Shown: positions 1 through 64,000 of the stretch, in pieces
Layout: every line of letters starts with the position of its first letter
Position numbering within the stretch: position 1 is the stretch's first letter
Assembly (NCBI GenBank): GCA_020632375.1
Contig: JACKFR010000002.1
Location: 118,771-182,770 of the forward strand
Direction: 5' to 3'
DNA from: Candidatus Nomurabacteria bacterium
GTDB taxonomy: Bacteria; Patescibacteriota; Dojkabacteria; SC72; JAHDCA01
DNA length: 64,000 nt
Program-made: the position numbers and the translations under genes
Notes under the pieces: generated by a model
The model's database searches: none
Seen by the model: only the letters and a program-made list of their open reading frames with translations
What the model was told of the DNA's origin: nothing

Positions 1-1168
1 CTTTTTCTGCTTTTGATTGCTTCGTCTACTGTTCTTACTTTCTTGAACCAAAATACACTTGGCATAATCCAGCTTTGAATATCACTCAATGACATATATC
101 CCATTTTTAGACTGTTATTGATAGCTTGAATACCTATATTTAGTTGCTCTTTCGTTAATCCTTTCGAGACAATGTTTTCCAGCTCATTAAAAATAATCTG
201 ATAGACTTCAAGCATCTTGTCATCAGATGTAGTGAAAATAATGTCAAGAAGCCCTTTTGTCTGAGGTTCAAATGAAGTGGATGCACCGACACTATAGAGT
301 AGTCCTCTTTCTTTTCGGAGTTTGTTAAAAAGAATACTGCTTCGATAGTTTGCAAACATGTTTCCAAGAATTACAGCAGCTTGCCTGCTTTTGTAGCTAT
401 CATTTATCAATGATAGAGAGGGAAAGCTTATTATTCCAACTGCTTCGCCATCGGTTTTATCTGCTCGAGTAACTATTTTTTGATTTGAATACTTGTATTG
501 AGCCCATTCATCACGGGTGATTTGTTTTTTATACATTGGAATATTGCCGAAGTATTTTTTTGCCTCAACAATTGCTTTATCGATATTTATATTGCCAACA
601 ATTGAAAGGGTTACATTGTCAGGAGAAAGAATATATTTGTACCAATCGATCAAAGCCTTTCTTGATACCGATCTGATATAAGATTTTGTCCCCATTATCT
701 TGAGAGGAGCCTCTCCGTTAAGGTATCTTTCTCTTTTCCAGAATTCGTTAAATTTCTTATATCTTCTGTTTTCGTACCCGTGTATCTCATCAAGTATTGC
801 TTCTCTTTCTGTTTTGAGTTTGTTCTCAGGAAAAGTAGCTTCGCTCATCGCACTTGAAATAAATCGAAGTCCAAGATCAAGCTGATTATCGGGAAGAGCA
901 ATTTTGAGATTAATGCTTTCGTTGTCTGTCGAGCCGTTATATCCACCTCCAAGAATTTCTATCTCTTCATCAAATTTGTCTATATTTGGAAACTGTTTTG
1001 AGCCGGATAACGCCATATGCTCAACAAAGTGACTTATACCAGAATTTGCTTTTGTCTCGAGAAGAGGGCCGGCTTTCGCCTCGATTTCAACTCTTACAGC
1101 TTTAAAGACTGATGTCTTAGCGACAACGACAGTAAGTCCGTTTTTAAATGTGATTACTTTATTTTCCA
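1..1168 (-). CDS. M16 (pitrilysin/insulinase) family zinc peptidase; the C-terminal end runs off the window
   Basis: Absent from the ORF track because the frame is open to the window edge. Manual translation from ATG (1168-1166) gives MENKVITFKNGLTVVVAK...SGISHFVEHMALSGSKQF, which contains the HxxEH inverted zinc motif of M16 peptidases. Further on it gives ...LFNKLRKERGLLYSVGAS, which resembles the M16 C-terminal domain. No stop occurs down to position 1. Confidence 0.8.
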
Positions 1169-1205
1169 TAGTTGCGATTATACACCATATGCAATATATT
1201 AGGTT

Positions 1206-1943
1206 ATGATATCAGTAAAAATTGACCCTTTGAAAAGTATTAATGACAATGTCAGAATGCACTCTGATGGAGAAGTTAAGTATACTTTTGAAGTTGCTCC
1301 GGTTGACTATATTGTTAAAGACTACAATTCTCCTAAATTCTACATCTCAGAACATAAACTGATTTTTTCTTTTGATGATCAGCTTGAAGTGTACAATTTG
1401 CAAGAGCTTGAGCTGGAAGTAATCGGCTCAAAGCCAATGTTCTCTGTGTTTCAGCAAATCCTCGAAGGGAGATACTATTATACTGGGTATGGTAGCCAGG
1501 CGGCATCCTTTGAAAAGCTGAAAAAGCTCGATACACCTACCCGATTTTCTTTGACTGAACCTCAGAAAGTGCCTAGAGAGTTCTATTGGAGAAAGTCTTT
1601 CGAGATAGGAAAAGGGTATCAGACTTGGGCGATGGCTAAAATTATTATTCTTTTAAAAAACAAGCAGCAAGTAGATCCTTTATTTAATGAGATGCTTGAA
1701 GGCGAATTCTCAACTTTTAACAGTAAAACAGTATTTTTATTCACTGCGACTTTTGCTTTTTATGTACTTTTAAAAATAACTTTACTGAAGGCAGCTTCCG
1801 AATTTTTAGATAATGTTTTTGACGGCATGTTTATCATTATCTTGATAGGGTTTTTTGCTTGGACAATTATGTCAATAAATAAGAATTTAAAGCGCTTTGA
1901 AACCCTTTATAATTCAAGCTCAATTGATTCTCCTGCTGTGTGA
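1206..1943 (+). CDS. hypothetical membrane protein
   Basis: 245-aa ORF with ATG start. No motif recognised. Two hydrophobic helices lie near the C-terminus (VFLFTATFAFYVLLKITLL, MFIIILIGFFAWTIMSI). Confidence 0.45.
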   Translation: MISVKIDPLKSINDNVRMHSDGEVKYTFEVAPVDYIVKDYNSPKFYISEHKLIFSFDDQLEVYNLQELELEVIGSKPMFSVFQQILEGRYYYTGYGSQAASFEKLKKLDTPTRFSLTEPQKVPREFYWRKSFEIGKGYQTWAMAKIIILLKNKQQVDPLFNEMLEGEFSTFNSKTVFLFTATFAFYVLLKITLLKAASEFLDNVFDGMFIIILIGFFAWTIMSINKNLKRFETLYNSSSIDSPAV

Positions 1944-2032
1944 CTAATAGAGTTCATTAACGTATAATGTCTTGATTACCTAGTTAAGTATCTTCGAGTT
2001 ACTAAGCAGAATTAAAATTCACTTGAAAATGA

Positions 2033-5000
2033 ATGAAGTATAACTTAGGCATTTCCGATTCTTCAAAAAATAGAAAGAGTAAAAAAAGATCTGGGTATGG
2101 GAAAACTCCAAAGTCATTCCAGCTTTCTTCCGCATCAATCAATCGAAACTCGTCACGTTCGTCAAGCAAAAGAAGAAACTATCTTAAATTTAGTAAGTTT
2201 GCTCCTTTTAAATCTGTTGGAATTCATTCCGGCTCCAAAAGACATGAGGGGGTGGCTTCTAACAAACTTAATCGAACTCAGAGATTTAAAGCCTTTTTAA
2301 AGAAGGCCTTTGGTATATCTATTGCTATCGGATTCCTTTTAGGTCTTATTTCTGTCATCGCTTTGGGAATATATCTCCAAAATCTTGAAAAATCTCTACC
2401 TGATCCAGACAAGCTTGTTGCTTGGAATGCAGACGAGACAACAATTATTTATGATCGCAATGGTAAAGAACTTTATAAAATTTTTGACGAGGAAAACCGT
2501 GAGTTCGCAAGTATAGATGAGATACCAGAAAACACAAAATGGGCTCTCTTAGCAGCTGAAGATGTAGAATTTTACCAGCATAAAGGCCTCGATTGGAAAG
2601 GTATTGTAAGATGCGGTTTCCAATCTGTTAATAGCTATTTGCAGGTAGGAAATAGCTCTGAGGGATGTGGGGCAAGTACAATTACCCAGCAGCTTGTCAG
2701 AAACACGATTATGTACCAGGTTTATGGCTCGGAAGCGTATGAAAGATCCTCATTCTTTAAGACTGTTAGAAGAAAATTTCGTGAGCTACTTGTTTCAATG
2801 CAGGTAGAACAAGCACTCACCAAAGACCAGATATTGCAACTTTATATGAATGAAATAAATCTTGGTGGGAATAACTATGGTTATGGTGCAGCAGCAAAGT
2901 CATATTTTGGTAAAGATGTTTCTGAATTAAACCTTGCTGAGAGTGCGATGCTTGCGGGAATTGTGCAACAGCCCTCTATTGCTTCTCCATTATACGGAAT
3001 TGATCCCGAGGTTGGTAAAGAGCGTCAGCAGTATGTCTTTGACCAGATGTTGAAATATAAAAAGCTCACCGGCGTGACAGAAGATGAAGTAAATGATGCT
3101 CGAAATACTGTATTAGAGTATAAAGCAGCAACTTCAGATATTCCTGCCTATCACTTTGTTTTTTATGTTAAACAGCTTTTGGAAGAGAAATATACTCCTG
3201 AAGTTGTTCAAAAGGGAGGCTTGAGAGTCACTACAACGCTAGATCTTTCTACTCAAAAGATTGCAGAAGAAGAACTTCGAAAAGGCATTGATGCATACGG
3301 CCACCCGTATGGTGTTATGAATGGAGCTATGGTTGTCTTGAATCCCAAAACAAACCAGATTCTTGCTATGGTTGGCTCTGTCGATCCTAATAAAACAGAC
3401 GATCCTAGAATTGATGGAAACGTAAATATTACTACTAGTCTTAGACAGATGGGATCTTCGTTTAAGCCATATGTTTACTTAACCGCTTTTCAGAAATATG
3501 GTCCTTGGATTGAAGCACCTGATATAAAACTTGATTTCGGCACTTATAAGCCTTCTAATTGGGATGATAAAAGCTACGGTTTGATGGTTGCAAGGCAGGC
3601 TCTCATTGAATCTCGAAATATCCCTGCAAACTACACAATGCAACTGGTAGGCATCGACCCAGTTTTACAGACAACTGAAAAAGTCGGTATCACAACGCTT
3701 AATGATAGGCAAAACTACGGGTTGAGTCTTGCTCTTGGGGCTGGTGAAATGAAGCTTCTTGAACATGCTCAAGGGTTTTCTACTTTTGCTACAGGTGGAA
3801 TTAGAAGAAATGTGACTCCCTTTATGAAAGTAGAAGATATTGATGGAAATATTCTTGAAGAATATAAGAAAACCCCCGGGAAGCGAATATTTGACGAGAA
3901 GGATGTCTATCTTTTGAACTGGGTTTTGTGTGATTTAGGTGGCTTTGGTGACCAGCCGTTTAATTATCGCTATATGATTGATGGCAAGCGAGCGATGTGC
4001 GGAAAGACAGGGACTACAAACGGTCCGAAAGACTTGATATCTATACAGTATCACAAGAACCTATTGGTCGCAGTCTGGGCCGGTAATAATAATAATGTAG
4101 AGACACCAGGTGCTTGGAGCACAACAGTGCCTCTTCCAATTGCTAGCTCATTTATGCAACGAGTTGCGGGTAAATATAAGCCAGAGCTTTATACTCGTCC
4201 TGCAGGAATTCTCTCTGCTACTGTCTGTAATGATACAGGAAGGCTTGCTTCAAATGATACTATGTGCAAAAAAGTTCCAACAATATATGTTCAAGGGCGT
4301 GCCCCTAAGAAAGATGAGAGAGAAGTGTTGCAGATTTGTAAGGACAGCGGCAAGATCTCAACAAATGTCGATGAGGCAAAGAGGTTTGACCTGCTAGAAG
4401 AAAAAACATATTTGAATTTCTCAATTGAAAATTCTCAGCAGCAATCTTCGTATAATAACTATTTCCTAAAAGACAAGAAGTCAGATATTCTTGTTAAGAA
4501 GCCGGACTCAGCCGATTGCGAGCTCCCGCTTGGCCCTCACGGAGAGCCAGTTGTTGAAATTACCTCTCCTGAAGATGGAATCAAGATTACTGCGGGGGAT
4601 AAAATTCTGGTGAAAACTGACGCCAGAGCAAAAGGATCTGTTGAATATGTAGAGCTTTTATTTAATAACAATTTAATTGATGGGTCTCAAGATGACTCTG
4701 CGCCTTATAATATGAACCTAACAATCCCTAAAGATACTCCGACCGGAACCTATACTTTAACCGCCAGGGCAGTCGACAATAATAATAAAGAAGGTACCGC
4801 AAGTATTTCTATTGAAGTTGAAGGAAAGGCTGCTTCTGCGACAGTAGAACTCTCTGATCCTGTTGCAGGATCGACTATCTCACTTCCTTATGACTTGGTA
4901 GCCCAAGTCAATTCATTTGATCCGGATCGTGTAATCTTTGCAATTAGCGGGGTTGATAATCCTTCTTATTCAAAGAGCTTTACTGATACAGACGGCTCAG

Positions 5001-5140
5001 ATGGCTGGTCTGTAAGTTGGGATGATGGTGCTTCTGCTGGAACATATTCAATTACAATATCTGCAGTTCAAGATGGAGTCGATATTGTACAAAGTGACCC
5101 AGCTACAGTCATAATTGCAGAGCCGGAACCAACTCCATAA
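2033..5140 (+). CDS. ponA: class A penicillin-binding protein (PBP1A-type transglycosylase/transpeptidase) with C-terminal Ig-like repeats
   Basis: GT51 motifs are present (EDVEFYQHKGLDW, GASTITQQL). The transpeptidase motifs are SxxK (SSFKPY), SxN (ESRN) and KTGTT. It has a roughly 90-aa basic N-terminal tail, one TM helix and two C-terminal Ig-like repeats. Confidence 0.93.
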   Translation: MKYNLGISDSSKNRKSKKRSGYGKTPKSFQLSSASINRNSSRSSSKRRNYLKFSKFAPFKSVGIHSGSKRHEGVASNKLNRTQRFKAFLKKAFGISIAIGFLLGLISVIALGIYLQNLEKSLPDPDKLVAWNADETTIIYDRNGKELYKIFDEENREFASIDEIPENTKWALLAAEDVEFYQHKGLDWKGIVRCGFQSVNSYLQVGNSSEGCGASTITQQLVRNTIMYQVYGSEAYERSSFFKTVRRKFRELLVSMQVEQALTKDQILQLYMNEINLGGNNYGYGAAAKSYFGKDVSELNLAESAMLAGIVQQPSIASPLYGIDPEVGKERQQYVFDQMLKYKKLTGVTEDEVNDARNTVLEYKAATSDIPAYHFVFYVKQLLEEKYTPEVVQKGGLRVTTTLDLSTQKIAEEELRKGIDAYGHPYGVMNGAMVVLNPKTNQILAMVGSVDPNKTDDPRIDGNVNITTSLRQMGSSFKPYVYLTAFQKYGPWIEAPDIKLDFGTYKPSNWDDKSYGLMVARQALIESRNIPANYTMQLVGIDPVLQTTEKVGITTLNDRQNYGLSLALGAGEMKLLEHAQGFSTFATGGIRRNVTPFMKVEDIDGNILEEYKKTPGKRIFDEKDVYLLNWVLCDLGGFGDQPFNYRYMIDGKRAMCGKTGTTNGPKDLISIQYHKNLLVAVWAGNNNNVETPGAWSTTVPLPIASSFMQRVAGKYKPELYTRPAGILSATVCNDTGRLASNDTMCKKVPTIYVQGRAPKKDEREVLQICKDSGKISTNVDEAKRFDLLEEKTYLNFSIENSQQQSSYNNYFLKDKKSDILVKKPDSADCELPLGPHGEPVVEITSPEDGIKITAGDKILVKTDARAKGSVEYVELLFNNNLIDGSQDDSAPYNMNLTIPKDTPTGTYTLTARAVDNNNKEGTASISIEVEGKAASATVELSDPVAGSTISLPYDLVAQVNSFDPDRVIFAISGVDNPSYSKSFTDTDGSDGWSVSWDDGASAGTYSITISAVQDGVDIVQSDPATVIIAEPEPTP

Positions 5141-5149
5141 GTTCATAAT

Positions 5150-7675
5150 TTAGTTTTCTTTTATTTCTCCACCAGTCTTCTTTGTGACTTCAGAGATTAC
5201 TTTGTTTCTGATTGTTCCAATTTCCTCTGAAGTAAGTGTCTTAGACCTCGGGGTAAGTGTTACTCTTATTGTAACCTGTTTTTGTTGATTCTCTGCTTGC
5301 TCCTGTGACTGGTAGATATCTACAATGTCTAAATTCATTAATACTTCAGATGGCTTAATTGATTCTATAGCTTCAGCAATATCTGAATATCGTAACTCAT
5401 GTTTTACTACAAAACAAAAGTCATTTGTAACTGAAGGATATTTTGAAGGTTCAATGTAATCACGGCTATTATTCGTTAACGACTTAATTACCGATAGGTC
5501 TAGCTCAAATCCTGATATAAAATTAGGAAGACTGAGCTTCTGTTTTGTTACAGATGAAAGCCCACCAATAACTCCTAGATAGTAGGTCTCTTTTTCTCTT
5601 TTTGTTGTTACTACTGCACTGGCATTTGGATCTAATCCGTTTAATAAGTCCTTGATCCATAGTGGACATTGTTTTTGGTCAGTGCTATCGACTGTATTAT
5701 ATTTACATCTTGAAACCCCTAGTGAAGTAAGAAGTTCTGAAGCATAAAGCTTTGACATATAATAAGGAGATCCCGAATATAGTGACTTTTCTGTTTTTCC
5801 GCCAGCCGCAAAGATAAGTGCAACAGATTGCAACTCTACAGGAAGCCCATCTTCTTGAAGGACGGTTTTATTATGAGACTTGTTTATCTCAAACAATGCC
5901 ATCTCAGTGTATCCTTCTCGAAGATTTTCATTCACTTTTTCTGTAACGGAAGGGAGTAATGAAGTTCTCATATACTCTAGTTCCGGAGACAGTGCATTCT
6001 TCAAGTGATAGGCATAATCAATATTTAGACCAAAGGATTTAAAAAGCTTCTGGCTTGTAAAGTTGTATGTCAGGATTTCATCAGCTCCGAATGAAGTCAA
6101 TTCTCGCCTTACTTTTTTCTGGAGTTCGACAGAGCTGTTAGGTTTTGCAGGAACTATTGTTTTATGCGGGAATGATATTTGTATTTTGTTATAGCCATAA
6201 AGACGACCAACCTCTTCGTGTATATCTTCTCGGATATTTAAGTCCCCTCTATATGTCGGTATATCAACAATTATTTCATCGCCACTGACTTTACTTGTTT
6301 TCAATTCGACATTTGTAAGAGTTACGCAGACATCATCAGCTTTAAAATGTGTGCCGAGATGAGCATTTAGTCTTTTTAATGAAATATGAATTTGTTTTGG
6401 CTCTCTTTTGATGAGATATGAGTCTTCTAAATCACTGGCAATCTTACCAGTCGCTAACTCTTTTACCATCTCAACAGCTTTTATGATTATTGGTTTGCAC
6501 TGGTTTGGATCTTGACCTTTTGAAAATCTCGTGACGGCATCGGTATAAATTCCAAGCCTCATTGACGACCTTCGGACATTATACATATCGAAGTTCGCAC
6601 ATTCGAGAAGAATATTCTTTGTATTTGAGTCAATTTCTGTATCAAGGCCTCCCATTATTCCACCTATTCCGATCGGGCTTTGGCTATCACAAATAACAAC
6701 TACGTTGTCCAGCAGGTTAACTGTTTTATCATCCAGAGTTGTTATAGTCTCCTCTTTCTTTGCTGTTCTTATGACTATATTTACAGTATCTTTCGAATTG
6801 GTATCTCTGGCCAGAATCTTATCGTAATCATATGCATGCATCGGCTGGCCTGTCAGGATCATCAGGTAGTTAGTTATATCGACAATATTGTTTACTGGTC
6901 GCAAGCCAACTTTTCTTAGGAGTGCTTGGAGCCACAAAGGAGAATCTCCAACTCTGATGTCTGACATCGAGATTGCAGTAAACCTATTACATAAGCTTTT
7001 TGCATCGTTCTGAATCTTTACAGGCAAGTTAATATCTGAATCTATTGTTATCGATTCTTCCGGATTCAGATACCAGTCAGGCGAAACAAAAGGAGTACAT
7101 TGAATACCTGCAATCTCTCTCGCTATACCAAGTACCCCGAAACAGTCTGCCCTATTTGCTAAGGCTTTGTTCTCAATATCGATGATTGTATCATTAAAGT
7201 CCATTACATCTGCAAAGCTTGTGCCAGGCACTTTATCGGTCTGAAGCCTCATTACAATTTTATGATTGTTTGATAAATCGAGTTCTTTTGCTGAAGCCAT
7301 CATTCCAACTGACTCTTTACCGCCTAGTTTTGCTGTGCCGACAACATTGTTGTTATCTACATTATTAAAATCTGATGGAAGCGTGATTCCAGGGGGAAAA
7401 TATGCAACTTTATCTCCTACTTGTAGTGTTCTATCTCCTGCTACAACTTGGACTGGGTTATTTTCTCCGATATTCAACTGATAGACAGCTAGCTTGTCTG
7501 AGTCAGCAATGTCTTGAGAGCTAACAACCTCTGCAACAAGAACGTTTTTATACACTTCGTTTAAGTTTTCGACCGTTTCAACCTCCCCTAGCTGAGCTCT
7601 AATCTTTGCGATGAGTTCTTCATCGTTGAGATTGATCGATGTGTATTGTCTAATCCAATTAAGAGGAACTTTCAT
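5150..7675 (-). CDS. pheT: phenylalanine--tRNA ligase beta subunit
   Basis: The track ORF is 5150..7726. I place the start at ATG 7675 (MKVPLNWIRQY..., a typical PheT N-terminus), 19 nt after the pheS stop. It follows pheS and contains a B3/4-type segment (RPVNNIVDITNYLMILTGQPMHAYD). Confidence 0.93.
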   Translation of the reverse strand: MKVPLNWIRQYTSINLNDEELIAKIRAQLGEVETVENLNEVYKNVLVAEVVSSQDIADSDKLAVYQLNIGENNPVQVVAGDRTLQVGDKVAYFPPGITLPSDFNNVDNNNVVGTAKLGGKESVGMMASAKELDLSNNHKIVMRLQTDKVPGTSFADVMDFNDTIIDIENKALANRADCFGVLGIAREIAGIQCTPFVSPDWYLNPEESITIDSDINLPVKIQNDAKSLCNRFTAISMSDIRVGDSPLWLQALLRKVGLRPVNNIVDITNYLMILTGQPMHAYDYDKILARDTNSKDTVNIVIRTAKKEETITTLDDKTVNLLDNVVVICDSQSPIGIGGIMGGLDTEIDSNTKNILLECANFDMYNVRRSSMRLGIYTDAVTRFSKGQDPNQCKPIIIKAVEMVKELATGKIASDLEDSYLIKREPKQIHISLKRLNAHLGTHFKADDVCVTLTNVELKTSKVSGDEIIVDIPTYRGDLNIREDIHEEVGRLYGYNKIQISFPHKTIVPAKPNSSVELQKKVRRELTSFGADEILTYNFTSQKLFKSFGLNIDYAYHLKNALSPELEYMRTSLLPSVTEKVNENLREGYTEMALFEINKSHNKTVLQEDGLPVELQSVALIFAAGGKTEKSLYSGSPYYMSKLYASELLTSLGVSRCKYNTVDSTDQKQCPLWIKDLLNGLDPNASAVVTTKREKETYYLGVIGGLSSVTKQKLSLPNFISGFELDLSVIKSLTNNSRDYIEPSKYPSVTNDFCFVVKHELRYSDIAEAIESIKPSEVLMNLDIVDIYQSQEQAENQQKQVTIRVTLTPRSKTLTSEEIGTIRNKVISEVTKKTGGEIKEN

Positions 7676-7694
7676 ACTTTTGTATATTGTAAAC

Positions 7695-8735
7695 TTAGAA
7701 TTGTTTAATGAAATTAAGGTTCCCACTATGGAGCCATCTTATATCTTCAATTCCATTTTTGATCATAACTAAACGATCTAAACCAAATCCCCAAGCAAAG
7801 CCTGAATATTTTTCCGGATCAAGGCCACCTTCTTTTAAAACATTGGGGTGAATCATTCCACAACCCATTGCTTCAATCCATCCCGTTTTCCCACAGATAT
7901 TGCATCCGGCTTGAGCACAGAACGGACAACTTATTAAAAATTCCAGATCAGGTTCAGTAAAAGGGAAAAACGCCGGCTGTACCTTTGCTTTAAGTTCAGT
8001 GTTGAAAAATGCTTCTAAGTAAGTTTTAATTGTTCCAATCATATCTCCCAATGATATCCCTTGGTCGACATACACTCCTTCAATCTGATGAAGAGTATGC
8101 TCATGACTGGCATCAGTCGCTTCGTTTCTATAGCAACGACCAGGAATCACAACGCGTATTGGTGGTTCGTATTTTCGAAGAACACGGTTTTGCATTGTCG
8201 AAGTGTGTGCTGGAGGAATAAGGTTTTCGTCGGTCCAAAATGTATCCCATAGATCTCTTGCAGGGTGTCCTTTGGGGAAGTTAAGTGCTTCAAACATATT
8301 ATAGTCGTTGTCTATTTGTCGACACTCTTCTATGTCAAATCCCATTGATGTAAAGATACCGAGGATATATTCTAGCTCTTGAGTTAGTGGATGCTGTGAC
8401 CCAGGTTGAGAAAGAAGTTTCGGTTTTTTTTCTTCCGGGGTATTAATGTCGAATTTGGCTGTTACATCTATTTGCTTTGAGGTAGATATCTTGTTTAGCT
8501 CGGTAAATGCTTTCTGTTCAAGACTTTCTTCAATGTATTGCTTGAGCGTGTTCGCTTCTTTTCCGTATTCTGCTCTCTTTTCTTTTGCTATTGTACCGAT
8601 TTTCTTAAGTTGAGAAGAAAAGAGTCCTTGTTTGCCGAGGTACTTTGCTTTAAGCTCTTTTGTAGATTTTTCAGATTTAAGGTCTCTTTCGATTTCTGTC
8701 GCCAGTTTCTTAAGATCAGAGTTTTTGTATTCCAT
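7695..8735 (-). CDS. pheS: phenylalanine--tRNA ligase alpha subunit
   Basis: 346 aa with class II aaRS/PheS motifs (GHPARDLWDTFW, CYRNEATDASHEHTLHQIEG, GFAWGFGLDRL). Sits immediately upstream of pheT. Confidence 0.95.
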   Translation of the reverse strand: MEYKNSDLKKLATEIERDLKSEKSTKELKAKYLGKQGLFSSQLKKIGTIAKEKRAEYGKEANTLKQYIEESLEQKAFTELNKISTSKQIDVTAKFDINTPEEKKPKLLSQPGSQHPLTQELEYILGIFTSMGFDIEECRQIDNDYNMFEALNFPKGHPARDLWDTFWTDENLIPPAHTSTMQNRVLRKYEPPIRVVIPGRCYRNEATDASHEHTLHQIEGVYVDQGISLGDMIGTIKTYLEAFFNTELKAKVQPAFFPFTEPDLEFLISCPFCAQAGCNICGKTGWIEAMGCGMIHPNVLKEGGLDPEKYSGFAWGFGLDRLVMIKNGIEDIRWLHSGNLNFIKQF

Positions 8736-8780
8736 CTGTTTTTGTTTCAGTTTATCTAAAAGATTATATCGGTTTTTAAC

Positions 8781-8811
8781 AAAAAAAGGGCCTTAATACT
8801 TTAAGGCCCCG
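8781..8811 (-). terminator. rho-independent terminator/attenuator between rplT and pheS
   Basis: The minus strand reads GGGCCTTAA-agta-TTAAGGCCC followed by TTTTTTT. It lies about 25 nt after the rplT stop. Confidence 0.75.
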
Positions 8812-8833
8812 GTAATCCAATTCAAAATTGAAC

Positions 8834-9172
8834 TTACAAGGACTTAACTATGCTGCTAAATGATTCCGGATATTTGAATGCAATTTCAGCAAGTGTTTTT
8901 TTGTTAAGTTCTGATTTAGAGTCTTTCAGCTTTTTCATTAATTCGCTATATTTGAGACCGTTTTGATTTGCTGCTGCTGAGATTCTGCTGATCCAAAGTC
9001 TTCTCATCTGACCTAATCTCTTTTTTCTATCATTGAATGAATACTGACCAGCGTGCATATATGATTCATGAGCAACTCTATAGAGTCTGCTCCTTGTCAT
9101 CCGATATCCTTTAGTTTTGGAAAGAATCTTGTTGTGTTTTCTTCGTCTTACTGTTCCGCCTTTGACTCTCAT
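8834..9172 (-). CDS. rplT: 50S ribosomal protein L20
   Basis: 112 aa, MRVKGGTVRRRKHNKILSKTKGYRMTRSRLYRVAHE... Conserved position after rpmI. Confidence 0.95.
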   Translation of the reverse strand: MRVKGGTVRRRKHNKILSKTKGYRMTRSRLYRVAHESYMHAGQYSFNDRKKRLGQMRRLWISRISAAANQNGLKYSELMKKLKDSKSELNKKTLAEIAFKYPESFSSIVKSL

Positions 9173-9192
9173 AATATGTGTTGATTAATTAA

Positions 9193-9411
9193 CTAGAGAC
9201 TTACTACTTTCTTATATTTTTTTGAGATTGTCTGATCAAGGTTTCTTCTTACTGACTTTCTTCTTTTTGCTCTTGTTGACTTTTTTGTCCTCAGATGGTG
9301 CTGAGCGCTTTGCTTGTACCTGATCTTTGGCTTTCTGTTCCCTTTCGGATTTGTCATCCTTAGACGTTTTAATGCTGTTTTGGGACTTTTTTTTGTCTTT
9401 GCTCGACCCAT
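9193..9411 (-). CDS. rpmI: 50S ribosomal protein L35
   Basis: The track ORF is 9193..9483. The internal ATG at 9411 gives a 72-aa basic protein, MGRAKTKKSPKTALKRLRMT...HHLRTKKSTRAKRRK, which is L35-like. An AGGA lies just upstream. It sits between infC and rplT. Confidence 0.85.
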   Translation of the reverse strand: MGRAKTKKSPKTALKRLRMTNPKGNRKPKIRYKQSAQHHLRTKKSTRAKRRKSVRRNLDQTISKKYKKVVSL

Positions 9412-9946
9412 TTCCTTTAAATGTAATAAATATGTCTCTACCTTGACGTTTAAGTTCGGGTTCGATACTACTATACTGTTCAAATTTAGTCAATATTCCG
9501 GTAAAAGTTGCTCTTGCCTGTTCCTCTGGTTGCCTACCTCGTCTTCTCATCGTTAGTTTTACATTATGCCCCTTTTCTAAATATTCAATAGCGCGTCTGA
9601 TCTTAAAAGCTGCATCATTCTCTGTAATGAGAGGCGTAAATCTAAACTCTTTCATCTCTTTGACTTTGCTAAGTTTTCTTCCTTTTCTCATCTTTTTTCT
9701 CTGCTCATATAGATATTTGGAGTAATCCATAATCTTGCATACCGGTGGTGTTGATTTGGGGTTAACCTCTACTAAATCCATTTCTGCTTCTTTTGCTTTT
9801 GACATTGCAACTTGAATTGGCACAGTGCCTAGATTCTCGCCATTGGAATCTATTAGGCTTACTTCTTGCGACCTAATATCATAGTTTTTTCTAAGTGAAT
9901 TGGTATCTTCTTTTCTAAAATTGCGCTGATAGTTTTTCTTGTACAT
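9236..9946 (-). CDS. infC: translation initiation factor IF-3 with a Lys-rich C-terminal tail
   Basis: IF3 hallmark sequence is present (EVSLIDSNGENLGTVPIQVAMSKAKEAEMDLVEVNPKSTPPVCKIMDYSKYLYEQRKK; HNVKLTMRRRGRQ). The IF3 core ends near ...RDIFITFKGNG. About 55 further K/S/D-rich codons overlap rpmI out of frame. Confidence 0.9.
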   Translation of the reverse strand: MYKKNYQRNFRKEDTNSLRKNYDIRSQEVSLIDSNGENLGTVPIQVAMSKAKEAEMDLVEVNPKSTPPVCKIMDYSKYLYEQRKKMRKGRKLSKVKEMKEFRFTPLITENDAAFKIRRAIEYLEKGHNVKLTMRRRGRQPEEQARATFTGILTKFEQYSSIEPELKRQGRDIFITFKGNGSSKDKKKSQNSIKTSKDDKSEREQKAKDQVQAKRSAPSEDKKVNKSKKKKVSKKKP

Positions 9947-9972
9947 ATAATGGAAATTAATTTAATTGAAAA

Positions 9973-11772
9973 CTATGCTCCTAGAGAGGGAGAAATATCT
10001 TTCTCCTTTATCTCTTTTAAAAGATGCTTGAGAAAAGTGTCTTTTTTGTGTAAGCCTTGGTCTTTCTTCCCTCTGACTCTAACTGAAACTGTAGAGGTTT
10101 CGATCTCCTTATCACCTACAACCAAAGTATATGGGATTTTATTTACTTCGGCATCTCTTATCTTATACTGCAATCTTTCATTTCTGTCGTCAAGCTCAAC
10201 TCTGACTTGTTTGTCCCACAGCTCTTGTTTAATTTCTTGGGCGTATTCTAGGTGTTTTTCTGAAATTGGGATCACCCTGACTTGGATAGGTGAAAGCCAA
10301 GTCGGAAATGCACCTGCATAATACTCTATCAAGAAGGCAATAATCCTTTCAAGGCATCCTATTGCAGATCGGTGTATTACAATAGCTTTCTTAAGTTCAC
10401 CGTCTTGATCTACATAGTTCAAATCAAATCTTTCAGGCATAACAAAATCATACTGAATCGTGAATGCCGTTTCTTCTTTTCCTAAAACATTTCTCATTTG
10501 GATGTCAATCTTTGGTCCGTAGAATGCAGCGTCACCTTCTTCTTCATAATATTCACACTCTTTGTTTTTCAAGACTTCTCGGAGTGCTTCCTCAGCTTCG
10601 TCCCAAGCATTATCATTTTTATAAAACTTTTTTTCGTCTTTTCTATCTCCGAGCGAAAGTTTGAATCTATAATTTTCACCCATCTTGAGACCGAAAACTT
10701 CAGTTATTTCTTGAATTAGGTCAATGACACCAGCCGCTTCAGATTTAGCTTGCTCTGCATTTGCACAGACAATATGTGCATCTGAAAGGCAGAAGCTTCT
10801 CACCCTGATTAGTCCACTCAGCTCGCCTGATTGCTCATATCTAAATAGCTTGGCGAGCTCAGCAATCCTCATAGGCAAATCTCGATAACTTCTCGGTTCG
10901 CTAAGATAAAGCTCAAAATGGTGAGGGCAAGTCATCGGCCTTAGCATGAACTTTTCGTCTTCGTCTTCAATCGGAGCGTACATAGAGTCTTTGTAATATG
11001 GGTAGTGCCCAGATTTCTCATACAGTTGCAGTCTTGCAATCTCTGGTGTAGAAACATGCTGGTATCCTCTAGCAATTTCCAGATCTACAATGAACCTTTC
11101 AAGCTCTCTTCTAATTGCTGCGCCTTTTGGTGTCCATAGTGGAAGCCCTTTTCCTACAGTCTCTGAAAAAACAAATAAGCCGAGTTCTTTACCGATTTTT
11201 CTGTGGTCTCTTTTTTTTGCCTCTTCAATGCGCTCTAGATATTCGTCCAAGTCTTTCTTTGATTCAAAAGCAGTCCCATAGATTCTGGTAAGCATTTTGT
11301 TTTTCTCATCTCCTTTCCAATATGCGCCTGCGATTCTGAGAAGCTTTATCGCTCCGATCTCTTTTGTTGAAGAGACATGTGGGCCTCTGCACATATCTAT
11401 AAATTCATCATCGCCTGTTACATAAAAACTGATCTCATCTCCTTCAATGTTGTTCAAAAGATCAAGCTTGTATTCTTGACCAAGAGCTTTGTATCTTTCA
11501 ACCACACCTTTTCTGTCTTTGAAGGTTTGCTTAAGTGACAAATCTCTCTTGATAATTTTCTTCATTTCTTTTTCAATTTTCTGTAGGACATCATCAGATA
11601 CTTGGGTCGGAAATTCAAAGTCGTAGTAAAAACCGTCTTCAATTGCTGGTCCAATTCCTAGCTTTGCCTCAGGGTAAAGACTCAGGACAGCTTGAGCAAG
11701 AACATGCGCTGCACTATGTCTCATTTTTTCAATTTGCGGTACGTCTATATTTTTATTGTTTTGATTACTCAT
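9973..11772 (-). CDS. thrS: threonine--tRNA ligase (no N-terminal TGS domain)
   Basis: 599 aa. It begins at the editing/second-additional domain (MRHSAAHVLAQAV...GPAIEDGFYYDFE). It has a class II core and an anticodon-binding domain, and heads the conserved thrS-infC-rpmI-rplT cluster. Confidence 0.95.
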   Translation of the reverse strand: MSNQNNKNIDVPQIEKMRHSAAHVLAQAVLSLYPEAKLGIGPAIEDGFYYDFEFPTQVSDDVLQKIEKEMKKIIKRDLSLKQTFKDRKGVVERYKALGQEYKLDLLNNIEGDEISFYVTGDDEFIDMCRGPHVSSTKEIGAIKLLRIAGAYWKGDEKNKMLTRIYGTAFESKKDLDEYLERIEEAKKRDHRKIGKELGLFVFSETVGKGLPLWTPKGAAIRRELERFIVDLEIARGYQHVSTPEIARLQLYEKSGHYPYYKDSMYAPIEDEDEKFMLRPMTCPHHFELYLSEPRSYRDLPMRIAELAKLFRYEQSGELSGLIRVRSFCLSDAHIVCANAEQAKSEAAGVIDLIQEITEVFGLKMGENYRFKLSLGDRKDEKKFYKNDNAWDEAEEALREVLKNKECEYYEEEGDAAFYGPKIDIQMRNVLGKEETAFTIQYDFVMPERFDLNYVDQDGELKKAIVIHRSAIGCLERIIAFLIEYYAGAFPTWLSPIQVRVIPISEKHLEYAQEIKQELWDKQVRVELDDRNERLQYKIRDAEVNKIPYTLVVGDKEIETSTVSVRVRGKKDQGLHKKDTFLKHLLKEIKEKDISPSLGA

Positions 11773-11823
11773 GGTAATGGTTAGAGAATTAAATTGAGAA
11801 CTTTATTTTGGGGAAATTTGTTG

Positions 11824-11854
11824 CGAAAATAACCCGACATTAGTTGCATGTCGG
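11824..11854 (-). terminator. possible terminator after rsmD / upstream of thrS
   Basis: The minus strand reads CCGACAT-gcaacta-ATGTCGG followed by gTTATTTTcg. The U-tract is weak. Confidence 0.35.
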
Positions 11855-11985
11855 ATAAACAAGTTTAGCGATTTTGTTTTTTTTGAGGCCGAACTTTCTA
11901 AACATGGCTGTATTCTATATGTTTAGTACTCTGTTTGCAATGCCTGCTCTGCTTGAAATTACCGCTGTTGATGTTATCAGCATGC

Positions 11986-12717
11986 TCAATCAACAACATA
12001 GAAGCTTATTGTATTGACTCCAAAACCAAAGCTTTCTAGAAGTCGAATTCCGTACACTCTAAGCCTCGATACGTCGTATTCAGTCGGGTGCTTTAATATC
12101 AAGACGCCTTTGAATAACTTTGTGTTTGGATCATTAAATCCAGGTAATAAATGGGCAGCATCTTCAAGAATTTTATTAATCTTTCTGTGGTCTTTCTTAT
12201 TATACAGCTTATAAGGAGGATCAATAAAGATTAACTCGTAATATGATTTCGACTCTTTTTGGTTAGAAAGAAAATCTTCAACTTTCATTCGTACTGCTTC
12301 GGCTTGCGTTAAAAATCCTGTTTTGGCAAAGTTTTCATTAAGGATCTTTTCTGCACCCTTTGCTGCGTCAACAAATGTAGCATTTTCGGCTCCTCTGGAA
12401 AGTGCTTCTAAACCGAATGAGCCAGACCCTGCATATAGATCCAGGACTGCCAGCCCAACAATATCATCTCTCAGTATGTCAAAGATTCTTGTTTTCATTC
12501 TGTCAGTAAGTGCACGTGTCTTTCTGGGTATTTCCAGACGGAAGTTCTTGGCTTTACCAGCTGTGATTCTGACTGTTCCGAGTGATTCTGGGGTTTTATC
12601 CGAAGACATGATTTTTTCTACATGACGTTCACGTGCTTCGTATTCATCGGCAGAAAGTACTTTCCATTTGTTTCGCTCTTTTCTGACTTTTTTTTGTGAG
12701 TAGTTTTTAAGGCTCAT
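11986..12717 (-). CDS. rsmD: 16S rRNA (guanine966-N2)-methyltransferase RsmD family
   Basis: SAM-binding LDLYAGSGSFGLEALSRGA and the catalytic IFIDPPY motif. It has a basic N-terminal extension of about 55 aa. Confidence 0.85.
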   Translation of the reverse strand: MSLKNYSQKKVRKERNKWKVLSADEYEARERHVEKIMSSDKTPESLGTVRITAGKAKNFRLEIPRKTRALTDRMKTRIFDILRDDIVGLAVLDLYAGSGSFGLEALSRGAENATFVDAAKGAEKILNENFAKTGFLTQAEAVRMKVEDFLSNQKESKSYYELIFIDPPYKLYNKKDHRKINKILEDAAHLLPGFNDPNTKLFKGVLILKHPTEYDVSRLRVYGIRLLESFGFGVNTISFYVVD

Positions 12718-12722
12718 TTTTT

Positions 12723-13211
12723 CTAGATTTTTCCTCGTAAGGCTTCATAAATTACAATTCCTGCTGCTGTCGCAACATTTAGTGACTTTTTCTCTCCGAG
12801 CATTGGTATATATATTGTTTCATCAGAGAGATCAAGGACTTTTTGGTTCACGCCTCTTATTTCATGACCTAAAACTATTGCTAACTCCTTTGGATAGCTA
12901 ACAGTCTGGAAATGTCGGCTATTTGGTGTAATCTCTACAGAATATACTGGAGTATTCTGTTCCTTCAGCTTGCCTATAGCGTCAATCGTGTTCGAAAAGT
13001 AGAGGCTATTAACGCTTCCTGTCGCTCCTAAAGCGGTTTTATAAAGCTTTGGATTATCTGGTCGCGGAGTAATGCCGCAAAGATAAATCTCTGCTGAGCC
13101 TGTTGCATCAGCGGTTCGAAAAATACTTCCTACATTAAATGCAGATCGGATATTATCTAAAACAATATATAGTTTAAAGTCTTTTCTTGAATATGCTGTT
13201 TTTTCCATCAT
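12723..13211 (-). CDS. SpoU/TrmH family RNA 2'-O-methyltransferase
   Basis: 162 aa with SPOUT motifs (NVGSIFRTADA, LGHEIRGV, SLNVATAAGIVIYE). Confidence 0.8.
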   Translation of the reverse strand: MMEKTAYSRKDFKLYIVLDNIRSAFNVGSIFRTADATGSAEIYLCGITPRPDNPKLYKTALGATGSVNSLYFSNTIDAIGKLKEQNTPVYSVEITPNSRHFQTVSYPKELAIVLGHEIRGVNQKVLDLSDETIYIPMLGEKKSLNVATAAGIVIYEALRGKI

Positions 13212-13276
13212 TATTGATATTATATTGAGGATGGTCTACTCTTTACAAGTAATCGCTGTTGAACTAATTGTTTTAT

Positions 13277-14344
13277 ATGGAAGATTCGGGGTTTTCGTTA
13301 AAAGGTCTTTTTAAAAAGGTAATCTTTTGGTCAATTATCGGGCTTTTTGTTTACTATGTGGTTATACACTTTGGCGATATTGAAAATATTGCTAAAGTTT
13401 TACACAGAGGGAATTGGAAAATTTTGCTGATTGCCGGTGTCTTGCAACTTTTGGCCTTTATTTTTGTCGGAGATATTTTTAAGATTCTCAGCAAGATGCG
13501 TGGTGCAGCCTGGTCTTCAATACGATATACGAAAGACTGGTTCGCAACTCTTTTCCTGGGTGTCGTAAATCCCTTAGGCTCAACTGGGGCAAATTTCTAT
13601 CTTGTTAATCGAATTAAGAATTTGCCAAAGATTAAGACTGCATCATCAATTATAATCCTTATTCTTTCGGTACTAACAATGAATTCAATTTTCTTCTTTA
13701 TCGCTTGTGCAGGAGCATTTCTTATTTATATTAAAAACACAGCATTATTTTCTGCGTTTATTGTTGCTTGCGGCTTCTTGGCTCTCTTAAATGGTATTTT
13801 TTTGTTTATAGTTCTTGTGAGTGCGAAGCGCCCACTTTTACTTAAAGTTCTTTTCTTCAGGTTAAAGTACATTGTTTCAAAAGTAATTGGTATTAAAGAA
13901 GGCTCATGGCTTGACTTAGATGAAGACTCATTAGAAATTCATCTTCATGAGTTTGGTGTTACTTCTAAGATCTTTGAAGATGAAAGCCGAAGGGGCGGGA
14001 TATTAAGTGCTGTTCTACGTAGCCTACTTATGCACCTCTGTCAGATTGGGGTTTTGGTGACAGTCTTTTGGGCTTTCGGAGCACACCCAGGTTTAATGAG
14101 CATAATCTCAATTTATAGTGTTCTATTTCTTTTCACGATAATTTCTCCTACTCCGCAAGGGATTGGTGTGGTTGAAGGTTTCGCTCAACTTGCAATGGTT
14201 CCCTTTGGAATTGACAAGAGCCTTGGGCTTGTCGTTACCTTGGCTTATAGAGCGATAAATCTTTGGATTCCAGTTGCAATCGGGTTTGTTGTCTTTAGAA
14301 TGAATGGGGTTGAAGTTCAGGTTAAAACTTCGGTCGACCAATGA
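13277..14344 (+). CDS. UPF0104 / lysyl-phosphatidylglycerol-synthase-TM-like (flippase-like) integral membrane protein
   Basis: Polytopic membrane ORF with the family-typical ISPTPQGIGVVEG segment. The track starts at TTG 13268; I prefer ATG 13277. Confidence 0.65.
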   Translation: MEDSGFSLKGLFKKVIFWSIIGLFVYYVVIHFGDIENIAKVLHRGNWKILLIAGVLQLLAFIFVGDIFKILSKMRGAAWSSIRYTKDWFATLFLGVVNPLGSTGANFYLVNRIKNLPKIKTASSIIILILSVLTMNSIFFFIACAGAFLIYIKNTALFSAFIVACGFLALLNGIFLFIVLVSAKRPLLLKVLFFRLKYIVSKVIGIKEGSWLDLDEDSLEIHLHEFGVTSKIFEDESRRGGILSAVLRSLLMHLCQIGVLVTVFWAFGAHPGLMSIISIYSVLFLFTIISPTPQGIGVVEGFAQLAMVPFGIDKSLGLVVTLAYRAINLWIPVAIGFVVFRMNGVEVQVKTSVDQ

Positions 14345-14987
14345 CTTTAATGACCTTTCCGTTTACGATAAAAGTGTCTTCATCGCTTTCATCAATGTAT
14401 ATAGGGGGATAGTCGTATGTTGACTCGGAGATTAGAGCTATTCGATGATTACTCCTGTCAACATAGAGTCTTTTAATATTTGCGGCTCCGTCAACGACAA
14501 AAAGTCCGTAATCACCATGATTGAGTGCGGTTTTACCTCTGTCGACGATAACATAGTCTCCGTTTTGGATCGCCTCGCCATCAATGTGGCTTCTGTTCAT
14601 CGAGTCTCCTGAGGCTTTCACAGCAAAAAGAGTCTTACCTCGAACGATGCTTTTAGAGACTTTTAAGTGGCCTTCTATATTTTCTTCGGCAAGCAACTGA
14701 GCTGGTCCGCAGTTGGCAGCTCCGACAATTGGAATATTTATAAAGCTTCTTTCCAGCCGGCTGTTTTTATTAACATTTTTTACAAGGCTTCTGCTTTTGT
14801 CAATTCTTAAAAAACCTTTCTTCTGAAGTTGTTGTAGATGATGACTGATCTTTTGTGGATGTTCAACGTTTATCAGTCTGCCTATCTCTCTTAGAGACTT
14901 CTCTCCCAAGTTTATATTTCTTGAAAGAGCTAAAAGGTCTTTTTGAATTTGATGCATTAGACTTAGATTTAGCTTATTTATATACAT
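14322..14987 (-). CDS. lexA: LexA-like S24 repressor
   Basis: The N-terminus is a winged HTH (SLREIGRLINVEHPQKISHHLQQLQKKGFL). The C-terminus is an S24 peptidase with catalytic Ser (KASGDSMN) and Lys (ANIKRLY). Confidence 0.85.
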   Translation of the reverse strand: MYINKLNLSLMHQIQKDLLALSRNINLGEKSLREIGRLINVEHPQKISHHLQQLQKKGFLRIDKSRSLVKNVNKNSRLERSFINIPIVGAANCGPAQLLAEENIEGHLKVSKSIVRGKTLFAVKASGDSMNRSHIDGEAIQNGDYVIVDRGKTALNHGDYGLFVVDGAANIKRLYVDRSNHRIALISESTYDYPPIYIDESDEDTFIVNGKVIKVIGRPKF

Positions 14988-15079
14988 AGAATAGCTATTG
15001 TCAAAGATAATGTCAATAGGTCTTGACGAGGTTGACGAGGTCGGGTAATCTGTATTTAACTAAGTTTTCAATTCTACAT

Positions 15080-15433
15080 ATGACATACATCAAGATTGAT
15101 ACAGAGTTCCTACCGTTAGAAGCAGTGGCAAGGGACAGTCAGCTTCCGGTTGAGGTTATAGAAGACTGTGTTAATTTTGATTTGATGTCAAACGACTTCT
15201 CTGATGGCACTATCCTTCCAGAGGTTGCGAATAAGATACGTCGGTTCAAAGTTTTCTGTGCACTTCGAAGAGCTGATATTCCGGCAAGCCTCAGGAATTA
15301 TATTATAGAGATTTCTGAGAAGTATCCTTCTAATAAAGCAGTCTCATTAGCAAAAAAAGAGATGGAACTATGTTCAATTGATTCTCAAAAGTCGAAGCAA
15401 ATTCTTGAAAGCTTTACTGCTTTACTTACCTAA
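15080..15433 (+). CDS. hypothetical protein divergent from lexA
   Basis: The track ORF starts at TTG 15023. The first ATG is at 15080 (MTYIKIDTEF...). No motif recognised. Confidence 0.4.
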   Translation: MTYIKIDTEFLPLEAVARDSQLPVEVIEDCVNFDLMSNDFSDGTILPEVANKIRRFKVFCALRRADIPASLRNYIIEISEKYPSNKAVSLAKKEMELCSIDSQKSKQILESFTALLT

Positions 15434-17410
15434 AATAATGTGGCTTGCTAATAAACGAGCTTTTTTGAATAGCTTTATATCTGTGATGTCCGCTATTTTC
15501 ATTGAAGGGATTCCAGACTGCATTGTTCCGTAAACTTCTCCTGGACCTCTCTGTGAAAGATCGTATTCTGCTACTTTAAATCCGGAACTATTCTGTGAGA
15601 AAAATTGGAGTCTATTTTGCACTTGCTCTGTTTGTTCAACACCATCGGAAGGGATTACAAAACAAAAAGACGGTTTATCTCCCCTTCCCACTCTACCTCT
15701 GAGTTGGTGTAATTGAGCAAGACCAAATTTTTCTGCATGTTCGATAAGCATAATAGATGCAGAAGAAACATCAATGCCTACCTCTACGACTGTTGTAGCA
15801 ACTAGAACATCGATTTTCTGTTTTTTAAATCGGCTTATTACAGATTGTTTCTCTTTATCTTTCATTCTCCCATGAAGTAGACCGACTTTAAGATCTTTGA
15901 AAGTTCCCTGTGATAGTTCTTCATAGACTTGGATTGCAGCTTTAAGGTCAGATTTTTCACTTTCTTCTACCAACGGGAGAATAATATAGGCTTGATTCTC
16001 TTTTGGGTGTTCTAAAATTTGCAGATGAATCCAATTTAAACAGGCGGTTCTCTTTTTGCCGGTTAAAAGTTTAGTCTGGATATCAATTCTGTTTTGAGGC
16101 ATTTCTTGTATTAGAGAAACTTCCTTATCTCCATATATTACATTTGTCAGAGTGCGAGGAATTGGGGTCGCAGTCATTGTCAAATAATGGGGAGAAGTTG
16201 CACCTTCACCCTCTTTAAGCTGTTCTCTCTGTTCGACTCCGAATCTATGCTGCTCATCTACTATATACAAACCAATATTTTCTGGGATATATTTTTCGTA
16301 TAAAAGAGCGTGGGTGCCGATGATTACCTGTGGACCTGAGATCGGTTCTAACATCATACCGGAGGTTAAAAGCTGAACATTTATCTGAAGAGGTTCTAGT
16401 ATTTCATTAAAAGATTTGTAATGCTGGTTTGCTAGTATTGTTGTCGGCGCCATGACGATTACAGAATGACCGGACTTAATTGCTGCGTATGTAGCTATTA
16501 TGGAGACAATTGTCTTTCCAGAGCCTACATCCCCATTGAGAAGCCGATTCATAGGTGTCTCACTCTTCATGTCACTTAAAATCTCAACAACTGCACTTTC
16601 TTGGTCTGAAGTAAGGCGAAACTGTAATTGTTTCTTAATCTCGTTAACTATTTTATCGGATGTAAGAATCGGGAACGCCTTTTTATTTTTGAGAGATTTC
16701 TTCCGTGTTTCAAGCCTTAAAGCAAGTTCTAGCATTTCATCGAAACCAAGCCTATCTCTAGCTTTCACAATATCATTTTCAGTCTCTGGAAAGTGAATCA
16801 TGGTTAATGCTTTACTAAGTTCTATGAGGTCATATTCATTCCGAATTTTTTCATTGAGTGGATCCTGAATCAACTGGGCTATGTGTGGTCTTAAATATTT
16901 TAGTCTTGCACGTAGCCATTTAGAGCTAACCCCCGCTGTCTGATCGTATTGCGGTGTAAGTCTGCCTAAATGAGCTTGCTCTTGTAAAACTTTCTCATAG
17001 CTTGTGCAATAAAAATTTCTAGCATACGAATTTTTCGGAAGTTTTAATTGAAATAAAAATGTGTCTCCTGGTCTTATAACTTTTGTTATATATGACTGAT
17101 TAAACCAGACGATTGTAATATCTCCAGTGGTATCAGTGACTACTGCTTTGGTAATAACCTTCCTAGATCGGGTGTAATTGTTTCTGATCTCTTTTACAGT
17201 TGCTCGGATCGTTCCTGCTCCTTCCTTAAACAGTTCTTCTATGGAAATAATATTGCGGGTATCGCTGTACCCAGTTGGGAAATGGTAGAGAAGATCTTTT
17301 ATTCTCTCTATGTTGAGTCTCTTTAATTTGTTCGCCTGGATTGACCCTATCATCGGGAGGTCGCTGATAGGGTTGTCCAGGCTAAGTGAGTTACTTTGAT
17401 TTTTCAGCAT
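15422..17410 (-). CDS. recG: ATP-dependent DNA helicase RecG
   Basis: 662 aa with an OB/wedge N-terminus. Helicase motifs are present (LNGDVGSGKT, DEQHRFG, TATPIPRT, QLRGRVGRG). Confidence 0.93.
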   Translation of the reverse strand: MLKNQSNSLSLDNPISDLPMIGSIQANKLKRLNIERIKDLLYHFPTGYSDTRNIISIEELFKEGAGTIRATVKEIRNNYTRSRKVITKAVVTDTTGDITIVWFNQSYITKVIRPGDTFLFQLKLPKNSYARNFYCTSYEKVLQEQAHLGRLTPQYDQTAGVSSKWLRARLKYLRPHIAQLIQDPLNEKIRNEYDLIELSKALTMIHFPETENDIVKARDRLGFDEMLELALRLETRKKSLKNKKAFPILTSDKIVNEIKKQLQFRLTSDQESAVVEILSDMKSETPMNRLLNGDVGSGKTIVSIIATYAAIKSGHSVIVMAPTTILANQHYKSFNEILEPLQINVQLLTSGMMLEPISGPQVIIGTHALLYEKYIPENIGLYIVDEQHRFGVEQREQLKEGEGATSPHYLTMTATPIPRTLTNVIYGDKEVSLIQEMPQNRIDIQTKLLTGKKRTACLNWIHLQILEHPKENQAYIILPLVEESEKSDLKAAIQVYEELSQGTFKDLKVGLLHGRMKDKEKQSVISRFKKQKIDVLVATTVVEVGIDVSSASIMLIEHAEKFGLAQLHQLRGRVGRGDKPSFCFVIPSDGVEQTEQVQNRLQFFSQNSSGFKVAEYDLSQRGPGEVYGTMQSGIPSMKIADITDIKLFKKARLLASHIILGK

Positions 17411-17518
17411 TTAGTTAATAAGTATAAATAGCGCTGGCAGAAAGATACTCATTATTACTGCAAATGCTATAAGAATACTTAAAAATTTTCTTATAAAATC
17501 GGATGTCTTCTTTTTCAT
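17411..17518 (-). CDS. candidate 35-aa single-TM small protein (below the ORF-track cutoff)
   Basis: Manual translation gives MKKKTSDFIRKFLSILIAFAVIMSIFLPALFILIN*. Its ATG lies 1 nt after the upstream gene's TAG. Its TAA directly abuts the recG ATG (TAAATG). Confidence 0.45.
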   Translation of the reverse strand: MKKKTSDFIRKFLSILIAFAVIMSIFLPALFILIN

Positions 17519-17519
17519 G

Positions 17520-18842
17520 CTACTTTGAAAAGAAAAGCTCACTAAATTTAAGTCCTTTTTCTAAGAGATCAATCGAAAAGTTTTCATCAATCCCATGCAT
17601 ATTACAATCTTCACCCGCCATCGAGACCGAGATTGTTTCTTGTCCCATCTTTTCTTTAAAGTCATTTATAACTGGTATGCTACCGCCTACATATTTAAAA
17701 AGTACTTTGTCACCATAAGCTTTTTCAGCAAGTTCTTTTACTTCTTGAAATTTCGCCGAACTTGTATCCATTTTTATTGCTTTGCATGGGCTTTCTGATT
17801 CAATGTCCCAGTCCACATACTCTGGAGTATTATCTTCTACAAACTTTGTGAAATCTTGTATAACTTTTTCTGGATCTTGATTCGCTACAAGGCGAATATT
17901 AATCTTCGCAAACGCTGTTCCAGGGACAATATTACTATATCCTTCGCCGGTGTATCCTGATTGAATACCTGAGACTGTAATCATAGGCCTTAGTCCGGTT
18001 TGGGTAAAGAAATCAATACCTTCTTCTGTTTTAAGCTGTCGGATTCCAGTCTGGTTTGTAAACGAAGACATGTCGAATGGAATAGATTTATTATTCTCTA
18101 GTTCCTCTTGGGTGACTTCGGCTACACCATTATAGAAACTTTGGTAGCTGACCTGATTTTTGTCGTTGTAAATCTTTGTAATTAACTTTGCCAACTCCAT
18201 GGGAGCGCTAGGAGCAGCACCTCCATAAATCCCAGAGTGTAGATTGTTTTTTGCCGTCCGATAGGTTACTGTAAGGCTAACATTACCTCGGAAACCAACA
18301 TCTATTGTGGGCCTGTCTGCAGTTGTCTCACCATCAGATACCATCACGTAATCTGCGGCAAGAAGGTCTAGGTTTTTAGCTATAAAGTCACCAATTTCTG
18401 TATTTCCTGTTTCTTCATTTCCTTCTATTAGAAATTTCACATTGTATTTAAGCTTGCCTTGTTTAATAAGTTTTCCTATTGTATATAGGTGAACCATAAA
18501 TTGGCCTTTATTGTCTATTGCACCACGTGCAATTAGCTTTCCTTTGCGCTCGGTTAGCTCGAAAGGATCGCTTGACCAACCGTCTTCTTTTGAAGCTGGT
18601 TGCACATCGTAGTGTCCGTAGATTAGCACTGTCTCTGCATCATCCGATACTTTGTAGCTTGCTACTACATATGGGTTCATTTTGCCCTCGGTTATTGTCT
18701 GAGCTTCAAAACCATAACCAACAAGAGTCTGTTTAATCCACTCTGCGGTTTTAAGCACATCATCTTTATATTGAGAGTCGGTTGAAATGCTTTTTAGTTT
18801 TATTATCTCGCTTAGTAACTTTTTGTATTCAGATATATCCAT
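17520..18842 (-). CDS. M20 family metallopeptidase (dipeptidase-like)
   Basis: 440 aa with M20 motifs (LIYGHYDVQP, GAIDNKG, LIEGNEETG). Confidence 0.85.
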   Translation of the reverse strand: MDISEYKKLLSEIIKLKSISTDSQYKDDVLKTAEWIKQTLVGYGFEAQTITEGKMNPYVVASYKVSDDAETVLIYGHYDVQPASKEDGWSSDPFELTERKGKLIARGAIDNKGQFMVHLYTIGKLIKQGKLKYNVKFLIEGNEETGNTEIGDFIAKNLDLLAADYVMVSDGETTADRPTIDVGFRGNVSLTVTYRTAKNNLHSGIYGGAAPSAPMELAKLITKIYNDKNQVSYQSFYNGVAEVTQEELENNKSIPFDMSSFTNQTGIRQLKTEEGIDFFTQTGLRPMITVSGIQSGYTGEGYSNIVPGTAFAKINIRLVANQDPEKVIQDFTKFVEDNTPEYVDWDIESESPCKAIKMDTSSAKFQEVKELAEKAYGDKVLFKYVGGSIPVINDFKEKMGQETISVSMAGEDCNMHGIDENFSIDLLEKGLKFSELFFSK

Positions 18843-18878
18843 AATTTTGTTTTTAAAATTTAAGTTATTGGAATTTTG

Positions 18879-20840
18879 CTATTTTACTACTATCCGTCTG
18901 ACTTTTTTACCGACTTTAAGTATTTGGCTTGTTTTCAGATGTAAATCTGCTTTCCAATCATCAAGTTTTTCACTATCTAGAGTCACAGCTCCCTGCTCGA
19001 TAAGTCTTTTTGCTTGGCTTGAACTTGGTATAAGGTCGGACTTTTCAGTGAGAAGTTTAATAATGTTAATCGATGGTCTATCAACTTCTAATTCTTCTAT
19101 TTCTGTGTCAAAACTTTGATTCTGGAAAACTTCTTCAAAGAATTTCTGCGCACTTTCTGCTTCTTGTTCACCCTTGAGGTCTCTTGTAAGAGTAAGGGCA
19201 AGCTCTTTTTTAAGATCCATCGGATTGATTCCTTGATCGAGCCTGCTTTGCATTTGATCTATTACATCAAGGTCAGTATTTGTCAGCAATTCAAAGCCTT
19301 CCAATATTAGTTGGTCGGGAAAAGCCATGACTTTACCGTAAATATCATTTGCGCTATCAATCAGAGAGATCATATTCCCTTCTGATTTACCCATTTTTGC
19401 GCCTTCGGCTGTTGTTAAAAGCTTTCCGGCTATTACGAATTTTTCTTTATTTAACCTGGCTTTCACCAGGTGTCTTCCTGCAAGCATATTGAAAAGTTGA
19501 TCATTTCCACCTAGTTCTATATCTACTTCAAGCTGAACTGAATCCCAGCCTTGCATTAAAGGATACATAAACTCATGAAGAAAAATCGGACGATCTTCAT
19601 CAACTCTCCTTCTAAACATATCTCTTTTAAGCATTTGCTGGACTGTAAATTCTGACGCAATATCTACTACCTCACTAAATGAAAGCTTTCCGAGCCAATC
19701 ATTATTAAAAACAATCTTTACAGGATTGTCTTTATTGTCGACATCTAATATTGAATTTGCTTGTTCTTTATACAGTTTCAGATTCTCATTTATTTGTTTA
19801 GGTGTCAGAGTTTTCCGGGCAGACGCTTTATCTGTTGGGTCTCCGATCCGAGCCGTAAAGTCGCCTATAAGCATGTGCACTTCGTGTCCGAGCTTTCTGA
19901 AATCTTCAAGCTTGCGCATCATCACTATATGACCAATATGAAGTGTTGCTGCAGTCGGATCAAAACCCTGGTATATTTTGAGTCTTCGCCCTGACTGAAG
20001 TAAATCTGCGAGAGCTTCTTTTGTCGGCAATATTTCTTCTACAGCTTTATTAAGTATTCGGTCAATAATTTTCTTATCCCTCTTAATTTCTTTTGTAATA
20101 ATCTGAATCTGCTGAGAAGACTTCAGAGATATCATCTCGTCTGTATGAAGTAAAGGGTTGTCTTTTGAAATAATTCCAAAGCTAGTTTCAACTTCTCCTG
20201 AAAACTCTTCGATTGCCGCTACAATCTCTTCTGCAATGTCTTTTATTTCTTCTTCGCTTTTGGAAAGACCATTAATAAAAATCAGGATATTTTTTGTTTC
20301 ATTACTTGTTAGGTCTTTTATACCTTGTCGCCAACACCACTTACGTGTAAGGACGCTCTCCTGATCTGCGTGGACAATTTCGTCTACAGAAACTTCTTGA
20401 GGTTCTTCTGTTTGCCTTGATACAAATTTAAGACCTTTTTCATTCATTCCGACAGTGATATCGCCGCTGATCTTATCAAAATCATGTGCTCCTATTGGAA
20501 CTAAGTGTTCTATTTGGACTGCATTTATTATGTTTACAATCGGGTTAATGTTTGGTAAATCTACCGGTTCAATGACTCGGTTTAACAAGCTCACATGTGA
20601 CGGGAGGCTGTTTGTTTTAGAGAATCCGAGATTTTCGAAAACTTTCATCCATGGTGTAAGTTCCGAAATATCTTCAATGCTTTTTTTCAAATGCTTTACC
20701 CTTACTCTATCCATTTGAGAGCAGAGATACTGATATGAATGATCTGAGTTTGCATTGTTATTTAGATTCTTGACAAAAAGCACCCCTTCTTTCAGTTTAG
20801 GGAATGTGTCAAACAGCTTGTTTTGGATCTCTACTTGCAT
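18879..20840 (-). CDS. tyrS: tyrosine--tRNA ligase fused to an N-terminal B3/4 (PheRS-beta-type) domain
   Basis: Residues from about 255 to 653 form a TyrRS: HIGH (TLHIGHIVMM), KMSKS (KMGKSEGN) and a C-terminal S4-like domain. Residues 1 to about 235 match the standalone B3/4-domain family pattern (DLPNINPIVNIINAVQIEHLVPIGAHDFDKISGDITV...VLTRKWCWRQ). Confidence 0.9.
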   Translation of the reverse strand: MQVEIQNKLFDTFPKLKEGVLFVKNLNNNANSDHSYQYLCSQMDRVRVKHLKKSIEDISELTPWMKVFENLGFSKTNSLPSHVSLLNRVIEPVDLPNINPIVNIINAVQIEHLVPIGAHDFDKISGDITVGMNEKGLKFVSRQTEEPQEVSVDEIVHADQESVLTRKWCWRQGIKDLTSNETKNILIFINGLSKSEEEIKDIAEEIVAAIEEFSGEVETSFGIISKDNPLLHTDEMISLKSSQQIQIITKEIKRDKKIIDRILNKAVEEILPTKEALADLLQSGRRLKIYQGFDPTAATLHIGHIVMMRKLEDFRKLGHEVHMLIGDFTARIGDPTDKASARKTLTPKQINENLKLYKEQANSILDVDNKDNPVKIVFNNDWLGKLSFSEVVDIASEFTVQQMLKRDMFRRRVDEDRPIFLHEFMYPLMQGWDSVQLEVDIELGGNDQLFNMLAGRHLVKARLNKEKFVIAGKLLTTAEGAKMGKSEGNMISLIDSANDIYGKVMAFPDQLILEGFELLTNTDLDVIDQMQSRLDQGINPMDLKKELALTLTRDLKGEQEAESAQKFFEEVFQNQSFDTEIEELEVDRPSINIIKLLTEKSDLIPSSSQAKRLIEQGAVTLDSEKLDDWKADLHLKTSQILKVGKKVRRIVVK

Positions 20841-21098
20841 GGCTGTTTAAAGTAAAATTAATTGTTGACGCTTTAAAAACAAAACGCCTTTGCATAAGTT
20901 CTCAAAAACTCACACAAAGGCGCTCTTACCCGCGGTACCACTCTGTTTCATTGGGAAACCCAATGCACTCATTTAAATTGCTCAAGGGTGTAATTCGGCT
21001 GGCTAATGCCAATTTGCAAACTCTCAGCCTTTGTTTGCTCTCTGTCTTATGCCTACTCTACCCTGTCACAGCAAATATTTAGTTAAGAGATTATACCA
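20841..21098 (-). promoter_or_regulatory. T-box riboswitch leader (Tyr specifier UAC) with extended -10 promoter, upstream of tyrS
   Basis: - Read on the minus strand, the promoter is TGGTATAAT (21098-21090).
- The Stem I base pairs TTGCT/AGCAA with GA (K-turn-like) motifs.
- The specifier loop has AGUA...GAA-U-UAC-A, with UAC at 20992-20990.
- An AGAGA bulge and a GCAAAC/GTTTGC distal hairpin follow.
- Stem III is CATTGGG-ttt-CCCAATG.
- The T-box sequence is AGAGTGGTACCGCGGG (20944-20929).
- UGGU complements an A73-CCA end. Confidence 0.85.
20875..20924 (-). terminator. T-box attenuator terminator
   Basis: The minus strand reads GCGCCTTTG...(22-nt partly paired loop)...CAAAGGCG followed by TTTTGTTTTT. 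The 5' arm overlaps the region that can pair with the T-box sequence to form the antiterminator. Confidence 0.75.
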
Positions 21099-21145
21099 GT
21101 AATTGAAGTTAAAGATGAAGAGGCTTTTGGTGAATCCTGTATATT

Positions 21146-22351
21146 TCAGAGTTTCTGTGGTGTTTTCTTAAAATAGTCTCTATCCTTCAGTGCATCTGGC
21201 ATGCACTGCTGTCCAGACTTTTTTGAATCTAGATCATGGTCGTAGATATACCCTTTACCGTAGCCAGAGTCTTCCATTAGTTCAGTAACTGCATTGCGAA
21301 GATGCATTGGGACAGGTTCATTACTAAAATTTTCAGCGTCACGTCCAGCAAGATTCTTAACTTGATATGCTTCATTGTCTTTTGGTGCTTTTGCAAGATA
21401 AATTGCGAGCTGGATCAAGTGGACATCGCATTCTGGCATTCCCAGTTTCGCACAGGCTTCATATACTGCATTAGCTAAGATTAGTGCATTAGGGTCTGAA
21501 TTTCCGATGTCTTCGCTTGCAAATCGCACAAGTCTTCTAGCAATATACAGAGGGTCTTCGCCCGCATTTAGCATGCGCATTATCCAGTAGGCTGCTGCGG
21601 AAGCATTTGACGAACGAAGCGATTTGTGAATTGCAGATATAATATTGTAGTGCTCTTCACCGTTTCTATCATGGTAGGCCTTCTGCTGAACTGCTTCAGA
21701 GATTAGCTTTTTTGTAATCTTTGTTTTGACAGAATCAGCGAGTGCAACTGAAACTTCAAGTGTGTTAAGAGCTGATCTTAGGTCACCGTTTGAAATATCT
21801 GCAATAAAATTTACTGCAGCGGAATCAAGCTTCTGTTTCGGAAACTCTTCTTTTGCAATCCTATTTATAAAGTTAATGATGTCTTCTTTTTCATGCGGTT
21901 TAAAAATAAATACTTTTGATCTCGATAAAAGAGCGTTGTTTATTATGAAAGAAGGGTTTTCTGTAGTAGCGCCGATCAAAGTTATAATCCCTTTTTCGAC
22001 ATAAGGGAGCAGTGCGTCTTGTTGAGCTTTGTTCCACCTGTGTATTTCGTCGAGAAAAAGAATTGTTTTCTTGTTAAAATTTTGGTTTGATCTCGCAATC
22101 TTAATTATCTTTCGGAGTTTATCTTTGCCGCTATTAACTGCTTGTAGCCTGTAAAAATCATAAAAAAGGTTTTGCGAAATTATATATGCGAGAGTTGTTT
22201 TCCCCGTACCTGGAGGTCCCCAGAAAATCATTGAAGGGATTCTATCTTTCTCTATAAGTTTGCGGATCGGGCCGTTTTTACCAATAAGATGTGGTTGTCC
22301 AATAAATTGGTCAAGTGATGAAGGCCTGTATTTTGAGGCAAGTGGCTCCAT
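21146..22351 (-). CDS. rarA: replication-associated recombination protein A (MgsA/RarA AAA+ ATPase)
   Basis: Walker A (FWGPPGTGKTT), LFLDEIHRWNKAQQDALLP, and a MgsA C-terminal domain (HYNIISAIHKSLRSS...AAAYW). Confidence 0.92.
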   Translation of the reverse strand: MEPLASKYRPSSLDQFIGQPHLIGKNGPIRKLIEKDRIPSMIFWGPPGTGKTTLAYIISQNLFYDFYRLQAVNSGKDKLRKIIKIARSNQNFNKKTILFLDEIHRWNKAQQDALLPYVEKGIITLIGATTENPSFIINNALLSRSKVFIFKPHEKEDIINFINRIAKEEFPKQKLDSAAVNFIADISNGDLRSALNTLEVSVALADSVKTKITKKLISEAVQQKAYHDRNGEEHYNIISAIHKSLRSSNASAAAYWIMRMLNAGEDPLYIARRLVRFASEDIGNSDPNALILANAVYEACAKLGMPECDVHLIQLAIYLAKAPKDNEAYQVKNLAGRDAENFSNEPVPMHLRNAVTELMEDSGYGKGYIYDHDLDSKKSGQQCMPDALKDRDYFKKTPQKL

Positions 22352-22365
22352 TGTTTAAGATTGAA

Positions 22366-22917
22366 TTATTTCTGCAGTGCTTTAGCGGAGTATTCGTAGA
22401 CGAGGTCTCCATTACTCAGGAGATGCTTTGCAGATTCTTTGATTTCTGGAAACTGATAATGGAAAGTAAAGACTTTTGCATTGTCTTGAAGCTCTTGCTT
22501 GAGTTTTTTTACAAGGGGTTTCATCGCTTTTTCATTTAAATGACAATAAACGATATCTATTCCTTTTAGATCTGCTCGAAATATACTATCTGACTTTATT
22601 TCATAGCTTCCTTTTAGTCCTGTCTTAGTAATTTTAAGAAGCCTCGACAGCATTGCAAGAATTGGAGAGATCTCATATCCGACGACTTTTGCGTTGTATA
22701 ACTTAACTGCGCCGATAATGATCCTTCCGTCACCCGATCCCAAATCAATTAATTTCACTCCTTTCTTGAGGTTCATTGATTTAAGAATTTCCGGGACAAT
22801 TTTTCTAGGGGTCATTATGCTTGGTGCAAGAATCATGTTAGCCAAATAGGTCACAATGACTCCAGCAAAAAACAAAATTGCCAGAAGCATAGATGAAATT
22901 AATAGAGCTTTCTGCAT
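22366..22917 (-). CDS. membrane-anchored class I SAM-dependent methyltransferase
   Basis: N-terminal TM helix followed by SAM motif I (LIDLGSGDGRIIIGA). Confidence 0.7.
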   Translation of the reverse strand: MQKALLISSMLLAILFFAGVIVTYLANMILAPSIMTPRKIVPEILKSMNLKKGVKLIDLGSGDGRIIIGAVKLYNAKVVGYEISPILAMLSRLLKITKTGLKGSYEIKSDSIFRADLKGIDIVYCHLNEKAMKPLVKKLKQELQDNAKVFTFHYQFPEIKESAKHLLSNGDLVYEYSAKALQK

Positions 22918-22963
22918 AGTGTAAAATTAGTGAAATCTTTAATTGAGGAATTATACCACTAGG

Positions 22964-23665
22964 ATGGATGGTTTACTTCTTGTAAATAAAAAAACTGGTA
23001 TCTCTTCTTATGATGTGATCCGTAAGATTAAGCGGGTCTTTAAGTCTTCAGACAAATACGCTGAGATCCGTCACCCTAAGATAGGTCATGCAGGAACACT
23101 TGACCCTTTTGCTTCAGGGCTTTTGATTGTGTTAGTTGGGAAAGCGACTAAGAAGATGATGTCTATTCATGAATATTCTAAAGTTTATGATGTAACAGCT
23201 GAATTCGGATATGAGACTGATACACAAGATTTAACAGGGAAAATTATTGCAAAAGATCAAAAAAAAGCTGCTTTGGATAAAGGGGATATTCTTGCTGTAA
23301 TGCAGGGTATGCTTGGGAAGCAACTCCAGGTCCCACCAAATTACTCAGCCAAGAAAGTTAAAGGTCGTCGGGCATATTCTCTTGCCAGAGAAGGAAAAGA
23401 GTTAAATCTTGCACCAAAAGAAATTGAGGTGTTTCAGTTTGAGCTGACAGACTTTTCTTGGCCAAAGATTTCTTTTAGGCTGGAGGTTAGTACCGGAACA
23501 TATATAAGAACTATTGTATCGGATCTCGCCAAAAGAATTGGAAGATGTGCTACTGCCGTAGAACTTAGGAGGGTATCAATTGGCCCATATATAGTGGAAG
23601 ATGCGATTAATGTAGATTCTATTTTAACTCTGAAAGACGTAGAATCGAACATAATTAAGATTTAA
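22964..23665 (+). CDS. truB: tRNA pseudouridine(55) synthase
   Basis: MDGLLLVNKKTGISSYDV...GHAGTLDPFASGLL, which includes the catalytic Asp motif. The track starts at TTG 22943; I prefer ATG 22964. Confidence 0.92.
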   Translation: MDGLLLVNKKTGISSYDVIRKIKRVFKSSDKYAEIRHPKIGHAGTLDPFASGLLIVLVGKATKKMMSIHEYSKVYDVTAEFGYETDTQDLTGKIIAKDQKKAALDKGDILAVMQGMLGKQLQVPPNYSAKKVKGRRAYSLAREGKELNLAPKEIEVFQFELTDFSWPKISFRLEVSTGTYIRTIVSDLAKRIGRCATAVELRRVSIGPYIVEDAINVDSILTLKDVESNIIKI

Positions 23666-23675
23666 CGTAGGTCTG

Positions 23676-24395
23676 GTGTCTAAAATAAATAGAGACAGTA
23701 TTGAAAATGCTTTGTATGTCGTTGCGACCCCAATTGGAAATCTGGGTGATGTAACTTATCGTGCAGTAGAAGTTTTGAAGGGATCTCATTTTGTACTTGC
23801 CGAAGATACTCGCCAGACAAAAAAGCTTTTTGAAAAATACGGTATTGACACACCTTTAGTATCATATCGAGACCAGAATCACGATCAAATTATCCCGAAG
23901 ATAATTGAAAAGCTTGATGCGGGACTGACTCTTTCTCTAGTTAGTGACTCCGGCACCCCCAATATTTCTGATCCCGGGTTCAAACTTGTCCGTGAGCTTG
24001 CGCAACAGGGGTATAAAATTTTTGCAGTGCCCGGACCTTCAGCAGCAATCGCAGCTCTTTCTATCTCTGGCTTGCCAACAGATCGGTTTGTTTTTCTGGG
24101 ATTTCTGCAAAAATCTGAATCTTCTCGAAAAGAGCTTTTAAAACTCTATTGTGAACTCAGAAATACAGTTGTAGTTTATGAGTCTCCCCACCGGCTCAAA
24201 TCTTTGTTAGAGCTTCTAAATTCAATCTATCCGAGAAGGGTGATTGCAATTTCTTTCGATCTTACGAAACTATATGAAGAGTGTTGGCGGGGTACTGTAG
24301 AAGAAGCATATAAGAATTTCCTCAATAAGCAGGTTAAAGGAGAGATTGTCTTAGCTATTGCAAAAGAGGGGTTTACTCTCCAAAAACAGCCTTGA
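23676..24395 (+). CDS. rsmI: 16S rRNA (cytidine1402-2'-O)-methyltransferase
   Basis: LYVVATPIGNLGDVTYRAVEVLK...LVSDSGTPNISDPG...VYESPHRL. GTG start. Confidence 0.9.
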   Translation: MSKINRDSIENALYVVATPIGNLGDVTYRAVEVLKGSHFVLAEDTRQTKKLFEKYGIDTPLVSYRDQNHDQIIPKIIEKLDAGLTLSLVSDSGTPNISDPGFKLVRELAQQGYKIFAVPGPSAAIAALSISGLPTDRFVFLGFLQKSESSRKELLKLYCELRNTVVVYESPHRLKSLLELLNSIYPRRVIAISFDLTKLYEECWRGTVEEAYKNFLNKQVKGEIVLAIAKEGFTLQKQP

Positions 24396-25248
24396 AATTA
24401 CTAGAGGTTGCCTGAGTTACATATGTCTCTGAAAGGTCTTTAATCGCTGCGATTGATTTAATAACTTCTTTAACATCTGATGGCTTCCCGAAATTCTGCC
24501 TATTATTTTGGATTGTTTTCTTCCGTAAAGGAAGATATGGGGCATCGCTTTCTACAACGATACTTTCAATTGGTGTCTCTTTCACAAGGTTTCTGACATT
24601 ATCTGCTGATTTATAAGTGATGATTGCATTGAATCCAATTAAAAAGCCTGCACCAAGAATATCTTCGAGATAGTCTAAAGAGCCAGTGTAGCAATGGAAA
24701 ATCCCTCCAACTCCTCCTACTTCACAAACTATTTCAAGCGAGTCTCTAATGCATTCCGACTCATCGATTCGGTCTCTTGTGTGAATTGTCAGCGGCAATC
24801 GGTTCTCACGGGCAATTTCTACATGTCTTCTGAATGCAATCTTCTGACGCTCTACACACTCAGCACGATCGCTTGTGTCTGGGATTTCATCATTGATTCG
24901 ATAGTAGTCGAGACCTGTTTCTCCTATTGCTGAAAGGGCACCCGAGTTCTCTTTCACTTTTTCAGCCAGCCAGTCTAATACTTTTCTTGTTTGGTTATAA
25001 TTGGTAATTGCATTCTGAATGTTTGAGTTTTGGCAAAAAATAGTTGGATGAAGACCTATTGAAGTTTTCACTACTATCTCAGGATATGAGAGCCAGCTTG
25101 ACGCAGATTTCAGAGCTTCAAGATTTGATTCAATTGTATACCCAACATTTAATAGACCTTTACCGCCCGCTTGAATAAACTCGTCTATAATTTCATTACG
25201 GTTCTGCTTCAACAAGTCTTCTTCAAGATGTGTATGAGAGTCAAACAC
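24373..25248 (-). CDS. tatD: TatD family metal-dependent hydrolase
   Basis: MFDSHTHLE..., the internal segment IGETGLDYY, and TIHTRD. The GTG start directly abuts the upstream stop. Confidence 0.85.
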   Translation of the reverse strand: MFDSHTHLEEDLLKQNRNEIIDEFIQAGGKGLLNVGYTIESNLEALKSASSWLSYPEIVVKTSIGLHPTIFCQNSNIQNAITNYNQTRKVLDWLAEKVKENSGALSAIGETGLDYYRINDEIPDTSDRAECVERQKIAFRRHVEIARENRLPLTIHTRDRIDESECIRDSLEIVCEVGGVGGIFHCYTGSLDYLEDILGAGFLIGFNAIITYKSADNVRNLVKETPIESIVVESDAPYLPLRKKTIQNNRQNFGKPSDVKEVIKSIAAIKDLSETYVTQATSSNFKAVFGE

Positions 25249-26427
25249 TTATATTCCTTTTAGCAAATTATTTTCATCTCCCAGCCTCCAATATGTTACT
25301 CCTGCGATTCCGAATTTTTCTGCAAGCGCTTTTCTTGCAGAGATCCCCTCAGGAGTTTGATAATATATAGTGCATTCAGAGTCTCCACAAGGATATCGGG
25401 CTATCCCCTCCCCAAATGTTTTATTGTACTCGCCTTTTACATTGTACTCGTCAAAGACTTCTTCTATCTGTCTGTATGTCAGAGCAAGAATGCTTCCATC
25501 ACTGCCCCACTGGTAGCCGTATAGATTTACCCCTAGCCAGATTTTGTTCTTTTCTACTTCTTCTACAGCACGTTCTAGTACTGATGCTTGCCAATCAAGT
25601 GGGCCAATAGGACCAGCTTCTGACCCTGGTCCGTGGAGATCATAAGTCATAATTCTAATCTGGTCTGAGTACTGTCCGAGAACTTTCCAGTCTTGAACAC
25701 TTCTTGTTTCATTTAATGACGGATAAAGCAAAGTATTCCATTTCGCTAATACAGTAACAGAAAGTTTTTTGCCTCTCAAATGAAGCTCTTCAGAAAGTGT
25801 TTGTACAAAGTTAAGAAACTTCTGCTTTTCTGTTAGTTCTATCATTTCGTAATCAAGATCTATTCCATCATAGTCTCTGGATACAACATAGCCGATGATT
25901 TCATTAATGTGACGGTTATAATACTCTTCATCTTGAAGAACAGGTTTTATAATCGCTGAGTCAAACATTGATATTGTCGGTATAAGTAAAATCTTATTTT
26001 CACGGCAAAATTTCTTGATGTCGTCTATTGAAGCTGGCTGGTTGTCATTTAAAGAGCCATCTCCATTTACTGAAAACCATACTGGTGAGACAGAATTTAG
26101 CCGATCTGCAATGGACTCCGCACTATTTAACCCGCGATTGTAATCCCACGAAGGGATCCAGCCGATCTCTTCAACCTTTTCTACTGGCTCTGTGAGTTCG
26201 TATTCTATTTGGGGTTGAACCGCATTATTATCTTGGCCCTCATTAGGCTCTTCTGAGTCAGTTGCCGTTTGAGGTTCTGTGATGACTGTAAAAAAACTCT
26301 CACCTTGAGCTTTTGATTCTGTCATTTGGGCAGACTGTATTGTGCTATCATGCATAAAGTCGTAGTAAAGTATGCCTGCAATGAATACAGCTGCAATAGA
26401 AATTATTATGATAGGTGAGTTTTTCAT
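25249..26427 (-). CDS. membrane-anchored glycoside hydrolase family 18 protein
   Basis: N-terminal TM helix. GH18 catalytic DxxDxDxE motif (YDGIDLDYE). Confidence 0.8.
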   Translation of the reverse strand: MKNSPIIIISIAAVFIAGILYYDFMHDSTIQSAQMTESKAQGESFFTVITEPQTATDSEEPNEGQDNNAVQPQIEYELTEPVEKVEEIGWIPSWDYNRGLNSAESIADRLNSVSPVWFSVNGDGSLNDNQPASIDDIKKFCRENKILLIPTISMFDSAIIKPVLQDEEYYNRHINEIIGYVVSRDYDGIDLDYEMIELTEKQKFLNFVQTLSEELHLRGKKLSVTVLAKWNTLLYPSLNETRSVQDWKVLGQYSDQIRIMTYDLHGPGSEAGPIGPLDWQASVLERAVEEVEKNKIWLGVNLYGYQWGSDGSILALTYRQIEEVFDEYNVKGEYNKTFGEGIARYPCGDSECTIYYQTPEGISARKALAEKFGIAGVTYWRLGDENNLLKGI

Positions 26428-26440
26428 TAAAAATCTATAA

Positions 26441-27145
26441 ATGAGTAAGATAAAGCATATATCTAAAAAGTATCTGTATATTACAGAACATAGGCTAAAA
26501 GCTATTATAAAGAAATGTCGAAAATTATTCAGCTCGCTTTTTTTTGATTACTCTGGGACTGTTTCACCGTTTGATTATGAAAACCTACCCCACCCTTTTC
26601 ATTGGACAAAGCGTCTTAAATATAAGCGACTATATGTAGAAATCGGGACAGGACACGGTGAGGCAATTAAACATCTGTCTTCGGCTGACCCGGAAGACCT
26701 TTTTGTGGGATTTGAGATCACAAAGAAGTACAGTAAAAAAACTGCAAATAAAATAAGAAAGAGTAAAAACGCTTACGTATTCAAAGCCGAAGCATATTCA
26801 GCGATTCTGAATTTATTTTCAAATAATTCAATTGATGGCATATACATACTTTTTCCGGATCCATGGCATAAGAAAAGACATCACAAGCGGAGACCAATCA
26901 CAACGAAATGGCTTAAGAAGGTGTCAAAAAAACTCAAACCGGGTGGATTTATTATATTTGCGACTGACTGGGAAGAATATTTTGATTATGCGATTAAACA
27001 GTTTCAAAGCGTTAGTAAAAATTTTGAAATAGGAGCTGGTAAATATACTCCTTCAATGTTTAATCTGCCAAAAACTCATTACTATACGAAATGGCTTTCC
27101 GAGGGTCGGAGATTTAATTATATAAAAGCAACACGAAAAGCTTAA
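26441..27145 (+). CDS. trmB: tRNA (guanine46-N7)-methyltransferase
   Basis: VEIGTGHGEA SAM motif and the TrmB signature FPDPWHKKRHHKRR. Confidence 0.9.
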   Translation: MSKIKHISKKYLYITEHRLKAIIKKCRKLFSSLFFDYSGTVSPFDYENLPHPFHWTKRLKYKRLYVEIGTGHGEAIKHLSSADPEDLFVGFEITKKYSKKTANKIRKSKNAYVFKAEAYSAILNLFSNNSIDGIYILFPDPWHKKRHHKRRPITTKWLKKVSKKLKPGGFIIFATDWEEYFDYAIKQFQSVSKNFEIGAGKYTPSMFNLPKTHYYTKWLSEGRRFNYIKATRKA

Positions 27146-28971
27146 CGAGTTTTGGGGATTTCTAAATCATCTGCGATCTGTAGGAATATATTTACCCATA
27201 CTGGTGCTGCCGTTGTGGCTGAATAAATATCTATTCCTGGTTCCTCAAGGCGAACAAGCATTATCATGCGTGGATTATCTACTGGAGCGAAACCGATAAA
27301 AGTCGCATTTGTTCTATCATCATAATATCCTGGCTCGTCTGGCTTTGGAACTTGAGCTGTTCCAGTTTTTCCTGCGATATCGTAGTCTTCCAGATAACGG
27401 TTGAAAATCCATTTAGGATCTCCCTTTCTGACTACACTGCGCATCATATCTGCAACTGAATTGGCAACTTTTTCTGATATCGGTTCAGAAAGAACCCTGG
27501 GTTTGTATTTAATCACTTCATCATCGTCAGAAACTGATTCAATTATATAGGGCTGCATTCTTTTCCCACCGTTTGCAATTGTGCTAATCGCAGACAAGAC
27601 TTGCATCGGAGTGGCAGATATAGATTGTCCGAAAGAAGCTACTGCGAAATCGATCTCTGTCCAATATTTATACGGCATAAGGTAACTATTATTTTCTCCT
27701 TCAAGTCCTAACCCCACAAATTGACCGATCCCAAATTCTTTAAGTTTTGGATAGTAGTTATCAAAACCAACTTTTAAAGCCGTTCGTACGATGCAGGGAT
27801 TATTGGAGTACTGTAGATACTCTCTCGGAACTAAAACGCCATCTGGAGCACCATCCCAGGTGTATATGATTTTTTCATCTGGAGTCCCTTCATAGATTTT
27901 AATAAACCCAGTCGAGTCATTACATTTGGTATTCTCATCAATTGCTTCAGTTTCCAGTCCAATAGAGACTGTGAGCGGTTTTATAACTGAGCCTGGTTCG
28001 TATACATCTGCAATTGCCTTGTTTTTAAATATCCAAGGATCTTGAACACGCCAGTATTCATTTGGGTCAAAATCCGGGTAATTTGCCATAGCCCATATTT
28101 CACCTGTTTTAGGATTCATAATTATTGCAGAGCCGCTTTTGGCCTGCATGTCTTCTACACCTTTTTTGAGAGCTTCTTCTACCTTCGCTTGGACTCCTGG
28201 TTTTATTGTTAAAGTAATATCTTTCCCTTCTCTTGGTAAAACAGGCTCATATTCTGTTGTTAAAATAACATTACCATTGGCGTCTTGTTCTTCATAGGTA
28301 AGCCCTTCGGTTCCAGAAAGAGCACCATAAAAATATCCCTCTATTCCATACACTCCTTTGTCTTGACCGTCTTCAGTTTTCCCCATAAAACCGAGCACGT
28401 GGCTTGCTAGTGTTCCATTTGGGTAGATTCTTTTTTCTGACTCTTCAAATGAAAGTCCAAATCCTGTCGGCTTTTCGTCAAAGATCTTAACCTCTTCTAA
28501 TGCTTTTTTTTGCTCAATTGAAGCATTCTTGAGCAGCGGCACATATCTGAATTCTTCATTAAGTTCTTTGTCGAGATCATTCTTTTTTAATCCTAAAATT
28601 CCTGAAACTGTTGCAACAAATTTATCTTTCTGCTTAAAGAAAGCTTCTCTTTCTTCTTTTATTGAGCTAAGCGATGCATATATATCCCAAGTTGGGTCGT
28701 CAGTTGATAACACAGTGCCGTCGGAAGCATATATTACCCCTCGAGTTGAAGATTGTCTTTGAGTGCCAAGATATTGTGATTGTGCGAGAGTATTGAAATA
28801 TTGGTGATGGATAATTTGCCATCTGCCCATTTGAAAAACTAATAGCACAGCAAAAATTGATGTTACAACAAAAAGAATTGTTGTATTGAGATTAAAGATA
28901 GTTCCAGATTTAGACGTTTGGCTGCTTTGTTTTGTTAACAAACCTTTTGCGGGGGGGGTTCTTTTTTTCAT
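27142..28971 (-). CDS. ftsI: class B penicillin-binding protein (FtsI/PBP2-type transpeptidase)
   Basis: TM anchor and PBP dimerisation domain. Motifs are SxxK (GSVIKP), SxN (YSNN) and KTGTA. Sits downstream of mraZ-rsmH-ftsL. Confidence 0.88.
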   Translation of the reverse strand: MKKRTPPAKGLLTKQSSQTSKSGTIFNLNTTILFVVTSIFAVLLVFQMGRWQIIHHQYFNTLAQSQYLGTQRQSSTRGVIYASDGTVLSTDDPTWDIYASLSSIKEEREAFFKQKDKFVATVSGILGLKKNDLDKELNEEFRYVPLLKNASIEQKKALEEVKIFDEKPTGFGLSFEESEKRIYPNGTLASHVLGFMGKTEDGQDKGVYGIEGYFYGALSGTEGLTYEEQDANGNVILTTEYEPVLPREGKDITLTIKPGVQAKVEEALKKGVEDMQAKSGSAIIMNPKTGEIWAMANYPDFDPNEYWRVQDPWIFKNKAIADVYEPGSVIKPLTVSIGLETEAIDENTKCNDSTGFIKIYEGTPDEKIIYTWDGAPDGVLVPREYLQYSNNPCIVRTALKVGFDNYYPKLKEFGIGQFVGLGLEGENNSYLMPYKYWTEIDFAVASFGQSISATPMQVLSAISTIANGGKRMQPYIIESVSDDDEVIKYKPRVLSEPISEKVANSVADMMRSVVRKGDPKWIFNRYLEDYDIAGKTGTAQVPKPDEPGYYDDRTNATFIGFAPVDNPRMIMLVRLEEPGIDIYSATTAAPVWVNIFLQIADDLEIPKTR

Positions 28972-28976
28972 TTTTA

Positions 28977-29330
28977 TTACCTTGCGGCTTGAATCGATGG
29001 AGTGCTTACAAAAAAGGTCTCTTTTTTGTTATTGGGCTTAAGATCGAATTCTTTTTCAGAGTATATTTTTATCGAAGTCAGCGAAGTATTCTTCGCTAGC
29101 TGTTTTTCTAAGGCTCTATTTTGTTCTACTAGTGAGTCCTTTTCATTGTTCAGAGATTGTAACTGTTGACCAAGCGGGCTTAGAATTGCGTTTGTGATAA
29201 GCTGTGTCATTACAAAAGTAATTGCTGCGAGTACAGTTAAGACCATAAAGACACGTTCGACTGTAAGAGGCTTTTTATCTCTTCTTGTTGAAGAGAATGC
29301 TCTTCGAATTGTTCTTCTGTATTTTGTCAT
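28977..29330 (-). CDS. ftsL: FtsL/DivIC-like cell-division protein
   Basis: 117 aa with a basic N-terminus, one TM helix and a coiled-coil segment. Sits between rsmH and ftsI. Confidence 0.55.
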   Translation of the reverse strand: MTKYRRTIRRAFSSTRRDKKPLTVERVFMVLTVLAAITFVMTQLITNAILSPLGQQLQSLNNEKDSLVEQNRALEKQLAKNTSLTSIKIYSEKEFDLKPNNKKETFFVSTPSIQAAR

Positions 29331-29348
29331 TCAGGCAGTTAACGTATA

Positions 29349-30239
29349 TTAAATTTTCATGATTGCTCTTAATTTAGCGCTGTGAGCTCTTGGGTTATGT
29401 TCGATCTCTTTTAAAGTTGGCACAATTGGTTTTTGTGTTAGATCTATCGCTTTTTCTTGATCTACCTGTTGTTTAAAGAATTCTTTAACTATGCGATCTT
29501 CAAGTGAATGGAATGAGATTACTACTAGCCTTCCATCATTTGCTAACAATTCAAACGCCTCCTTTAAACCCTTTTTTAAGCTATTCAACTCGTCGTTCAC
29601 CGCAATCCGTAGGGCCTGATAGACCCTACGAGCTGGGTGCTTAGAGCTGTTTGCTGCTGGAACAACTCTGCTTACTAAGGTATTGAGATCGTTTACTGTC
29701 TCAATTGGAGTTGTCTGTTTTTTTATTGCTCGAGCAATTCTCCTAGAGAACCTTTCTTCACCATAAGTTAAGAAAAGTTTTGCTAACTCTTGCTCATTGA
29801 GTGCATTAAGCAAATCTTTTGCTTTTACACTAAGCTGTGCGTCCATTCTCATATCTAGCTCTTGGCTTCTTTCTTGATAGCTGAATCCCCTGTTTACTGC
29901 TTCAAGCTGACGAGATGAAATGCCAAGGTCCATGAGAATTCCATCTGCTTTCGTTAGAATTCCTTGTGACAACTTTAAAAGATCCGAGTAGTTACCGTAT
30001 TTTCTTATCCATCTAGAATCCGACGCCTCTTTTGTATATGTTTCTACAAATTGAATCGCTTCACTGTCTCTATCTATGCTAAGAAGAAGTCCTTTTGGAC
30101 CCAATTCTCTAAGTATTGCTAAGCTATGCCCTGCTTCACCTAGTGTTGCATCGATATATCTGCCTTCAGAATTAATTGACAGCGTAGTGATCGATTCTTT
30201 CAAAAGCACTGGAGTATGAAAGTGACTTGAGCTATCCAT
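29349..30239 (-). CDS. rsmH: 16S rRNA (cytosine1402-N4)-methyltransferase
   Basis: HTPVLLKE..., YIDATLGEAGHS, DLGISSRQL, SFHSLEDRIVK. Confidence 0.95.
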   Translation of the reverse strand: MDSSSHFHTPVLLKESITTLSINSEGRYIDATLGEAGHSLAILRELGPKGLLLSIDRDSEAIQFVETYTKEASDSRWIRKYGNYSDLLKLSQGILTKADGILMDLGISSRQLEAVNRGFSYQERSQELDMRMDAQLSVKAKDLLNALNEQELAKLFLTYGEERFSRRIARAIKKQTTPIETVNDLNTLVSRVVPAANSSKHPARRVYQALRIAVNDELNSLKKGLKEAFELLANDGRLVVISFHSLEDRIVKEFFKQQVDQEKAIDLTQKPIVPTLKEIEHNPRAHSAKLRAIMKI

Positions 30240-30669
30240 TTTGAGTTGCTTTTATCAATTCTTCTGATATCTGGTCACTATTATCAGATATGTAGCTCAT
30301 TCTTTCGTTCCATTTCTGTGTATCCCATAGTTCTACCCAGTTCACTAGTCCTATAAAGACTATTTCTTTCGTAAAACCAGCGTGTTGATATAACCCAGAA
30401 GGAATGACAACTCTGCCTTGAGGGTCAGGTTCGAGCTCAGATGCACTTCCAACTAGAAACCTACTCGTGTCTCGAATATTTTTGTTTATGAAAGAGCCAT
30501 TTATTACTTCTTTAGCAAGAGTCTCCCACATTTCTGTATTTACCATAACTAGGGCATTTTCATAGCCTCTTGTTAAGATAAGTTTGTCACCAAGTTCTTG
30601 TCTTATCTTTTTAGGAATGGCAACTCTTTTTCTTTCTCCAATTTTGCTTGTATATTCACCAATTAGCAT
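30232..30669 (-). CDS. mraZ: transcriptional regulator MraZ
   Basis: The track ORF starts at GTG 30699. ATG 30669 gives MLIGEYTSKIGERKRVAIPKKIRQEL, a typical MraZ N-terminus with duplicated SpoVT/AbrB-like halves. The upstream codons overlap the operator repeats. Confidence 0.9.
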   Translation of the reverse strand: MLIGEYTSKIGERKRVAIPKKIRQELGDKLILTRGYENALVMVNTEMWETLAKEVINGSFINKNIRDTSRFLVGSASELEPDPQGRVVIPSGLYQHAGFTKEIVFIGLVNWVELWDTQKWNERMSYISDNSDQISEELIKATQNG

Positions 30670-30694
30670 TGTTGGAGATAGCATATCATTTTTC

Positions 30695-30719
30695 ACCACG
30701 ATGTGCCACTGTTCCCCAC
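30695..30719 (-). promoter_or_regulatory. MraZ operator: three 10-bp-phased GTGG(G/C/T) repeats
   Basis: The minus strand reads GTGGG-gaaca-GTGGC-acatc-GTGGT at 30719-30715, 30709-30705 and 30699-30695. This lies immediately 5' of mraZ and matches the known GTGGG-N5 repeat architecture of MraZ sites. Confidence 0.7.
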
Positions 30720-30861
30720 AAACAATTTAACATAGTAGAGATATGAATGTCTAGTCCCGCTAACTTATAGTGGGCAAGGTCAGAGCGAGGAAACTCATAG
30801 CAGAGCTATAAATGCATCATGAAGAAAATGAATTTTGGGGAAGAGAATCTTTTATGAGATC

Positions 30862-31890
30862 TTAGTGAAGAACGCTGAGATATATTCCAGCAATGGACAG
30901 AAAGATAGTTATAACCCAGAACCTCATTGTGACTTTGTGTTCCGGCCAACCAAGAACTTGGAAGTGGTGGTGTAGCGGGGCCATTTTGAAAACTCTTCTT
31001 TTAAAGAATCTCATGCTAATTATTTGGATCATACTTGAAAGGAGAATAATCCAGGTTAGACCGGTTATTAGAAAGTAAGGAATGACTTGATCAGTTGCAA
31101 TAGCGATATAAAATGCTGACGCACCTAGTGGCATTGCACCTGGTCCTCCATTATAAAAGCGAGCAGGAGGAGTGTTAAAATATAGGTCTACAACAACCAC
31201 ACCAATGATTATGGCAATTACAGGAATATATTTTGGTTGGTTATTGATTAATAAAACTGCTCCAAGCGCAGTATAAGAAATTCCGAAAATCCCAATCATT
31301 AAGCCGTCTAATCCGTCAGTAAGTTCCGCTGCGTAGATTGCGAGTTGCCCTAGAATTCCAAGCACCGGAATAAGTGCAGGTGTAAATGCAATTGCCCAGT
31401 TGCCTAGTGAAATATCGGGCACAATCCCAGTTAACTGGAGAAGGTACATGATAAAAATATTTAATACCATAGCGATTGAAAATCTCGTTAAGCGAACTAT
31501 AAACTTTTCTTGGATCGTGCGAAGCTCTGGATTGTTTTTAATCATGTTTGTGAACAACACATCTAGAAATCCCCAGAATCCAAATAGTATAAATGACAAA
31601 ATAAAGAGGCTTATATCTGGAGTTCTATCCACAAGGAGAAAAACTAAAATTGGCACGACAACCCATATTAATATTCCGCCCATGTTAGGGATTCCATTTT
31701 TACCTGAAACATTCATGATTTTAAGATAGAGTGAGTTATCACCCTTAATGCCCCCACCAAGCTTTGTCTTTTTATGTGCTGCAACTTGATTGAATCGGTA
31801 AAGAATGCCTATCATTATCGGAGCGAATGCAAATGCGAAAATAAATGAAATAAAAAGATTCTCCAAAGCGGATTTAACTATGATATCCAT
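30862..31890 (-). CDS. MraY-family polyprenyl-phosphate sugar-1-phosphate transferase, divergent paralogue
   Basis: 342 aa. MraY-like segments are present (GIPNMGGILI, ELTDGLDGL, KMAPLHHHFQVLGWPEHKVTMRFW). However, the DD motif reads FLDVLF and the GD(V/T)GS motif reads NGGPGA. Confidence 0.8.
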   Translation of the reverse strand: MDIIVKSALENLFISFIFAFAFAPIMIGILYRFNQVAAHKKTKLGGGIKGDNSLYLKIMNVSGKNGIPNMGGILIWVVVPILVFLLVDRTPDISLFILSFILFGFWGFLDVLFTNMIKNNPELRTIQEKFIVRLTRFSIAMVLNIFIMYLLQLTGIVPDISLGNWAIAFTPALIPVLGILGQLAIYAAELTDGLDGLMIGIFGISYTALGAVLLINNQPKYIPVIAIIIGVVVVDLYFNTPPARFYNGGPGAMPLGASAFYIAIATDQVIPYFLITGLTWIILLSSMIQIISMRFFKRRVFKMAPLHHHFQVLGWPEHKVTMRFWVITIFLSIAGIYLSVLH

Positions 31891-31908
31891 TGTTAGCTTG
31901 TAGATAGA

Positions 31909-33192
31909 TTATTCTTTGCGCACGCTTGCACCTAGACTAGAGAATATATCAACAAAGTCTGGGTATCGCCTACTGATTATATCAGCATTGAGAATTTTAG
32001 TTGTGCCTTTTGCCGCTAAAGCTGCTATTGCAAGTGCATGAGCTGATTGGAGGACTGGTGGTGCAGAAAGGATCGAGCCTTTAAGCTGTGATGGTCCAAA
32101 GGTAATCACTCTCGATGGATCGGCAAGAACAACTTTTGCATTCATCTTGATGTAATCTTCTACAAAAACTAGCTGAGTTTCATACATGTTATTCAAAACT
32201 CTGATATTTCCTTCGGCCATTGATGCTAATACAACTGCTTGTGGGATTAAATCCATCGGAAATCCCATTGGCCATGCAATAGCTATTATCTTGTCCATGT
32301 CTCCTTTGACGTTGGGCTTACAGTAAAGATTCTGATCTGCTGGGATATGAATGTCTTTATCCTGAATATCGTATTGAAGATTTATCTTTTCAAAGTATTG
32401 GAGAACAAGCTTCATATGCTGAGGGATAGCATCTTTTATCAAGATGTCTCCTCCAGTGATGGCTGCCGCGACAATAAGACCTCCAATATCAATATGATCT
32501 GGGATAACAGTCCATTCTCCGCCTCCTAATCTCTCGACACCTTCTACTTCAAGTCTATTTGTCCCTATTCCATCGATATGTGCACCGATTGATACAAGGA
32601 AATTACATAAGTCTTGAACGTGGGGTTCTGCAGCCGCATTATAGATTACAGTCTTCCCTTTCGCTTTTACCGCTGCTAGAATTGTGCTCTCTGTTCCGGT
32701 TACCGATGCTTCTATTTGCCAGATATTCGGATTCCCATTTAGCTCTTTGGCTGTAAGGCTAAAAATGTTGTCGGGATCTACCTGCGCTCCTAATTGAGTT
32801 AGCCCTTGAATCAGAGTGTCGAGAGGTCGATTACCGAGTTTGCAGCCACCCATATCTGACATTTCGGCTTTACCAAACCTGCTAAGCAGTGGTGCGAGGA
32901 ACATATTGGCAGACCTCTCTTTATTTGCTAGCTCTTTAGGTATTGAATACTTGTCAATTGCTGAAGAGTTGAGTCGAATACTCCCACCTTTTAAGTAAGA
33001 GACTTTTCCACCAAGCAATCTAAATATCTGTAGTAATACTCTCACTGAAGAGCTTTTAGGAACATTATGAAAGGTAACAGGCTCATCAGCTAATATTGCT
33101 GCAGGAATCAATGCAACAATTGAATTTTTGTTGGGCATAGGATTGACTGTTCCTTTAAGAGGGTGCCCTCCCTCTATGATAAATGCTGACAT
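31909..33192 (-). CDS. murA: UDP-N-acetylglucosamine 1-carboxyvinyltransferase
   Basis: 427 aa, FIIEGGHPLKGTV...NKNS. The catalytic Cys loop is GGCKLGNRPLD. Confidence 0.95.
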   Translation of the reverse strand: MSAFIIEGGHPLKGTVNPMPNKNSIVALIPAAILADEPVTFHNVPKSSSVRVLLQIFRLLGGKVSYLKGGSIRLNSSAIDKYSIPKELANKERSANMFLAPLLSRFGKAEMSDMGGCKLGNRPLDTLIQGLTQLGAQVDPDNIFSLTAKELNGNPNIWQIEASVTGTESTILAAVKAKGKTVIYNAAAEPHVQDLCNFLVSIGAHIDGIGTNRLEVEGVERLGGGEWTVIPDHIDIGGLIVAAAITGGDILIKDAIPQHMKLVLQYFEKINLQYDIQDKDIHIPADQNLYCKPNVKGDMDKIIAIAWPMGFPMDLIPQAVVLASMAEGNIRVLNNMYETQLVFVEDYIKMNAKVVLADPSRVITFGPSQLKGSILSAPPVLQSAHALAIAALAAKGTTKILNADIISRRYPDFVDIFSSLGASVRKE

Positions 33193-33274
33193 AGAGAGGA
33201 TGCAGAATATTTTAGTGATTAATTATACGCAAATTGAGAGAGATTGTAACTTTAATCGTTAGTTTTATTATCGA

Positions 33275-35107
33275 TTATTTGTAGCCTTTAGCTTGTACTG
33301 CAAAGGCTTCAGCATATTTACCATTGAGTTTCATTAACTCTTCGTGAGTACCTCCTTCAATAATTTTCCCAGCATCTAGTACATAAATCTTGTCTGCTTT
33401 TCGGACAGTTGAAAATCTGTGTGAAACGATAATTACTGTCTTGTTTGCCGCAAACTTATAGAGTCTTTCAAAAATCTTTTCTTCGCTGATTGCATCGATT
33501 GCAGAAGTCGGTTCGTCTAGAATCAAGATTGGCGCATCTCTGTAGAAGTTTCTTGCAAGTGCGACTTTCTGCCACTCACCTCCCGATAGATTTGTACCCC
33601 TTTTGAACCTCTTACTAAGTACTTGGTTGTAGCCTTTGTCGAGTTTTTGTAAAAACTCATGCGCTTCTGCTTTTTTAGAAGCTTCTAATACCAGGTCTCT
33701 TTGGTGGGCATGTTGAGTATTGCCAATAGAGATGTTTTCTCCTGCGTTTAGAACTCCATATTTATTAAAATTTTGAAACAAGACACCGATTTGTTGATGC
33801 CAATGGGTTACATCTAACTCTTTGATATCGATACCATCAATTGTTATGGTTCCACTTGATACATCGTATAAACGGCACAGGAGCTTAATGATTGTGCTCT
33901 TACCTGAGCCATTCGTTCCGACAAGCGCTATTCTTTCACCTGGATTTATAGTTAGTTCGAGATCTTCGATCACAATTTTTTGAGAGTTGGGGTATATGAA
34001 ATCGACATGTTTAAACACAATCTCTGGCGGTCGGCTATTTGATGAAATTTTCTTTTTTCCTGAAATGATTTTATTCGGAATCTCTAAGAATTTGTAGTAG
34101 CTTGTCATAAAACTAGAGTCTCGATAGAATCTTGAAAGTTCTCTCATAAGCCCTTCTAATGAGCTAGTATAAGATCCAGCCATGCCTATATAGAATGTTA
34201 AAGCCCCTATAGTAATATCGCCTTGCAAAACCTTATAGATAGTAAAGATCCAAAAAGAGATTGTCCCTAGTGTAGAAATCGCTCCGGAAAAGCCATCATA
34301 GATACTTGCCTTTTTCTCGTTTCTTTCTTCGTTATTTCTAAATTGCTTAAACAGTCCTTGAAGCTTTTTTAAAAAGAATTCACTTGATCCGAGAATCTTT
34401 ACTTCCATATAGGCATTTTCAGAAGATAAGTAATTACTAATGTGTGAGAACTTTCTACGCAGTTGAGTATCTCCATCCCAGATCGCCCAGGATGATTTCG
34501 AATAAATAAGGTCCATCAGCAAAACAGGCAAACTGCTTAAGCTCAATATAAGAGTAAAGAGTGGCGAAAAGAAGGCGATTATGGTCACCGCTGAGAGTAT
34601 TCCTATAAAGTTCCTTAAAAGCCAGAGAACTCTTATAGCCATATTGGATCCTTTATCATGATATGCAGCTTCTGCTTGCTCAATTAGGTTACTTTTTCTA
34701 GGGTCTTCGAAATGCTCTATATCAAGTGAAACAGATTTTCTAAGAAATTCAAATGTAAGCGCTTCTTGAACTTTGTAAAAAACTCTTTTTTCAGTAACAT
34801 TATTAATGCTCCATGCTAATCCTTGAGAAAGCCTCAGGACTGATGAGATAATTACAAAACTGATTAAAGGAGTGAGAACTCTGGCTTCTGGACTAGTTTG
34901 GAGAAGCCTAATAACTTCGTCAATTACATTTTTTTCATAATATCTAGATCCTATAGGTATAAGAATTGTTGCGATAAGAGCAAAAAATCCGATCAAAAAG
35001 TCAAATGGAGTCGTTTTAAGTGCATGCCTGAATACTTTTATGCCTATGCTAAACTTTTCTTTAAAGTCCTTTATGATATGTTTGGCCTTAATTTTCCTTT
35101 TTGCCAT
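33275..35107 (-). CDS. ABC exporter, fused permease/ATPase (MsbA-like type)
   Basis: Six-TM N-terminal half. Walker A (GTNGSGKST), signature (LSGGEWQKVALAR) and Walker B (ILILDEPTS). Confidence 0.88.
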   Translation of the reverse strand: MAKRKIKAKHIIKDFKEKFSIGIKVFRHALKTTPFDFLIGFFALIATILIPIGSRYYEKNVIDEVIRLLQTSPEARVLTPLISFVIISSVLRLSQGLAWSINNVTEKRVFYKVQEALTFEFLRKSVSLDIEHFEDPRKSNLIEQAEAAYHDKGSNMAIRVLWLLRNFIGILSAVTIIAFFSPLFTLILSLSSLPVLLMDLIYSKSSWAIWDGDTQLRRKFSHISNYLSSENAYMEVKILGSSEFFLKKLQGLFKQFRNNEERNEKKASIYDGFSGAISTLGTISFWIFTIYKVLQGDITIGALTFYIGMAGSYTSSLEGLMRELSRFYRDSSFMTSYYKFLEIPNKIISGKKKISSNSRPPEIVFKHVDFIYPNSQKIVIEDLELTINPGERIALVGTNGSGKSTIIKLLCRLYDVSSGTITIDGIDIKELDVTHWHQQIGVLFQNFNKYGVLNAGENISIGNTQHAHQRDLVLEASKKAEAHEFLQKLDKGYNQVLSKRFKRGTNLSGGEWQKVALARNFYRDAPILILDEPTSAIDAISEEKIFERLYKFAANKTVIIVSHRFSTVRKADKIYVLDAGKIIEGGTHEELMKLNGKYAEAFAVQAKGYK

Positions 35108-35233
35108 GTGGGCATCTTACCCTTCGTTTACGCCTCTGTCAAGGTACTAATGGCGTATTTAGAAGTTGCATTTAGCCTTTAGTTGGTGTATAAGATATAG
35201 AAGCAAAACAGGTATTACATAAGACTTGAATCT

Positions 35234-36319
35234 ATGGGTACCGTCTTTTCTCAGAAACAGGTTTCTTTGAAGCCATACAATACGCTTTCTGTCGATGTTA
35301 CTGCAGAGTACTTTGCTTATATTTCGTCGGCCGATCAGCTAGGAGACATTGTTAAATCAGGGGGAATAGACATTGAATCACTTTTTGTTTTAGGTCGTGG
35401 TAGCAACACCCTTCTCACAAAAAATTATCCTGGGCTTGTACTTCTCAATTCAATAAAGGGTATTAAAGTCATAAATGAAGATGAGAACTCTGTCACTTTA
35501 GAAATCGGATCAGGTGAGGATTGGCCAAGCTTTGTTGAGTATGCAGTTTCGAAGGGCTGGAGCGGCTTGGAGAATTTGGCATATATCCCTGGCACTGTCG
35601 GAGCAGCACCTGTTCAGAATATCGGAGCTTATGGTCAGGCATTTGAAGATATTTTTGTAGACCTTGATGCAGTAGATCTTACTAGTGGTGAGATTATCCG
35701 GTTTACAAAAGAAGAGTCAAAGCTTGGGTATAGAACGAGTGCATTCAAGACCGATCTTAAAGACAAGTATTTTATTGTGGTTGTTAGAGTTCGACTCAGC
35801 AAAGATCCACATTTTGATACTTCATATCATTCGAGATTTCCGAACGAGTCTTTATCTGAGTGGCTAAAGAAAAATGGAAAGCCACCTTACACCCCTGCTG
35901 ATGTTGCTCATGCTGTTACTGGCCTTAGAAAATTTAAACTTCCGGATCCAAAAGAAGTCGGTACATGTGGTAGTTTCTTTGTTAATCCTTTTGTTACTGT
36001 TGATAAATTTCATGAACTTGAAAAAGAAGTAAATGAGTTGCAGCATTATCCGGTAACTAAGATGGAGTATGACAGAATAGACTGGCATAATACAGGACAA
36101 GATAAGATAGTAAAGATTCCTGCAGGCAGGCTATTGGACGAGCTTGGTTGGAAGGGCAAATGGATAGGTAATGTCGGTACACATGATAAACAGGCTTTGT
36201 GCGTAATCACGAACAAAAAGGCTTCAGGTCAAGAAGTGCTCGATTACACAAATAAAATGCGAGAGAGTGTTCAGAAAGCTTATGGAATAGACTTAGTATC
36301 TGAAGTAAGAATCGTATAG
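35234..36319 (+). CDS. murB: UDP-N-acetylenolpyruvoylglucosamine reductase
   Basis: 361 aa. FAD-binding N-terminus (LKPYNTLSVDV...VLGRGSNTLL), GLENLAYIPGTVGAAPVQNIGAYG and GSFFVNP. Confidence 0.9.
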   Translation: MGTVFSQKQVSLKPYNTLSVDVTAEYFAYISSADQLGDIVKSGGIDIESLFVLGRGSNTLLTKNYPGLVLLNSIKGIKVINEDENSVTLEIGSGEDWPSFVEYAVSKGWSGLENLAYIPGTVGAAPVQNIGAYGQAFEDIFVDLDAVDLTSGEIIRFTKEESKLGYRTSAFKTDLKDKYFIVVVRVRLSKDPHFDTSYHSRFPNESLSEWLKKNGKPPYTPADVAHAVTGLRKFKLPDPKEVGTCGSFFVNPFVTVDKFHELEKEVNELQHYPVTKMEYDRIDWHNTGQDKIVKIPAGRLLDELGWKGKWIGNVGTHDKQALCVITNKKASGQEVLDYTNKMRESVQKAYGIDLVSEVRIV

Positions 36320-36321
36320 GC

Positions 36322-37740
36322 TTATTCATTCAAAGTCTGAGTCATCAAATCTCCCCAGTCGCTTGCGCTCATAAAAACTATAATCGTATTTTCATCACTT
36401 TCAGATTTGATTCTGTCAATAAGTTCTTCATCTTTGGGGATATAAAGTGTCTTTGTTCCGGTTTGTGAAATCGCTGCTGCATAATCCTTCCCATAAATTC
36501 TATGCTCTTTTGGCACTGACTTTTTGACTGTCATCTTCGGTAACAATACCAAATCGGCTTGGTCAAACGCACCTCTGTAAGCACTCAGTGCGTTACGATC
36601 TTCTCTTTCACTTGATCTCGGCTGATAAATCGCAATGATTTTCTTGTTTTTATACCTTGTTTTTAACGCCTCTAGAGTAGATTTTGCTTTGACTGCGGAG
36701 TGTGCGAAATCATCTATCACGATACTCCCTTCTGTTGAAGTACCAATTATCTCTTGTCGCCTTTTTAACCCCTTAAAAGTTGAGAGTCCTGAATTAATTG
36801 ATTTAATATCGATTCTGAGATGGTGACACACAGCAATTGCGGCAAGACAGTTTTCTACATTGTGTTCGCCTATCATGTCTGTTTCGAAATCTCCAAGCGG
36901 TGAATCATTAAGCAAAACAGTAAACTTTGTATTGTTTTCAGTGTGAATGATATTTGCTGCTAGATAATCAATTGGTGAGTCGATCACAGTTGCTCGATTT
37001 TCTAAAGCATATATTATGCTATCACCATTGTAAGTATTTAAGACTTTTTCATTGTTTTCACCAGAAGCACAGATAAACAAAACTCCTGAGTTCTTTTCTA
37101 CTTCTTTGGCTAGTTTGATGAAAGCATCGATATATGACTGCTCGGTTTTATAGATATTGAGATGATCCCATTTGGTCGAAGATAGAATCGTGTACTTGGG
37201 CTTATAGCTCAAGAATCGGGGCTCCATATCGAAGCTATATACAGAAGCAAATTCATCTCCCTCTAAAACAGAAAAATCACCTCCAGTAGATTTTACTCCA
37301 GTTGGGAAATTAATTGGTTTGCCTCCGACCATGAATGAAGGCTCTTTTCCAGCACATTCAAGTATCCAAGCAATTATTGCAGTTGTTGTTGTCTTCCCGT
37401 AGCTTCCTGTTACAACAATAGAAATATCTTTAACAACGAGTAGTTGCAAAGCATATGCGTATCCTTCAATCTGTTTCCCAAGTTCTTTTGCGTGAATAAA
37501 CTCTTCATTATTTGGGTTGCCAAGAAGCGGAAAGCCTCCGAGAATTACAAGATCAACATCTTCTACCCTACCCTTATCGTACCCTTCATACCATTTTATG
37601 TCGTTTTCATTGAGCAGGCTGAGTGCTGGTTCAAAAACATTTGTGTCAGATCCAGTGACATCCCAGCCTTTTTTTTTCATCATTATCGCAATAGGAGCCA
37701 TTGCGGAACCGGCTATTCCGATAAAATGTACTTTTTTCAT
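36322..37740 (-). CDS. MurC/Mpl-family ligase, closest by motif to Mpl (UDP-MurNAc:peptide ligase)
   Basis: 472 aa. HFIGIAGSAMAPIAIMMKKKGWDVTGSDTNVFEPALSLL resembles, from memory, the E. coli Mpl segment HILGICGTFMGG...VTGSDANVYPPMSTLL. Other motifs are GSYGKTTTT, EGDEF, DDFAHS and QPRSSE (Mpl has EPRSNT; MurC has QPHRFTRT). Confidence 0.7.
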   Translation of the reverse strand: MKKVHFIGIAGSAMAPIAIMMKKKGWDVTGSDTNVFEPALSLLNENDIKWYEGYDKGRVEDVDLVILGGFPLLGNPNNEEFIHAKELGKQIEGYAYALQLLVVKDISIVVTGSYGKTTTTAIIAWILECAGKEPSFMVGGKPINFPTGVKSTGGDFSVLEGDEFASVYSFDMEPRFLSYKPKYTILSSTKWDHLNIYKTEQSYIDAFIKLAKEVEKNSGVLFICASGENNEKVLNTYNGDSIIYALENRATVIDSPIDYLAANIIHTENNTKFTVLLNDSPLGDFETDMIGEHNVENCLAAIAVCHHLRIDIKSINSGLSTFKGLKRRQEIIGTSTEGSIVIDDFAHSAVKAKSTLEALKTRYKNKKIIAIYQPRSSEREDRNALSAYRGAFDQADLVLLPKMTVKKSVPKEHRIYGKDYAAAISQTGTKTLYIPKDEELIDRIKSESDENTIIVFMSASDWGDLMTQTLNE

Positions 37741-37752
37741 CTTTTTTGAGGT

Positions 37753-38502
37753 CTATTTTAATATTGCATCTATCGCATCTGACTTATTCTTGAGCTCTCC
37801 AAAAGTGTGACCTGTTGTTTTTTTATTTCTAACAATTTCTTTCAGTAAAGATATATCGGAGTCCCATGCCCGTCCGTTAAAGAACTGACCTCCTTCAAAC
37901 TGAGTCTTATATAGTGACGCCTCAGTATACACTGTCCCCAGATATGCATAGCGCAATCCCTTCTCTTTTGCGTAGACTATCGCTTGAAGCATCATTCCCA
38001 TACCGAGGTTAGAATTATTTAGTTCAAGCTTATAAAAAGGGTATGCGTAATGTAGGATTTTTTTTGTTTTGTTAACAAGGCAGTAGCCGACAATATATCC
38101 ATCTGTTTTGTATTCGATTACATCAGTCATTGCTCCAGAAGTAAATAGCCATTTAGCTTTTTGAGCTGACATTGTTTTCGGACCGAATTTTTCTGTATAG
38201 AAATCTTTAGCAAGCTTACCTATTTCGTAGGAATAAGTAAAATTCTTCAGTCTGTGAACTTCAAGACTCAAGCTGCTGTTTCTTTTCTGTATTCTCCTGT
38301 TTTCGCTGCTTAATTTGAATTTTCTGAGGTCGACTCTAAAGCTTCTACATAGATAGAAAAGTCTCTTATCAATTCTTGTCGGAAGAAAGCCGTTGTCGTA
38401 AATAAGCTTGAGAGTGTCTTTCGGCTCTTTGACTCCACATACTTGGTATGGATAGCTATAACTTTCGTAATCTGCTGTAAATTCTGAAAAAAACAATTTC
38501 AT
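37753..38502 (-). CDS. ATE/Bpt-family (arginyl/leucyl-tRNA--protein transferase-like) aminoacyl-tRNA transferase homologue
   Basis: 249 aa. NGFLPTRIDKRLFYLCRSFRVDLRKFKLSSENRRIQKR and ...HYAYPFYKLELNNSNLGMGMMLQAIVYAKEKGLRYAYLGTVYTEASLYKTQF parallel bacterial Bpt (NGFRRSG..Y...C..R...F.LS..QKR; SA.Y.F..P....SLG....L......E......YLGY......M.YK..F). The Cys cluster is absent. Confidence 0.62.
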   Translation of the reverse strand: MKLFFSEFTADYESYSYPYQVCGVKEPKDTLKLIYDNGFLPTRIDKRLFYLCRSFRVDLRKFKLSSENRRIQKRNSSLSLEVHRLKNFTYSYEIGKLAKDFYTEKFGPKTMSAQKAKWLFTSGAMTDVIEYKTDGYIVGYCLVNKTKKILHYAYPFYKLELNNSNLGMGMMLQAIVYAKEKGLRYAYLGTVYTEASLYKTQFEGGQFFNGRAWDSDISLLKEIVRNKKTTGHTFGELKNKSDAIDAILK

Positions 38503-39797
38503 TTTTGTGGTTGAGTTTTGTTACTTAAGATCTCTCTAACTACTTCTTGGTCGCTCCAAGGTGTCTCTATTGTACCATCTAGATTCATGCTTTTTTCATG
38601 ACCTTTGCCGCTTATAATTACTATGTCTCCTTCTTGAGCAATTTTAACGGCTTTTTGAATGGCTTCTTTTCGGTTCTTAATACTGAAATAGTCTTTATCT
38701 TCTACTTTGTCATACTTGATAATACCTTGTGCAATCTCTTTATTAATGTTGCTAACGCTCTCTCCTCTTGGGTCTTCTGCTGTTAAGAAAACGATATCTG
38801 CAAACTGTCCTGCAGCTTCTCCCATAAGTGCCCTTTTCGACTTGTCTCGTTTGCCTGCACTTCCAAAAACAACAATTACTTTTCCTTTGCGCTTAATCTG
38901 TGAAGCATAGCTTAACATCTTGTACAAAGCATTCGGGGTATGAGCGAAGTCTACAACTACTTGAAAAGGCTCAGACTGAATCACTTCCCATCTTCCTTCA
39001 ACCCCTTCAACTTCTGCTAATGCTTCGGCGATATCATTTTCATGAACGCCTAGTTGAGAAGCTACTCCAATTGCAGCAAGTGAGTTATAGACGTTGTACT
39101 CACCTGGCATATTTAATTTAACTTTGAACTGCTTCTCTCCTATATTGACTGCAAATGAAGATCCTCGAGAGTTCACTTCGAGACCAGAGGCATAGATATT
39201 GGAGCCTTCTTCCAATCCATAACTTAAAACTTTTAGATCATGCGATCTGGCTTTTTCACTTATTGTGTCAAATATCTCATTAATGTCGTAATTAATAACG
39301 GCGACGCCACCAGGCTTTGTCAGGTCGATTAGCTTTAGCTTAGCTCTCAAATAGTTTTCAAAAGTCTTATGATAGTCAAGATGTTCATGGGTAACGTTGG
39401 TATAAACTGCAAATGAAAACTGAATCCCGTCTGCTCGGTGTTGGTCTAATCCGTGCGAGGTAGTCTCAAGAACTACATATTTAACGCCTTCTTCTTTCAT
39501 ATCTTTCAAAAACTTTTGAAGTGAAGATGGGTTGGGGCTTGTTACGTGAAATCCTGTTGGGTAGTCTTTTCCGCCTATTTTTGCACTTATTGTAGTTATA
39601 AGCCCGACATTTAGTCCAGCCTGTTTCAAGATCTTGTAAATGAGTGTGCTGGTTGTAGTTTTCCCATCGGTTCCGGTTACACCTATTACCGTCATAGATT
39701 TAGAGGGGTTTCCATAGTAAAAGCTGAAGAAAACCGATGATAGCTTATGTCTAAGGTTGAGGATACTTCTTGGTATCAGATTTTTAATTTTTTCCAT
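38499..39797 (-). CDS. murE: MurE-like Mur ligase lacking most of the N-terminal UDP-binding domain
   Basis: 432 aa. FYYGNPSKSMTVIGVTGTDGKTTT places the P-loop at about residue 41, versus about 115 in full-length MurE. Other motifs are TSHGLDQHR, TNVTHEHLDYH, DFAHTPNAL, FGSAGKRDKSKR, TAEDPRGE and SGKGHE. A 4-nt overlap links it to the downstream ATE-like gene. Confidence 0.82.
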   Translation of the reverse strand: MEKIKNLIPRSILNLRHKLSSVFFSFYYGNPSKSMTVIGVTGTDGKTTTSTLIYKILKQAGLNVGLITTISAKIGGKDYPTGFHVTSPNPSSLQKFLKDMKEEGVKYVVLETTSHGLDQHRADGIQFSFAVYTNVTHEHLDYHKTFENYLRAKLKLIDLTKPGGVAVINYDINEIFDTISEKARSHDLKVLSYGLEEGSNIYASGLEVNSRGSSFAVNIGEKQFKVKLNMPGEYNVYNSLAAIGVASQLGVHENDIAEALAEVEGVEGRWEVIQSEPFQVVVDFAHTPNALYKMLSYASQIKRKGKVIVVFGSAGKRDKSKRALMGEAAGQFADIVFLTAEDPRGESVSNINKEIAQGIIKYDKVEDKDYFSIKNRKEAIQKAVKIAQEGDIVIISGKGHEKSMNLDGTIETPWSDQEVVREILSNKTQPQK

Positions 39798-39925
39798 TTG
39801 GCTCGAAATACAGAATCTATAAATTGAGATTCATTAATATATGGTTTTTCTCTTTGAATGATTTATCTTATCTTACCTCTATAGTATATACTAGTGGAAG
39901 AAGATGTATTAGTTATAAAATTAAT

Positions 39926-40675
39926 ATGAAGTTCGAATTCGCTGGTACAACCTGTTATTACAAAGAGATTGGTTCTGGAAAGCCTCTCCTGCTTGTGCAC
40001 GGATGGGGCGGTTCATCTCAAAGCTTACTGTCTCTCGCAAAAAGGTTAAAAGATTCATATAAAGTTTATATGTTAGACCTTCCAGGATTTGGAAAATCTG
40101 AGGCTCCTAAGTCTGCATGGGGAGTCGATGAGTATTCTGCATTTGTGTCAGAGTTTTTAGAACAAGTAATCAAAACTCCAGTAATATATTTTGGACACTC
40201 GTTTGGCGGGGGAATCGGGGTTTATCTAGCTGCAAATCTCCCATCAATGTTCGACAGATTAATTCTGTGCGGAGCAGCTATAATTAGAAATCCCACTGAA
40301 GCAAGAGCTTCAAAAATTATAAAAAAAGTGATCCCTTTTTATTCTTCATTTAAAAAGTATTTTAGACCTGCGAGAAAGCTTTATTATAAAATCTTTTATC
40401 CTCGTTCAGACTTACTAAAGAATGAGCACTTAGAAGGTAGCTTTCGAAAAATCATAAACCAAGACCTGTCATCGTATCTTCCTAAAATCACTACTCCGAC
40501 ACTAATTTTATGGGGAAGCGAAGATAGTTATACACCTGTGAAACAGTCACACATTATCCATGAAGCTATGTCAGGGAGTAAGCTGGAAATATTAACCGGA
40601 GCTTCACATTCTCTGCCACTTGAGCAATCAGAATGGGTTTATAAAAATTTAGTTGACTTTATAGATCGTAAATGA
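39926..40675 (+). CDS. alpha/beta-fold hydrolase
   Basis: LLLVHGWGGS and the nucleophile elbow GHSFGG, with a C-terminal His (GASHSLP). The track starts at TTG 39824; I prefer ATG 39926. Confidence 0.78.
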   Translation: MKFEFAGTTCYYKEIGSGKPLLLVHGWGGSSQSLLSLAKRLKDSYKVYMLDLPGFGKSEAPKSAWGVDEYSAFVSEFLEQVIKTPVIYFGHSFGGGIGVYLAANLPSMFDRLILCGAAIIRNPTEARASKIIKKVIPFYSSFKKYFRPARKLYYKIFYPRSDLLKNEHLEGSFRKIINQDLSSYLPKITTPTLILWGSEDSYTPVKQSHIIHEAMSGSKLEILTGASHSLPLEQSEWVYKNLVDFIDRK

Positions 40676-42105
40676 GCTTCTTGATAATGAGTGTAATTTT
40701 TTCATTAGGACTGCTTAGTTCACTCCCTTGGCTGTACTACCTTCAGGTAAAAGACTATTTTTATCTCCGCGTTGTTTCGGGTTTGAAAGAACAGGGATTA
40801 AAACCGTTATTCTGGTTCTTACCTTTTAAGATCCCTGCGAAAAGCTTACGAAATATTTTGGTCCTCATCATTTCGTTTTTGTCTCTTATTTTAATTGCGT
40901 ATGTGATGAGCTTAAATTCTACAATTGATTATCAAGAGATTTTGATACTTGGTGTTTCAAGTTACTTTTTTTCGAGGCTAGTAGTACTTGTGACGGTTAT
41001 TCTTACTGAACCATTAGCATATTTAAGGCGTGAAATGTTAATCAAGCAGGCTAGTAAAATGGTGCTGAGTTCAAACGCGGTCTTTATCGGTGTTACCGGT
41101 TCTTACGGGAAAAGCAGCACAAAAGAGTTTATAGCTGAAATTCTCGCTTCTGAATTTCATACCGGAAAGTCTGTCGAGAATTATAATTCAGAGGTTGGGG
41201 TGGCAATTTCAGTTCTTAGAAATCTTGAGCCAGATAAAGAGTATTTTGTTTCTGAAATGGGTGCTTATACAAAAGGCACAATAGCTAAATCGGCTTCTAT
41301 TGTGAAGCCTAAAATGGCTGTTTTAACTGGGCTTGGCAACCAGCATTTAGATACGTTTGGTTCACGGGCGAATATCATTGAGGCAAAGTCTGAGCTTTTA
41401 CGCGCACTTCCTCCTGATGGGATTGCATATATAAATATTGATTGCGAAGGATATAAAAAAGCTTTGGAATACTGCAACTGCAAGACAGTTACATATTCGA
41501 TTTCAAATCACTCTGCGGATGTTTTCGCAGCTATTGATCGTCGTAGCTCCAATGAAATATATTTTAGTTTTAAATATGGGGAGATTGAGACTCGGTTTGA
41601 AACCCATCTTCCAGGATTACATAATGTTTTAAACTTGTTACCCGGGATTGCAATAGCTTTGGATCAAGGTATTGAAATCACTAAGATACAAAAGTCTCTA
41701 AGCTCAATCGCACCATTGAAAGGTCGACTCTCCTCTACAACAAGAAGTGACGGGGTCGAAATAGTCGATGATTCATACAATAATAGCTTGATGGGATTTT
41801 CTAGTGCTGTTGATGTAATGAAAATTTATCCTGCTCGAAAGAAGATTCTTATCACTAAAGGAATTATAGAGCTTGGAAAAGAAAAAAAGTCTTCTTATGA
41901 ACATTTGACATCGAAACTACAAGGAACAGATATTAAAGTGTTTACAACTGATCAAGAGCTAGCAAATTGTGGAGAGGGTATCGAGTATGTTTCGTCAGAA
42001 AAGGAGCTCTTGTCAGCGCTCAGTAACATTCTTGATTCAGGAGACCTACTTTTGATTAAGGGGCGATTCTCACCTAATTTCATGAAACAAATTAATCGTC
42101 CATGA
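40672..42105 (+). CDS. MurF-like Mur ligase with an N-terminal three-helix membrane domain
   Basis: Residues 1 to about 115 contain three hydrophobic helices (MSFLIMSVIFSLGLLSSLPWLYYL; ILVLIISFLSLILIAYVMSL; ILILGVSSYFFSRLVVLVTVIL). A MurF-type core follows (VFIGVTGSYGKSSTKE, NYNSEVGV, FVSEMGA, VLTGLGNQHLDTFGS, DDSYNNS). Its ATGA start overlaps the hydrolase stop. Confidence 0.8.
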   Translation: MSFLIMSVIFSLGLLSSLPWLYYLQVKDYFYLRVVSGLKEQGLKPLFWFLPFKIPAKSLRNILVLIISFLSLILIAYVMSLNSTIDYQEILILGVSSYFFSRLVVLVTVILTEPLAYLRREMLIKQASKMVLSSNAVFIGVTGSYGKSSTKEFIAEILASEFHTGKSVENYNSEVGVAISVLRNLEPDKEYFVSEMGAYTKGTIAKSASIVKPKMAVLTGLGNQHLDTFGSRANIIEAKSELLRALPPDGIAYINIDCEGYKKALEYCNCKTVTYSISNHSADVFAAIDRRSSNEIYFSFKYGEIETRFETHLPGLHNVLNLLPGIAIALDQGIEITKIQKSLSSIAPLKGRLSSTTRSDGVEIVDDSYNNSLMGFSSAVDVMKIYPARKKILITKGIIELGKEKKSSYEHLTSKLQGTDIKVFTTDQELANCGEGIEYVSSEKELLSALSNILDSGDLLLIKGRFSPNFMKQINRP

Positions 42106-43358
42106 AAAAAAGAAGAATCTACACATCATACTCCCCTAATACTCGCATAAAAGATCTTCTACTTGATATTGCGATTTTATTTCAGCCGTATAGTTGGTTT
42201 CGGGGTTACTACCCTTCAAAAATCGAGGAATGGTTTCGCAATCAGTATATGACAGACAACGTTTTTACTTACAATTACGCCCGCTCAGCTATATATGAAT
42301 TTCTTCGTGCTGCAGGAATTGGTCAGAATGATGAGGTAATTGTTCCGGCATTTACCTGTGTTGCTGCTATTAATCCTGTTTTATGGACCGGCGCAAAAGC
42401 AGTTTATGCGGATATCGATGAGACGTATCTTTCACCTGGTTTGGGAAGTTTCCAGAAGGCTTTTACCGATAAGACAAAAGCGATTTTTATACAGCATACT
42501 TTTGGTTTGAGCGGAGATTTAGAAAAAACCGTTGATTGGGCTCAAGAGAAAGGGCTTATTGTCTTGGAAGACTGCACGCAGGTTTTAAATCCGTTTTCAC
42601 AGCGGCAAAAGATATTAGGTACTCTTGGCGATGCCGCAGTATTTAGCTTTGGCAGAGATAAAGTTGTTTCTGGTGTAGATGGCGGAGTTTTAGTCGTGAA
42701 TAACAGCGAATTTGTTGAGAAAATGAGAAATCAGCAAGATTTATTAAAATATCCTCCCACATCTTGGTTACTTAAAGAAATTCTTTACCCACTTCTTTGG
42801 GCGAAGATTAAGTTTGGAATGAAATTTGGCAAGCTAGGTAAATTACTTCATTATATTTTCACTAAATCCGGTCTTCTTACTAGAGCGACTGATGCCGATG
42901 AGAAACTTGGTTTAAAGCCATCATACATTCCTGCAAGACTTCCAAATGCATTAGCTAGATTGGCATACAGGCAACTAAACGATCTGGAGGAATTAAATAA
43001 GCACAGAGCTGAAATTTCGTCAATATACGATTCTGGTCTTAAGGCAATCTCTGGAGTTAAGCGCTTTTCATTTCCGGCGGGGACAATTTTATTAAGATAC
43101 CCGCTGTTAGTTAGAGATGCTGAAAAACTGAATAAATACTGTACCGATAGAGGTATTGTACTTGGAGACTGGTATAAGACACCTGTTGCGCCAGCTGAGG
43201 CAGATATTAATGCAGCTGGATATCATTCGGGTGATGCACCGATAGCCGAATCAGTTTGTTCACAGATAATTAACCTGCCTACTTCGATTAACATCAACAG
43301 CAGTGATGCGAAATATATTGTTGATGTGATTAAAGAATTTTACTTAGAAAGGAGCTAG
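42102..43358 (+). CDS. DegT/DnrJ/EryC1/StrS-family PLP-dependent aminotransferase
   Basis: 418 aa with the family pattern (DEVIVPAFTCVAAINPVLWTGAKAVYADID, KAIFIQHTFG, VLEDCTQ, FSFGRDKVVSGVDGG). A 4-nt overlap links it to the MurF-like gene. Confidence 0.78.
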   Translation: MKKRRIYTSYSPNTRIKDLLLDIAILFQPYSWFRGYYPSKIEEWFRNQYMTDNVFTYNYARSAIYEFLRAAGIGQNDEVIVPAFTCVAAINPVLWTGAKAVYADIDETYLSPGLGSFQKAFTDKTKAIFIQHTFGLSGDLEKTVDWAQEKGLIVLEDCTQVLNPFSQRQKILGTLGDAAVFSFGRDKVVSGVDGGVLVVNNSEFVEKMRNQQDLLKYPPTSWLLKEILYPLLWAKIKFGMKFGKLGKLLHYIFTKSGLLTRATDADEKLGLKPSYIPARLPNALARLAYRQLNDLEELNKHRAEISSIYDSGLKAISGVKRFSFPAGTILLRYPLLVRDAEKLNKYCTDRGIVLGDWYKTPVAPAEADINAAGYHSGDAPIAESVCSQIINLPTSININSSDAKYIVDVIKEFYLERS

Positions 43359-43359
43359 G

Positions 43360-44379
43360 ATGGAGTTTCGTGTCGTAACAGATCGCAAGGAATGGAATTC
43401 ATTTGCATTAAAGTTTCCTGACTCGTCATTTATAAGCTCATGGGATTGGGGAGTTTTTGAAAGAGAGATCGGCTCAAAATTTGAAAATTATGGTTTATAT
43501 AATAGCGATGATTTAGTTGCTCTTTTGCCTATTAAGACCGTCAATGCAATTCGAGGAAAATATACTTTACTAAGACATGCACCAGTTGTTGACTGGAGTA
43601 ACGTAGCTGTAGTCCAGTTGATTGTTAATTTCTTACGGGATTATTGTAAAGAAAAGAAATGTCATTTTATTAGAGTGTCTTTACCAAATCAATACGATCA
43701 GAGGCTAGTAGATAAACTTCATGGAATCGGATTTAAAAAAACATTAACTCATGGGGTTGACGGGGCTTTAGCTTTGGCTTTAGATATAACAAAAAGCGAA
43801 GAAGAGCTTTTAAATGAGATGCGCAAAAGCACACGACAAAGTATTAAAAAATCTTTAGAAATTGATCTAGAATGTTATAGCACTACAAGTATTGATGAGT
43901 TTGACGAGTTCTGGGAAATTTTTGAAGATTCAGCTCAAAGAAATCATTGGAGGTCAGCTTATTCACGTAAATATGTTGAAACAGAGTATCGAATTTTCAG
44001 CGAGGCGGGGCTTTCACGGTTATTCTTTACCAAGTATAAAGGTGAGTATACAGCGGCAGGGATGTTCACTTATTTTAACGGACAATCGGTATATCATCAC
44101 AGTGGCTCTTTAACAAAATTCAGAGAACTTCCTTCAATGTATCTCATGCAGTGGGAAGCTATAAAGTACGCTAAATCTATTGGTATGAAAGTTCATAATC
44201 TTTGGGGAGTAGTAGATAAAGACGATACTAAAAGTTCCTGGTACGGTTTGTCACTCTTCAAAAGAGGTTTCGGTGGTTATGAGGTCAGACTTGTGCCCAC
44301 AATGGATTTGATACTTAATCCTTTTGCATACGCTACAAGGACATATGAATGGGTTGAAGCTAAGAGGAAAGGAATATAA
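43360..44379 (+). CDS. FemAB-family peptidoglycan aminoacyl-tRNA transferase
   Basis: 339 aa. N-terminus W..F......F.SSWDWG; later LMQWEAIKYAKSIGMKVHNLWGV and LFKRGFGG, all typical of FemA/FemB/FemX-family proteins. Confidence 0.75.
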   Translation: MEFRVVTDRKEWNSFALKFPDSSFISSWDWGVFEREIGSKFENYGLYNSDDLVALLPIKTVNAIRGKYTLLRHAPVVDWSNVAVVQLIVNFLRDYCKEKKCHFIRVSLPNQYDQRLVDKLHGIGFKKTLTHGVDGALALALDITKSEEELLNEMRKSTRQSIKKSLEIDLECYSTTSIDEFDEFWEIFEDSAQRNHWRSAYSRKYVETEYRIFSEAGLSRLFFTKYKGEYTAAGMFTYFNGQSVYHHSGSLTKFRELPSMYLMQWEAIKYAKSIGMKVHNLWGVVDKDDTKSSWYGLSLFKRGFGGYEVRLVPTMDLILNPFAYATRTYEWVEAKRKGI

Positions 44380-44382
44380 ATC

Positions 44383-45474
44383 TTAGTAAAAGCTAAGCAG
44401 TAGACCGATTATGCTAAAGATCCATGCAAAAAGCCAGAAACGCATAACAACCTTTTCTTCGCTCCACCCTTTTACTTGAAAATGCAAGTGCATAGGAGCC
44501 ATCTTCAGCAACCTTTTGCCAAAAACTCTTCTGTAAATCGCTTGTATGAGAGAAGATCCAACAGTAAGAACAAACATCAATGCAATTATGGGTAGTAGTG
44601 AAACTGCATCAAGAGCTAATGCAATTGTCGATAATAATGCTCCAAGCGCAAGACTTCCTACGTCTGACATTTCAATCCTTGCCGGTTTTATATTGAAATA
44701 TAGATATGCTGCTAGTGAGCCTACAACCGCAGCACAGAGTAACGCCAGAGGCATATTGTGGCGGTTGAGAGCAATAAACATATATGCTGCATAAGCCGGA
44801 ATAAGCATTCCGCTTGCTAACCCATCCATGCCGTCCGCAAGGTTGACGGCATTTGACATTCCTATCACAGCCAAAACAATCAAAATCGGCATTAAGATGC
44901 CAATATGAGTCAGGCCAATAAAGGGGATGCTTATTGAATCCCATCCGAGTCGTGTGTAGATCCACCAGACTACTGGAAGCGAAGATAGTATCTGAATTAT
45001 GATTTTCTCCCCTGCTTGAATCCCAGTGCCGGGATATGAACCAAGTGCGTACCATATATTTTTATATCCCACCCAAGGCAATTCTAGCCACAGGATAACC
45101 CTTTGAAAGTGACTTTTGTGTACCTTTGCAAGAACAATCTGTTTTTTAATTGTTCGCACAATCCGCTTTCTTCCATATATATTCAGTAAGTCATCTACGC
45201 CCCCTAAAGCAGCTGAAAGCAGAAAGACACCCAATGGTACATAAGTATTCCCGTTCCAGTTTGTTACTAATGTAATAATCACTGTTGTTACTATGATTAA
45301 AAGACCACCCATAATTGGTGTACCCGCCTTCAGATAACGTTCTCCGACTAGATGTGAGAAGTCTTTGTCGCCTTGCCTTACAACATTGAATTTGTAGAGG
45401 GTCGAAATTAAAAGCGGAGACCATAGCATTGTGATTATGAAGGAAAGAGATATTGTTAGAAGCAGTTCTTTCAT
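44383..45474 (-). CDS. mraY: phospho-N-acetylmuramoyl-pentapeptide transferase (canonical motif set)
   Basis: 363 aa with KAGTPIMGG, GGVDDLL (DD motif), NAVNLADGMDGL, MSDVGSLALG and KMAPMHLHFQVKGWSEEKVVMRFW. Confidence 0.9.
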   Translation of the reverse strand: MKELLLTISLSFIITMLWSPLLISTLYKFNVVRQGDKDFSHLVGERYLKAGTPIMGGLLIIVTTVIITLVTNWNGNTYVPLGVFLLSAALGGVDDLLNIYGRKRIVRTIKKQIVLAKVHKSHFQRVILWLELPWVGYKNIWYALGSYPGTGIQAGEKIIIQILSSLPVVWWIYTRLGWDSISIPFIGLTHIGILMPILIVLAVIGMSNAVNLADGMDGLASGMLIPAYAAYMFIALNRHNMPLALLCAAVVGSLAAYLYFNIKPARIEMSDVGSLALGALLSTIALALDAVSLLPIIALMFVLTVGSSLIQAIYRRVFGKRLLKMAPMHLHFQVKGWSEEKVVMRFWLFAWIFSIIGLLLSFY

Positions 45475-46247
45475 TCTGGTTTAATCAAAAAATTAGGCCG
45501 TCGAAGTCCGTTTCTATTTTGCTCATAATCTCTTAAAAGGCATTCAAGTGTCCAGCATTTCCCATTTTTGTCGACCTCACGCCATTGTTGGTCTTTGAGG
45601 TCTTTTTCAGGATCTGTAATAACGATCTCGCCGAATTTGACGCCATTGTCTTTTTGGTATGCAGGAGACGAGTGGACATAAGTCACTTGCTTCAATGAAT
45701 TAGATTCGTCTCTTGTTGTACTGTAAATAATTGCCAAGTGATCTCCTCTTTTAACCCCTTTTAATCTGATAAGATCGCCTGGGCTTATCTGATTAAGCTT
45801 GATTGGGGTTGAGTTCTTTTCGTTTGTAAGGTCGTTAGCACTTATATTCTCAATTGGTCTTATTCTTCTTATGATGCTGCGATAAAAAGAAGTCTCTTTA
45901 AATTGCAGCTTGTTTACAAGATTGCCTCTATCAGATGATTTGAGCCATTTATCATAAATATGTGCTGCAAAGCCTGAGCAATCAACACCAATACCTTGAA
46001 GTATCATAAAGTCTCGGATCTCTTCTTCTGATTTCCCTTCTAAAATAAAGCCTCTTAGTTTTGAGTAAATGAGAGTTTCTTCAACAATTTCAGAAGGTAG
46101 ACCCTTTCCTACAAGAGATCTCAGCTCGGCGCGAATTCTCTTAACATTTCTATAATATGGTGCCCGCACAGTGCAACTATTTATTTGGAGATTTAGATAT
46201 TCGTGAACAAGATCTTTAACTGGTTTTGGTACTTCATCAACAATCAT
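45471..46247 (-). CDS. cytoplasmic NlpC/P60-like papain-fold enzyme
   Basis: No signal peptide or TM helix. The catalytic-type Cys context is GVDCSGFAAHIY, followed by PGDLIRL...GDHLAIIY...YVHSS (the Cys-His-His order of NlpC/P60). A 4-nt ATGA overlap links it to mraY. Confidence 0.62.
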   Translation of the reverse strand: MIVDEVPKPVKDLVHEYLNLQINSCTVRAPYYRNVKRIRAELRSLVGKGLPSEIVEETLIYSKLRGFILEGKSEEEIRDFMILQGIGVDCSGFAAHIYDKWLKSSDRGNLVNKLQFKETSFYRSIIRRIRPIENISANDLTNEKNSTPIKLNQISPGDLIRLKGVKRGDHLAIIYSTTRDESNSLKQVTYVHSSPAYQKDNGVKFGEIVITDPEKDLKDQQWREVDKNGKCWTLECLLRDYEQNRNGLRRPNFLIKPE

Positions 46248-46283
46248 ATTTCGACTAGTCTATCAAATGTTTTGTCTTTGTGT

Positions 46284-47681
46284 CTATGACAATTTTGTAA
46301 TGCCTTGCTGCATCTTTTTAATGGCTTTATGGAACTTTTTCTCGATTTTTCCATCTTGATTAATTATGCTCTCTTTGGCTTGGATTCTACCAACTTCGCT
46401 ATTGGGGGAAATAGTACGTTTCTTTTCGGCGTACAGAACCAAAAATTCATTCTCCTCTTGAATGTGATCTATTGAGTAACCACTTCTGACCCATCCATTT
46501 TGATTATAGACTCCAGATTCAATCTTCTTTTTAACCTTTTCTTCTTGGTTAGAAGTATTGCGCAATATAATCTGAGACGCCTCAATTGGCTTAATAGAAG
46601 CTATGTTAAGATCTTGAATAAACGCAGTCATTTCTGCTGGCTTTAAGTTCTGACCCGTTTTTTGGTTAATGAAATTTAAGTATTCTGCATCGCTTGCGAA
46701 AAGAAATTCTGAAATATGAAGTAAGTGAAAAGGAATAAGTTTATGCTGTAGCATAATTTTGTTATGCATGCTTATCGAAGCGACTGGCCGGGCATTAACT
46801 TCAATTACAAAAACTTCTCCCCCATCGTCAATTATAAAATCGACTCCAAAAATCCCACTGTAATTTGCTTTGTACATCTCACTACCGATCCGTCTTGTCA
46901 TTTCGGTTACTTGATTTATTGTCGATGAATCAAGATGTTTTGATGCACTCCAGTCATTTCCCACCGTTCCTCCCTCCATTTTTGTAAGCCCTTTGATTCC
47001 GGTAATCTGCTTGGATAGACCACCGTAGGCAATTCCAAATCTCGTGACACAAGCATTTATTGTCCAAGCTGTTCCTGAGATCATTTTTGCGGTTCTTACA
47101 ATCCGTTTAGGGAATTCTCTTGCAAGTGATCTTAGTTGAGCTTCTTCTCTTATAAAGATAGTTCCTCCACCAGTGTGTCCTCTATCAAATTGGATTACAA
47201 ATGGTAAGCCGAATTCCTTAGAAATAATGTCGAAGTTTAGGTTTTGTAAGCTTGAGATAATTGTTTCTGGAAATCGTATACCAGGCAGACTGAGGCTTTG
47301 GTATTGACTTATTTTAAGTTCAAATTTGCGATTGAGTTTGGAAGAAGTATTGAGAAGGTTATAACCAAGTTTCTCGCAAGTTCGTTCAATATTTGGTGCG
47401 ACTTTAAAGACCATAATTGATGGCTCCGACTGTTCAGAGGTATTCCTTTTTATATATTCTTGAGCTTTTGGGTTTTGTAATAAGACGTTGGTGTTCCGTT
47501 TAATTGGGTTTGGATTGTCTAGCTCTTCAGATAGGGAAAAAATCTTAACGTTTTTCTCACGCATTGCTTCAACAATGTCACCGCCATCTATACAAACAAT
47601 ATGAAAATTCGGAAGCAACCTTTCTAATCCTAAGGCTCTTTCAGGATCAGTACAGAAGAAGAATATGGTTGGTTCTGACAT
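46284..47681 (-). CDS. ATP-grasp family ligase (unassigned subfamily)
   Basis: 465 aa. Central ATP-grasp pattern (GLPFVIQFDRGHTGGGTIFI; SGIFGVDFIIDDGGEVFVIEVNARP). It has no D-Ala-D-Ala ligase N-terminal pattern. Confidence 0.7.
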   Translation of the reverse strand: MSEPTIFFFCTDPERALGLERLLPNFHIVCIDGGDIVEAMREKNVKIFSLSEELDNPNPIKRNTNVLLQNPKAQEYIKRNTSEQSEPSIMVFKVAPNIERTCEKLGYNLLNTSSKLNRKFELKISQYQSLSLPGIRFPETIISSLQNLNFDIISKEFGLPFVIQFDRGHTGGGTIFIREEAQLRSLAREFPKRIVRTAKMISGTAWTINACVTRFGIAYGGLSKQITGIKGLTKMEGGTVGNDWSASKHLDSSTINQVTEMTRRIGSEMYKANYSGIFGVDFIIDDGGEVFVIEVNARPVASISMHNKIMLQHKLIPFHLLHISEFLFASDAEYLNFINQKTGQNLKPAEMTAFIQDLNIASIKPIEASQIILRNTSNQEEKVKKKIESGVYNQNGWVRSGYSIDHIQEENEFLVLYAEKKRTISPNSEVGRIQAKESIINQDGKIEKKFHKAIKKMQQGITKLS

Positions 47682-47718
47682 CGGCGATTAATATTTAAGT
47701 TTCAGTCCTTAATGTAGT

Positions 47719-48738
47719 TTACCGTGTTCCTGTAATTATACAAATAGGGTTTTTAAGGGGATATTTATTTTGGGTAGCCTTCTCTAATGCGGCGATTGTC
47801 ATTGCTCCTTCTATTGAGCTATTTATGCCAGCTTTTTGAAGCAGGTCTTGAGCTTTAATCGATTCTTCATCTGAAACTACCCATCCGCTTCCCCCAGTTT
47901 CTTTAATGGCTTTTATCGCTTCTACTTTTCTGTGTGCGATTCGGTCAACAATACTGCTGATAATAGAGCTTTCTTTTGGCTCGAATGATTTATCAAATTC
48001 TCTTGCGATTGGGTTTACTGCTTCTGACTGAACAATATGGATTTCGGGAATTTTTTCTATTTCTCCTTCTTCCAGAAGGTCTTTGTAACCGAGATAGATT
48101 CCGTACGCTGTCGTTGCGCTTGAAGTTGGAATAAAAATCTGATCACCTCGACCCGCTAACTCATAGGAAATTGTTTTAGGCCCTTGTAATGCATATGGAT
48201 CTGTTGAGCCTCTGAGTAAAATTGAATTTGTTTGATTTGCGAATTTAATAGATTCAGAGACTGGTTTGGCTGTAAATGCAATTTTAATATTGTCTAAATT
48301 TATATCGGCTGAAGGTGCTTTGGGCGATTCAATCTGTATGTTTAATGTTTGTGAAAGCCTTTCAAGCTTTCTTTGAGAAATATTTTTACTTAAGAATATT
48401 TTCAGAGATATTTTAGGATTATTTTTTAGAATATATGCAGCACTGATAAGCGAGTTGCCAGAAGAAGAGATGGAGAAGCTTTTGGCACCATCCTGGAGAT
48501 GAGCAGAAATCTGGTATAGAAGGCTGCGATCTTTGTGTGAACCCGTTGGGTTTAGGTCTTCTCGTTTAAATTTTAAATGGTTTATGCCTATGCTATGATA
48601 CAAAGCATCACTCACTTCAAGTGGAGTTTCTCCGCATTCATTTTCAAGCATATATTCTGGCTTGATTATAGGGTTAAATCTTGTGCTGTATTTCCAGATG
48701 CTCACACTATGGACTCGTGATATAATTTGGTAGTACAT
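47719..48738 (-). CDS. threonine-synthase-like fold-type II PLP enzyme
   Basis: The PLP-lysine motif is DLNPTGSHKDRS. Also present are SSSGNSLISAAY and LRGSTDPYALQGPKTISYEL (compare NP.R.EGQKT in ThrC). Confidence 0.72.
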   Translation of the reverse strand: MYYQIISRVHSVSIWKYSTRFNPIIKPEYMLENECGETPLEVSDALYHSIGINHLKFKREDLNPTGSHKDRSLLYQISAHLQDGAKSFSISSSGNSLISAAYILKNNPKISLKIFLSKNISQRKLERLSQTLNIQIESPKAPSADINLDNIKIAFTAKPVSESIKFANQTNSILLRGSTDPYALQGPKTISYELAGRGDQIFIPTSSATTAYGIYLGYKDLLEEGEIEKIPEIHIVQSEAVNPIAREFDKSFEPKESSIISSIVDRIAHRKVEAIKAIKETGGSGWVVSDEESIKAQDLLQKAGINSSIEGAMTIAALEKATQNKYPLKNPICIITGTR

Positions 48739-48766
48739 TCTACATATAATTTAGCCTTAAATATAT

Positions 48767-49018
48767 ATGTCAGATGATATGAATAGCATGATCAACGATA
48801 GTGCTTCTGACCAAAGTTCAGGAGTAACAAAAAGGACAGATGATAACGGAAATGTTCTTTTAGAGTGCCCTGAATGCAGCAATGATATTGTAATGGATGC
48901 TGACCGAGACTATATCATTGGTGATATCCTTGAATGTCAATTCTGCGGAACAGAGGTAGAGATTGTTTCTATGGATGATGCAGGCGTTGAAATAGAAATA
49001 GTCGAGGAAGAAAAGTAA
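48767..49018 (+). CDS. LysW-like zinc-ribbon protein (candidate amino-group carrier protein)
   Basis: 83 aa. LLECPECSNDIVMDADRDYIIGDILECQFCGTEVEIVSMDDAGVEIEIVEEEK parallels, from memory, the LysW pattern CPxC...GE(I/V)(V/L)xCxxCGxE(L/V)E(V/I)V with an acidic tail. The canonical C-terminal EDWGE is absent. The first roughly 28 residues are low-complexity, so the start is uncertain. Confidence 0.5.
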   Translation: MSDDMNSMINDSASDQSSGVTKRTDDNGNVLLECPECSNDIVMDADRDYIIGDILECQFCGTEVEIVSMDDAGVEIEIVEEEK

Positions 49019-49128
49019 TGCCGTCTCAACGTAATTTCCAAGTTAATGATAAAATTGGCACTTTTCCAGCGCTGACAGAGCTTGGAGTTAAAAACTTCGT
49101 TACATTTTGAAATGATTATTGGGGGTCG

Positions 49129-49857
49129 ATGAGATCCTCAGTTCCAGATGTTTCTAAAAAGTATTTAGAACTTTATCAGGCAGCTAAGATACCGTTAAGC
49201 ACACCAATAGCGTATATGCTTACAAAGCATATAGATGGCGTGCAGTTTTTAACCAGAGAGAATGTATTTATTTTGAAAAGATTTCAGTCAATTACTTTTA
49301 TACCTGAAGAAAAGGGTTTAATCGGTTTTTATGTTGATACCGATGCAATTATTACTAAACAGAAGATTTCGCTTGGGGTGGCCGTTGGAGATTGCTCTGT
49401 TATCGTGGCAACAGCAGTAGATAGAAAAGATTCTAAAAGGTTTGTAATTTTTGTACACTCTGGATTTTCCGGTGCAATTCTAAACGTTGTAGGTAAAGCA
49501 ATTGATGCTGCGCACACTCAGTATCAATTTGATAATTCGGATCTGGTTTGTGCGATATATCCTTCTATTTCAGGTAAGAACTACAAGAGAGGTTTGAGTT
49601 ATTTAGAAGAGATACAAAAGGCTGGTTTAGATTTTAGAAGTGAATTTCTAATTCCTGTGTCTGAGACAGAAGCTGGCTTTGATTTCCAGGCTAAGATTGT
49701 TTCAGATTTGAAGGATAAAGGAGTTGAAGTAATAAATGTTTCTGGTTTAGACACATACGAAGAAAACCGTAATAGAAATCTTTATTCACTTACATATGCA
49801 AAGGAGAATAACCTTAGCTTAGATAATAGATTTCTCGTTTGCGTTTCTTTAGGGTAG
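49129..49857 (+). CDS. pgeF: PgeF/YfiH (DUF152, peptidoglycan editing factor) family protein; the N-terminus is probably encoded upstream of an in-frame TGA
   Basis: VGDCSVIV (compare ADC.P), VHSGFSGAI (compare HAGWRG) and a C-terminal CV context. Relative to E. coli YfiH, about 39 N-terminal residues are missing. The in-frame segment 49018-49107 supplies a matching piece. Confidence 0.7.
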   Translation: MRSSVPDVSKKYLELYQAAKIPLSTPIAYMLTKHIDGVQFLTRENVFILKRFQSITFIPEEKGLIGFYVDTDAIITKQKISLGVAVGDCSVIVATAVDRKDSKRFVIFVHSGFSGAILNVVGKAIDAAHTQYQFDNSDLVCAIYPSISGKNYKRGLSYLEEIQKAGLDFRSEFLIPVSETEAGFDFQAKIVSDLKDKGVEVINVSGLDTYEENRNRNLYSLTYAKENNLSLDNRFLVCVSLG

Positions 49858-49861
49858 TATT

Positions 49862-52456
49862 CTAGATCTTGTTTATCGTCAGCTTTTTATTTTGGATATC
49901 TACTTTGATCTTGTCTCCTTCTGAGAAATCTCCGGCAAGCATTTTCTCTGCCAACAGATTCTCTATCTCTCGTTGGATGACCCGCTTCATAGGTCTTGCA
50001 CCAAATTCTGGTTGGAATGCTGTTTCTGCTATGTATTCAGCAACTTTCGGCGCAAATTCAATCTCAATACCCTGTCCTTTAAGTAATTGTTTGGTGTCTT
50101 CAAGCAAAATATTGGCTATATTAACAAGTTGTTTCTTTTCAAGCGCCTTAAAGACAATAACATCATCGAGCCGGTTCAAAAACTCTGGCTTGAAATGGGT
50201 TTTAAGTAAATCCATTAGCTGTTTGACTAGCTCTTCCCAGTCTTTTTCTTTGCTATCTAGCTCCATATACCCCATTATCTTATCTGCACCTATATTGCTT
50301 GTGGCAATGATAATTGTGTTTTTGAAATCGACGGTTCTTCCTTTAGAATCAGTTAGTCTGCCGTCGTCCAGAACTTGCAATAGGGTATTGAAAACATCTG
50401 GATGGGCTTTTTCGATTTCGTCTAAAAGAATCACTGAATAAGGTTTTCTCCTGACTGCCTCGGTCAGCTGACCACCTTCTTCGTGTCCAACATACCCTGG
50501 CGGAGAGCCTATCATTCGCGAAACAGAATGTTTTTCCATATACTCGCTCATATCCAGTCTAACCATTGCGTTTTCATCGCCGAAAACCTGTTGTGCGAGA
50601 GTCTTTGCAAGAAGGGTCTTTCCTACACCGGTTGGGCCGAGAAATAGAAATGAAGCGATTGGTTTATTAGGGTCTTTGAGACCGACTCTTGCTCTGCGAA
50701 TTGCCTCGGAGACAGCTTTCACAGCCTTCTCCTGCCCTACGACACGTTCATGAAGAAACTCTTCTAAATTCAGAAGTCTTTCACGCTCTTCTTTTTTGAG
50801 ATCTGTTATAGGAACTCCGGTAATTCTTGAGACGACTTCTGCAATATCATCTGATGTAACTGTCGGAGTACCTGTACCTCTAGTCTTTTTCCATTCATCT
50901 TCGATTGGTTGAAGCTCTTCTTTCTTTTTTTCAATATCTACTTTTATTTTTGCACTTTCTTCGTGGTTTCCTGCTCGGCTTAATGACTCTCTTTCTTTTT
51001 CAAGCTTTTCAATTTCAGATTTTAACTGGCGAACGTTTTCTGGTTCTGAAGTCGATTCTAGCCGGACTTTGCTTGCAGATTCGTCTATTAAATCAATCGC
51101 TTTGTCAGGCAAAAATCTATCCTTTATATATCTTGATGAAAGATGTGCTGCAGAGTCTATTGCTTCTGGTTCAATTTTAACTTTGTGATGGGCTTCATAG
51201 CTGTCTCTTAAACCGTGCAAGATTTCAACAGTCTGCTCTACAGAAGGCTCATTTACTAAAACTGGCTGAAATCTTCTCTCTAAAGCAGCATCCTTCTCAA
51301 TATACTTTTTGTACTCGTTTAAGGTTGTTGCTCCAATAACTTGCATTTCGCCTCTTGCGAGAGCGGGCTTAAGCATATTTGAAAGATCCATCTGTCCTTC
51401 TTGTGCTCCGGAGCCTACAATTGTATGAAGTTCATCAATGAAAAGGATTATGTCTCGATCAGCCTTGTTTAATTCTTCAATCACTTTCTTTGCTCTCTTC
51501 TCAAACTCTCCCCTGAATTTAGAGCCTGCGACTAGACCTGCAATGTCTAATTCTTTGATTGATTTACCTTTTAAGATGTCAGGTACATCCCCTTTTGAGA
51601 TTCTGTAAGCTAGACCTTCTGCAATGGCTGTTTTGCCTACGCCAGGTTCTCCTATTAAAACGGGGTTGTTCTTTTTTCTTCGAGAAAGTATTTGGATTAC
51701 ACGGGTTATTTCATCTGATCTCCCTATCACGGGATCTATCTTTCCTGTTTTCGCAAGAAGAGTGAGGTCACGTGAAAACTGATCTAAAGTCGGAGTAGTT
51801 GATTTCTGTGCAGCTGCCTCGCCTTCTTTGTCTCCTTCGCCTACTATTTTGAGAACAGCTTGCCTTGCTTGGGTGTGATTTACACCATATTTCGAAAATA
51901 GCTGTGCTGCAAGACCTTCTCCTTCCCTTATTAGACCCAGTAGTATATGCTCTCCACCAACATAATTGTGTCCAAGCTCCATAGCTTCCTGAAAAGCAAG
52001 CCTTAAAACCTGCTTTGCTCTTGGTGATAAGCCTGGTGTGCTTACTTCATCGCCTCCTTCAGACATTTGTGCTTTTACCTGTTCTATTAAAGTATCTTTA
52101 TCTACCTTTAGCTCTTGAAATACTCTATCTACTACATCGTCGCTTTCAGCAATACCAAGGAGTAAGTGCTCTGTGTCGATATTTTTGTTGTTTCTCTCTA
52201 TTGCTTCTGTTGCTGCAGCCTGAATTGCTTCATTGGCTCGTTCAGAAAAATATTGTGTAATATCAACTTCTTCGGAAGATCGACTTTGAGGCTGTGGGTC
52301 GAAGCTATCATCTTGTCCAAAAAAACTTTCAAACATGCTCCCTCTTTGCCCTTGAGAAGCACAGACAGAACAGAGGTTTTGAACTCTTTTTTGGCCATTA
52401 ATAATATGGGTAACCTGTGTTGTTGCAGGTCTGAGATTGCAGTTCTCACATACCAT
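49862..52456 (-). CDS. clpC: Clp/Hsp100 AAA+ chaperone, ClpC-type, with an N-terminal McsA-like zinc ribbon
   Basis: Two Clp_N repeats and two AAA+ modules (GEPGVGKTA; GPTGVGKT). It has a short coiled-coil middle domain and the [16 protein letters not shown] segment. The N-terminus has a CxxC...CxxC ribbon. Confidence 0.9.
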
Positions 52457-52526
52457 TTTCTGGGTTTTAAAAATTTAATTTAGATACGACCTTTTTTCAA
52501 ACGTCTAATTTTAGCAGAGAACATCT

Positions 52527-53744
52527 TTAAGTGCCAGATGATTTTCGAGAAAGGTTTTCAGACTCTAGATTAAGATCCTTCATTATTTTTTCCACAGCAT
52601 CGGTTCTGTAATTCTTTTCTAGTTTACTCTCATCTATACGAAGTCTGCCAGATCTAATTTTTTGGTTGAGACGCTTTAGTTCATTAAAGAGCCTTTCGGC
52701 AGTTAATTCTCCTTCGGGAAGAATCTTTCCAAGTCCGACATCTACTAAGCTTTGGGCATTCTTATTTTGTTCATCATGAGTTACCCATGGGATTGGGATT
52801 AAAATGGAGGGTTTTCTCATGAGTCCCATCTCATAAACAAAATTGGCGCCAGCGCGCCCAACATAGATGTCTATATTCTTAAAGATGTAGCCAATCTGGT
52901 TTGCAGGAATAAATTTCACAGGTAGAAAACGATCTTGGAGACTTTCAGGAAGTTTTTTCTTCTCTTTAAGAAGGATTTCATAATCTCGATTAACTTTGTT
53001 GTCGCCAGTTTGCAATATCACTTGAAAATCTTCGACTAGATAGCGCAGCATCTGCCGGGTTATTATATTGAGCAAGTGCGATCCTTGCCCACCGCCAGCA
53101 ATGAGAACTATTGGGAAAGTTTCTTTTTCAGGAAGCATTTTTTTTACAGCAGATATTGTTTCGCCTTTCCCTTTATCACTAAAGATAGCTTTCCTTACTG
53201 CATTGCCGACTTGAAGAGCTTTCCCTTTGGGCAGATATTGTGCGGATTGAGGGAATGTTGTGTAAACTCTTTTTGCAAACCTAGACGCAATCTTATTTGT
53301 AAGTCCAATTGCTGCAGTTTGCTCATGTATATACACAGGAATTTTTTTAATCCAGCCTACAAATGCAACCGGTACTGTTACGAATCCTCCTGTAGATACA
53401 ATTATATCTGGCTTGAAGTCGTTGATTACTTTTCTTGCGTCAATAACTCCTCCCAAAACCCCAAAGACTTTTTTAATTGTGTCTAGACTAAGATATCTCT
53501 GGAGTTTTCCAGCTCTTATTGAAACAAATGGAATATCGCTACTGCTGACAATTTTCTCTTCAAGGCTCTCTGCTTCTTTTTCGCCTGACATGCCAAGATT
53601 GCTTCCGACATACAAAATCTGGTCAAGCACATTTGAATATCTATCTCTTAAGCCATCAATTATCGCTGTTGCAGCTGAAATATGTCCACCAGAGCCTCCA
53701 CCAGTAAATAAGATTTTCTTTTTAAGAGTGCTTTTTTTCGACAA
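52527..53744 (-). CDS. murG: undecaprenyldiphospho-muramoylpentapeptide beta-N-acetylglucosaminyltransferase
   Basis: ILFTGGGSGGHISAA, STGGFVTVP, IHEQTAAIGLTNK, AGGGQGS and GRAGANFVYE. Confidence 0.9.
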   Translation of the reverse strand: MSKKSTLKKKILFTGGGSGGHISAATAIIDGLRDRYSNVLDQILYVGSNLGMSGEKEAESLEEKIVSSSDIPFVSIRAGKLQRYLSLDTIKKVFGVLGGVIDARKVINDFKPDIIVSTGGFVTVPVAFVGWIKKIPVYIHEQTAAIGLTNKIASRFAKRVYTTFPQSAQYLPKGKALQVGNAVRKAIFSDKGKGETISAVKKMLPEKETFPIVLIAGGGQGSHLLNIITRQMLRYLVEDFQVILQTGDNKVNRDYEILLKEKKKLPESLQDRFLPVKFIPANQIGYIFKNIDIYVGRAGANFVYEMGLMRKPSILIPIPWVTHDEQNKNAQSLVDVGLGKILPEGELTAERLFNELKRLNQKIRSGRLRIDESKLEKNYRTDAVEKIMKDLNLESENLSRKSSGT

Positions 53745-54926
53745 CTTGGAACTTACTGATATTAAGAAGTATTGCTACGCCTATCATTGCTACTATTGTA
53801 CCTGATCCGCCGTATGTTACAAATGGAAGCGGCATTCCAGTTAGTGGTATTACGCCAAGATTCGCTGCCATATGAAAAGAATGCTTGTAGGTGAGCCAGA
53901 TAGTTATCCCGACTGCAATAAGCTTGCCTTGTCTGTCAGGAGCGTTTCTGGCTACTTTCAATCCTGCCCTTAGAAAAAGGATCCAAGCAATGATAAAGAT
54001 AATTCCGCCAATCATGCCTGAGCTCTTCAAGTACTGACCGCAAAGATAGAGTCCGTGAACGCTGTTAATTCGACTAAATAACCCGATCTTTGTCTGGATT
54101 GCCCAAATCCTTTTCCCCAAAAGCCACCAGATCCGATACCTATTAATATCTGTTGTATCTGATAGCCTCTTCCTTGTGGATCATCAACTTGACCAGTAAA
54201 AAACAGATGAATGTATGTCTGGACTCTTTTCAATCTATAAGGAGCTAAAATAGCAGCAATGCCTGCCATCAGACCAAAAACACCAGTTACAAAAGCACTT
54301 CCTAAAAGATGAGCGAAATCTGTTCCTGATACCAGAAATACAGCAAATGCGGTTGCTCCTATGACTAATGTAGTTCCTAGATCTGGTTCTAACACAATAA
54401 GCAGCAAAACAAGCCCAAGTGTAAGAGAGAATCCAATCAGTTTTTGACCGAAGCCAAGTTTGAGAGCATCTTTGAAGTTCTTATAGTAAGGCCGCTCTTT
54501 TGCCAGCCAGGTTGCAATATAAACAATAAAAATTGGTTTAATGAATTCAGCAGGTTGGAGAACAAGCTGATCTGAGCCAAATCTTAACCACCGATGTGAT
54601 CCGTTAACCGCATTTCCCGAAAAAAGAACTAAAATGAGCATCAAGATATTGATTACCATTGCAGGGATGATGAGTTTGCTGAATTTCCGATAATCCCAGA
54701 GATATATAAGTACTGAGGGTATGATTCCAATTAATACCCAAACAAAATGAAGTCTCAGGAAATGATACGGATCATTAAATGGGGGTTGGTTTGCGACAAA
54801 GACACTTGAGTCAAAAACCATGATTATTCCGAAAATAATCATTGAAACAGTAAAAATGAGGATCGTAAGATCTGGTTTGCCGGCTTCTGTTTTCTTTTGG
54901 AAGATATTTTTACCCTTCTTTGGCAT
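53722..54926 (-). pseudogene. ftsW: FtsW/RodA (SEDS) gene interrupted by a frame disruption near 54019-54030
   Basis: Two track ORFs (54027..54926 and 53722..54120) carry the N- and C-terminal halves of one SEDS protein: ...GSGGFWGKGFGQSRQR.GYL.E..TDSIFAV and ...GMIGGIIF...GVIPLTGMPLPFVTYGGSG. The total span of 1205 nt is not a multiple of 3. Confidence 0.85.
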
Positions 54927-55007
54927 CTGGATAGCTGTTTGCTCGACTAAATTGTGCTTTTAATATACTATGAATGTGATTTCTCTTAAAGATAAAAGAA
55001 GTTTTCA

Positions 55008-55646
55008 ATGAAGTTAAAAGTGTATTCCTATAGACCTAAAGATCTTGGTTCTCTTTTTGTAGTCGGAGGTCCTGGTGGGTCTGGTGCATCTACTATTGCA
55101 AAAATGCTTGCCAATAAGTTTGGTCTTCACTATATCTACGGTGGAGCTTTAATGCGTCAGTATGCCCAGAATATGGGTTATTTAGACTTAGATAAATTTC
55201 TCAAATCAGATCAATTTGATGGAGATGATGATGTCATTGACCAGATGATTGATGAAAAGCTTATTCGTTCAAGCCAATGGAATAATGTTTTAATTGACAG
55301 TAAGATATTTGCGGCTTTGGCTACGAACCTTCAGATTCCGTGTACAGTCAAAATTTGGCTAGATGCAAGTCTTGAGAAAAGAGTCCGTAGAACTTTACAC
55401 AAAACTAAGATTCTCGACTTAAAAGAAAATTTACCCCTAGAGTCTAAACGGTTTAGAAAAACAGCAAAAGAACTAAATGATAGATATACTCTTGACAAGC
55501 ATAGATTTAAAGATATGTACGGGATTGATTATGATTCGCCAAAGAAGTACAATGATATTGTTATTGATAGTTCTCCTTATGGCCCTGGGCAGACATTTAA
55601 TATAATTCTGCAGGAGATTAAAGATGGCGGATATCTTACAAGGTGA
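55008..55646 (+). CDS. cmk: cytidylate kinase-like P-loop kinase (archaeal/short type)
   Basis: P-loop (VGGPGGSGASTIAKMLANKFGL). KIWLDASLEKRVRRT and YGIDYDS...YNDIVIDSS resemble short-form Cmk. Confidence 0.65.
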   Translation: MKLKVYSYRPKDLGSLFVVGGPGGSGASTIAKMLANKFGLHYIYGGALMRQYAQNMGYLDLDKFLKSDQFDGDDDVIDQMIDEKLIRSSQWNNVLIDSKIFAALATNLQIPCTVKIWLDASLEKRVRRTLHKTKILDLKENLPLESKRFRKTAKELNDRYTLDKHRFKDMYGIDYDSPKKYNDIVIDSSPYGPGQTFNIILQEIKDGGYLTR

Positions 55647-56004
55647 CGACAAAAATCTTACAGGAAATGCAAATAGCTCTGATAATAATCAGCAGCCTGC
55701 TGCTCCAACAGATCCTCTCTCTGGCAGTGCCTCTATGCCTACAGGGAATGACGATGCGGGTTCTTCTCCAGCTCCACAAGGTTCTGTACCCCCAACTGAT
55801 CCAGCACCGTCAGATGACTCATCACAGTTAACTGCGACAAATGATCCTTTATTGACAAATAAGGTTCACCCGGATGATTTGGACAGTAAATGGACTTCAT
55901 GGAAATGCCTTGTTTGCGGTTATGTATATGAGGGTCAAAAAGAAATAACAACATGTCCCAGATGCGGCAATTCAGATCCTGATAAATTTGATGATCCTAC
56001 TTAA
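55624..56004 (+). CDS. protein with a disordered P/S/D-rich N-terminus and a C-terminal rubredoxin-like zinc ribbon
   Basis: WKCLVCGYVYEGQKEITTCPRCGNSDPDKF matches the rubredoxin / rubrerythrin-C-terminal CxxCG...CPxCG pattern. Confidence 0.5.
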   Translation: MADILQGDDKNLTGNANSSDNNQQPAAPTDPLSGSASMPTGNDDAGSSPAPQGSVPPTDPAPSDDSSQLTATNDPLLTNKVHPDDLDSKWTSWKCLVCGYVYEGQKEITTCPRCGNSDPDKFDDPT

Positions 56005-56018
56005 TTAGTAATTCCTCT

Positions 56019-56711
56019 ATGCTTAATTCTGCTATACGGAACAAGATTCGCTCCGCTAAGTATTTCTTCTTTGATTTCGACGGAACTCTTGTTAATCTTG
56101 AAAAGCTGAACCTAGAAGGGTTTACGAAAGTTTTTAAGAATCATACCGGAAAAGATCTATCAATAGATGAATATAAGAATAAGCTTGCAGGTAAAAAGTC
56201 TGTTGATGGTTTTAGCCTTTTAATTGAAGAGTTTGGTATGACTGGGGTGAGCCCAGCTGGACTTGTCGCTGAATTTCGTAAAATCAAGCGAAACGCGATT
56301 CAAAAAGATCCAGGTAGATTTTCTGATCTTGTTTCTGGCGCAGATAAATTTGTTTCCTGGATTGTGGATGAAGGAAAAATCTGCGCAATTACATCTTCTT
56401 CATCAAAAGAGTTTATAGATGCGTTGCTTAGCTACTACGGAATTCTTCAATATTTTGACAGAATTTGGGATTATACTTCTCCTGGTTTAGGCAAGCCTTC
56501 GCCGGATATATATTTTACCGCAATGAATTATTATAGAGCGAGTACAAATGAGTGCATGATTTTTGAGGATTCGAAAAATGGCTTGAGTGCAGGTAGGTCT
56601 TCAGGGATTTTTACAGTTGGGATAAAGAACTCTCCTTGGAATGATGGGTATGTAGATGATATGGCGGATGCTGTAATTGAAGGGTATGAAGAAGTGATGG
56701 AGAATGATTAA
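56019..56711 (+). CDS. HAD-superfamily hydrolase (beta-phosphoglucomutase-like subfamily)
   Basis: Motif I (FFFDFDGTLVN), motif II (ITSSS) and motif III/IV (K...FEDSKNG). Confidence 0.85.
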   Translation: MLNSAIRNKIRSAKYFFFDFDGTLVNLEKLNLEGFTKVFKNHTGKDLSIDEYKNKLAGKKSVDGFSLLIEEFGMTGVSPAGLVAEFRKIKRNAIQKDPGRFSDLVSGADKFVSWIVDEGKICAITSSSSKEFIDALLSYYGILQYFDRIWDYTSPGLGKPSPDIYFTAMNYYRASTNECMIFEDSKNGLSAGRSSGIFTVGIKNSPWNDGYVDDMADAVIEGYEEVMEND

Positions 56712-56751
56712 TTGTGCAGTTACAGTGTCGGGACTATAGGTTAGCGGGATG

Positions 56752-56835
56752 TGCCGAGGGCGGGAATCGAACCCGCACGTCATTGCTGACACGGGATTTT
56801 AAGTCCCGCGTGTCTGCCAGTTCCACCACCCCGGC
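56752..56835 (-). tRNA. tRNA-Leu (anticodon UAA), type II with long variable arm; CCA not encoded
   Basis: The minus strand reads GCCGGGGTGGTGGAACTGGCAGACACGCGGGACTTAAAATCCCGTGTCAGCAATGACGTGCGGGTTCGATTCCCGCCCTCGGCA. The acceptor stem is 7 bp with one G-U pair. The anticodon loop is CTTAAAA and the T-loop is GGTTCGATTCC. Confidence 0.92.
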
Positions 56836-56888
56836 GTTCCTTTTATTGCTGCATTTTAGCACTCTCAATTCTTTTTTCAATTAGCATT

Positions 56889-56965
56889 TGGAGGTGATGG
56901 CGGGATTCGAACCCGCGCATAGGAGTTTTGCAGACTCCTGCCTTAACCAGCTTGGCTACATCACC
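56889..56965 (-). tRNA. tRNA-Cys (anticodon GCA), CCA encoded
   Basis: The minus strand reads GGTGATGTAGCCAAGCTGGTTAAGGCAGGAGTCTGCAAAACTCCTATGCGCGGGTTCGAATCCCGCCATCACCTCCA. The acceptor stem pairs perfectly, the anticodon loop is CTGCAAA and the discriminator is U73. Confidence 0.92.
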
Positions 56966-57039
56966 AATTAATGGAAGTATTATACACTATGAAAAGTTCC
57001 GGAAAAGATCTTGTGAAGCATTTAAACTCGCCATTTCAG

Positions 57040-58458
57040 CTACATCACTTCGATTATTCTTCTGACATCAACAATTTCTAAAATAGAATTTGTGTGCTTG
57101 CCAGAGATTGTACTGCCGCTTACGACAGCTACATTATCATCATAGTTAAGATTGCCGTTGCCATAGACAATACCCACTGCTTGCTGAATCATTGCATCTC
57201 TGTCATGCTTAAAATCTTGAACATAAAAGCCTTTAACCCCTCGGAAGAGCTGTAGCTGACGGATCAATCGTGGGTTGTTGCTTATTGCCCAGATAGGTAT
57301 ATCTAGCCTGTGACGTGCGAGTGAGGCGACAGTTTTGCCGGTAATACTGGGGACAATGATACCGGCGAGGTTGAGTTCTTTTGCGATCTGAAATACATGT
57401 CTGCAAATTGCATCTGTGCTTTCGGTTGCGTTTGTACGTGAAGTAAGAATCTGCGGAATTAGAACCCTTTCTGCTTCTTTTGCTATATCTGCCATCATCT
57501 TTACCGCTTCAATTGGGTGTTTGCCTGTCGAGGTCTCTGCGGAGAGCATCAGTGCATCAGCACCGTCCATTACTGCGTTTGACACATCGCTTACTTCTGC
57601 TCTGGTCGGGCGATTGTTTTCTCTCATTGATTCTAACATTTGAGTGGCAACGATAACTGGTTTTCCCGCCTGTCTGCACTTATATATGAAAGTTTTTTGT
57701 AAGATGGGGACTTCTGCAGGTGGGATTTCTACTCCAAGATCTCCTCTTGCTATCATAATGCCGTCTACTGATTCTAAAATTTCATCAAAATTTTTAACCC
57801 CTTCGTAGTCTTCTATTTTGGCAATTAATTTTAGACCCGCATCCCCTATTACTTTCTTTATGAGAGCGACATCTTCGGTATTCCTGACAAAAGATGCAGA
57901 TATTACATCGTAGTTTAGTTTTATTGCACTTTTAATGTCTGCTTCATCTTTTTCACTGAGATTTGGAAAGTCTAAGTGAACCCCTGGGATATTAACTGTT
58001 TTTCGCTTTTTTAGAGTTCCGCCTTGAAGAACAGTACATATGACTTTGGGGCTTTGGATATCTTTTACCTCAAGAGAAATATTGCCGTCATCAATGAGTA
58101 TTTTTACTCCCCTTGTGAGGTCGTTTGCAAGTTTTGGATATGTAACTTTGACGACATTCTTGCCTCTTACTTTGTATTTTTCTGATGCTAAAACAACCTC
58201 ATCTCCTTTTGTCAGTTTTTTGTCTTTATCAAAACCTGTTACTCGTATCTTATGCCCCATTGTGTCTAGTATCAGGGTGACCCTCGGAGAGAGTCTTCGT
58301 AGTTGCGCAGCGACTCTTTCCATTTCATCAAAGTCAGCAAAAGAAGCATTAACCCTTGCTGCAGCAAAACCGCTTTGAATCATTTCGATCAGAACTTTAT
58401 CGTACCAAGTTGATGGGCCAATCGTCGCAATAATTTTTGTTCGAAGCTGAGATCTCAT
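57040..58458 (-). CDS. pyk: pyruvate kinase
   Basis: 472 aa with RTKIIATIGPS, MIARGDLGVEIP and ATQMLESM. Confidence 0.95.
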   Translation of the reverse strand: MRSQLRTKIIATIGPSTWYDKVLIEMIQSGFAAARVNASFADFDEMERVAAQLRRLSPRVTLILDTMGHKIRVTGFDKDKKLTKGDEVVLASEKYKVRGKNVVKVTYPKLANDLTRGVKILIDDGNISLEVKDIQSPKVICTVLQGGTLKKRKTVNIPGVHLDFPNLSEKDEADIKSAIKLNYDVISASFVRNTEDVALIKKVIGDAGLKLIAKIEDYEGVKNFDEILESVDGIMIARGDLGVEIPPAEVPILQKTFIYKCRQAGKPVIVATQMLESMRENNRPTRAEVSDVSNAVMDGADALMLSAETSTGKHPIEAVKMMADIAKEAERVLIPQILTSRTNATESTDAICRHVFQIAKELNLAGIIVPSITGKTVASLARHRLDIPIWAISNNPRLIRQLQLFRGVKGFYVQDFKHDRDAMIQQAVGIVYGNGNLNYDDNVAVVSGSTISGKHTNSILEIVDVRRIIEVM

Positions 58459-58574
58459 GGGCAGATGTTTATTAGATTGATGCTTTAGATAAGTCTTTAT
58501 TCTTGATCCCTTGTTCTGTTTGTACTAGTATATTTTAATCTTTCACTTTCTTCAATATTAACTATACAGAGTCA

Positions 58575-58985
58575 ATGAATTTGAGAAAACTTTTTTACAG
58601 TATGTTTGTCGGAATTTTAATACTGGGCTTTACATTTAATCTCTTTAATGGGGTTACTCTACCGGAGGATATGTTTTATCTTGTTGCTGCATATGGTGGG
58701 TTAAGCCTTGCGCTGATGTTGCACAGCAACATGTTGACTTTTTTGACAGTTAGGAAAGTCTTTATTACTAAACTTATGTCGATGTTCATCATTTTGGGAT
58801 TGTTTCTGATTTTTTTTGATATGGTGATGCCTGGCTTTGTTGTGACAGGGTTTGAGATTAAAAGCTTCTCTTCTGGATTTCTAACTATTGAACAGTATAC
58901 AGTGGATAAATATGCTACAATTGCACTGATATCTGTGACGGCAGCAGCAATAGCTTCCGCACTTGATTATCTGAAAGAAGAGTAG
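58575..58985 (+). CDS. hypothetical integral membrane protein
   Basis: 136 aa with four predicted hydrophobic helices. No motif recognised. Confidence 0.4.
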   Translation: MNLRKLFYSMFVGILILGFTFNLFNGVTLPEDMFYLVAAYGGLSLALMLHSNMLTFLTVRKVFITKLMSMFIILGLFLIFFDMVMPGFVVTGFEIKSFSSGFLTIEQYTVDKYATIALISVTAAAIASALDYLKEE

Positions 58986-59010
58986 TTTATTTGAATCATT
59001 AATTGAGGCA

Positions 59011-59244
59011 ATGAGTAGCTCAACACTAAATATTTTAATGTTTATTCAGGTTGTAGTTTCGGTTTTAATGATTGTTTCAATCCTCCTTCAGAATCGAGCT
59101 GAAGGAATGGGAGCTATGTTTGGTGGTAGCGGTGGTGAAGTTTTTCGTACTAAGCGTGGTGTTGAAAAGCTTCTTTATTATGCAACAATTATTTTAGCCG
59201 CAATATTTGCCATTCTTTCGTTTGTTATTGTTAAATATACTTAA
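59011..59244 (+). CDS. secG: preprotein translocase subunit SecG
   Basis: 77 aa with two TM helices flanking a Gly-rich loop (ILLQNRAEGMGAMFGGSGGEVFRTKRG). Confidence 0.85.
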   Translation: MSSSTLNILMFIQVVVSVLMIVSILLQNRAEGMGAMFGGSGGEVFRTKRGVEKLLYYATIILAAIFAILSFVIVKYT

Positions 59245-59266
59245 CAAAGCTATTATCTTCGTATAA

Positions 59267-60967
59267 ATGGCAATTATACCGAAAATTGTAAATCCTGAGG
59301 ATCGGTTTTATATCCGAGACTTTTTTTGGAATTATCCTCAAAAAGTTTTGAAAGTCTATAAGACAAACAGAATCCTTACAGTTTTATTTCTGGTTTTTTT
59401 CACCTCGCTAATTGCATGGATAATTTTGAAGACAGACTCATTTGTAAAGTCTTTTGCACCACAGAATGACAATACCCTCGTTGAAGCAACTGTGGGGAGG
59501 CTCGGTACTCTTAACCCTTTATTTGCAAGTCAGAATAATATTGATCGTGATATTGATGAGCTGATTTATCAACGGCTAATTTATATAGACCAATCAGGAA
59601 GCCCACTTCCTGGAATTGCTGAGAGCTGGGAAACGATTACTCCTGGAAAACACTACATCTTCCATATAAATCAACAACTTAGATGGAGTGACGGCGAAGA
59701 ACTTACTGCAGATGATGTTATCTTCACCTTTGATGAAGCTGCATCGTTGGACGGCTCTGGGCTTGGAGATTCAATCGGAAGCAATTTGAAAGGGATTAAA
59801 GTTGAAAAAGTCGATGACTATTCTGTTGATATTGCACTTTCTGAAGTTAATAGCTCAATTTTCGAGACGCTTTCAATATTTATTGTTCCAGAACATGTGC
59901 TTAATGATATTAAAGATGAAGATTATCTTAAATATGGTGTAATTTTAACCCCGATTGGCTCAGGGCCATATAGAGTTCGAGCAATAACCGATTCTTATAT
60001 TTTGCTTGAAGCAAATCCCCAATCGCTTGAGACTCCCAAGATAAAGAAAATAAAGTATATGACGTTTCCATCAATACAGGCTTTAGAGATCGATTTCAGA
60101 AATAATCTTATTGATTCTGTTACAGGAATACCGCTTAGCCAGATTGATTTTATAGACGAGTATCCTGACTATGATAAATATTCTATCTTAATATACCCAA
60201 GAAAGAAAGTTCTTTTCTTAAATCTTCGTGATAAGCTTATTGAGAAGAAAGATTTACGTATAGCTATTGCAAAAGCTATAAATAAAGATAATCTTGTTTC
60301 GGCAGACGGTAAATTAGGGAAAAAAGCTTTTTCTCCCATCCCTTCAAATTCATGGGCGTTTAACAAGAGTTCTGATTTACAAAAATATTCTCCCAAAGAA
60401 GCAAAGTCAAAAGTTTCAGGTCTCGGTTATAAGCTAAATAAAGACGGGTTTTTTGAAGATGAAAAAGGAAATGCGTTGGAACTAAGATTGACATATCTTG
60501 ATACAGAGCAGAATCGCCAGGTTGTTGATCAGGTTCAGAAAGACCTAAAGAATATAGGAGTAAAAGTTCTCCTAGACCCGCAGTCTTATGACAGCATTCT
60601 TAATGAGACAGTGGCAACTCGAAACTATCAGATGCTCCTTTTTGAAGTTGAAACTACAATCGATCCCGACCAGTACAGCTTATGGCATTCGAGCAAGATA
60701 AAATATCCAGATCTGAATCTTTCTGGATATAATTTCGGAACTGTCGACTTACTGTTAGAAAGATCAAGAATCACACTGAATAAAAACAACAGAAGAAGCG
60801 ATTACCAGTTAGTGCAAAGATATCTTTCACTTGATGTCCCGGCTGTTTTTTTATATGAGCCCTATTACAATTATATTGTCCGCAGTAGCTTAAAAGTAGT
60901 CGGTTTGGATAAAATTAACCTGCCTTCAGACAGATTTAGATATATTTCTGAATGGGAATTCCGTTAA
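59267..60967 (+). CDS. family-5 (peptide/nickel, OppA/MppA-like) ABC substrate-binding protein, membrane-anchored, with no adjacent permease
   Basis: N-terminal TM anchor. The SBP_bac_5 pattern is present (LVEATVGRLGTLNPLFA, LPGIAESWE, WSDGEELTADDVIFTF, GSGPYRV). Confidence 0.78.
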   Translation: MAIIPKIVNPEDRFYIRDFFWNYPQKVLKVYKTNRILTVLFLVFFTSLIAWIILKTDSFVKSFAPQNDNTLVEATVGRLGTLNPLFASQNNIDRDIDELIYQRLIYIDQSGSPLPGIAESWETITPGKHYIFHINQQLRWSDGEELTADDVIFTFDEAASLDGSGLGDSIGSNLKGIKVEKVDDYSVDIALSEVNSSIFETLSIFIVPEHVLNDIKDEDYLKYGVILTPIGSGPYRVRAITDSYILLEANPQSLETPKIKKIKYMTFPSIQALEIDFRNNLIDSVTGIPLSQIDFIDEYPDYDKYSILIYPRKKVLFLNLRDKLIEKKDLRIAIAKAINKDNLVSADGKLGKKAFSPIPSNSWAFNKSSDLQKYSPKEAKSKVSGLGYKLNKDGFFEDEKGNALELRLTYLDTEQNRQVVDQVQKDLKNIGVKVLLDPQSYDSILNETVATRNYQMLLFEVETTIDPDQYSLWHSSKIKYPDLNLSGYNFGTVDLLLERSRITLNKNNRRSDYQLVQRYLSLDVPAVFLYEPYYNYIVRSSLKVVGLDKINLPSDRFRYISEWEFR

Positions 60968-62343
60968 TTCTTTAGAGACCCTGAAGTAAGAGTGATTTTA
61001 ATATTTTTGTCTTTCTTACCTTCTTTTTCATTCGCGTCGTCTTTTGAAGAACTCTTTTGTGGAGAATTTGCTTTATTACTTTCTTCACCAGTCTCTTTAT
61101 CTTCGCCGTCTGTATCTTTTTCGGGTCTAAATGCTTTGAACCTTTTCAAGAACTCTTCTTTGCTCAGACTACCTTTTTTACTGACTTTTCCTTTATCGTC
61201 TTCATCACTTCCATCTTCGTTCTCCTCTTTGTCTTTTGATTTCTCTTCTTCATCTTTAGGTTTCTTTGATTTCTTCTTCTTCTTTTTCTTTGGAGGGATT
61301 TCTTTAGGATCTTTCTCTGTATCTGTATCGCCTTCTTCATCTTCTTCAGTATATTTATCAGTTTTAAATCCCGCTGCTTCGAACTTCGCCTTTAGAGAAT
61401 TACTTTCTTCTTTCTCATCTTCCTGCGGTTTCTTTTGTGGCTTATCATTTTGGATTGATTCGCCCGACTTCATCCTTCTTTTAAGTATTTTCTGAAAATC
61501 TCTTTCAGATACCTGATTCAATCTCCATGCGACTAGCTTGCCTAGAATGAATAGGATGAGTGCTCCAATTGCTGCTGCTGCCCCGATTACGTACCAGAGG
61601 TCGGGGTTGTCTTTTAAAGCTTTTTGAGCGTCACCGATGTTTTTAATTGATTTAATTGAGAACTTTATATTCTCAACTCTGTCACTAGTATTAAATGTTG
61701 TAATTCCTTCAACTTGCTGATCTTTTTCAATTGAAAAAACAACTGGCTCTGAATAATTGCTGGCTAAGCCTTTTTTCTTAACATATGCAATTGTAGAGTA
61801 AACACCTGGTTCGAAGTCGTCTTTGAAAACAAATTCCCAGCTTCCAGTATCAGTTACATCGATTTCTTCTTTATATGCTGTTGTCCCACCTGTAAAAAAG
61901 AGCTGTACTTTTCCTCCTGCAACAGCAGTTCCTGTAATCACAAGCCGTGTGTTATCTATATTTTCAGGAGGATTAATTTCTGGCGGTCTTGGAACGATTG
62001 TGAGTGTACGTTCAATCTCTTGTTCAGTATCTTGGTCATCTACAAATTTAAAGATAAGTGTGTGTTTCCCTACTCCAAGTGCCGGCAATATATGCGGATT
62101 TTGTATTTCTTCGTATTTGCTTCCATCTACTTTGAGTTGGACTCCTTCACCTGAAGGGTCTGTGAAAGTAATTGTGAAGTTTGGATTGTCTGTCTCATCC
62201 GGGATCTGGACTAAAAGTTGTTCTGAGAGTTTATCTTGGCTTTCTTCGTCGTTTTGAGCAAAGACACTTTTAACACTGATTAATGACAGTAGAGCACTTA
62301 GCGTCAGTACTATAGTTAAAAGCTTTTTAGTATAGGATTTCAT
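60964..62343 (-). CDS. secreted/membrane protein with Ig-like domains, one TM helix and a highly charged K/E/D-rich cytoplasmic tail
   Basis: Signal peptide (LLTIVLTLSALLSLISVKSVFAQ), two beta-rich Ig-like segments and a TM helix (VIGAAAAIGALILFILGKLVAW). A low-complexity tail of about 190 aa follows, including KKKKKKKSKK. Confidence 0.55.
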   Translation of the reverse strand: MKSYTKKLLTIVLTLSALLSLISVKSVFAQNDEESQDKLSEQLLVQIPDETDNPNFTITFTDPSGEGVQLKVDGSKYEEIQNPHILPALGVGKHTLIFKFVDDQDTEQEIERTLTIVPRPPEINPPENIDNTRLVITGTAVAGGKVQLFFTGGTTAYKEEIDVTDTGSWEFVFKDDFEPGVYSTIAYVKKKGLASNYSEPVVFSIEKDQQVEGITTFNTSDRVENIKFSIKSIKNIGDAQKALKDNPDLWYVIGAAAAIGALILFILGKLVAWRLNQVSERDFQKILKRRMKSGESIQNDKPQKKPQEDEKEESNSLKAKFEAAGFKTDKYTEEDEEGDTDTEKDPKEIPPKKKKKKKSKKPKDEEEKSKDKEENEDGSDEDDKGKVSKKGSLSKEEFLKRFKAFRPEKDTDGEDKETGEESNKANSPQKSSSKDDANEKEGKKDKNIKITLTSGSLKN

Positions 62344-62360
62344 TCATAAAAGTATACAAT

Positions 62361-64000
62361 TTACTTAATATTTATTTCACTGTTCTGGTAGATTGTATCA
62401 AGAATTGAGTCTCTGCGTGAATCATCTGCCAATTCCGTTTGCAAGTCCTGTGGTATATATGTTGCTATTGTCTCGTAGCCAATGTATTTCTTGCCGTAAA
62501 ACACATGTCTTACCATAATGCCTTCTCTGACATAGTCTCCCTGCGTTTGGTCAAAGAGCACATTTCCAAGCCCATAAAAGATTACGCCTTTTTTGTAATA
62601 CTCAATTCCCTGGACTGTATGTGGGTGAACGCCGTTAATAATATCTGCACCTGCATCAATAGCTGCACGACCGTACTCCTGTTGCTCAGGAATAGCATAA
62701 TTTATATACTCTTGACCCCATTGCATGTCTACAATTACAAAATCTGCTTCAGACTTTGCTTTCTCGATATCTTCATTGAGATACTTTTTATCGTTTCCAT
62801 ACTGATTGGGAGCAGCGTTGCCCGGAAGCGTGGCTGTAGCGTAATAGTCTGCAGGAGGAATGAAATTAAATCCAACAAAAGCAATCTTTATCCCGTTTAC
62901 TTTGATTACTTTTGGAGTATGTGCATCATCAAAATCTTTTCCTCCACCGAAATAAACAAGATTGTTTTTCGTAAATAGGTCTAAAGTATCTAATAAAGCC
63001 TGTGTGCCGTAATCACGAATATGATTTCCGGTAAGTCCTACTATATCTATGCCTGCGAAAGTAAGCATTTCAAATGAATCAAGTGTCCCGCAAAATACAA
63101 GGGTGTACGTAGACTGATCGCAGTTCGGCGAAAACGATGCTTCATTGCTTAAATGTGCAATATCTGCCTCACGCAGAGTATCAGCAATGCCTCTAATTGG
63201 AAAAAGGTTGTCTCCTCTTTCATTAATTACAATAAAATGAGTTCTTCCACCGACAACAGAAGTCCCTGTCAGGATTACGTCAGTTGTATTACCCATTTCA
63301 TAATTTGGATCTCCTAATCCAGCTTTCAAGTCTGTTTTAAGCTGATCGGTTAAATCCGAGTCAGAGCCTTTTACCCAATATGTATCGGTAAGTGGATATA
63401 CTGTTGGATTAAAATCTTTATGAAGAGGAGTTTGATCGTCTATTGGTAGTATTTTGTATAGAGGCTTTGCTTCATCGAAAGGTATAATCGCAATTACTTT
63501 GTTGCTTGAGACTAACTGATCATGAATTTGTTCGGCTGTTCGGAATTGCTGGCCTACCACTGTGTTGTATTTCGATTTCATGAAATCATCTGTATTTTCA
63601 TCCCAGATAATATCCATCCCTTTTATTTGTTGGTTTGCTAGGCCAGTTTCAAGCTCTTGGCTTGTTAGTTCTTGAATTGTTGAGTCAAACCTTGTCACTG
63701 GGATATATAGTCTCGACCAAGCTAGGCTGTATTGAGATGTGTCGTCTAAGTTGCGGGAGAGATTGACATCGCAGTCCTCTACTGATTCTTTTACCGATAC
63801 TTCAAAATTATCAGGATTCCATTCAGAAAGCTGCTTTGAAACTGAGTTTGAGCTTTCAATTGAGTTACATATCAAAAGTGAAGGAGTTCTTCCAGTGTCT
63901 AATTGGGCTGAAGAAGTATCATTTGTTGAGCTGCCTTTGCTTGCGGGGTGATTTGCATAGTAATAGCCTCCTCCGACTAATCCTAGGAAGATAAAAACTA
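62361..64000 (-). CDS. CapA/PGA_cap-family metallophosphatase-like protein; the 5' end runs off the window
   Basis: Motifs are VGLTGNHIRDYG, ADFVIVDMQWGQEY and DAGADIINGVHPHTVQGIEYY...FYGLGNVLFDQ. The frame stays open upstream of the track's TTG (63875) to position 64000, where it encodes a TM segment (VFIFLGLVGGGYYY). Confidence 0.8.
   Translation of the reverse strand, partial: VFIFLGLVGGGYYYANHPASKGSSTNDTSSAQLDTGRTPSLLICNSIESSNSVSKQLSEWNPDNFEVSVKESVEDCDVNLSRNLDDTSQYSLAWSRLYIPVTRFDSTIQELTSQELETGLANQQIKGMDIIWDENTDDFMKSKYNTVVGQQFRTAEQIHDQLVSSNKVIAIIPFDEAKPLYKILPIDDQTPLHKDFNPTVYPLTDTYWVKGSDSDLTDQLKTDLKAGLGDPNYEMGNTTDVILTGTSVVGGRTHFIVINERGDNLFPIRGIADTLREADIAHLSNEASFSPNCDQSTYTLVFCGTLDSFEMLTFAGIDIVGLTGNHIRDYGTQALLDTLDLFTKNNLVYFGGGKDFDDAHTPKVIKVNGIKIAFVGFNFIPPADYYATATLPGNAAPNQYGNDKKYLNEDIEKAKSEADFVIVDMQWGQEYINYAIPEQQEYGRAAIDAGADIINGVHPHTVQGIEYYKKGVIFYGLGNVLFDQTQGDYVREGIMVRHVFYGKKYIGYETIATYIPQDLQTELADDSRRDSILDTIYQNSEINIK

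Follow-up and report, generated by a model that had tools for sequence, protein, structure and literature searches.

A CtdA-like B3/4 domain fused to a bacterial-type tyrosyl-tRNA synthetase in Dojkabacteria, a putative cis-editing module

Why should a tyrosyl-tRNA synthetase (TyrRS) carry a deacylase-family domain at its N-terminus? In the textbook picture, the fidelity of TyrRS depends on how selective its active site is, an editing domain being absent, and D-Tyr and ring-modified tyrosines are left to DTD or to nothing. TyrRS, lacking such a domain, discriminates against D-Tyr only about 19-24-fold (PMC6765224) and the E. coli enzyme charges m-Tyr in vitro (PMC4066437). A conserved and recurrently evolved TyrRS with a domain from a deacylase family would alter this picture. 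A gene with just this architecture is present in the window, that is the whole 64-kb stretch of DNA analyzed here.

The gene occupies positions 18879..20840 on the minus strand and consists of a single open reading frame with an ATG start, encoding 653 amino acids followed by a stop codon. It represents tyrS in this Dojkabacteria genome. All parts of the protein are likewise encoded on the minus strand. A CtdA-like B3/4 domain (residues 1-235, 20136..20840), identified by Pfam B3_4, phmmer and Foldseek, is followed by a linker (residues 236-255, 20076..20135) delimited by TyrRS alignment and the AF2 model, by the Rossmann-fold catalytic core with the alpha-helical domain of TyrRS (residues 256-573, 19122..20075; PF00579, TIGR00234) and by the C-terminal S4-like tRNA-binding domain of bacterial TyrRS (residues 574-653, 18882..19121; PF22421 and alignment with 6bqy/6byq). 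The Pfam profile B3_4 (PF03483) matches residues 77-194 with E=3.2e-19 and 69.6 bits against a cutoff of 29.3, although only profile positions 15-129 of 174 are spanned. The core matches tRNA-synt_1b (PF00579) at residues 284-573 (E=1e-65) and, together with most of the C-terminus, the NCBIfam model tyrS TIGR00234 at residues 256-646 (351 bits, cutoff 113.8). The Pfam match of SYY_C-terminal (PF22421) at residues 575-636 just exceeds its cutoff (27.2 bits versus 27) and the S4 match is weak. The core motifs are HIGH (H301-H304, 19929-19940; LHIGH = 300-304) and KMGKS (residues 482-486, 19383-19397). No regular secondary structure is predicted for residues 241-255 of the linker in the full-length AF2 model, and when 37 fused and 82 unfused TyrRS are aligned, the N-termini of the unfused Dojkabacteria enzymes correspond to residues 239-250 of the fusion. 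The gene is surrounded by housekeeping genes (rarA/mgsA, an M20 peptidase, recG and lexA), a context that is uninformative on the substrate of the deacylase-like domain.

An earlier note had described an open reading frame of 653 codons at this place, a complete TyrRS with HIGH, KMGKS and an S4-like C-terminus, and some 235 N-terminal residues belonging to the standalone B3/4 family of COG3382 type. The position holds exactly. The TyrRS assignment is confirmed by Pfam and NCBIfam, and the family assignment by Pfam, phmmer and Foldseek; the motifs quoted were all found, DLPNINPIVNIINAVQIEHLVPIGAHDFDKISGDI at residues 94-128 and RKWCWRQ at 166-172. The note would have been refuted by the absence of a significant B3_4 match or by a missed stop or frameshift separating two genes. 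The matches to both B3_4 and TyrRS are significant, and the second possibility is ruled against by the occurrence of the same protein elsewhere. An identical 653-residue protein is present on the Logan contig SRR12358675 and in the NCBI assembly GCA_020429345.1; the record of the identical protein P0001 bears the name 'tyrosine--tRNA ligase [Candidatus Dojkabacteria bacterium]'. The survey of the architecture that the note had proposed yielded 36 further non-identical, full-length clusters of the Dojkabacteria type from NCBI, JGI, ENA and Logan, in which PF03483 and PF00579 reside in one protein (43-71% identity, 640-677 aa). One more fused relative is a fragment of 585 aa, and fusions also occur in Chloroflexota.

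By sequence, the synthetase part is a bacterial-type TyrRS of class Ic. Its best relative in the PDB is the bacterial TyrRS 6bqy (E=1.9e-74) and it aligns with 6bqy/6byq from end to end, including the C-terminal domain, while the model for archaeal-type TyrRS, PRK08560, scores only 99 against a cutoff of 220. The 37 orthologues show no or hardly any variation in the HIGH/KMSKS residues. Y290 (in YQGFDPT) and D433 (in MQGWDS), which are invariant in the fused family, we take to be the counterparts of Tyr34 and Asp176 of the Bacillus stearothermophilus enzyme, the residues binding the tyrosine hydroxyl; this equivalence is based on motifs and not on superposition. Aminoacylation of tRNA(Tyr) itself is inferred and receives indirect support from the putative T-box located upstream, to which a UAC specifier is assigned. 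A relaxed active site of the fused enzymes was considered and not found, as their consistent differences from unfused Dojkabacteria TyrRS are limited to two alignment columns, L365/I and H422/N. A need for editing is therefore not evident from the synthetase.

This putative T-box leader (20913..21078, minus strand; Rfam RF00230) lies directly upstream of the fusion gene. The match covers the full model (1-219) with E=6e-15 and 68.5 bits, which is below the gathering score of 93. The specifier, UAC (Tyr) at positions 20992-20990 with the conserved purine A20989 immediately after it, was assigned from the register with the RF00230 consensus (GAA-U-UAC-A) and is thus an inference. The UGGU bulge at 20940-20937, as read from the alignment, would pair with the ACCA 3' end. 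A terminator scan detected an intrinsic-terminator hairpin with U-run on the same strand (20881..20926) consisting of a 20-pair stem with 6 G-C pairs and a subsequent GTTTTT. The hairpin extends into the 3' part of the T-box element and is predicted to act as leader attenuator; antiterminator pairing does not form part of the evidence. Taken together, T-box, UAC specifier and terminator lead us to infer that the whole fusion is expressed in response to uncharged tRNA(Tyr). Among the other fused loci, a weak T-box match was apparent only in L017 (Chloroflexia), and none was present at two other Dojkabacteria fused loci.

The closest relatives of known structure of the N-terminal domain, both by sequence and by fold, are experimentally characterized deacylases for canavanyl-tRNA(Arg), the CtdA proteins 9f7e and 9mkl (Hauth 2023, PMC10018355; Maldonado 2025, PMC12449066). 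phmmer matched them with E=2.6e-12 and 2.9e-8, respectively. The AF2 model of the domain (pLDDT 95.6) was aligned by Foldseek with 9f7e at E=1.9e-18 and TM 0.82/0.83 over 228 columns and with 9mkl at E of about 1e-18 and TM 0.84/0.87, 227-228 columns being covered for the two structures. The B3/B4 fold is present in full length (about 230 residues) and includes the helical insert typical of CtdA. The domain is thus a member of the CtdA family by fold and descent, while its pocket residues lead us to infer that it is not a canavanyl-tRNA deacylase. CtdA is free-standing whereas the domain studied here is fused, and since its partner is TyrRS and not ArgRS, canavanine is an unlikely substrate. 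Overlap of the TyrRS-fused domains with the uncharacterized 'CtdA-2' clade of Chloroflexi/Bacillota is possible and unconfirmed.

Residues of the predicted aminoacyl pocket are Asn106 (20523-20525), His119 (20484-20486) and Thr165 (20346-20348), all on the minus strand, as well as Gly117, Cys169, Phe188 and Asn190. In the N-domains of the 37 orthologues N103, P115, G117, H119, G126, F139, D159 and T165 are invariant and N106 is conserved to at least 90%. Asn106 and Gly117 correspond to Asn105 and Gly116 (S. enterica numbering), which are essential in CtdA (PMC12449066); the residues common to CtdA and PheRS that are reported to be essential are kept in the TyrRS-fused domains, and Gln173 of CtdA is mostly retained. 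Other pocket positions differ: Glu118, Cys166, Asn170, Ile189 and Glu191 of CtdA are replaced by His119, Thr165, Val/Cys169, Pro/Phe188 and Asp/Asn190. Among these, Glu118 and Glu191 are the acids that bind canavanine. His occupies position 119 and Thr position 165, each in 56 of 58 TyrRS-fused domains, and the position of Glu191 is taken by Asp in 47 and by Asn, as in the protein studied here, in 10. When the signature was compared among 186 domains, it correlated with the fusion partner. At the signature positions, ArgRS-fused domains have Glu (24/26) and Cys (16/26), and those fused to class I LysRS have Asp and Cys (3/3 each). The subclade of our protein has a derived pocket with Cys169/Phe188/Asn190 in place of Val/Pro/Asp, which may point to altered specificity or to relaxed function.

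The earlier note had called the domain PheRS-type and had suggested comparing it with the PheRS editing domain. This label proved imprecise. PheRS beta B3/4 shares Pfam PF03483 and the core fold with our domain (Foldseek E of about 1e-9) as well as the Asn of its T-N-Y motif; the match is nevertheless remote (E=2e-3, TMq about 0.55 compared with TM 0.82-0.87 for CtdA). His265 of the E. coli enzyme corresponds to Gly117 and is thus missing, equivalents of Gly318 and Glu334 cannot be aligned by sequence, and the modules B1, B2 and B5, between which the B3/4 domain of PheRS is embedded (B1/B2 on one side, B5 on the other), are absent from the fusion protein. Furthermore, the window encodes its own PheRS beta, PheT (5150-7726, minus strand), with a full B3_4 domain (194.5 bits) and equivalents of E. 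coli R244, T253-N254-Y255, H265, Gly318 and E334. Only 35 columns align between the two proteins (hhalign E=1e-3), and a search with an HMM of the N-domain did not detect this PheT at E<=10. Since PheRS beta retains its own B3/4 domain and editing residues, a displaced or duplicated PheRS editing domain was rejected as origin of the fused module.

The His/Thr signature is not confined to fusions but also found in hundreds of free-standing proteins of 233 aa. A degenerate DNA pattern that left His119 unspecified was run on the species-representative genomes of GTDB and returned at least 120 loci. His and Thr were both present in all 114 scorable loci, ten of which are fused to TyrRS (Dojkabacteria, Chloroflexota). 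The fusion is recurrent across lineages, because the TyrRS part of our protein is closer to unfused Dojkabacteria TyrRS (59-64% identity) than to fused TyrRS of other lineages (33-49%) and because a neighbour-joining tree shows the fused His/Thr domains intermingled with free-standing ones. Besides TyrRS, CtdA-like domains are joined to ArgRS, class I LysRS and a class II enzyme of Lys/Asp/Asn type. In the relative P0124, TyrRS bears a YbaK-type editing domain in addition to the B3/4 domain.

The explanation we favor is that the N-terminal domain is a cis-acting post-transfer editing domain which frees tRNA(Tyr) of a wrongly attached look-alike of tyrosine. In the absence of activity data we assign it a probability of about 0.6. 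According to this proposal, the protein would be a housekeeping bacterial-type TyrRS with a catalytically competent deacylase of the CtdA family and B3/4 fold at its N-terminus. tRNA(Tyr) would be charged at the Rossmann-fold site and, should a non-cognate look-alike of tyrosine have been attached, the 3' CCA end would be passed on to the N-terminal domain. There the side chain would enter the pocket, in which the residues that determine specificity are not those of CtdA, and water held by the conserved region around Asn106 and Gly117 would hydrolyze the ester bond; such a role has been proposed for Asn105 of CtdA and Asn254 of PheRS. A ring-modified analogue (m-Tyr, L-DOPA) or D-Tyr are candidate substrates between which sequence cannot discriminate. 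We assume that cognate L-Tyr-tRNA(Tyr) is spared through exclusion from the pocket and/or protection by EF-Tu, as has been demonstrated for Arg-tRNA(Arg) and CtdA. That the domain is hydrolytic, that it acts on tRNA(Tyr) and which amino acid it rejects are all matters of inference.

Several observations speak against the editing proposal. Activity data are lacking for every member of the His/Thr type. Tyr104 of CtdA, reported to be catalytically important, is not conserved in the TyrRS-fused domains, which have Y, I, L, A or T at this position (Ile105 in our protein). The polar His/Asp floor of the pocket could equally well recognize cognate tyrosine, which would render the activity futile in cis. 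In addition, only the fusions connect the domain with tRNA(Tyr), because most genes of the His/Thr type are free-standing and have neither a tyrS neighbor nor a T-box: no tyrS adjoined them at the loci examined and a simple motif scan revealed no T-box upstream. Their sole recurring neighborhood is atpGDC, in Syntrophia-like contigs.

The earlier note had left it open whether the module proofreads or provides extra tRNA binding. As an alternative to editing, the domain could indeed be a non-catalytic module for tRNA binding or handover that strengthens the binding of tRNA(Tyr) or serves to channel Tyr-tRNA(Tyr). Aminoacyl-tRNA synthetases of candidate phyla do acquire RNA-binding modules derived from PheRS, the B2-TyrRS of WS6/Dojkabacteria being an example (PMC5370408), the protein P0125 couples a His/Thr-type domain to a tRNA_bind OB domain, and the lack of conservation at Tyr104 is also in line with this alternative. 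On the other hand, the invariant or nearly invariant residues N106, G117, H119, T165 and R166 are located in the predicted aminoacyl pocket and not on a generic RNA surface, the signature is kept in the free-standing proteins, which must function autonomously, and the only characterized relatives are hydrolases. Moreover, the pocket co-varies with the fused synthetase, as would be expected for recognition of an amino acid but not for binding of the tRNA backbone. We infer that editing is to be favored over passive tRNA binding, because fused and free-standing proteins alike preserve the catalytic Asn/Gly and a partner-specific pocket, and regard the alternative as unlikely.

It also appears improbable that the domain is an active deacylase for a product not made by TyrRS, e.g. 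a trans-editing factor for Tyr-tRNA(Phe), with the fusion serving co-expression or localization. The homologous PheRS domain does strip Tyr and m-Tyr from tRNA(Phe), a phenolic hydroxyl would suit the His/Asp pocket floor and the free-standing His/Thr-type proteins have no genomic link to tyrS. However, the organism's own PheRS beta retains a B3/4 domain with the editing residues specified above, and the PheRS B3/B4, AlaRS editing and ProRS deacylation domains each correct the tRNA of their own enzyme. A Tyr-specific hydrolase next to the source of Tyr-tRNA(Tyr) would furthermore be counter-selected, yet the fusion occurs in several lineages. Finally, an annotation or assembly artefact, i.e. 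two neighboring genes merged through a sequencing error or in a chimeric contig as does happen in metagenome-assembled genomes like the one from which the window originates, can be all but excluded because two independent assemblies give the identical product and the continuous reading frame recurs in the 36 diverged clusters from four data sources, in addition to which ten fused genes were found directly in the DNA of GTDB representative genomes of two phyla and AF2 yields a confident full-length model (pLDDT 88.3, pTM 0.84).

The fusion has parallels in known systems. A fusion of the B2 module (OB-fold) to TyrRS has been described for WS6/Dojkabacteria and activated-sludge bacteria (Mukai et al., 2017; PMC5370408). 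It likewise places a PheRS-beta-related module at the N-terminus of TyrRS, and in the same candidate phylum, but combines an RNA-binding OB fold with a TyrRS of archaeal/eukaryal type, whereas our protein combines a hydrolase-type B3/4 fold with a bacterial-type TyrRS having an S4-like C-terminus. DTD addresses the same, best-documented fidelity weakness of TyrRS, the poor discrimination of D-Tyr (PMC6765224), but is free-standing, has an unrelated fold and reads chirality rather than the side chain. A DTD gene is not present in the window, which is uninformative for the rest of the genome. The evolutionary logic of trans-acting factor and fused domain is that of the PheRS B3/4, AlaRS editing and ProRS deacylation domains and of AlaX, ProXp-ala and YbaK. 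The earlier note knew of no characterized TyrRS with this architecture, and we too found no published account of a TyrRS with a B3/4 domain, nor of any such appended editing domain for TyrRS, in the literature searched.

Judging from the fusions, a single family seems to act for at least three synthetases that are described as having no editing domain, i.e. TyrRS, ArgRS and LysRS. With the TyrRS fusion, the CtdA family would no longer be a curiosity specific for canavanine but a proofreading module of general use that can be re-targeted, and the fusion agrees with the view that ultra-small bacteria which scavenge amino acids offset uncontrolled amino acid pools by extra quality control. The partner-specific pocket code leads to testable substrate predictions for a very large unannotated family (3,499 representative clusters at E<=1e-3), and CtdA-like domains offer a natural scaffold for engineering analogue-specific deacylases to be used in genetic-code expansion. 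A bolder reading, for which the odds at present fall slightly short of even, is that the CtdA-like B3/4 domain is a modular, specificity-coded proofreading cassette that has repeatedly been captured by TyrRS, ArgRS, class I LysRS and the class II Lys/Asp/Asn-type enzyme, and that its pocket reports the class of amino acid policed, Glu/Cys standing for arginine, Asp/Cys for lysine and His/Thr for tyrosine analogues. If this were true, some bacteria would possess genuine post-transfer editing by TyrRS, and the fusions would be Rosetta stones by which substrates could be assigned to the orphan free-standing 'B3/B4 domain-containing proteins', of which there are thousands, those of cultivable Clostridium and Paenibacillus among them. 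Free-standing homologues of the His/Thr type are encoded in cultivable hosts, for example Paenibacillus kribbensis (P0385) and Clostridium sardiniense (P0306).

The fusion gene occupies positions 18879-20840 of the window on the minus strand and consists of one ATG-started frame for a protein of 653 residues. As the earlier note had proposed, a B3_4 domain (residues 77-194; Pfam PF03483, E=3.2e-19 and 69.6 bits, where the cutoff is 29.3) and a full TyrRS are joined in this ORF, the latter with a class I W/Y synthetase core (residues 284-573; PF00579, E=1e-65) and a TyrRS C-terminal domain (residues 575-636; Pfam). The protein reaches 351 bits with the NCBIfam tyrS equivalog (cutoff 113.8) and remains far under the cutoff of the NCBIfam model for archaeal-type TyrRS. 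Every motif quoted in that note was located: HIGH (301-304), KMGKS (482-486), RKWCWRQ and the DLPNINP...GDI stretch. AlphaFold2 modelled the whole protein with a pLDDT of 88.3 and a pTM of 0.84, and residues 1-235, termed the N-domain here, with a pLDDT of 95.6. An identical protein is deposited as 'tyrosine--tRNA ligase [Candidatus Dojkabacteria bacterium]', which places the window in WS6/Dojkabacteria, a lineage of the candidate phyla radiation. The same 653 residues are also predicted from a Logan contig and from NCBI assembly GCA_020429345.1; a missed stop or frameshift separating two genes, named beforehand as an outcome that would refute the fusion, is not borne out. A further 36 full-length clusters (640-677 residues, 43-71% identity; NCBI, JGI, ENA and Logan) and one 585-residue fragment were retrieved. 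All 36 carry PF03483 and PF00579 on a single protein and align end to end. Ordinary TyrRS from other Dojkabacteria comprise 405-411 residues and start at positions that correspond to residues 239-250 of the fusion protein.

Among solved structures, the N-domain finds its best sequence matches not in PheRS but in CtdA, a free-standing canavanyl-tRNA(Arg) deacylase (phmmer; 9f7e, E=2.6e-12; 9mkl, E=2.9e-8), whereas PheRS beta chains yield E=2e-3 or worse. The same holds for the fold: Foldseek returns CtdA with E of about 1e-18 and TM of 0.82-0.87 over the full 227-228 residues, as compared to a TMq of about 0.55 for PheRS beta chains. The label 'PheRS-type' is accordingly imprecise. CtdA was found in 2023, structures followed in 2024-25, and the protein combines the B3/B4 fold with a helical insert of its own (PMC10018355; bioRxiv 2024.11.30.626143; PMC12449066). 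The window also contains a classical thrS-infC-(rpmI)-rplT-pheS-pheT cluster (5150-11772, minus strand). Its PheT (858 residues; 5150-7726, minus strand) comprises tRNA_bind, B3_4, B5, core and FDX-ACB domains; the B3_4 domain is complete (194.5 bits) and the equivalents of E. coli editing residues R244, T253-N254-Y255, H265 and E334 are kept. Since this editor is intact, its alignment with the N-domain spans just 35 columns and a N-domain HMM does not detect this PheT, it can be ruled out that the N-domain is a relocated or recently duplicated PheRS editor. For the ThrRS of the same cluster (599 residues), tRNA_SAD, core and anticodon domains are listed and no TGS domain.

In CtdA, the pocket for canavanyl-tRNA(Arg) hydrolysis is formed by N105, G116, E118, C166, Q173, I189 and E191, together with Y104 (PMC10018355; bioRxiv 2024.11.30.626143; PMC12449066). 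According to phmmer alignments, Asn105, Gly116 and Gln173 are retained in the N-domain as N106, G117 and Q172, while Glu118 is changed to His119, Cys166 to Thr165, Ile189 to Phe188 (Pro in most relatives), Glu191 to Asn190 (Asp in most relatives) and Tyr104 to Ile105. By analogy to CtdA, the parts that position ester and water would be kept and those that hold the canavanine side chain would be swapped. Across 37 orthologues mean column identity is lower in the N-domain than in the synthetase (40% versus 53%); N103, P115, G117, H119, G126, F139, D159 and T165 are nevertheless invariant, and conservation is 90% or higher at N106, R166, E154, S81 and H82. Most TyrRS-fused and free-standing domains with His119 and Thr165 (the His/Thr type) carry Val/Pro/Asp at positions 169/188/190. 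The subclade of the fusion studied here (protein clusters P0001-P0010 and P0123) possesses a derived Cys169/Phe188/Asn190 pocket (residues 169-190; window 20271-20336, minus strand), possibly reflecting a secondary specificity shift within Dojkabacteria.

An N-domain profile, run exhaustively over 1.84 billion representative proteins, retrieved 3,499 relatives with E<=1e-3, of which 287 reach E<=1e-30, the top 150 being a mix of free-standing proteins of about 233 residues and long fusions. Pfam scans of representative relatives revealed ArgRS with the domain at the N-terminus (clusters P0140, P0148, P0166, P0175, P0198, P0238, P0246 and about 19 more) or with two tandem copies (P0122), and class I LysRS (P0133, P0207, P0151) and class II D/K/N-type synthetases with an OB fold (P0144, P0181, P0217, P0213), both with the domain at either end. 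A His/Thr-type domain is linked to a tRNA_bind OB domain without any synthetase in P0125 (375 residues), and in P0124 (825 residues) it lies together with a YbaK-type tRNA_edit domain on a TyrRS, which would thus bear two putative editing domains. When 186 domains were sorted by partner, N106, G117 and R166 proved common to all groups. TyrRS-fused domains have His at the Glu118 position and Thr at the Cys166 position (56/58 each); the three pocket positions that come next hold Val/Cys, Pro/Phe and Asp/Asn. ArgRS-fused domains conform to the experimentally defined CtdA pattern (Glu in 24/26, Cys in 16/26, Asn in 22/26), and those fused to class I LysRS contain Asp and Cys (3/3 each). Neighbour-joining gathers the His/Thr domains in a single block in which TyrRS-fused and free-standing members are interleaved. 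The exceptions, P0231 and P0143, are TyrRS-fused and break the rule with Asp/Cys and Tyr/Cys. The pocket residues of the ArgRS fusions, of the CtdA Glu118/Cys166 type, predict canavanyl-tRNA(Arg) editing in cis, and Asp (or Glu/Gln) plus Cys in Lys-type fusions of both classes suggest proofreading against lysine analogues. No description of an ArgRS-fused CtdA-like domain was found in the open-access and bioRxiv literature searched.

The TyrRS half of the fusion is 59-64% identical to unfused Dojkabacteria TyrRS, 51-56% to other fused Dojkabacteria enzymes and 33-49% to fused TyrRS from other lineages. By these identities the architecture was gained and/or lost several times, which speaks for functional coupling of this domain type with TyrRS rather than for one frozen accident.

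Immediately upstream of the fusion gene lies a T-box leader (window 20913-21078, minus strand; 20881-21078 including the terminator hairpin). It matches the full Rfam model RF00230 with E=6e-15 and, at 68.5 bits, stays under the gathering cutoff of 93. When the leader is aligned to the consensus, its specifier loop reads GAA-U-UAC-A, a Tyr codon with the conserved purine behind it; the UGGU of the T-box bulge would be complementary to a 3' end in ACCA, and a terminator scan found that a 20-pair hairpin plus U-run comes next. Given these three elements, expression of the whole fusion gene probably depends on uncharged tRNA(Tyr), in keeping with a role as the working tyrS of the cell. One Chloroflexia fusion is preceded by a weak T-box match and none was found upstream of two other Dojkabacteria fusions checked.

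The best-supported reading, to which we assign a probability of roughly 0.6, is that the N-domain acts as a cis post-transfer editing domain for tRNA(Tyr). Fold and family, the retained catalytic Asn/Gly region, a conserved partner-specific pocket, recurrent fusion and, with the reservation of a sub-cutoff T-box match, co-regulation by tRNA(Tyr) are shown. It is inferred that the CCA end of tRNA(Tyr) would move between the synthetic site and the N-domain, where the ester of mischarged tRNA(Tyr) would be hydrolysed; activity data do not exist for any His/Thr-type member. The rejected amino acid would be a tyrosine look-alike, for which published work supplies candidates: discrimination against D-Tyr by TyrRS 'lacking an editing domain' is no better than 19-24-fold (PMC6765224), m-Tyr is charged by E. 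coli TyrRS in vitro (PMC4066437), and L-DOPA and further ring-modified tyrosines become incorporated into proteins (PMC4066437; PMC9050441). A hydroxylated aromatic side chain would fit a pocket with a floor of His plus Asp/Asn and Val/Pro walls; sequence cannot decide between ring substituent and chirality. Against editing stand the lack of conservation of CtdA Tyr104 in this domain type, the ordinary-looking active site of the fused TyrRS, the derived pocket of the subclade, and the free-standing His/Thr members, for which no genomic link to tyrS was found in the loci examined.

The earlier note had left open proofreading or an extra tRNA-binding module. A passive tRNA-binding module is unlikely given that conservation centres on the pocket and that pocket residues co-vary with the partner synthetase. 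Also unlikely is a deacylase acting on some other tRNA, e.g. Tyr-tRNA(Phe): the PheRS editor is intact in the same genome and a Tyr-specific hydrolase tethered to TyrRS would be costly. An assembly or annotation artefact is virtually eliminated by the same product in independent assemblies and the same architecture in 36 diverged clusters.

That note knew of no characterized TyrRS of this architecture, and nothing relevant on B3/B4 in connection with TyrRS, ArgRS or editing turned up in open-access full text or bioRxiv. The three CtdA papers never mention such fusions (PMC10018355; bioRxiv 2024.11.30.626143; PMC12449066); the published phylogeny was limited to sequences of 180-260 residues, a length filter that they would not have passed. 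The sole TyrRS fusion described in WS6 bacteria differs in that a B2 OB-fold is attached to an archaeal-type TyrRS (PMC5370408). Within this literature, what is new is that a synthetase regarded as devoid of editing has recruited in cis a CtdA-family domain, a deacylase by inference, whose pocket is of a new type. The finding would carry more weight should the partner-specific pocket code turn out to be predictive.

The His/Thr type is not confined to fusions. As an independent check, one genome per GTDB species was scanned with a degenerate DNA pattern for E-x4-D-x5-T-R-x-W-x-W-R-Q, in which His119 was left unspecified; this gave at least 120 loci. Of the 120 analysed, 118 encode the domain, and His plus Thr occur in all 114 with a scorable column. 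Ten are TyrRS fusions, two from Dojkabacteria and eight from Chloroflexota (including Chlorohelix and Chloroheliaceae); the remainder are free-standing and stem from Syntrophia/Thermodesulfobacteriota, Clostridia/Bacillota, Chloroflexota, Burkholderiales, Atribacteria, Sumerlaeota, Saccharimonadia and others. In a collection of 5.8 billion proteins, 451 matches at E<=1e-10 came from a profile search, and 117 of the best 120 bear the His/Thr signature. Carriers such as Clostridium sardiniense, Caloramator sp. E03, Paenibacillus kribbensis and an Acholeplasma have it annotated merely as 'B3/B4 domain-containing' or 'phenylalanine--tRNA ligase beta subunit-related' protein. Directly upstream of the free-standing His/Thr-type gene, about 10-13 Syntrophia/Thermodesulfobacteriota-like contigs (within scanned loci L003-L122, e.g. 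L018, L060 and L062) carry genes for ATP synthase gamma, beta and epsilon subunits on the same strand, an adjacency that probably represents lineage-specific synteny.

Follow-up and report, generated by a model that had tools for sequence, protein, structure and literature searches.

An ATE-like aminoacyl-tRNA transferase paired with a Mur ligase in Patescibacteria suggests a tRNA-dependent step in stem-peptide synthesis

The D-Glu step of stem synthesis is rewired in the MurD2/MurL route of Xanthomonas, and MurT/GatD provides a precedent for a Mur ligase that lacks domain 1 and works on lipid II instead of a nucleotide substrate. Mpl joins peptides made beforehand to UDP-MurNAc. The Psychrobacter Mpl takes L-Ala-D-Glu and tri- to pentapeptides (PMC3060825). 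Both characterised subfamilies, ATE1 and Bpt, use an acidic residue as acceptor and modify its alpha-amine (PMC9351520). Fem-type genes have been reported in most Parcubacteria (PMC4508563). We analysed 64,000 nucleotides of a Candidatus Nomurabacteria genome (GCA_020632375.1, JACKFR010000002.1:118771-182770; hereafter the window), in which a homologue of ATE/Bpt lies between two Mur ligases. The results suggest that a large group of very small, uncultured bacteria builds the stem peptide of its cell wall with a tRNA-dependent step not described before.

Gene trio and its conserved linkage

The trio consists of the following genes, in order of transcription.

38499-39797, minus strand: MurE-type ligase without the N-terminal, UDP-binding domain 1 (432 aa; Mur_ligase_M and Mur_ligase_C)
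37753-38502, minus strand: 249-aa homologue of ATE/Bpt-superfamily aminoacyl-tRNA transferases that lacks the ATE_N zinc finger (Pfam ATE_C)
36322-37740, minus strand: MurC/Mpl-superfamily UDP-MurNAc amino-acid/peptide ligase (472 aa; three Mur-ligase domains)

An earlier note on this DNA had described three co-directional genes with a 4-nt overlap and then a 12-nt gap, and both the ORF coordinates and the junction sequences agree with it. MurE runs into the transferase through ...CAAAAATGAAATTG, with an ATGA stop/start overlap at 38499-38502, and the transferase is followed by the ligase across TAG-ACCTCAAAAAAG-ATG, a gap of 12 nt (37741-37752). No promoter-like or terminator-like site within the three-gene unit exceeded the shuffled expectation. 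The following genes of the window also enter the comparisons.

40672-42105, plus strand: MurF-type ligase with a hydrophobic N-terminal region (~120 aa) in place of domain 1 (TIGR murF 222.6 bits, below cut-off)
43360-44379: FemAB-family gene (FemAB match)
44383-45474, minus strand: MraY (Glycos_transf_4; TIGR mraY 180 bits)
45471-46247, minus strand: cytoplasmic NlpC/P60-like papain-fold protein of a co-conserved module (invariant GIDCSG and His motifs)
46284-47681, minus strand: ATP-grasp_3 ligase of the same module (Pfam ATP-grasp_3; weak RimK-family matches)
47719-48738, minus strand: threonine-synthase-like PLP enzyme, PALP (family assignment, synteny)
48767-49018, plus strand: LysW-like zinc-ribbon small protein (LysW models 28.8 and 23.9 bits, below cut-off)
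49862-52456: ClpC-type ATPase, ~10 kb from the transferase

The transferase family is present in at least 565 species genomes. Of 43 species-level loci that include wall genes, about 37 have the ligase immediately after the transferase or fused to it, at transferase identities of 29-91%, and the gap between the two is ≤ 30 nt in 17 of 36 junctions. Two layouts recur. In the Microgenomates/Dojkabacteria layout, 6 of the 13 MurE-transferase junctions are ATGA overlaps. Parcubacteria-type loci have MraY directly upstream of the transferase-ligase pair (gap ≤ 16 nt in 20 of 28 junctions) and the PALP enzyme directly downstream of the ligase. Transferase::ligase fusions of 658-747 aa form nine 90% clusters, Taylorbacteria included, and a separate 645-aa fusion, 29% identical to these, occurs in three independent assemblies; fusion is found in at least two diverged lineages. 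The earlier note had proposed checking whether the linkage to Mur ligases is conserved; it is kept in Microgenomates-, Dojkabacteria- and Parcubacteria-type genomes, and the natural fusions reinforce it. None of the three outcomes that the note had named as refuting its proposal emerged from these computational tests. Because the arrangement recurs across dozens of diverged genomes, it is far beyond chance. The transferase is tied more tightly to the MurC/Mpl-family ligase than to MurE, which favours a step feeding that ligase over FemX-style branching. Homologues outside the CPR (Verrucomicrobiota and others) have no adjoining ligase and are adjoined by alanine racemase, not glutamate racemase. 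We found no earlier description of this transferase-ligase pairing in the literature.

Family, fold and motifs of the transferase

HMM, fold and catalytic motif all bear out the proposal that the 249-aa middle protein is an ATE/Bpt homologue. Pfam ATE_C (PF04377) matched it above cut-off (39.3 bits vs 25, E 1.1e-9), and most of its homologues have a precomputed PF04377 match. The scan suggested earlier against FemAB (PF02388) gave no match for this protein at E ≤ 0.01. Its sole related acetyltransferase match, Acetyltransf_6, was below cut-off (17.6 bits vs 22), and the best score on an NCBIfam arginyltransferase (Bpt-type) equivalog was 63.7 bits, far below the cut-off of 170. ATE_N (PF04376) had no match in the Pfam scan of the 249-aa protein; among 40 homologues there is no conserved Cys, and the Cys4 metal site of ATE_N is absent.

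The AF2 model (pLDDT 91.4) was closest to human and yeast ATE1 in Foldseek (E 5e-9, query TM 0.65), with MprF, L/F-transferase and Sba18 ranking next in that order, all of them aminoacyl-tRNA transferases. FemX was absent from the top 50 fold matches. The pair Y198-K199 is invariant (40/40 sequences) and corresponds, by motif alignment and not by structural superposition, to Y303-K304 of klAte1 and K305 of FemX, which are essential in those enzymes (PMC9351520). Also invariant are YLG and the SSENRR basic helix (SSENRRILRK, residues 66-74), which resembles the tRNA-binding alpha3 helix of klAte1; R69, R70 and K74 sit on this predicted helix. The invariant R43 and Y50 have a spacing identical to that of klAte1 R80 and Y87. 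Judged by motif spacing, the donor-pocket equivalents are A153, M170, A174 and A186, none of them acidic; such a pocket would fit a small neutral amino acid and would speak against Arg as donor. GFLPxR stands in place of GFRRSG, which we take to be the ATE/Bpt motif with 'RR', and the 'RR' is not kept in this family.

Membership of the ATE/Bpt family and the ClpC-type ATPase ~10 kb away would both fit a conventional Bpt-like enzyme of the N-degron pathway, one that tags protein N-termini for Clp-dependent degradation and whose place in the wall operon is incidental or regulatory. We consider this highly improbable, since the protein scores far below all NCBIfam Bpt-type cut-offs (63.7 bits vs 170 or more), the ATE_N cysteines are absent, alanine racemase adjoins the non-CPR homologues, and recurrent Mur-ligase fusion with synteny down to 29% transferase identity would be unexpected.

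Mur ligases, the MurD search and the favoured route

The earlier note took the downstream ligase to be Mpl-like rather than MurC, and this stood only in part. Its best PDB match is Mpl (3hn7), JGI/IMG names the family Mpl (NCBI gives 'Mur ligase family protein' only), and Mpl-type motifs are present (GICG, the DEY..D..KF..Y.P loop, DDxAH and EP(N/R)). However, in all 11 members scored the murC HMM exceeded the mpl HMM, with both scores under cut-off: the 472-aa ligase reached 262.9 bits on TIGR murC (TIGR01082; cut-off 335.1) and 216 bits on mpl (TIGR01081; cut-off 388.7), and its ten relatives reached 150-263 bits in the mpl test. The family consensus (GICGVAM; DEY..D..pKF..Y.P, with the length of the Mpl loop; DDIAHSP; FEPN.G.R) resembles the Mpl-specific motifs GI(C/G)GTFM, (S/T)AFFDKRSK loop, FAHH and EPRSNT but is not identical to them. 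The L-Ala-binding His376/Arg377 of MurC (H. influenzae numbering) are absent, MurC QPHRYSR being QPRSSER in the window ligase and FEPNxGxR in the family. The ligase is best described as a third clade of the MurC/Mpl superfamily, distinct from standard MurC and from standard Mpl. It appears to be the sole MurC/Mpl-type ligase in the biosynthetic cluster, and not a recycling accessory.

The truncation of MurE had also been pointed out before, and it proved to be family-wide (15/15 related MurE sequences). The 432-aa protein passes NCBIfam (NF001126, 422.9 bits vs 373; TIGR01085, 418.1 vs 257.3), with the HMM match beginning at model position 65-88, and aligns to residues 92-485 of Thermotoga MurE 4bub at 295 bits, so domains 2-3 are very close to canonical MurE. 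The ~70-90 N-terminal residues of domain 1 are missing, and the open frame upstream measures just 33 nt. The P-loop lies at residue 42 (vs ~115 in canonical MurE; residues 35-62 in 15/15 relatives), and EDPR occurs where DNPR is expected. The murF HMM match to the window MurF begins at model position 59; its P-loop is at residue 143, and that of Microgenomates-type MurF at ~30. Domain 1 was absent from MurE and MurF in every related genome examined. Natural MurE-MurF chimeras, in which MurF lacks the N-terminal cap and is still functional (PMC10214165), provide a precedent by which loss of the cap is no proof of a non-UDP substrate.

The wall genes of the window are MurA, B, C, E, F, two MraY, MurG, FtsW, FtsI, PBP1 and PgeF, with three Mur-ligase paralogues only. 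MurD was not found in the clusters and flanks searched, which covered the window, the 10 kb upstream of it and ~45 related loci (+/-10 kb). In a published table of Parcubacteria core genes, murA, B, E, F, G and J appear and murC, murD, COG0771 and COG0773 do not; the table is weak evidence for the absence of MurD, because the gene symbol mraY is missing from it too.

The transferase belongs to the ATE/Bpt family, conserves its catalytic motif, and is adjacent or fused to the ligase inside a wall cluster across genomes. We favour, with a probability of about 40%, the reading that it is an active ATE/Bpt transferase recruited in CPR/Patescibacteria to peptidoglycan-precursor synthesis, where it would form a unit with the ligase. 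Its donor would be a tRNA charged with a small, neutral L-amino acid (L-Ala being the likeliest), and it would acylate the free alpha-amine of an acidic acceptor unattached to UDP-MurNAc, probably D-Glu or else a gamma-D-Glu-diamino-acid peptide. Peptide-bond formation in the stem would thereby begin away from the nucleotide, and the Mpl-like ligase would couple the resulting peptide to UDP-MurNAc with ATP. The pair would replace the MurC and MurD steps, which would explain why MurD is missing from these clusters. With the longer peptide as acceptor, the loss of the UDP-binding domain in MurE and MurF would be explained as well. Against this reading, the ATP-grasp ligase, which sits in the usual MurD slot beside MraY, could be the MurD substitute instead. 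We also count against it the higher murC than mpl score of the ligase, the near-canonical domains 2-3 of MurE, the 'RR' that is not kept, and the non-CPR homologues beside alanine racemase without an adjoining ligase. To our knowledge, the ATE/Bpt family has no precedent for a D-configured or free amino-acid acceptor.

A serious rival, possible but in our judgement somewhat unlikely, is FemX-like branching. With aminoacyl-tRNA as donor, the transferase would attach an L-amino acid or Gly to the position-3 diamino acid of a UDP-MurNAc-peptide or lipid II, at its side-chain amine, and so begin an interpeptide bridge; the stem itself would be made canonically or with the help of the ATP-grasp enzyme. 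This is the sole peptidoglycan-synthesis role with a precedent for the enzyme class, and it is consistent with the fold superfamily and catalytic Lys common to the transferase and FemX, with the location in a wall cluster and translational coupling to MurE in the Microgenomates/Dojkabacteria layout, and with the adjoining MraY in Parcubacteria. However, the most conserved partner, and the sole Mur-ligase fusion partner, is the MurC/Mpl-type ligase, which acts at the start of the stem, and the window already holds a true FemAB-family gene (43360-44379) whereas the transferase has no FemAB HMM match. Branching would account neither for the lack of MurD nor for the unusual ligase, nor for the missing domain 1 of MurE and MurF.

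Co-conserved module and comparison with known systems

The NlpC/P60-like protein has weak PDB sequence matches, all to NlpC/P60 proteins, and PF00877 is precomputed in some homologues; in fold, its AF2 model (pLDDT 92.8) resembles MepS, CwlO and gamma-D-Glu-diamino-acid endopeptidases. Two loci (L002 and L090) encode it as a fusion with the ATP-grasp protein. The LysW-like protein is kept in ~40 loci, with a conserved C-terminus ...EEK or ...DEGK.

This module bears on a further reading, which we regard as unlikely, that the transferase has another cell-envelope acceptor within a carrier- or membrane-based assembly line: the C-terminal Lys of the LysW-like carrier, a membrane lipid-linked intermediate, an amino sugar or a hydroxyl (cf. 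MprF). The co-conserved LysW-like protein with its invariant ...E(E/G)K end, the ATP-grasp and NlpC/P60-like enzymes (fused in some genomes), the MprF-type and Sba18-type structural neighbours of the transferase and the membrane anchor on MurF in this organism all point that way, as does MurT, a Mur ligase without domain 1 that acts on lipid II. Yet no fusion or exclusive adjacency joins the transferase to the carrier, MurF or a sugar aminotransferase, DegT is restricted to Dojkabacteria-type loci, and the fusion partners indicate a UDP-MurNAc ligase.

A more elaborate version, which we think quite improbable, has the entire stem peptide assembled off UDP-MurNAc on the LysW-like carrier protein. 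The ATP-grasp enzyme, as a MurD analogue, would ligate D-Glu to the conserved C-terminal residue of the carrier; the domain-1-less MurE and MurF would lengthen the peptide there; the NlpC/P60-like enzyme would free it; the ATE-like enzyme would transfer L-Ala from Ala-tRNA to the D-Glu amine thus freed; and the Mpl-like ligase would couple the complete peptide to UDP-MurNAc immediately ahead of the MraY step. If true, this would be a convergent peptidoglycan-precursor route needing both tRNA and a carrier protein.

Set beside the LysW/LysX carrier system, the locus likewise has an ATP-grasp ligase beside a small zinc-ribbon protein whose tail is acidic; however, the tail ends in a conserved Lys (...EEK/...DEGK) and not in ...EDWGE, the LysZ/Y/J enzymes are absent, and the LysW HMM scores are below cut-off. 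MurD2/MurL and MurT/GatD differ from the favoured route in that neither is known to use tRNA, and the analysis identified no homologues of them. The ligase has the UDP-binding N-domain, P-loop and three-domain architecture of Mpl and MurC and several motifs resembling those specific to Mpl, but falls below both cut-offs, with murC the higher, and its C-domain specificity residues match neither. FemX, FemABX and MurM share with the transferase the tandem-GNAT superfamily, an equivalent catalytic Lys, a predicted aminoacyl-tRNA dependence and a probable role in peptidoglycan synthesis. They differ in the HMM that fails to match and in FemX lying outside the top 50 fold matches; the residue preceding the catalytic Lys is Phe in Fem enzymes and Tyr in the transferase, as in ATE1; and the transferase is tied to the first stem ligase, not to a branch point. 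The likeness to ATE1/Bpt comprises the ATE_C match, the best structural match, Tyr-Lys, the basic tRNA-binding helix and the C-terminal YLG...YK..F motif. Unlike these enzymes, the transferase has neither an ATE_N match nor the Cys4 zinc finger, scores far below Bpt-type equivalog cut-offs and lacks both the donor-pocket Glu of ATE1 and the donor-pocket Gln of Bpt, and its genomic partner, adjacent or fused, is a Mur ligase and not the ClpS/ClpA N-degron machinery.

The three-gene unit and its transferase

The three genes lie together on one strand of the window, which belongs to a CPR/Patescibacteria genome and has a G+C content of ~38%:
38499-39797, minus strand, gene 1, MurE (432 aa)
37753-38502, minus strand, gene 2, ATE/Bpt-type transferase (249 aa)
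36322-37740, minus strand, gene 3, MurC/Mpl-family ligase (472 aa)

The coordinates and layout proposed in the earlier note were recovered in full, including an ATGA stop/start overlap at the gene 1/gene 2 junction and a 12-nt spacer between genes 2 and 3. No promoter-like or terminator-like sites above shuffled expectation were detected inside the unit. The gene 2 protein is identical in sequence to NCBI 'hypothetical protein H6764_01870 [Candidatus Nomurabacteria bacterium]'.

The view that gene 2 is an ATE/Bpt homologue also held. It matched Pfam ATE_C at 39.3 bits (gathering score 25), the Pfam HMM scan returned no match to ATE_N or FemAB, and the top PDB fold matches to its AlphaFold model (pLDDT 91.4, from a 40-sequence alignment) were human and yeast ATE1. 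The fold matches that followed were aminoacyl-tRNA transferases only (MprF/aaPGS, L/F-transferase and Sba18). Gene 2 scored far below the NCBIfam arginyltransferase cut-offs, and no Cys is conserved in the 40-sequence alignment, which indicates that the family lacks the ATE_N zinc finger. An N-degron role for this transferase is very improbable.

PDB sequence searches with the gene 2 single sequence or with the 40-sequence profile gave only marginal GNAT matches and did not recover ATE1, so residue correspondences with the ATE1 enzyme klAte1 rest on motif spacing. Mapped in this way, without structural superposition, the invariant Y198-K199 (40-sequence alignment) is the counterpart of klAte1 Y303-K304 and of K305 in the branching enzyme FemX, on which catalysis depends (PMC9351520). 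Residues 66-74 (SSENRRILRK) form an invariant basic helix similar to the tRNA-binding alpha3 helix. The donor pocket, again by motif spacing, comprises A153, M170, A174 and A186 versus S, S, E and Y in ATE1; it is predicted to be small and uncharged and would fit Ala. Gene 2 apparently encodes a catalytically competent ATE-type aminoacyl-tRNA transferase.

The transferase is very probably coupled to a UDP-MurNAc ligase

Clustering at the 50% level leaves 982 representatives of the transferase family, and the family matched at least 565 species genomes. We fetched 80 species-level loci, 43 of which contain wall genes. The Microgenomates/Dojkabacteria layout is FtsI-MurE-transferase-ligase-MurB-MurA-(Ddl)-MurF-MraY-NlpC/P60-(LysW)-PALP-ATP-grasp, and that of Parcubacteria is ATP-grasp-NlpC/P60-MraY-transferase-ligase-(LysW)-PALP. 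The linkage to a Mur ligase, noticed earlier in a single operon, is thus conserved: transferase followed by ligase is the invariant feature (~37 of the 43 wall-gene loci), and the transferases of these loci share just 29-91% identity. An ATGA overlap joins MurE and the transferase in 6 of 13 cases, the MraY/transferase gap is ≤16 nt in 20 of 28, and the transferase/ligase gap is ≤30 nt in 17 of 36. We considered whether the wide transferase-ligase gaps hold a further conserved gene and rejected this, as they contain unrelated insertions such as a methyltransferase. In two loci, L007 and L008, MurA-MurE-transferase is not followed by a ligase, and the ORFs that come next match none of the reference proteins.

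At least two diverged lineages also have the transferase and ligase fused into a single chain. The first group, made up of nine 90% clusters (658-747 aa, 48-54% identity to the fusion of locus L039), includes a Taylorbacteria protein found on 12 contigs. The other fusion (645 aa, with a Pro/Ser-rich linker) has only 29% identity to the first group, is located in a Microgenomates-type cluster and occurs in three independent assemblies. The recurrence of the same protein on 3 and on 12 independent contigs rules out an assembly artefact. These fusions are strong evidence that the two proteins act together, and the broader reading, a tRNA-dependent wall enzyme coupled to a ligase, is very probable.

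Gene 3 has all three Mur-ligase domains. The earlier note judged it closer to the recycling enzyme Mpl than to MurC, a claim that stands only in part. In its favour, the best PDB match is Psychrobacter Mpl (3hn7) with the Mpl-specific loop aligned gap-free, the family consensus carries Mpl-like motifs (GICG, DEY..D..KF..Y.P, DDxAH and EP(N/R)), and the L-Ala-binding His376/Arg377 of MurC are not present in the family. Against it, the murC HMM outscored the mpl HMM in 11 family members, all of them below both cut-offs. The family is named Mpl in JGI/IMG and only 'Mur ligase family protein' in NCBI. On these sequence features we treat it as a putative third clade of the MurC/Mpl superfamily.

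Elsewhere in the family, one library homologue (P0214, 809 aa) has the transferase domain fused to a PPDK_N + PEP-utilizers module, and in one Bacteroidota-like genome (L049 10774-12018) a homologue adjoins a GARS-like ATP-grasp enzyme. Both hint at other peptide-forming partnerships.

The surrounding wall-gene cluster

Approximately 30 kb of the window encodes MraW, FtsI, a second MraY-like protein, MurA, MurB, the three-gene unit, MurF, MraY, PgeF, MurG and FtsW, with a class A PBP further off, together with the following (MurF included for its N-terminus):
39824-40675, plus strand, alpha/beta-hydrolase
40672-42105, plus strand, MurF, domain 1 replaced by ~120 N-terminal aa with several hydrophobic segments
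42102-43358, plus strand, DegT-type sugar aminotransferase
43360-44379, plus strand, FemAB-family protein
45471-46247, minus strand, cytoplasmic NlpC/P60-like protein, matching the folds of MepS, CwlO and gamma-D-Glu-diamino-acid endopeptidases
46284-47681, minus strand, ATP-grasp_3 ligase, next to MraY
47719-48738, minus strand, threonine-synthase-like PLP enzyme (PALP), best PDB match ThrC at 72 bits, far below equivalog cut-offs
48767-49018, plus strand, LysW-like zinc-ribbon protein

A scan of the 64 kb found just three Mur-ligase paralogues, ruling out a hidden fourth; there was no further paralogue in the 10 kb upstream and no fourth Mur ligase in any related locus examined. MurD was detected neither in the 64-kb window nor in the 10 kb upstream nor in any related cluster that we looked at, each covered with flanks of up to 10 kb. 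A published Parcubacteria core table lists no murC and no murD, but the gene symbol mraY is missing from it too, and our literature search found no statement on MurD in CPR. The ATP-grasp enzyme occupies the position where MurD usually lies and could be its replacement.

The MurE-like protein had been described as short of its UDP-binding domain, and this was borne out. Gene 1 passes both NCBIfam MurE cut-offs with a match that begins at model position 65-88, and its alignment to Thermotoga MurE begins at residue 92. The P-loop is at residue 42, and at residues 35-62 in 15 of 15 related MurE proteins, as against ~115 in canonical enzymes. The open frame upstream of gene 1 is just 33 nt long, which rules out a mis-called start. 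Because the P-loop is early in all these relatives, the model match starts late and so little frame lies upstream, domain 1 is genuinely absent from this whole group of MurE proteins. In Microgenomates-type MurF, domain 1 is simply missing (P-loop at ~residue 30).

Several neighbours were recorded as side observations. The two MraY paralogues (30862-31890 and 44383-45474, both minus strand) score 125.6 and 180 bits with the TIGR mraY model, both below its cut-off of 192. Dojkabacteria-like loci alone carry the DegT-type aminotransferase, FemAB-family protein and alpha/beta-hydrolase as an insertion that separates MurE from MraY; the presence of DegT beside FemAB might mean that an amino sugar is aminoacylated from tRNA. 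The NlpC/P60-like protein is always paired with the ATP-grasp_3 ligase beside MraY, and the two are fused (678-739 aa) in Dojkabacteria and Magasanikbacteria (L002 2146-4365; L090 5919-7955). The threonine-synthase-like enzyme is conserved directly after the ligase, in organisms that lack most amino-acid biosynthesis. LysW-like proteins of 52-83 aa, encoded between the ligase and the PALP gene, are conserved in ~40 related loci (e.g. L003 18414-18572, L091 5529-5726), and their C-terminus is strictly conserved (...EEK in Microgenomates/Dojkabacteria, ...DEGK in Parcubacteria), which suggests a carrier or substrate protein with an important terminal Lys. Four further products may have a part in the handling of wall peptides: a PgeF-like editing factor (49129-49857, plus), an LPG_synthase_TM-only membrane protein without the aminoacyl-tRNA synthase domain (13268-14344, plus), an M20 peptidase (17520-18842, minus) and an oligopeptide-type family-5 solute-binding protein (59267-60967, plus). 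The tyrosyl-tRNA synthetase (18879-20840, minus, 653 aa) has an N-terminal B3_4 domain, whose usual home is the PheRS beta subunit.

Proposed mechanism and relation to known systems

An aminoacyl-tRNA transferase requires an amine acceptor, and UDP-MurNAc-L-Ala offers none. The transferase would therefore either act on a later side-chain amine, in the style of FemX, or make a peptide for the ligase. FemX-like branching is a plausible rival and only somewhat less probable. We favour the peptide-making role, to which we assign a probability of about 0.4, since the protein that the transferase adjoins or is fused to is the first ligase and not MurE, MurF or MraY. In its minimal version, Ala-tRNA and D-Glu would give L-Ala-D-Glu, which the ligase would couple to UDP-MurNAc. 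[quoted passage not shown]

Besides the identity of the partner, this role is favoured because the ligase has Mpl-like features where the incoming peptide is handled and Mpl enzymes join L-Ala-D-Glu and longer peptides (PMC3060825), because both characterised ATE/Bpt subfamilies (ATE1 and Bpt) take an acidic residue's alpha-amine as acceptor (PMC9351520), and because the predicted donor pocket suits Ala. It would also account for the missing MurD and, in the extended version, for MurE and MurF having shed the domain that binds UDP. The estimate is held down by the scope of the MurD search, the ATP-grasp option, the murC-leaning HMM scores, the motif-based residue mapping and a caveat from MurE-MurF chimeras, in which capless MurF still works on UDP substrates (PMC10214165).

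Homologues outside CPR were found in 38 loci without nearby Mur genes, mostly from Verrucomicrobiota with single KSB1 and Saprospiraceae cases. In 26 of the 38, from Verrucomicrobiota, the homologue directly follows a same-strand alanine racemase gene (e.g. L053 8786-9934, L061 8767-9975; median gap ~30 nt), and in the KSB1 locus it precedes an alanine-racemase-fold D-Ser-dehydratase-like gene (L062 10868-11971). As the 26 loci are probably close phylogenetic kin, we count this as modest extra support for a tie to D-amino-acid and wall metabolism. The peptide-making role gives no explanation for the pairing. That the transferase acts on other envelope acceptors is unlikely.

Our literature search turned up no account of peptidoglycan clusters with an ATE/Bpt-type gene, of a transferase fused to a Mur ligase, or of MurE/MurF devoid of domain 1 in CPR. 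The cytoplasmic Mur pathway, in which MurC, D, E and F act on UDP-MurNAc, is considered almost universal and serves as a major target for antibiotics. A widespread bacterial radiation departs from it in four ways: a tRNA-dependent ATE/Bpt-type enzyme is firmly tied to the pathway's first ligase, this ligase is of an unusual kind, neither MurE nor MurF has the nucleotide-binding domain, and no cluster examined shows a MurD. Were the favoured mechanism true, a stem-peptide backbone residue would come from a charged tRNA, giving tRNA a function in wall synthesis that is new and the ATE/Bpt family a new activity. Even on a conservative reading, it would be new to find a second line of tRNA-dependent wall enzymes, unrelated to the first, and this would help to account for the way in which organisms of minimal biosynthetic capacity make or salvage walls. 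Fem tRNA-dependent wall enzymes and ATE/Bpt enzymes are each already known; the combination of an ATE/Bpt-type enzyme with wall synthesis is, as far as our literature search shows, new, and the pathway is possibly so as well.
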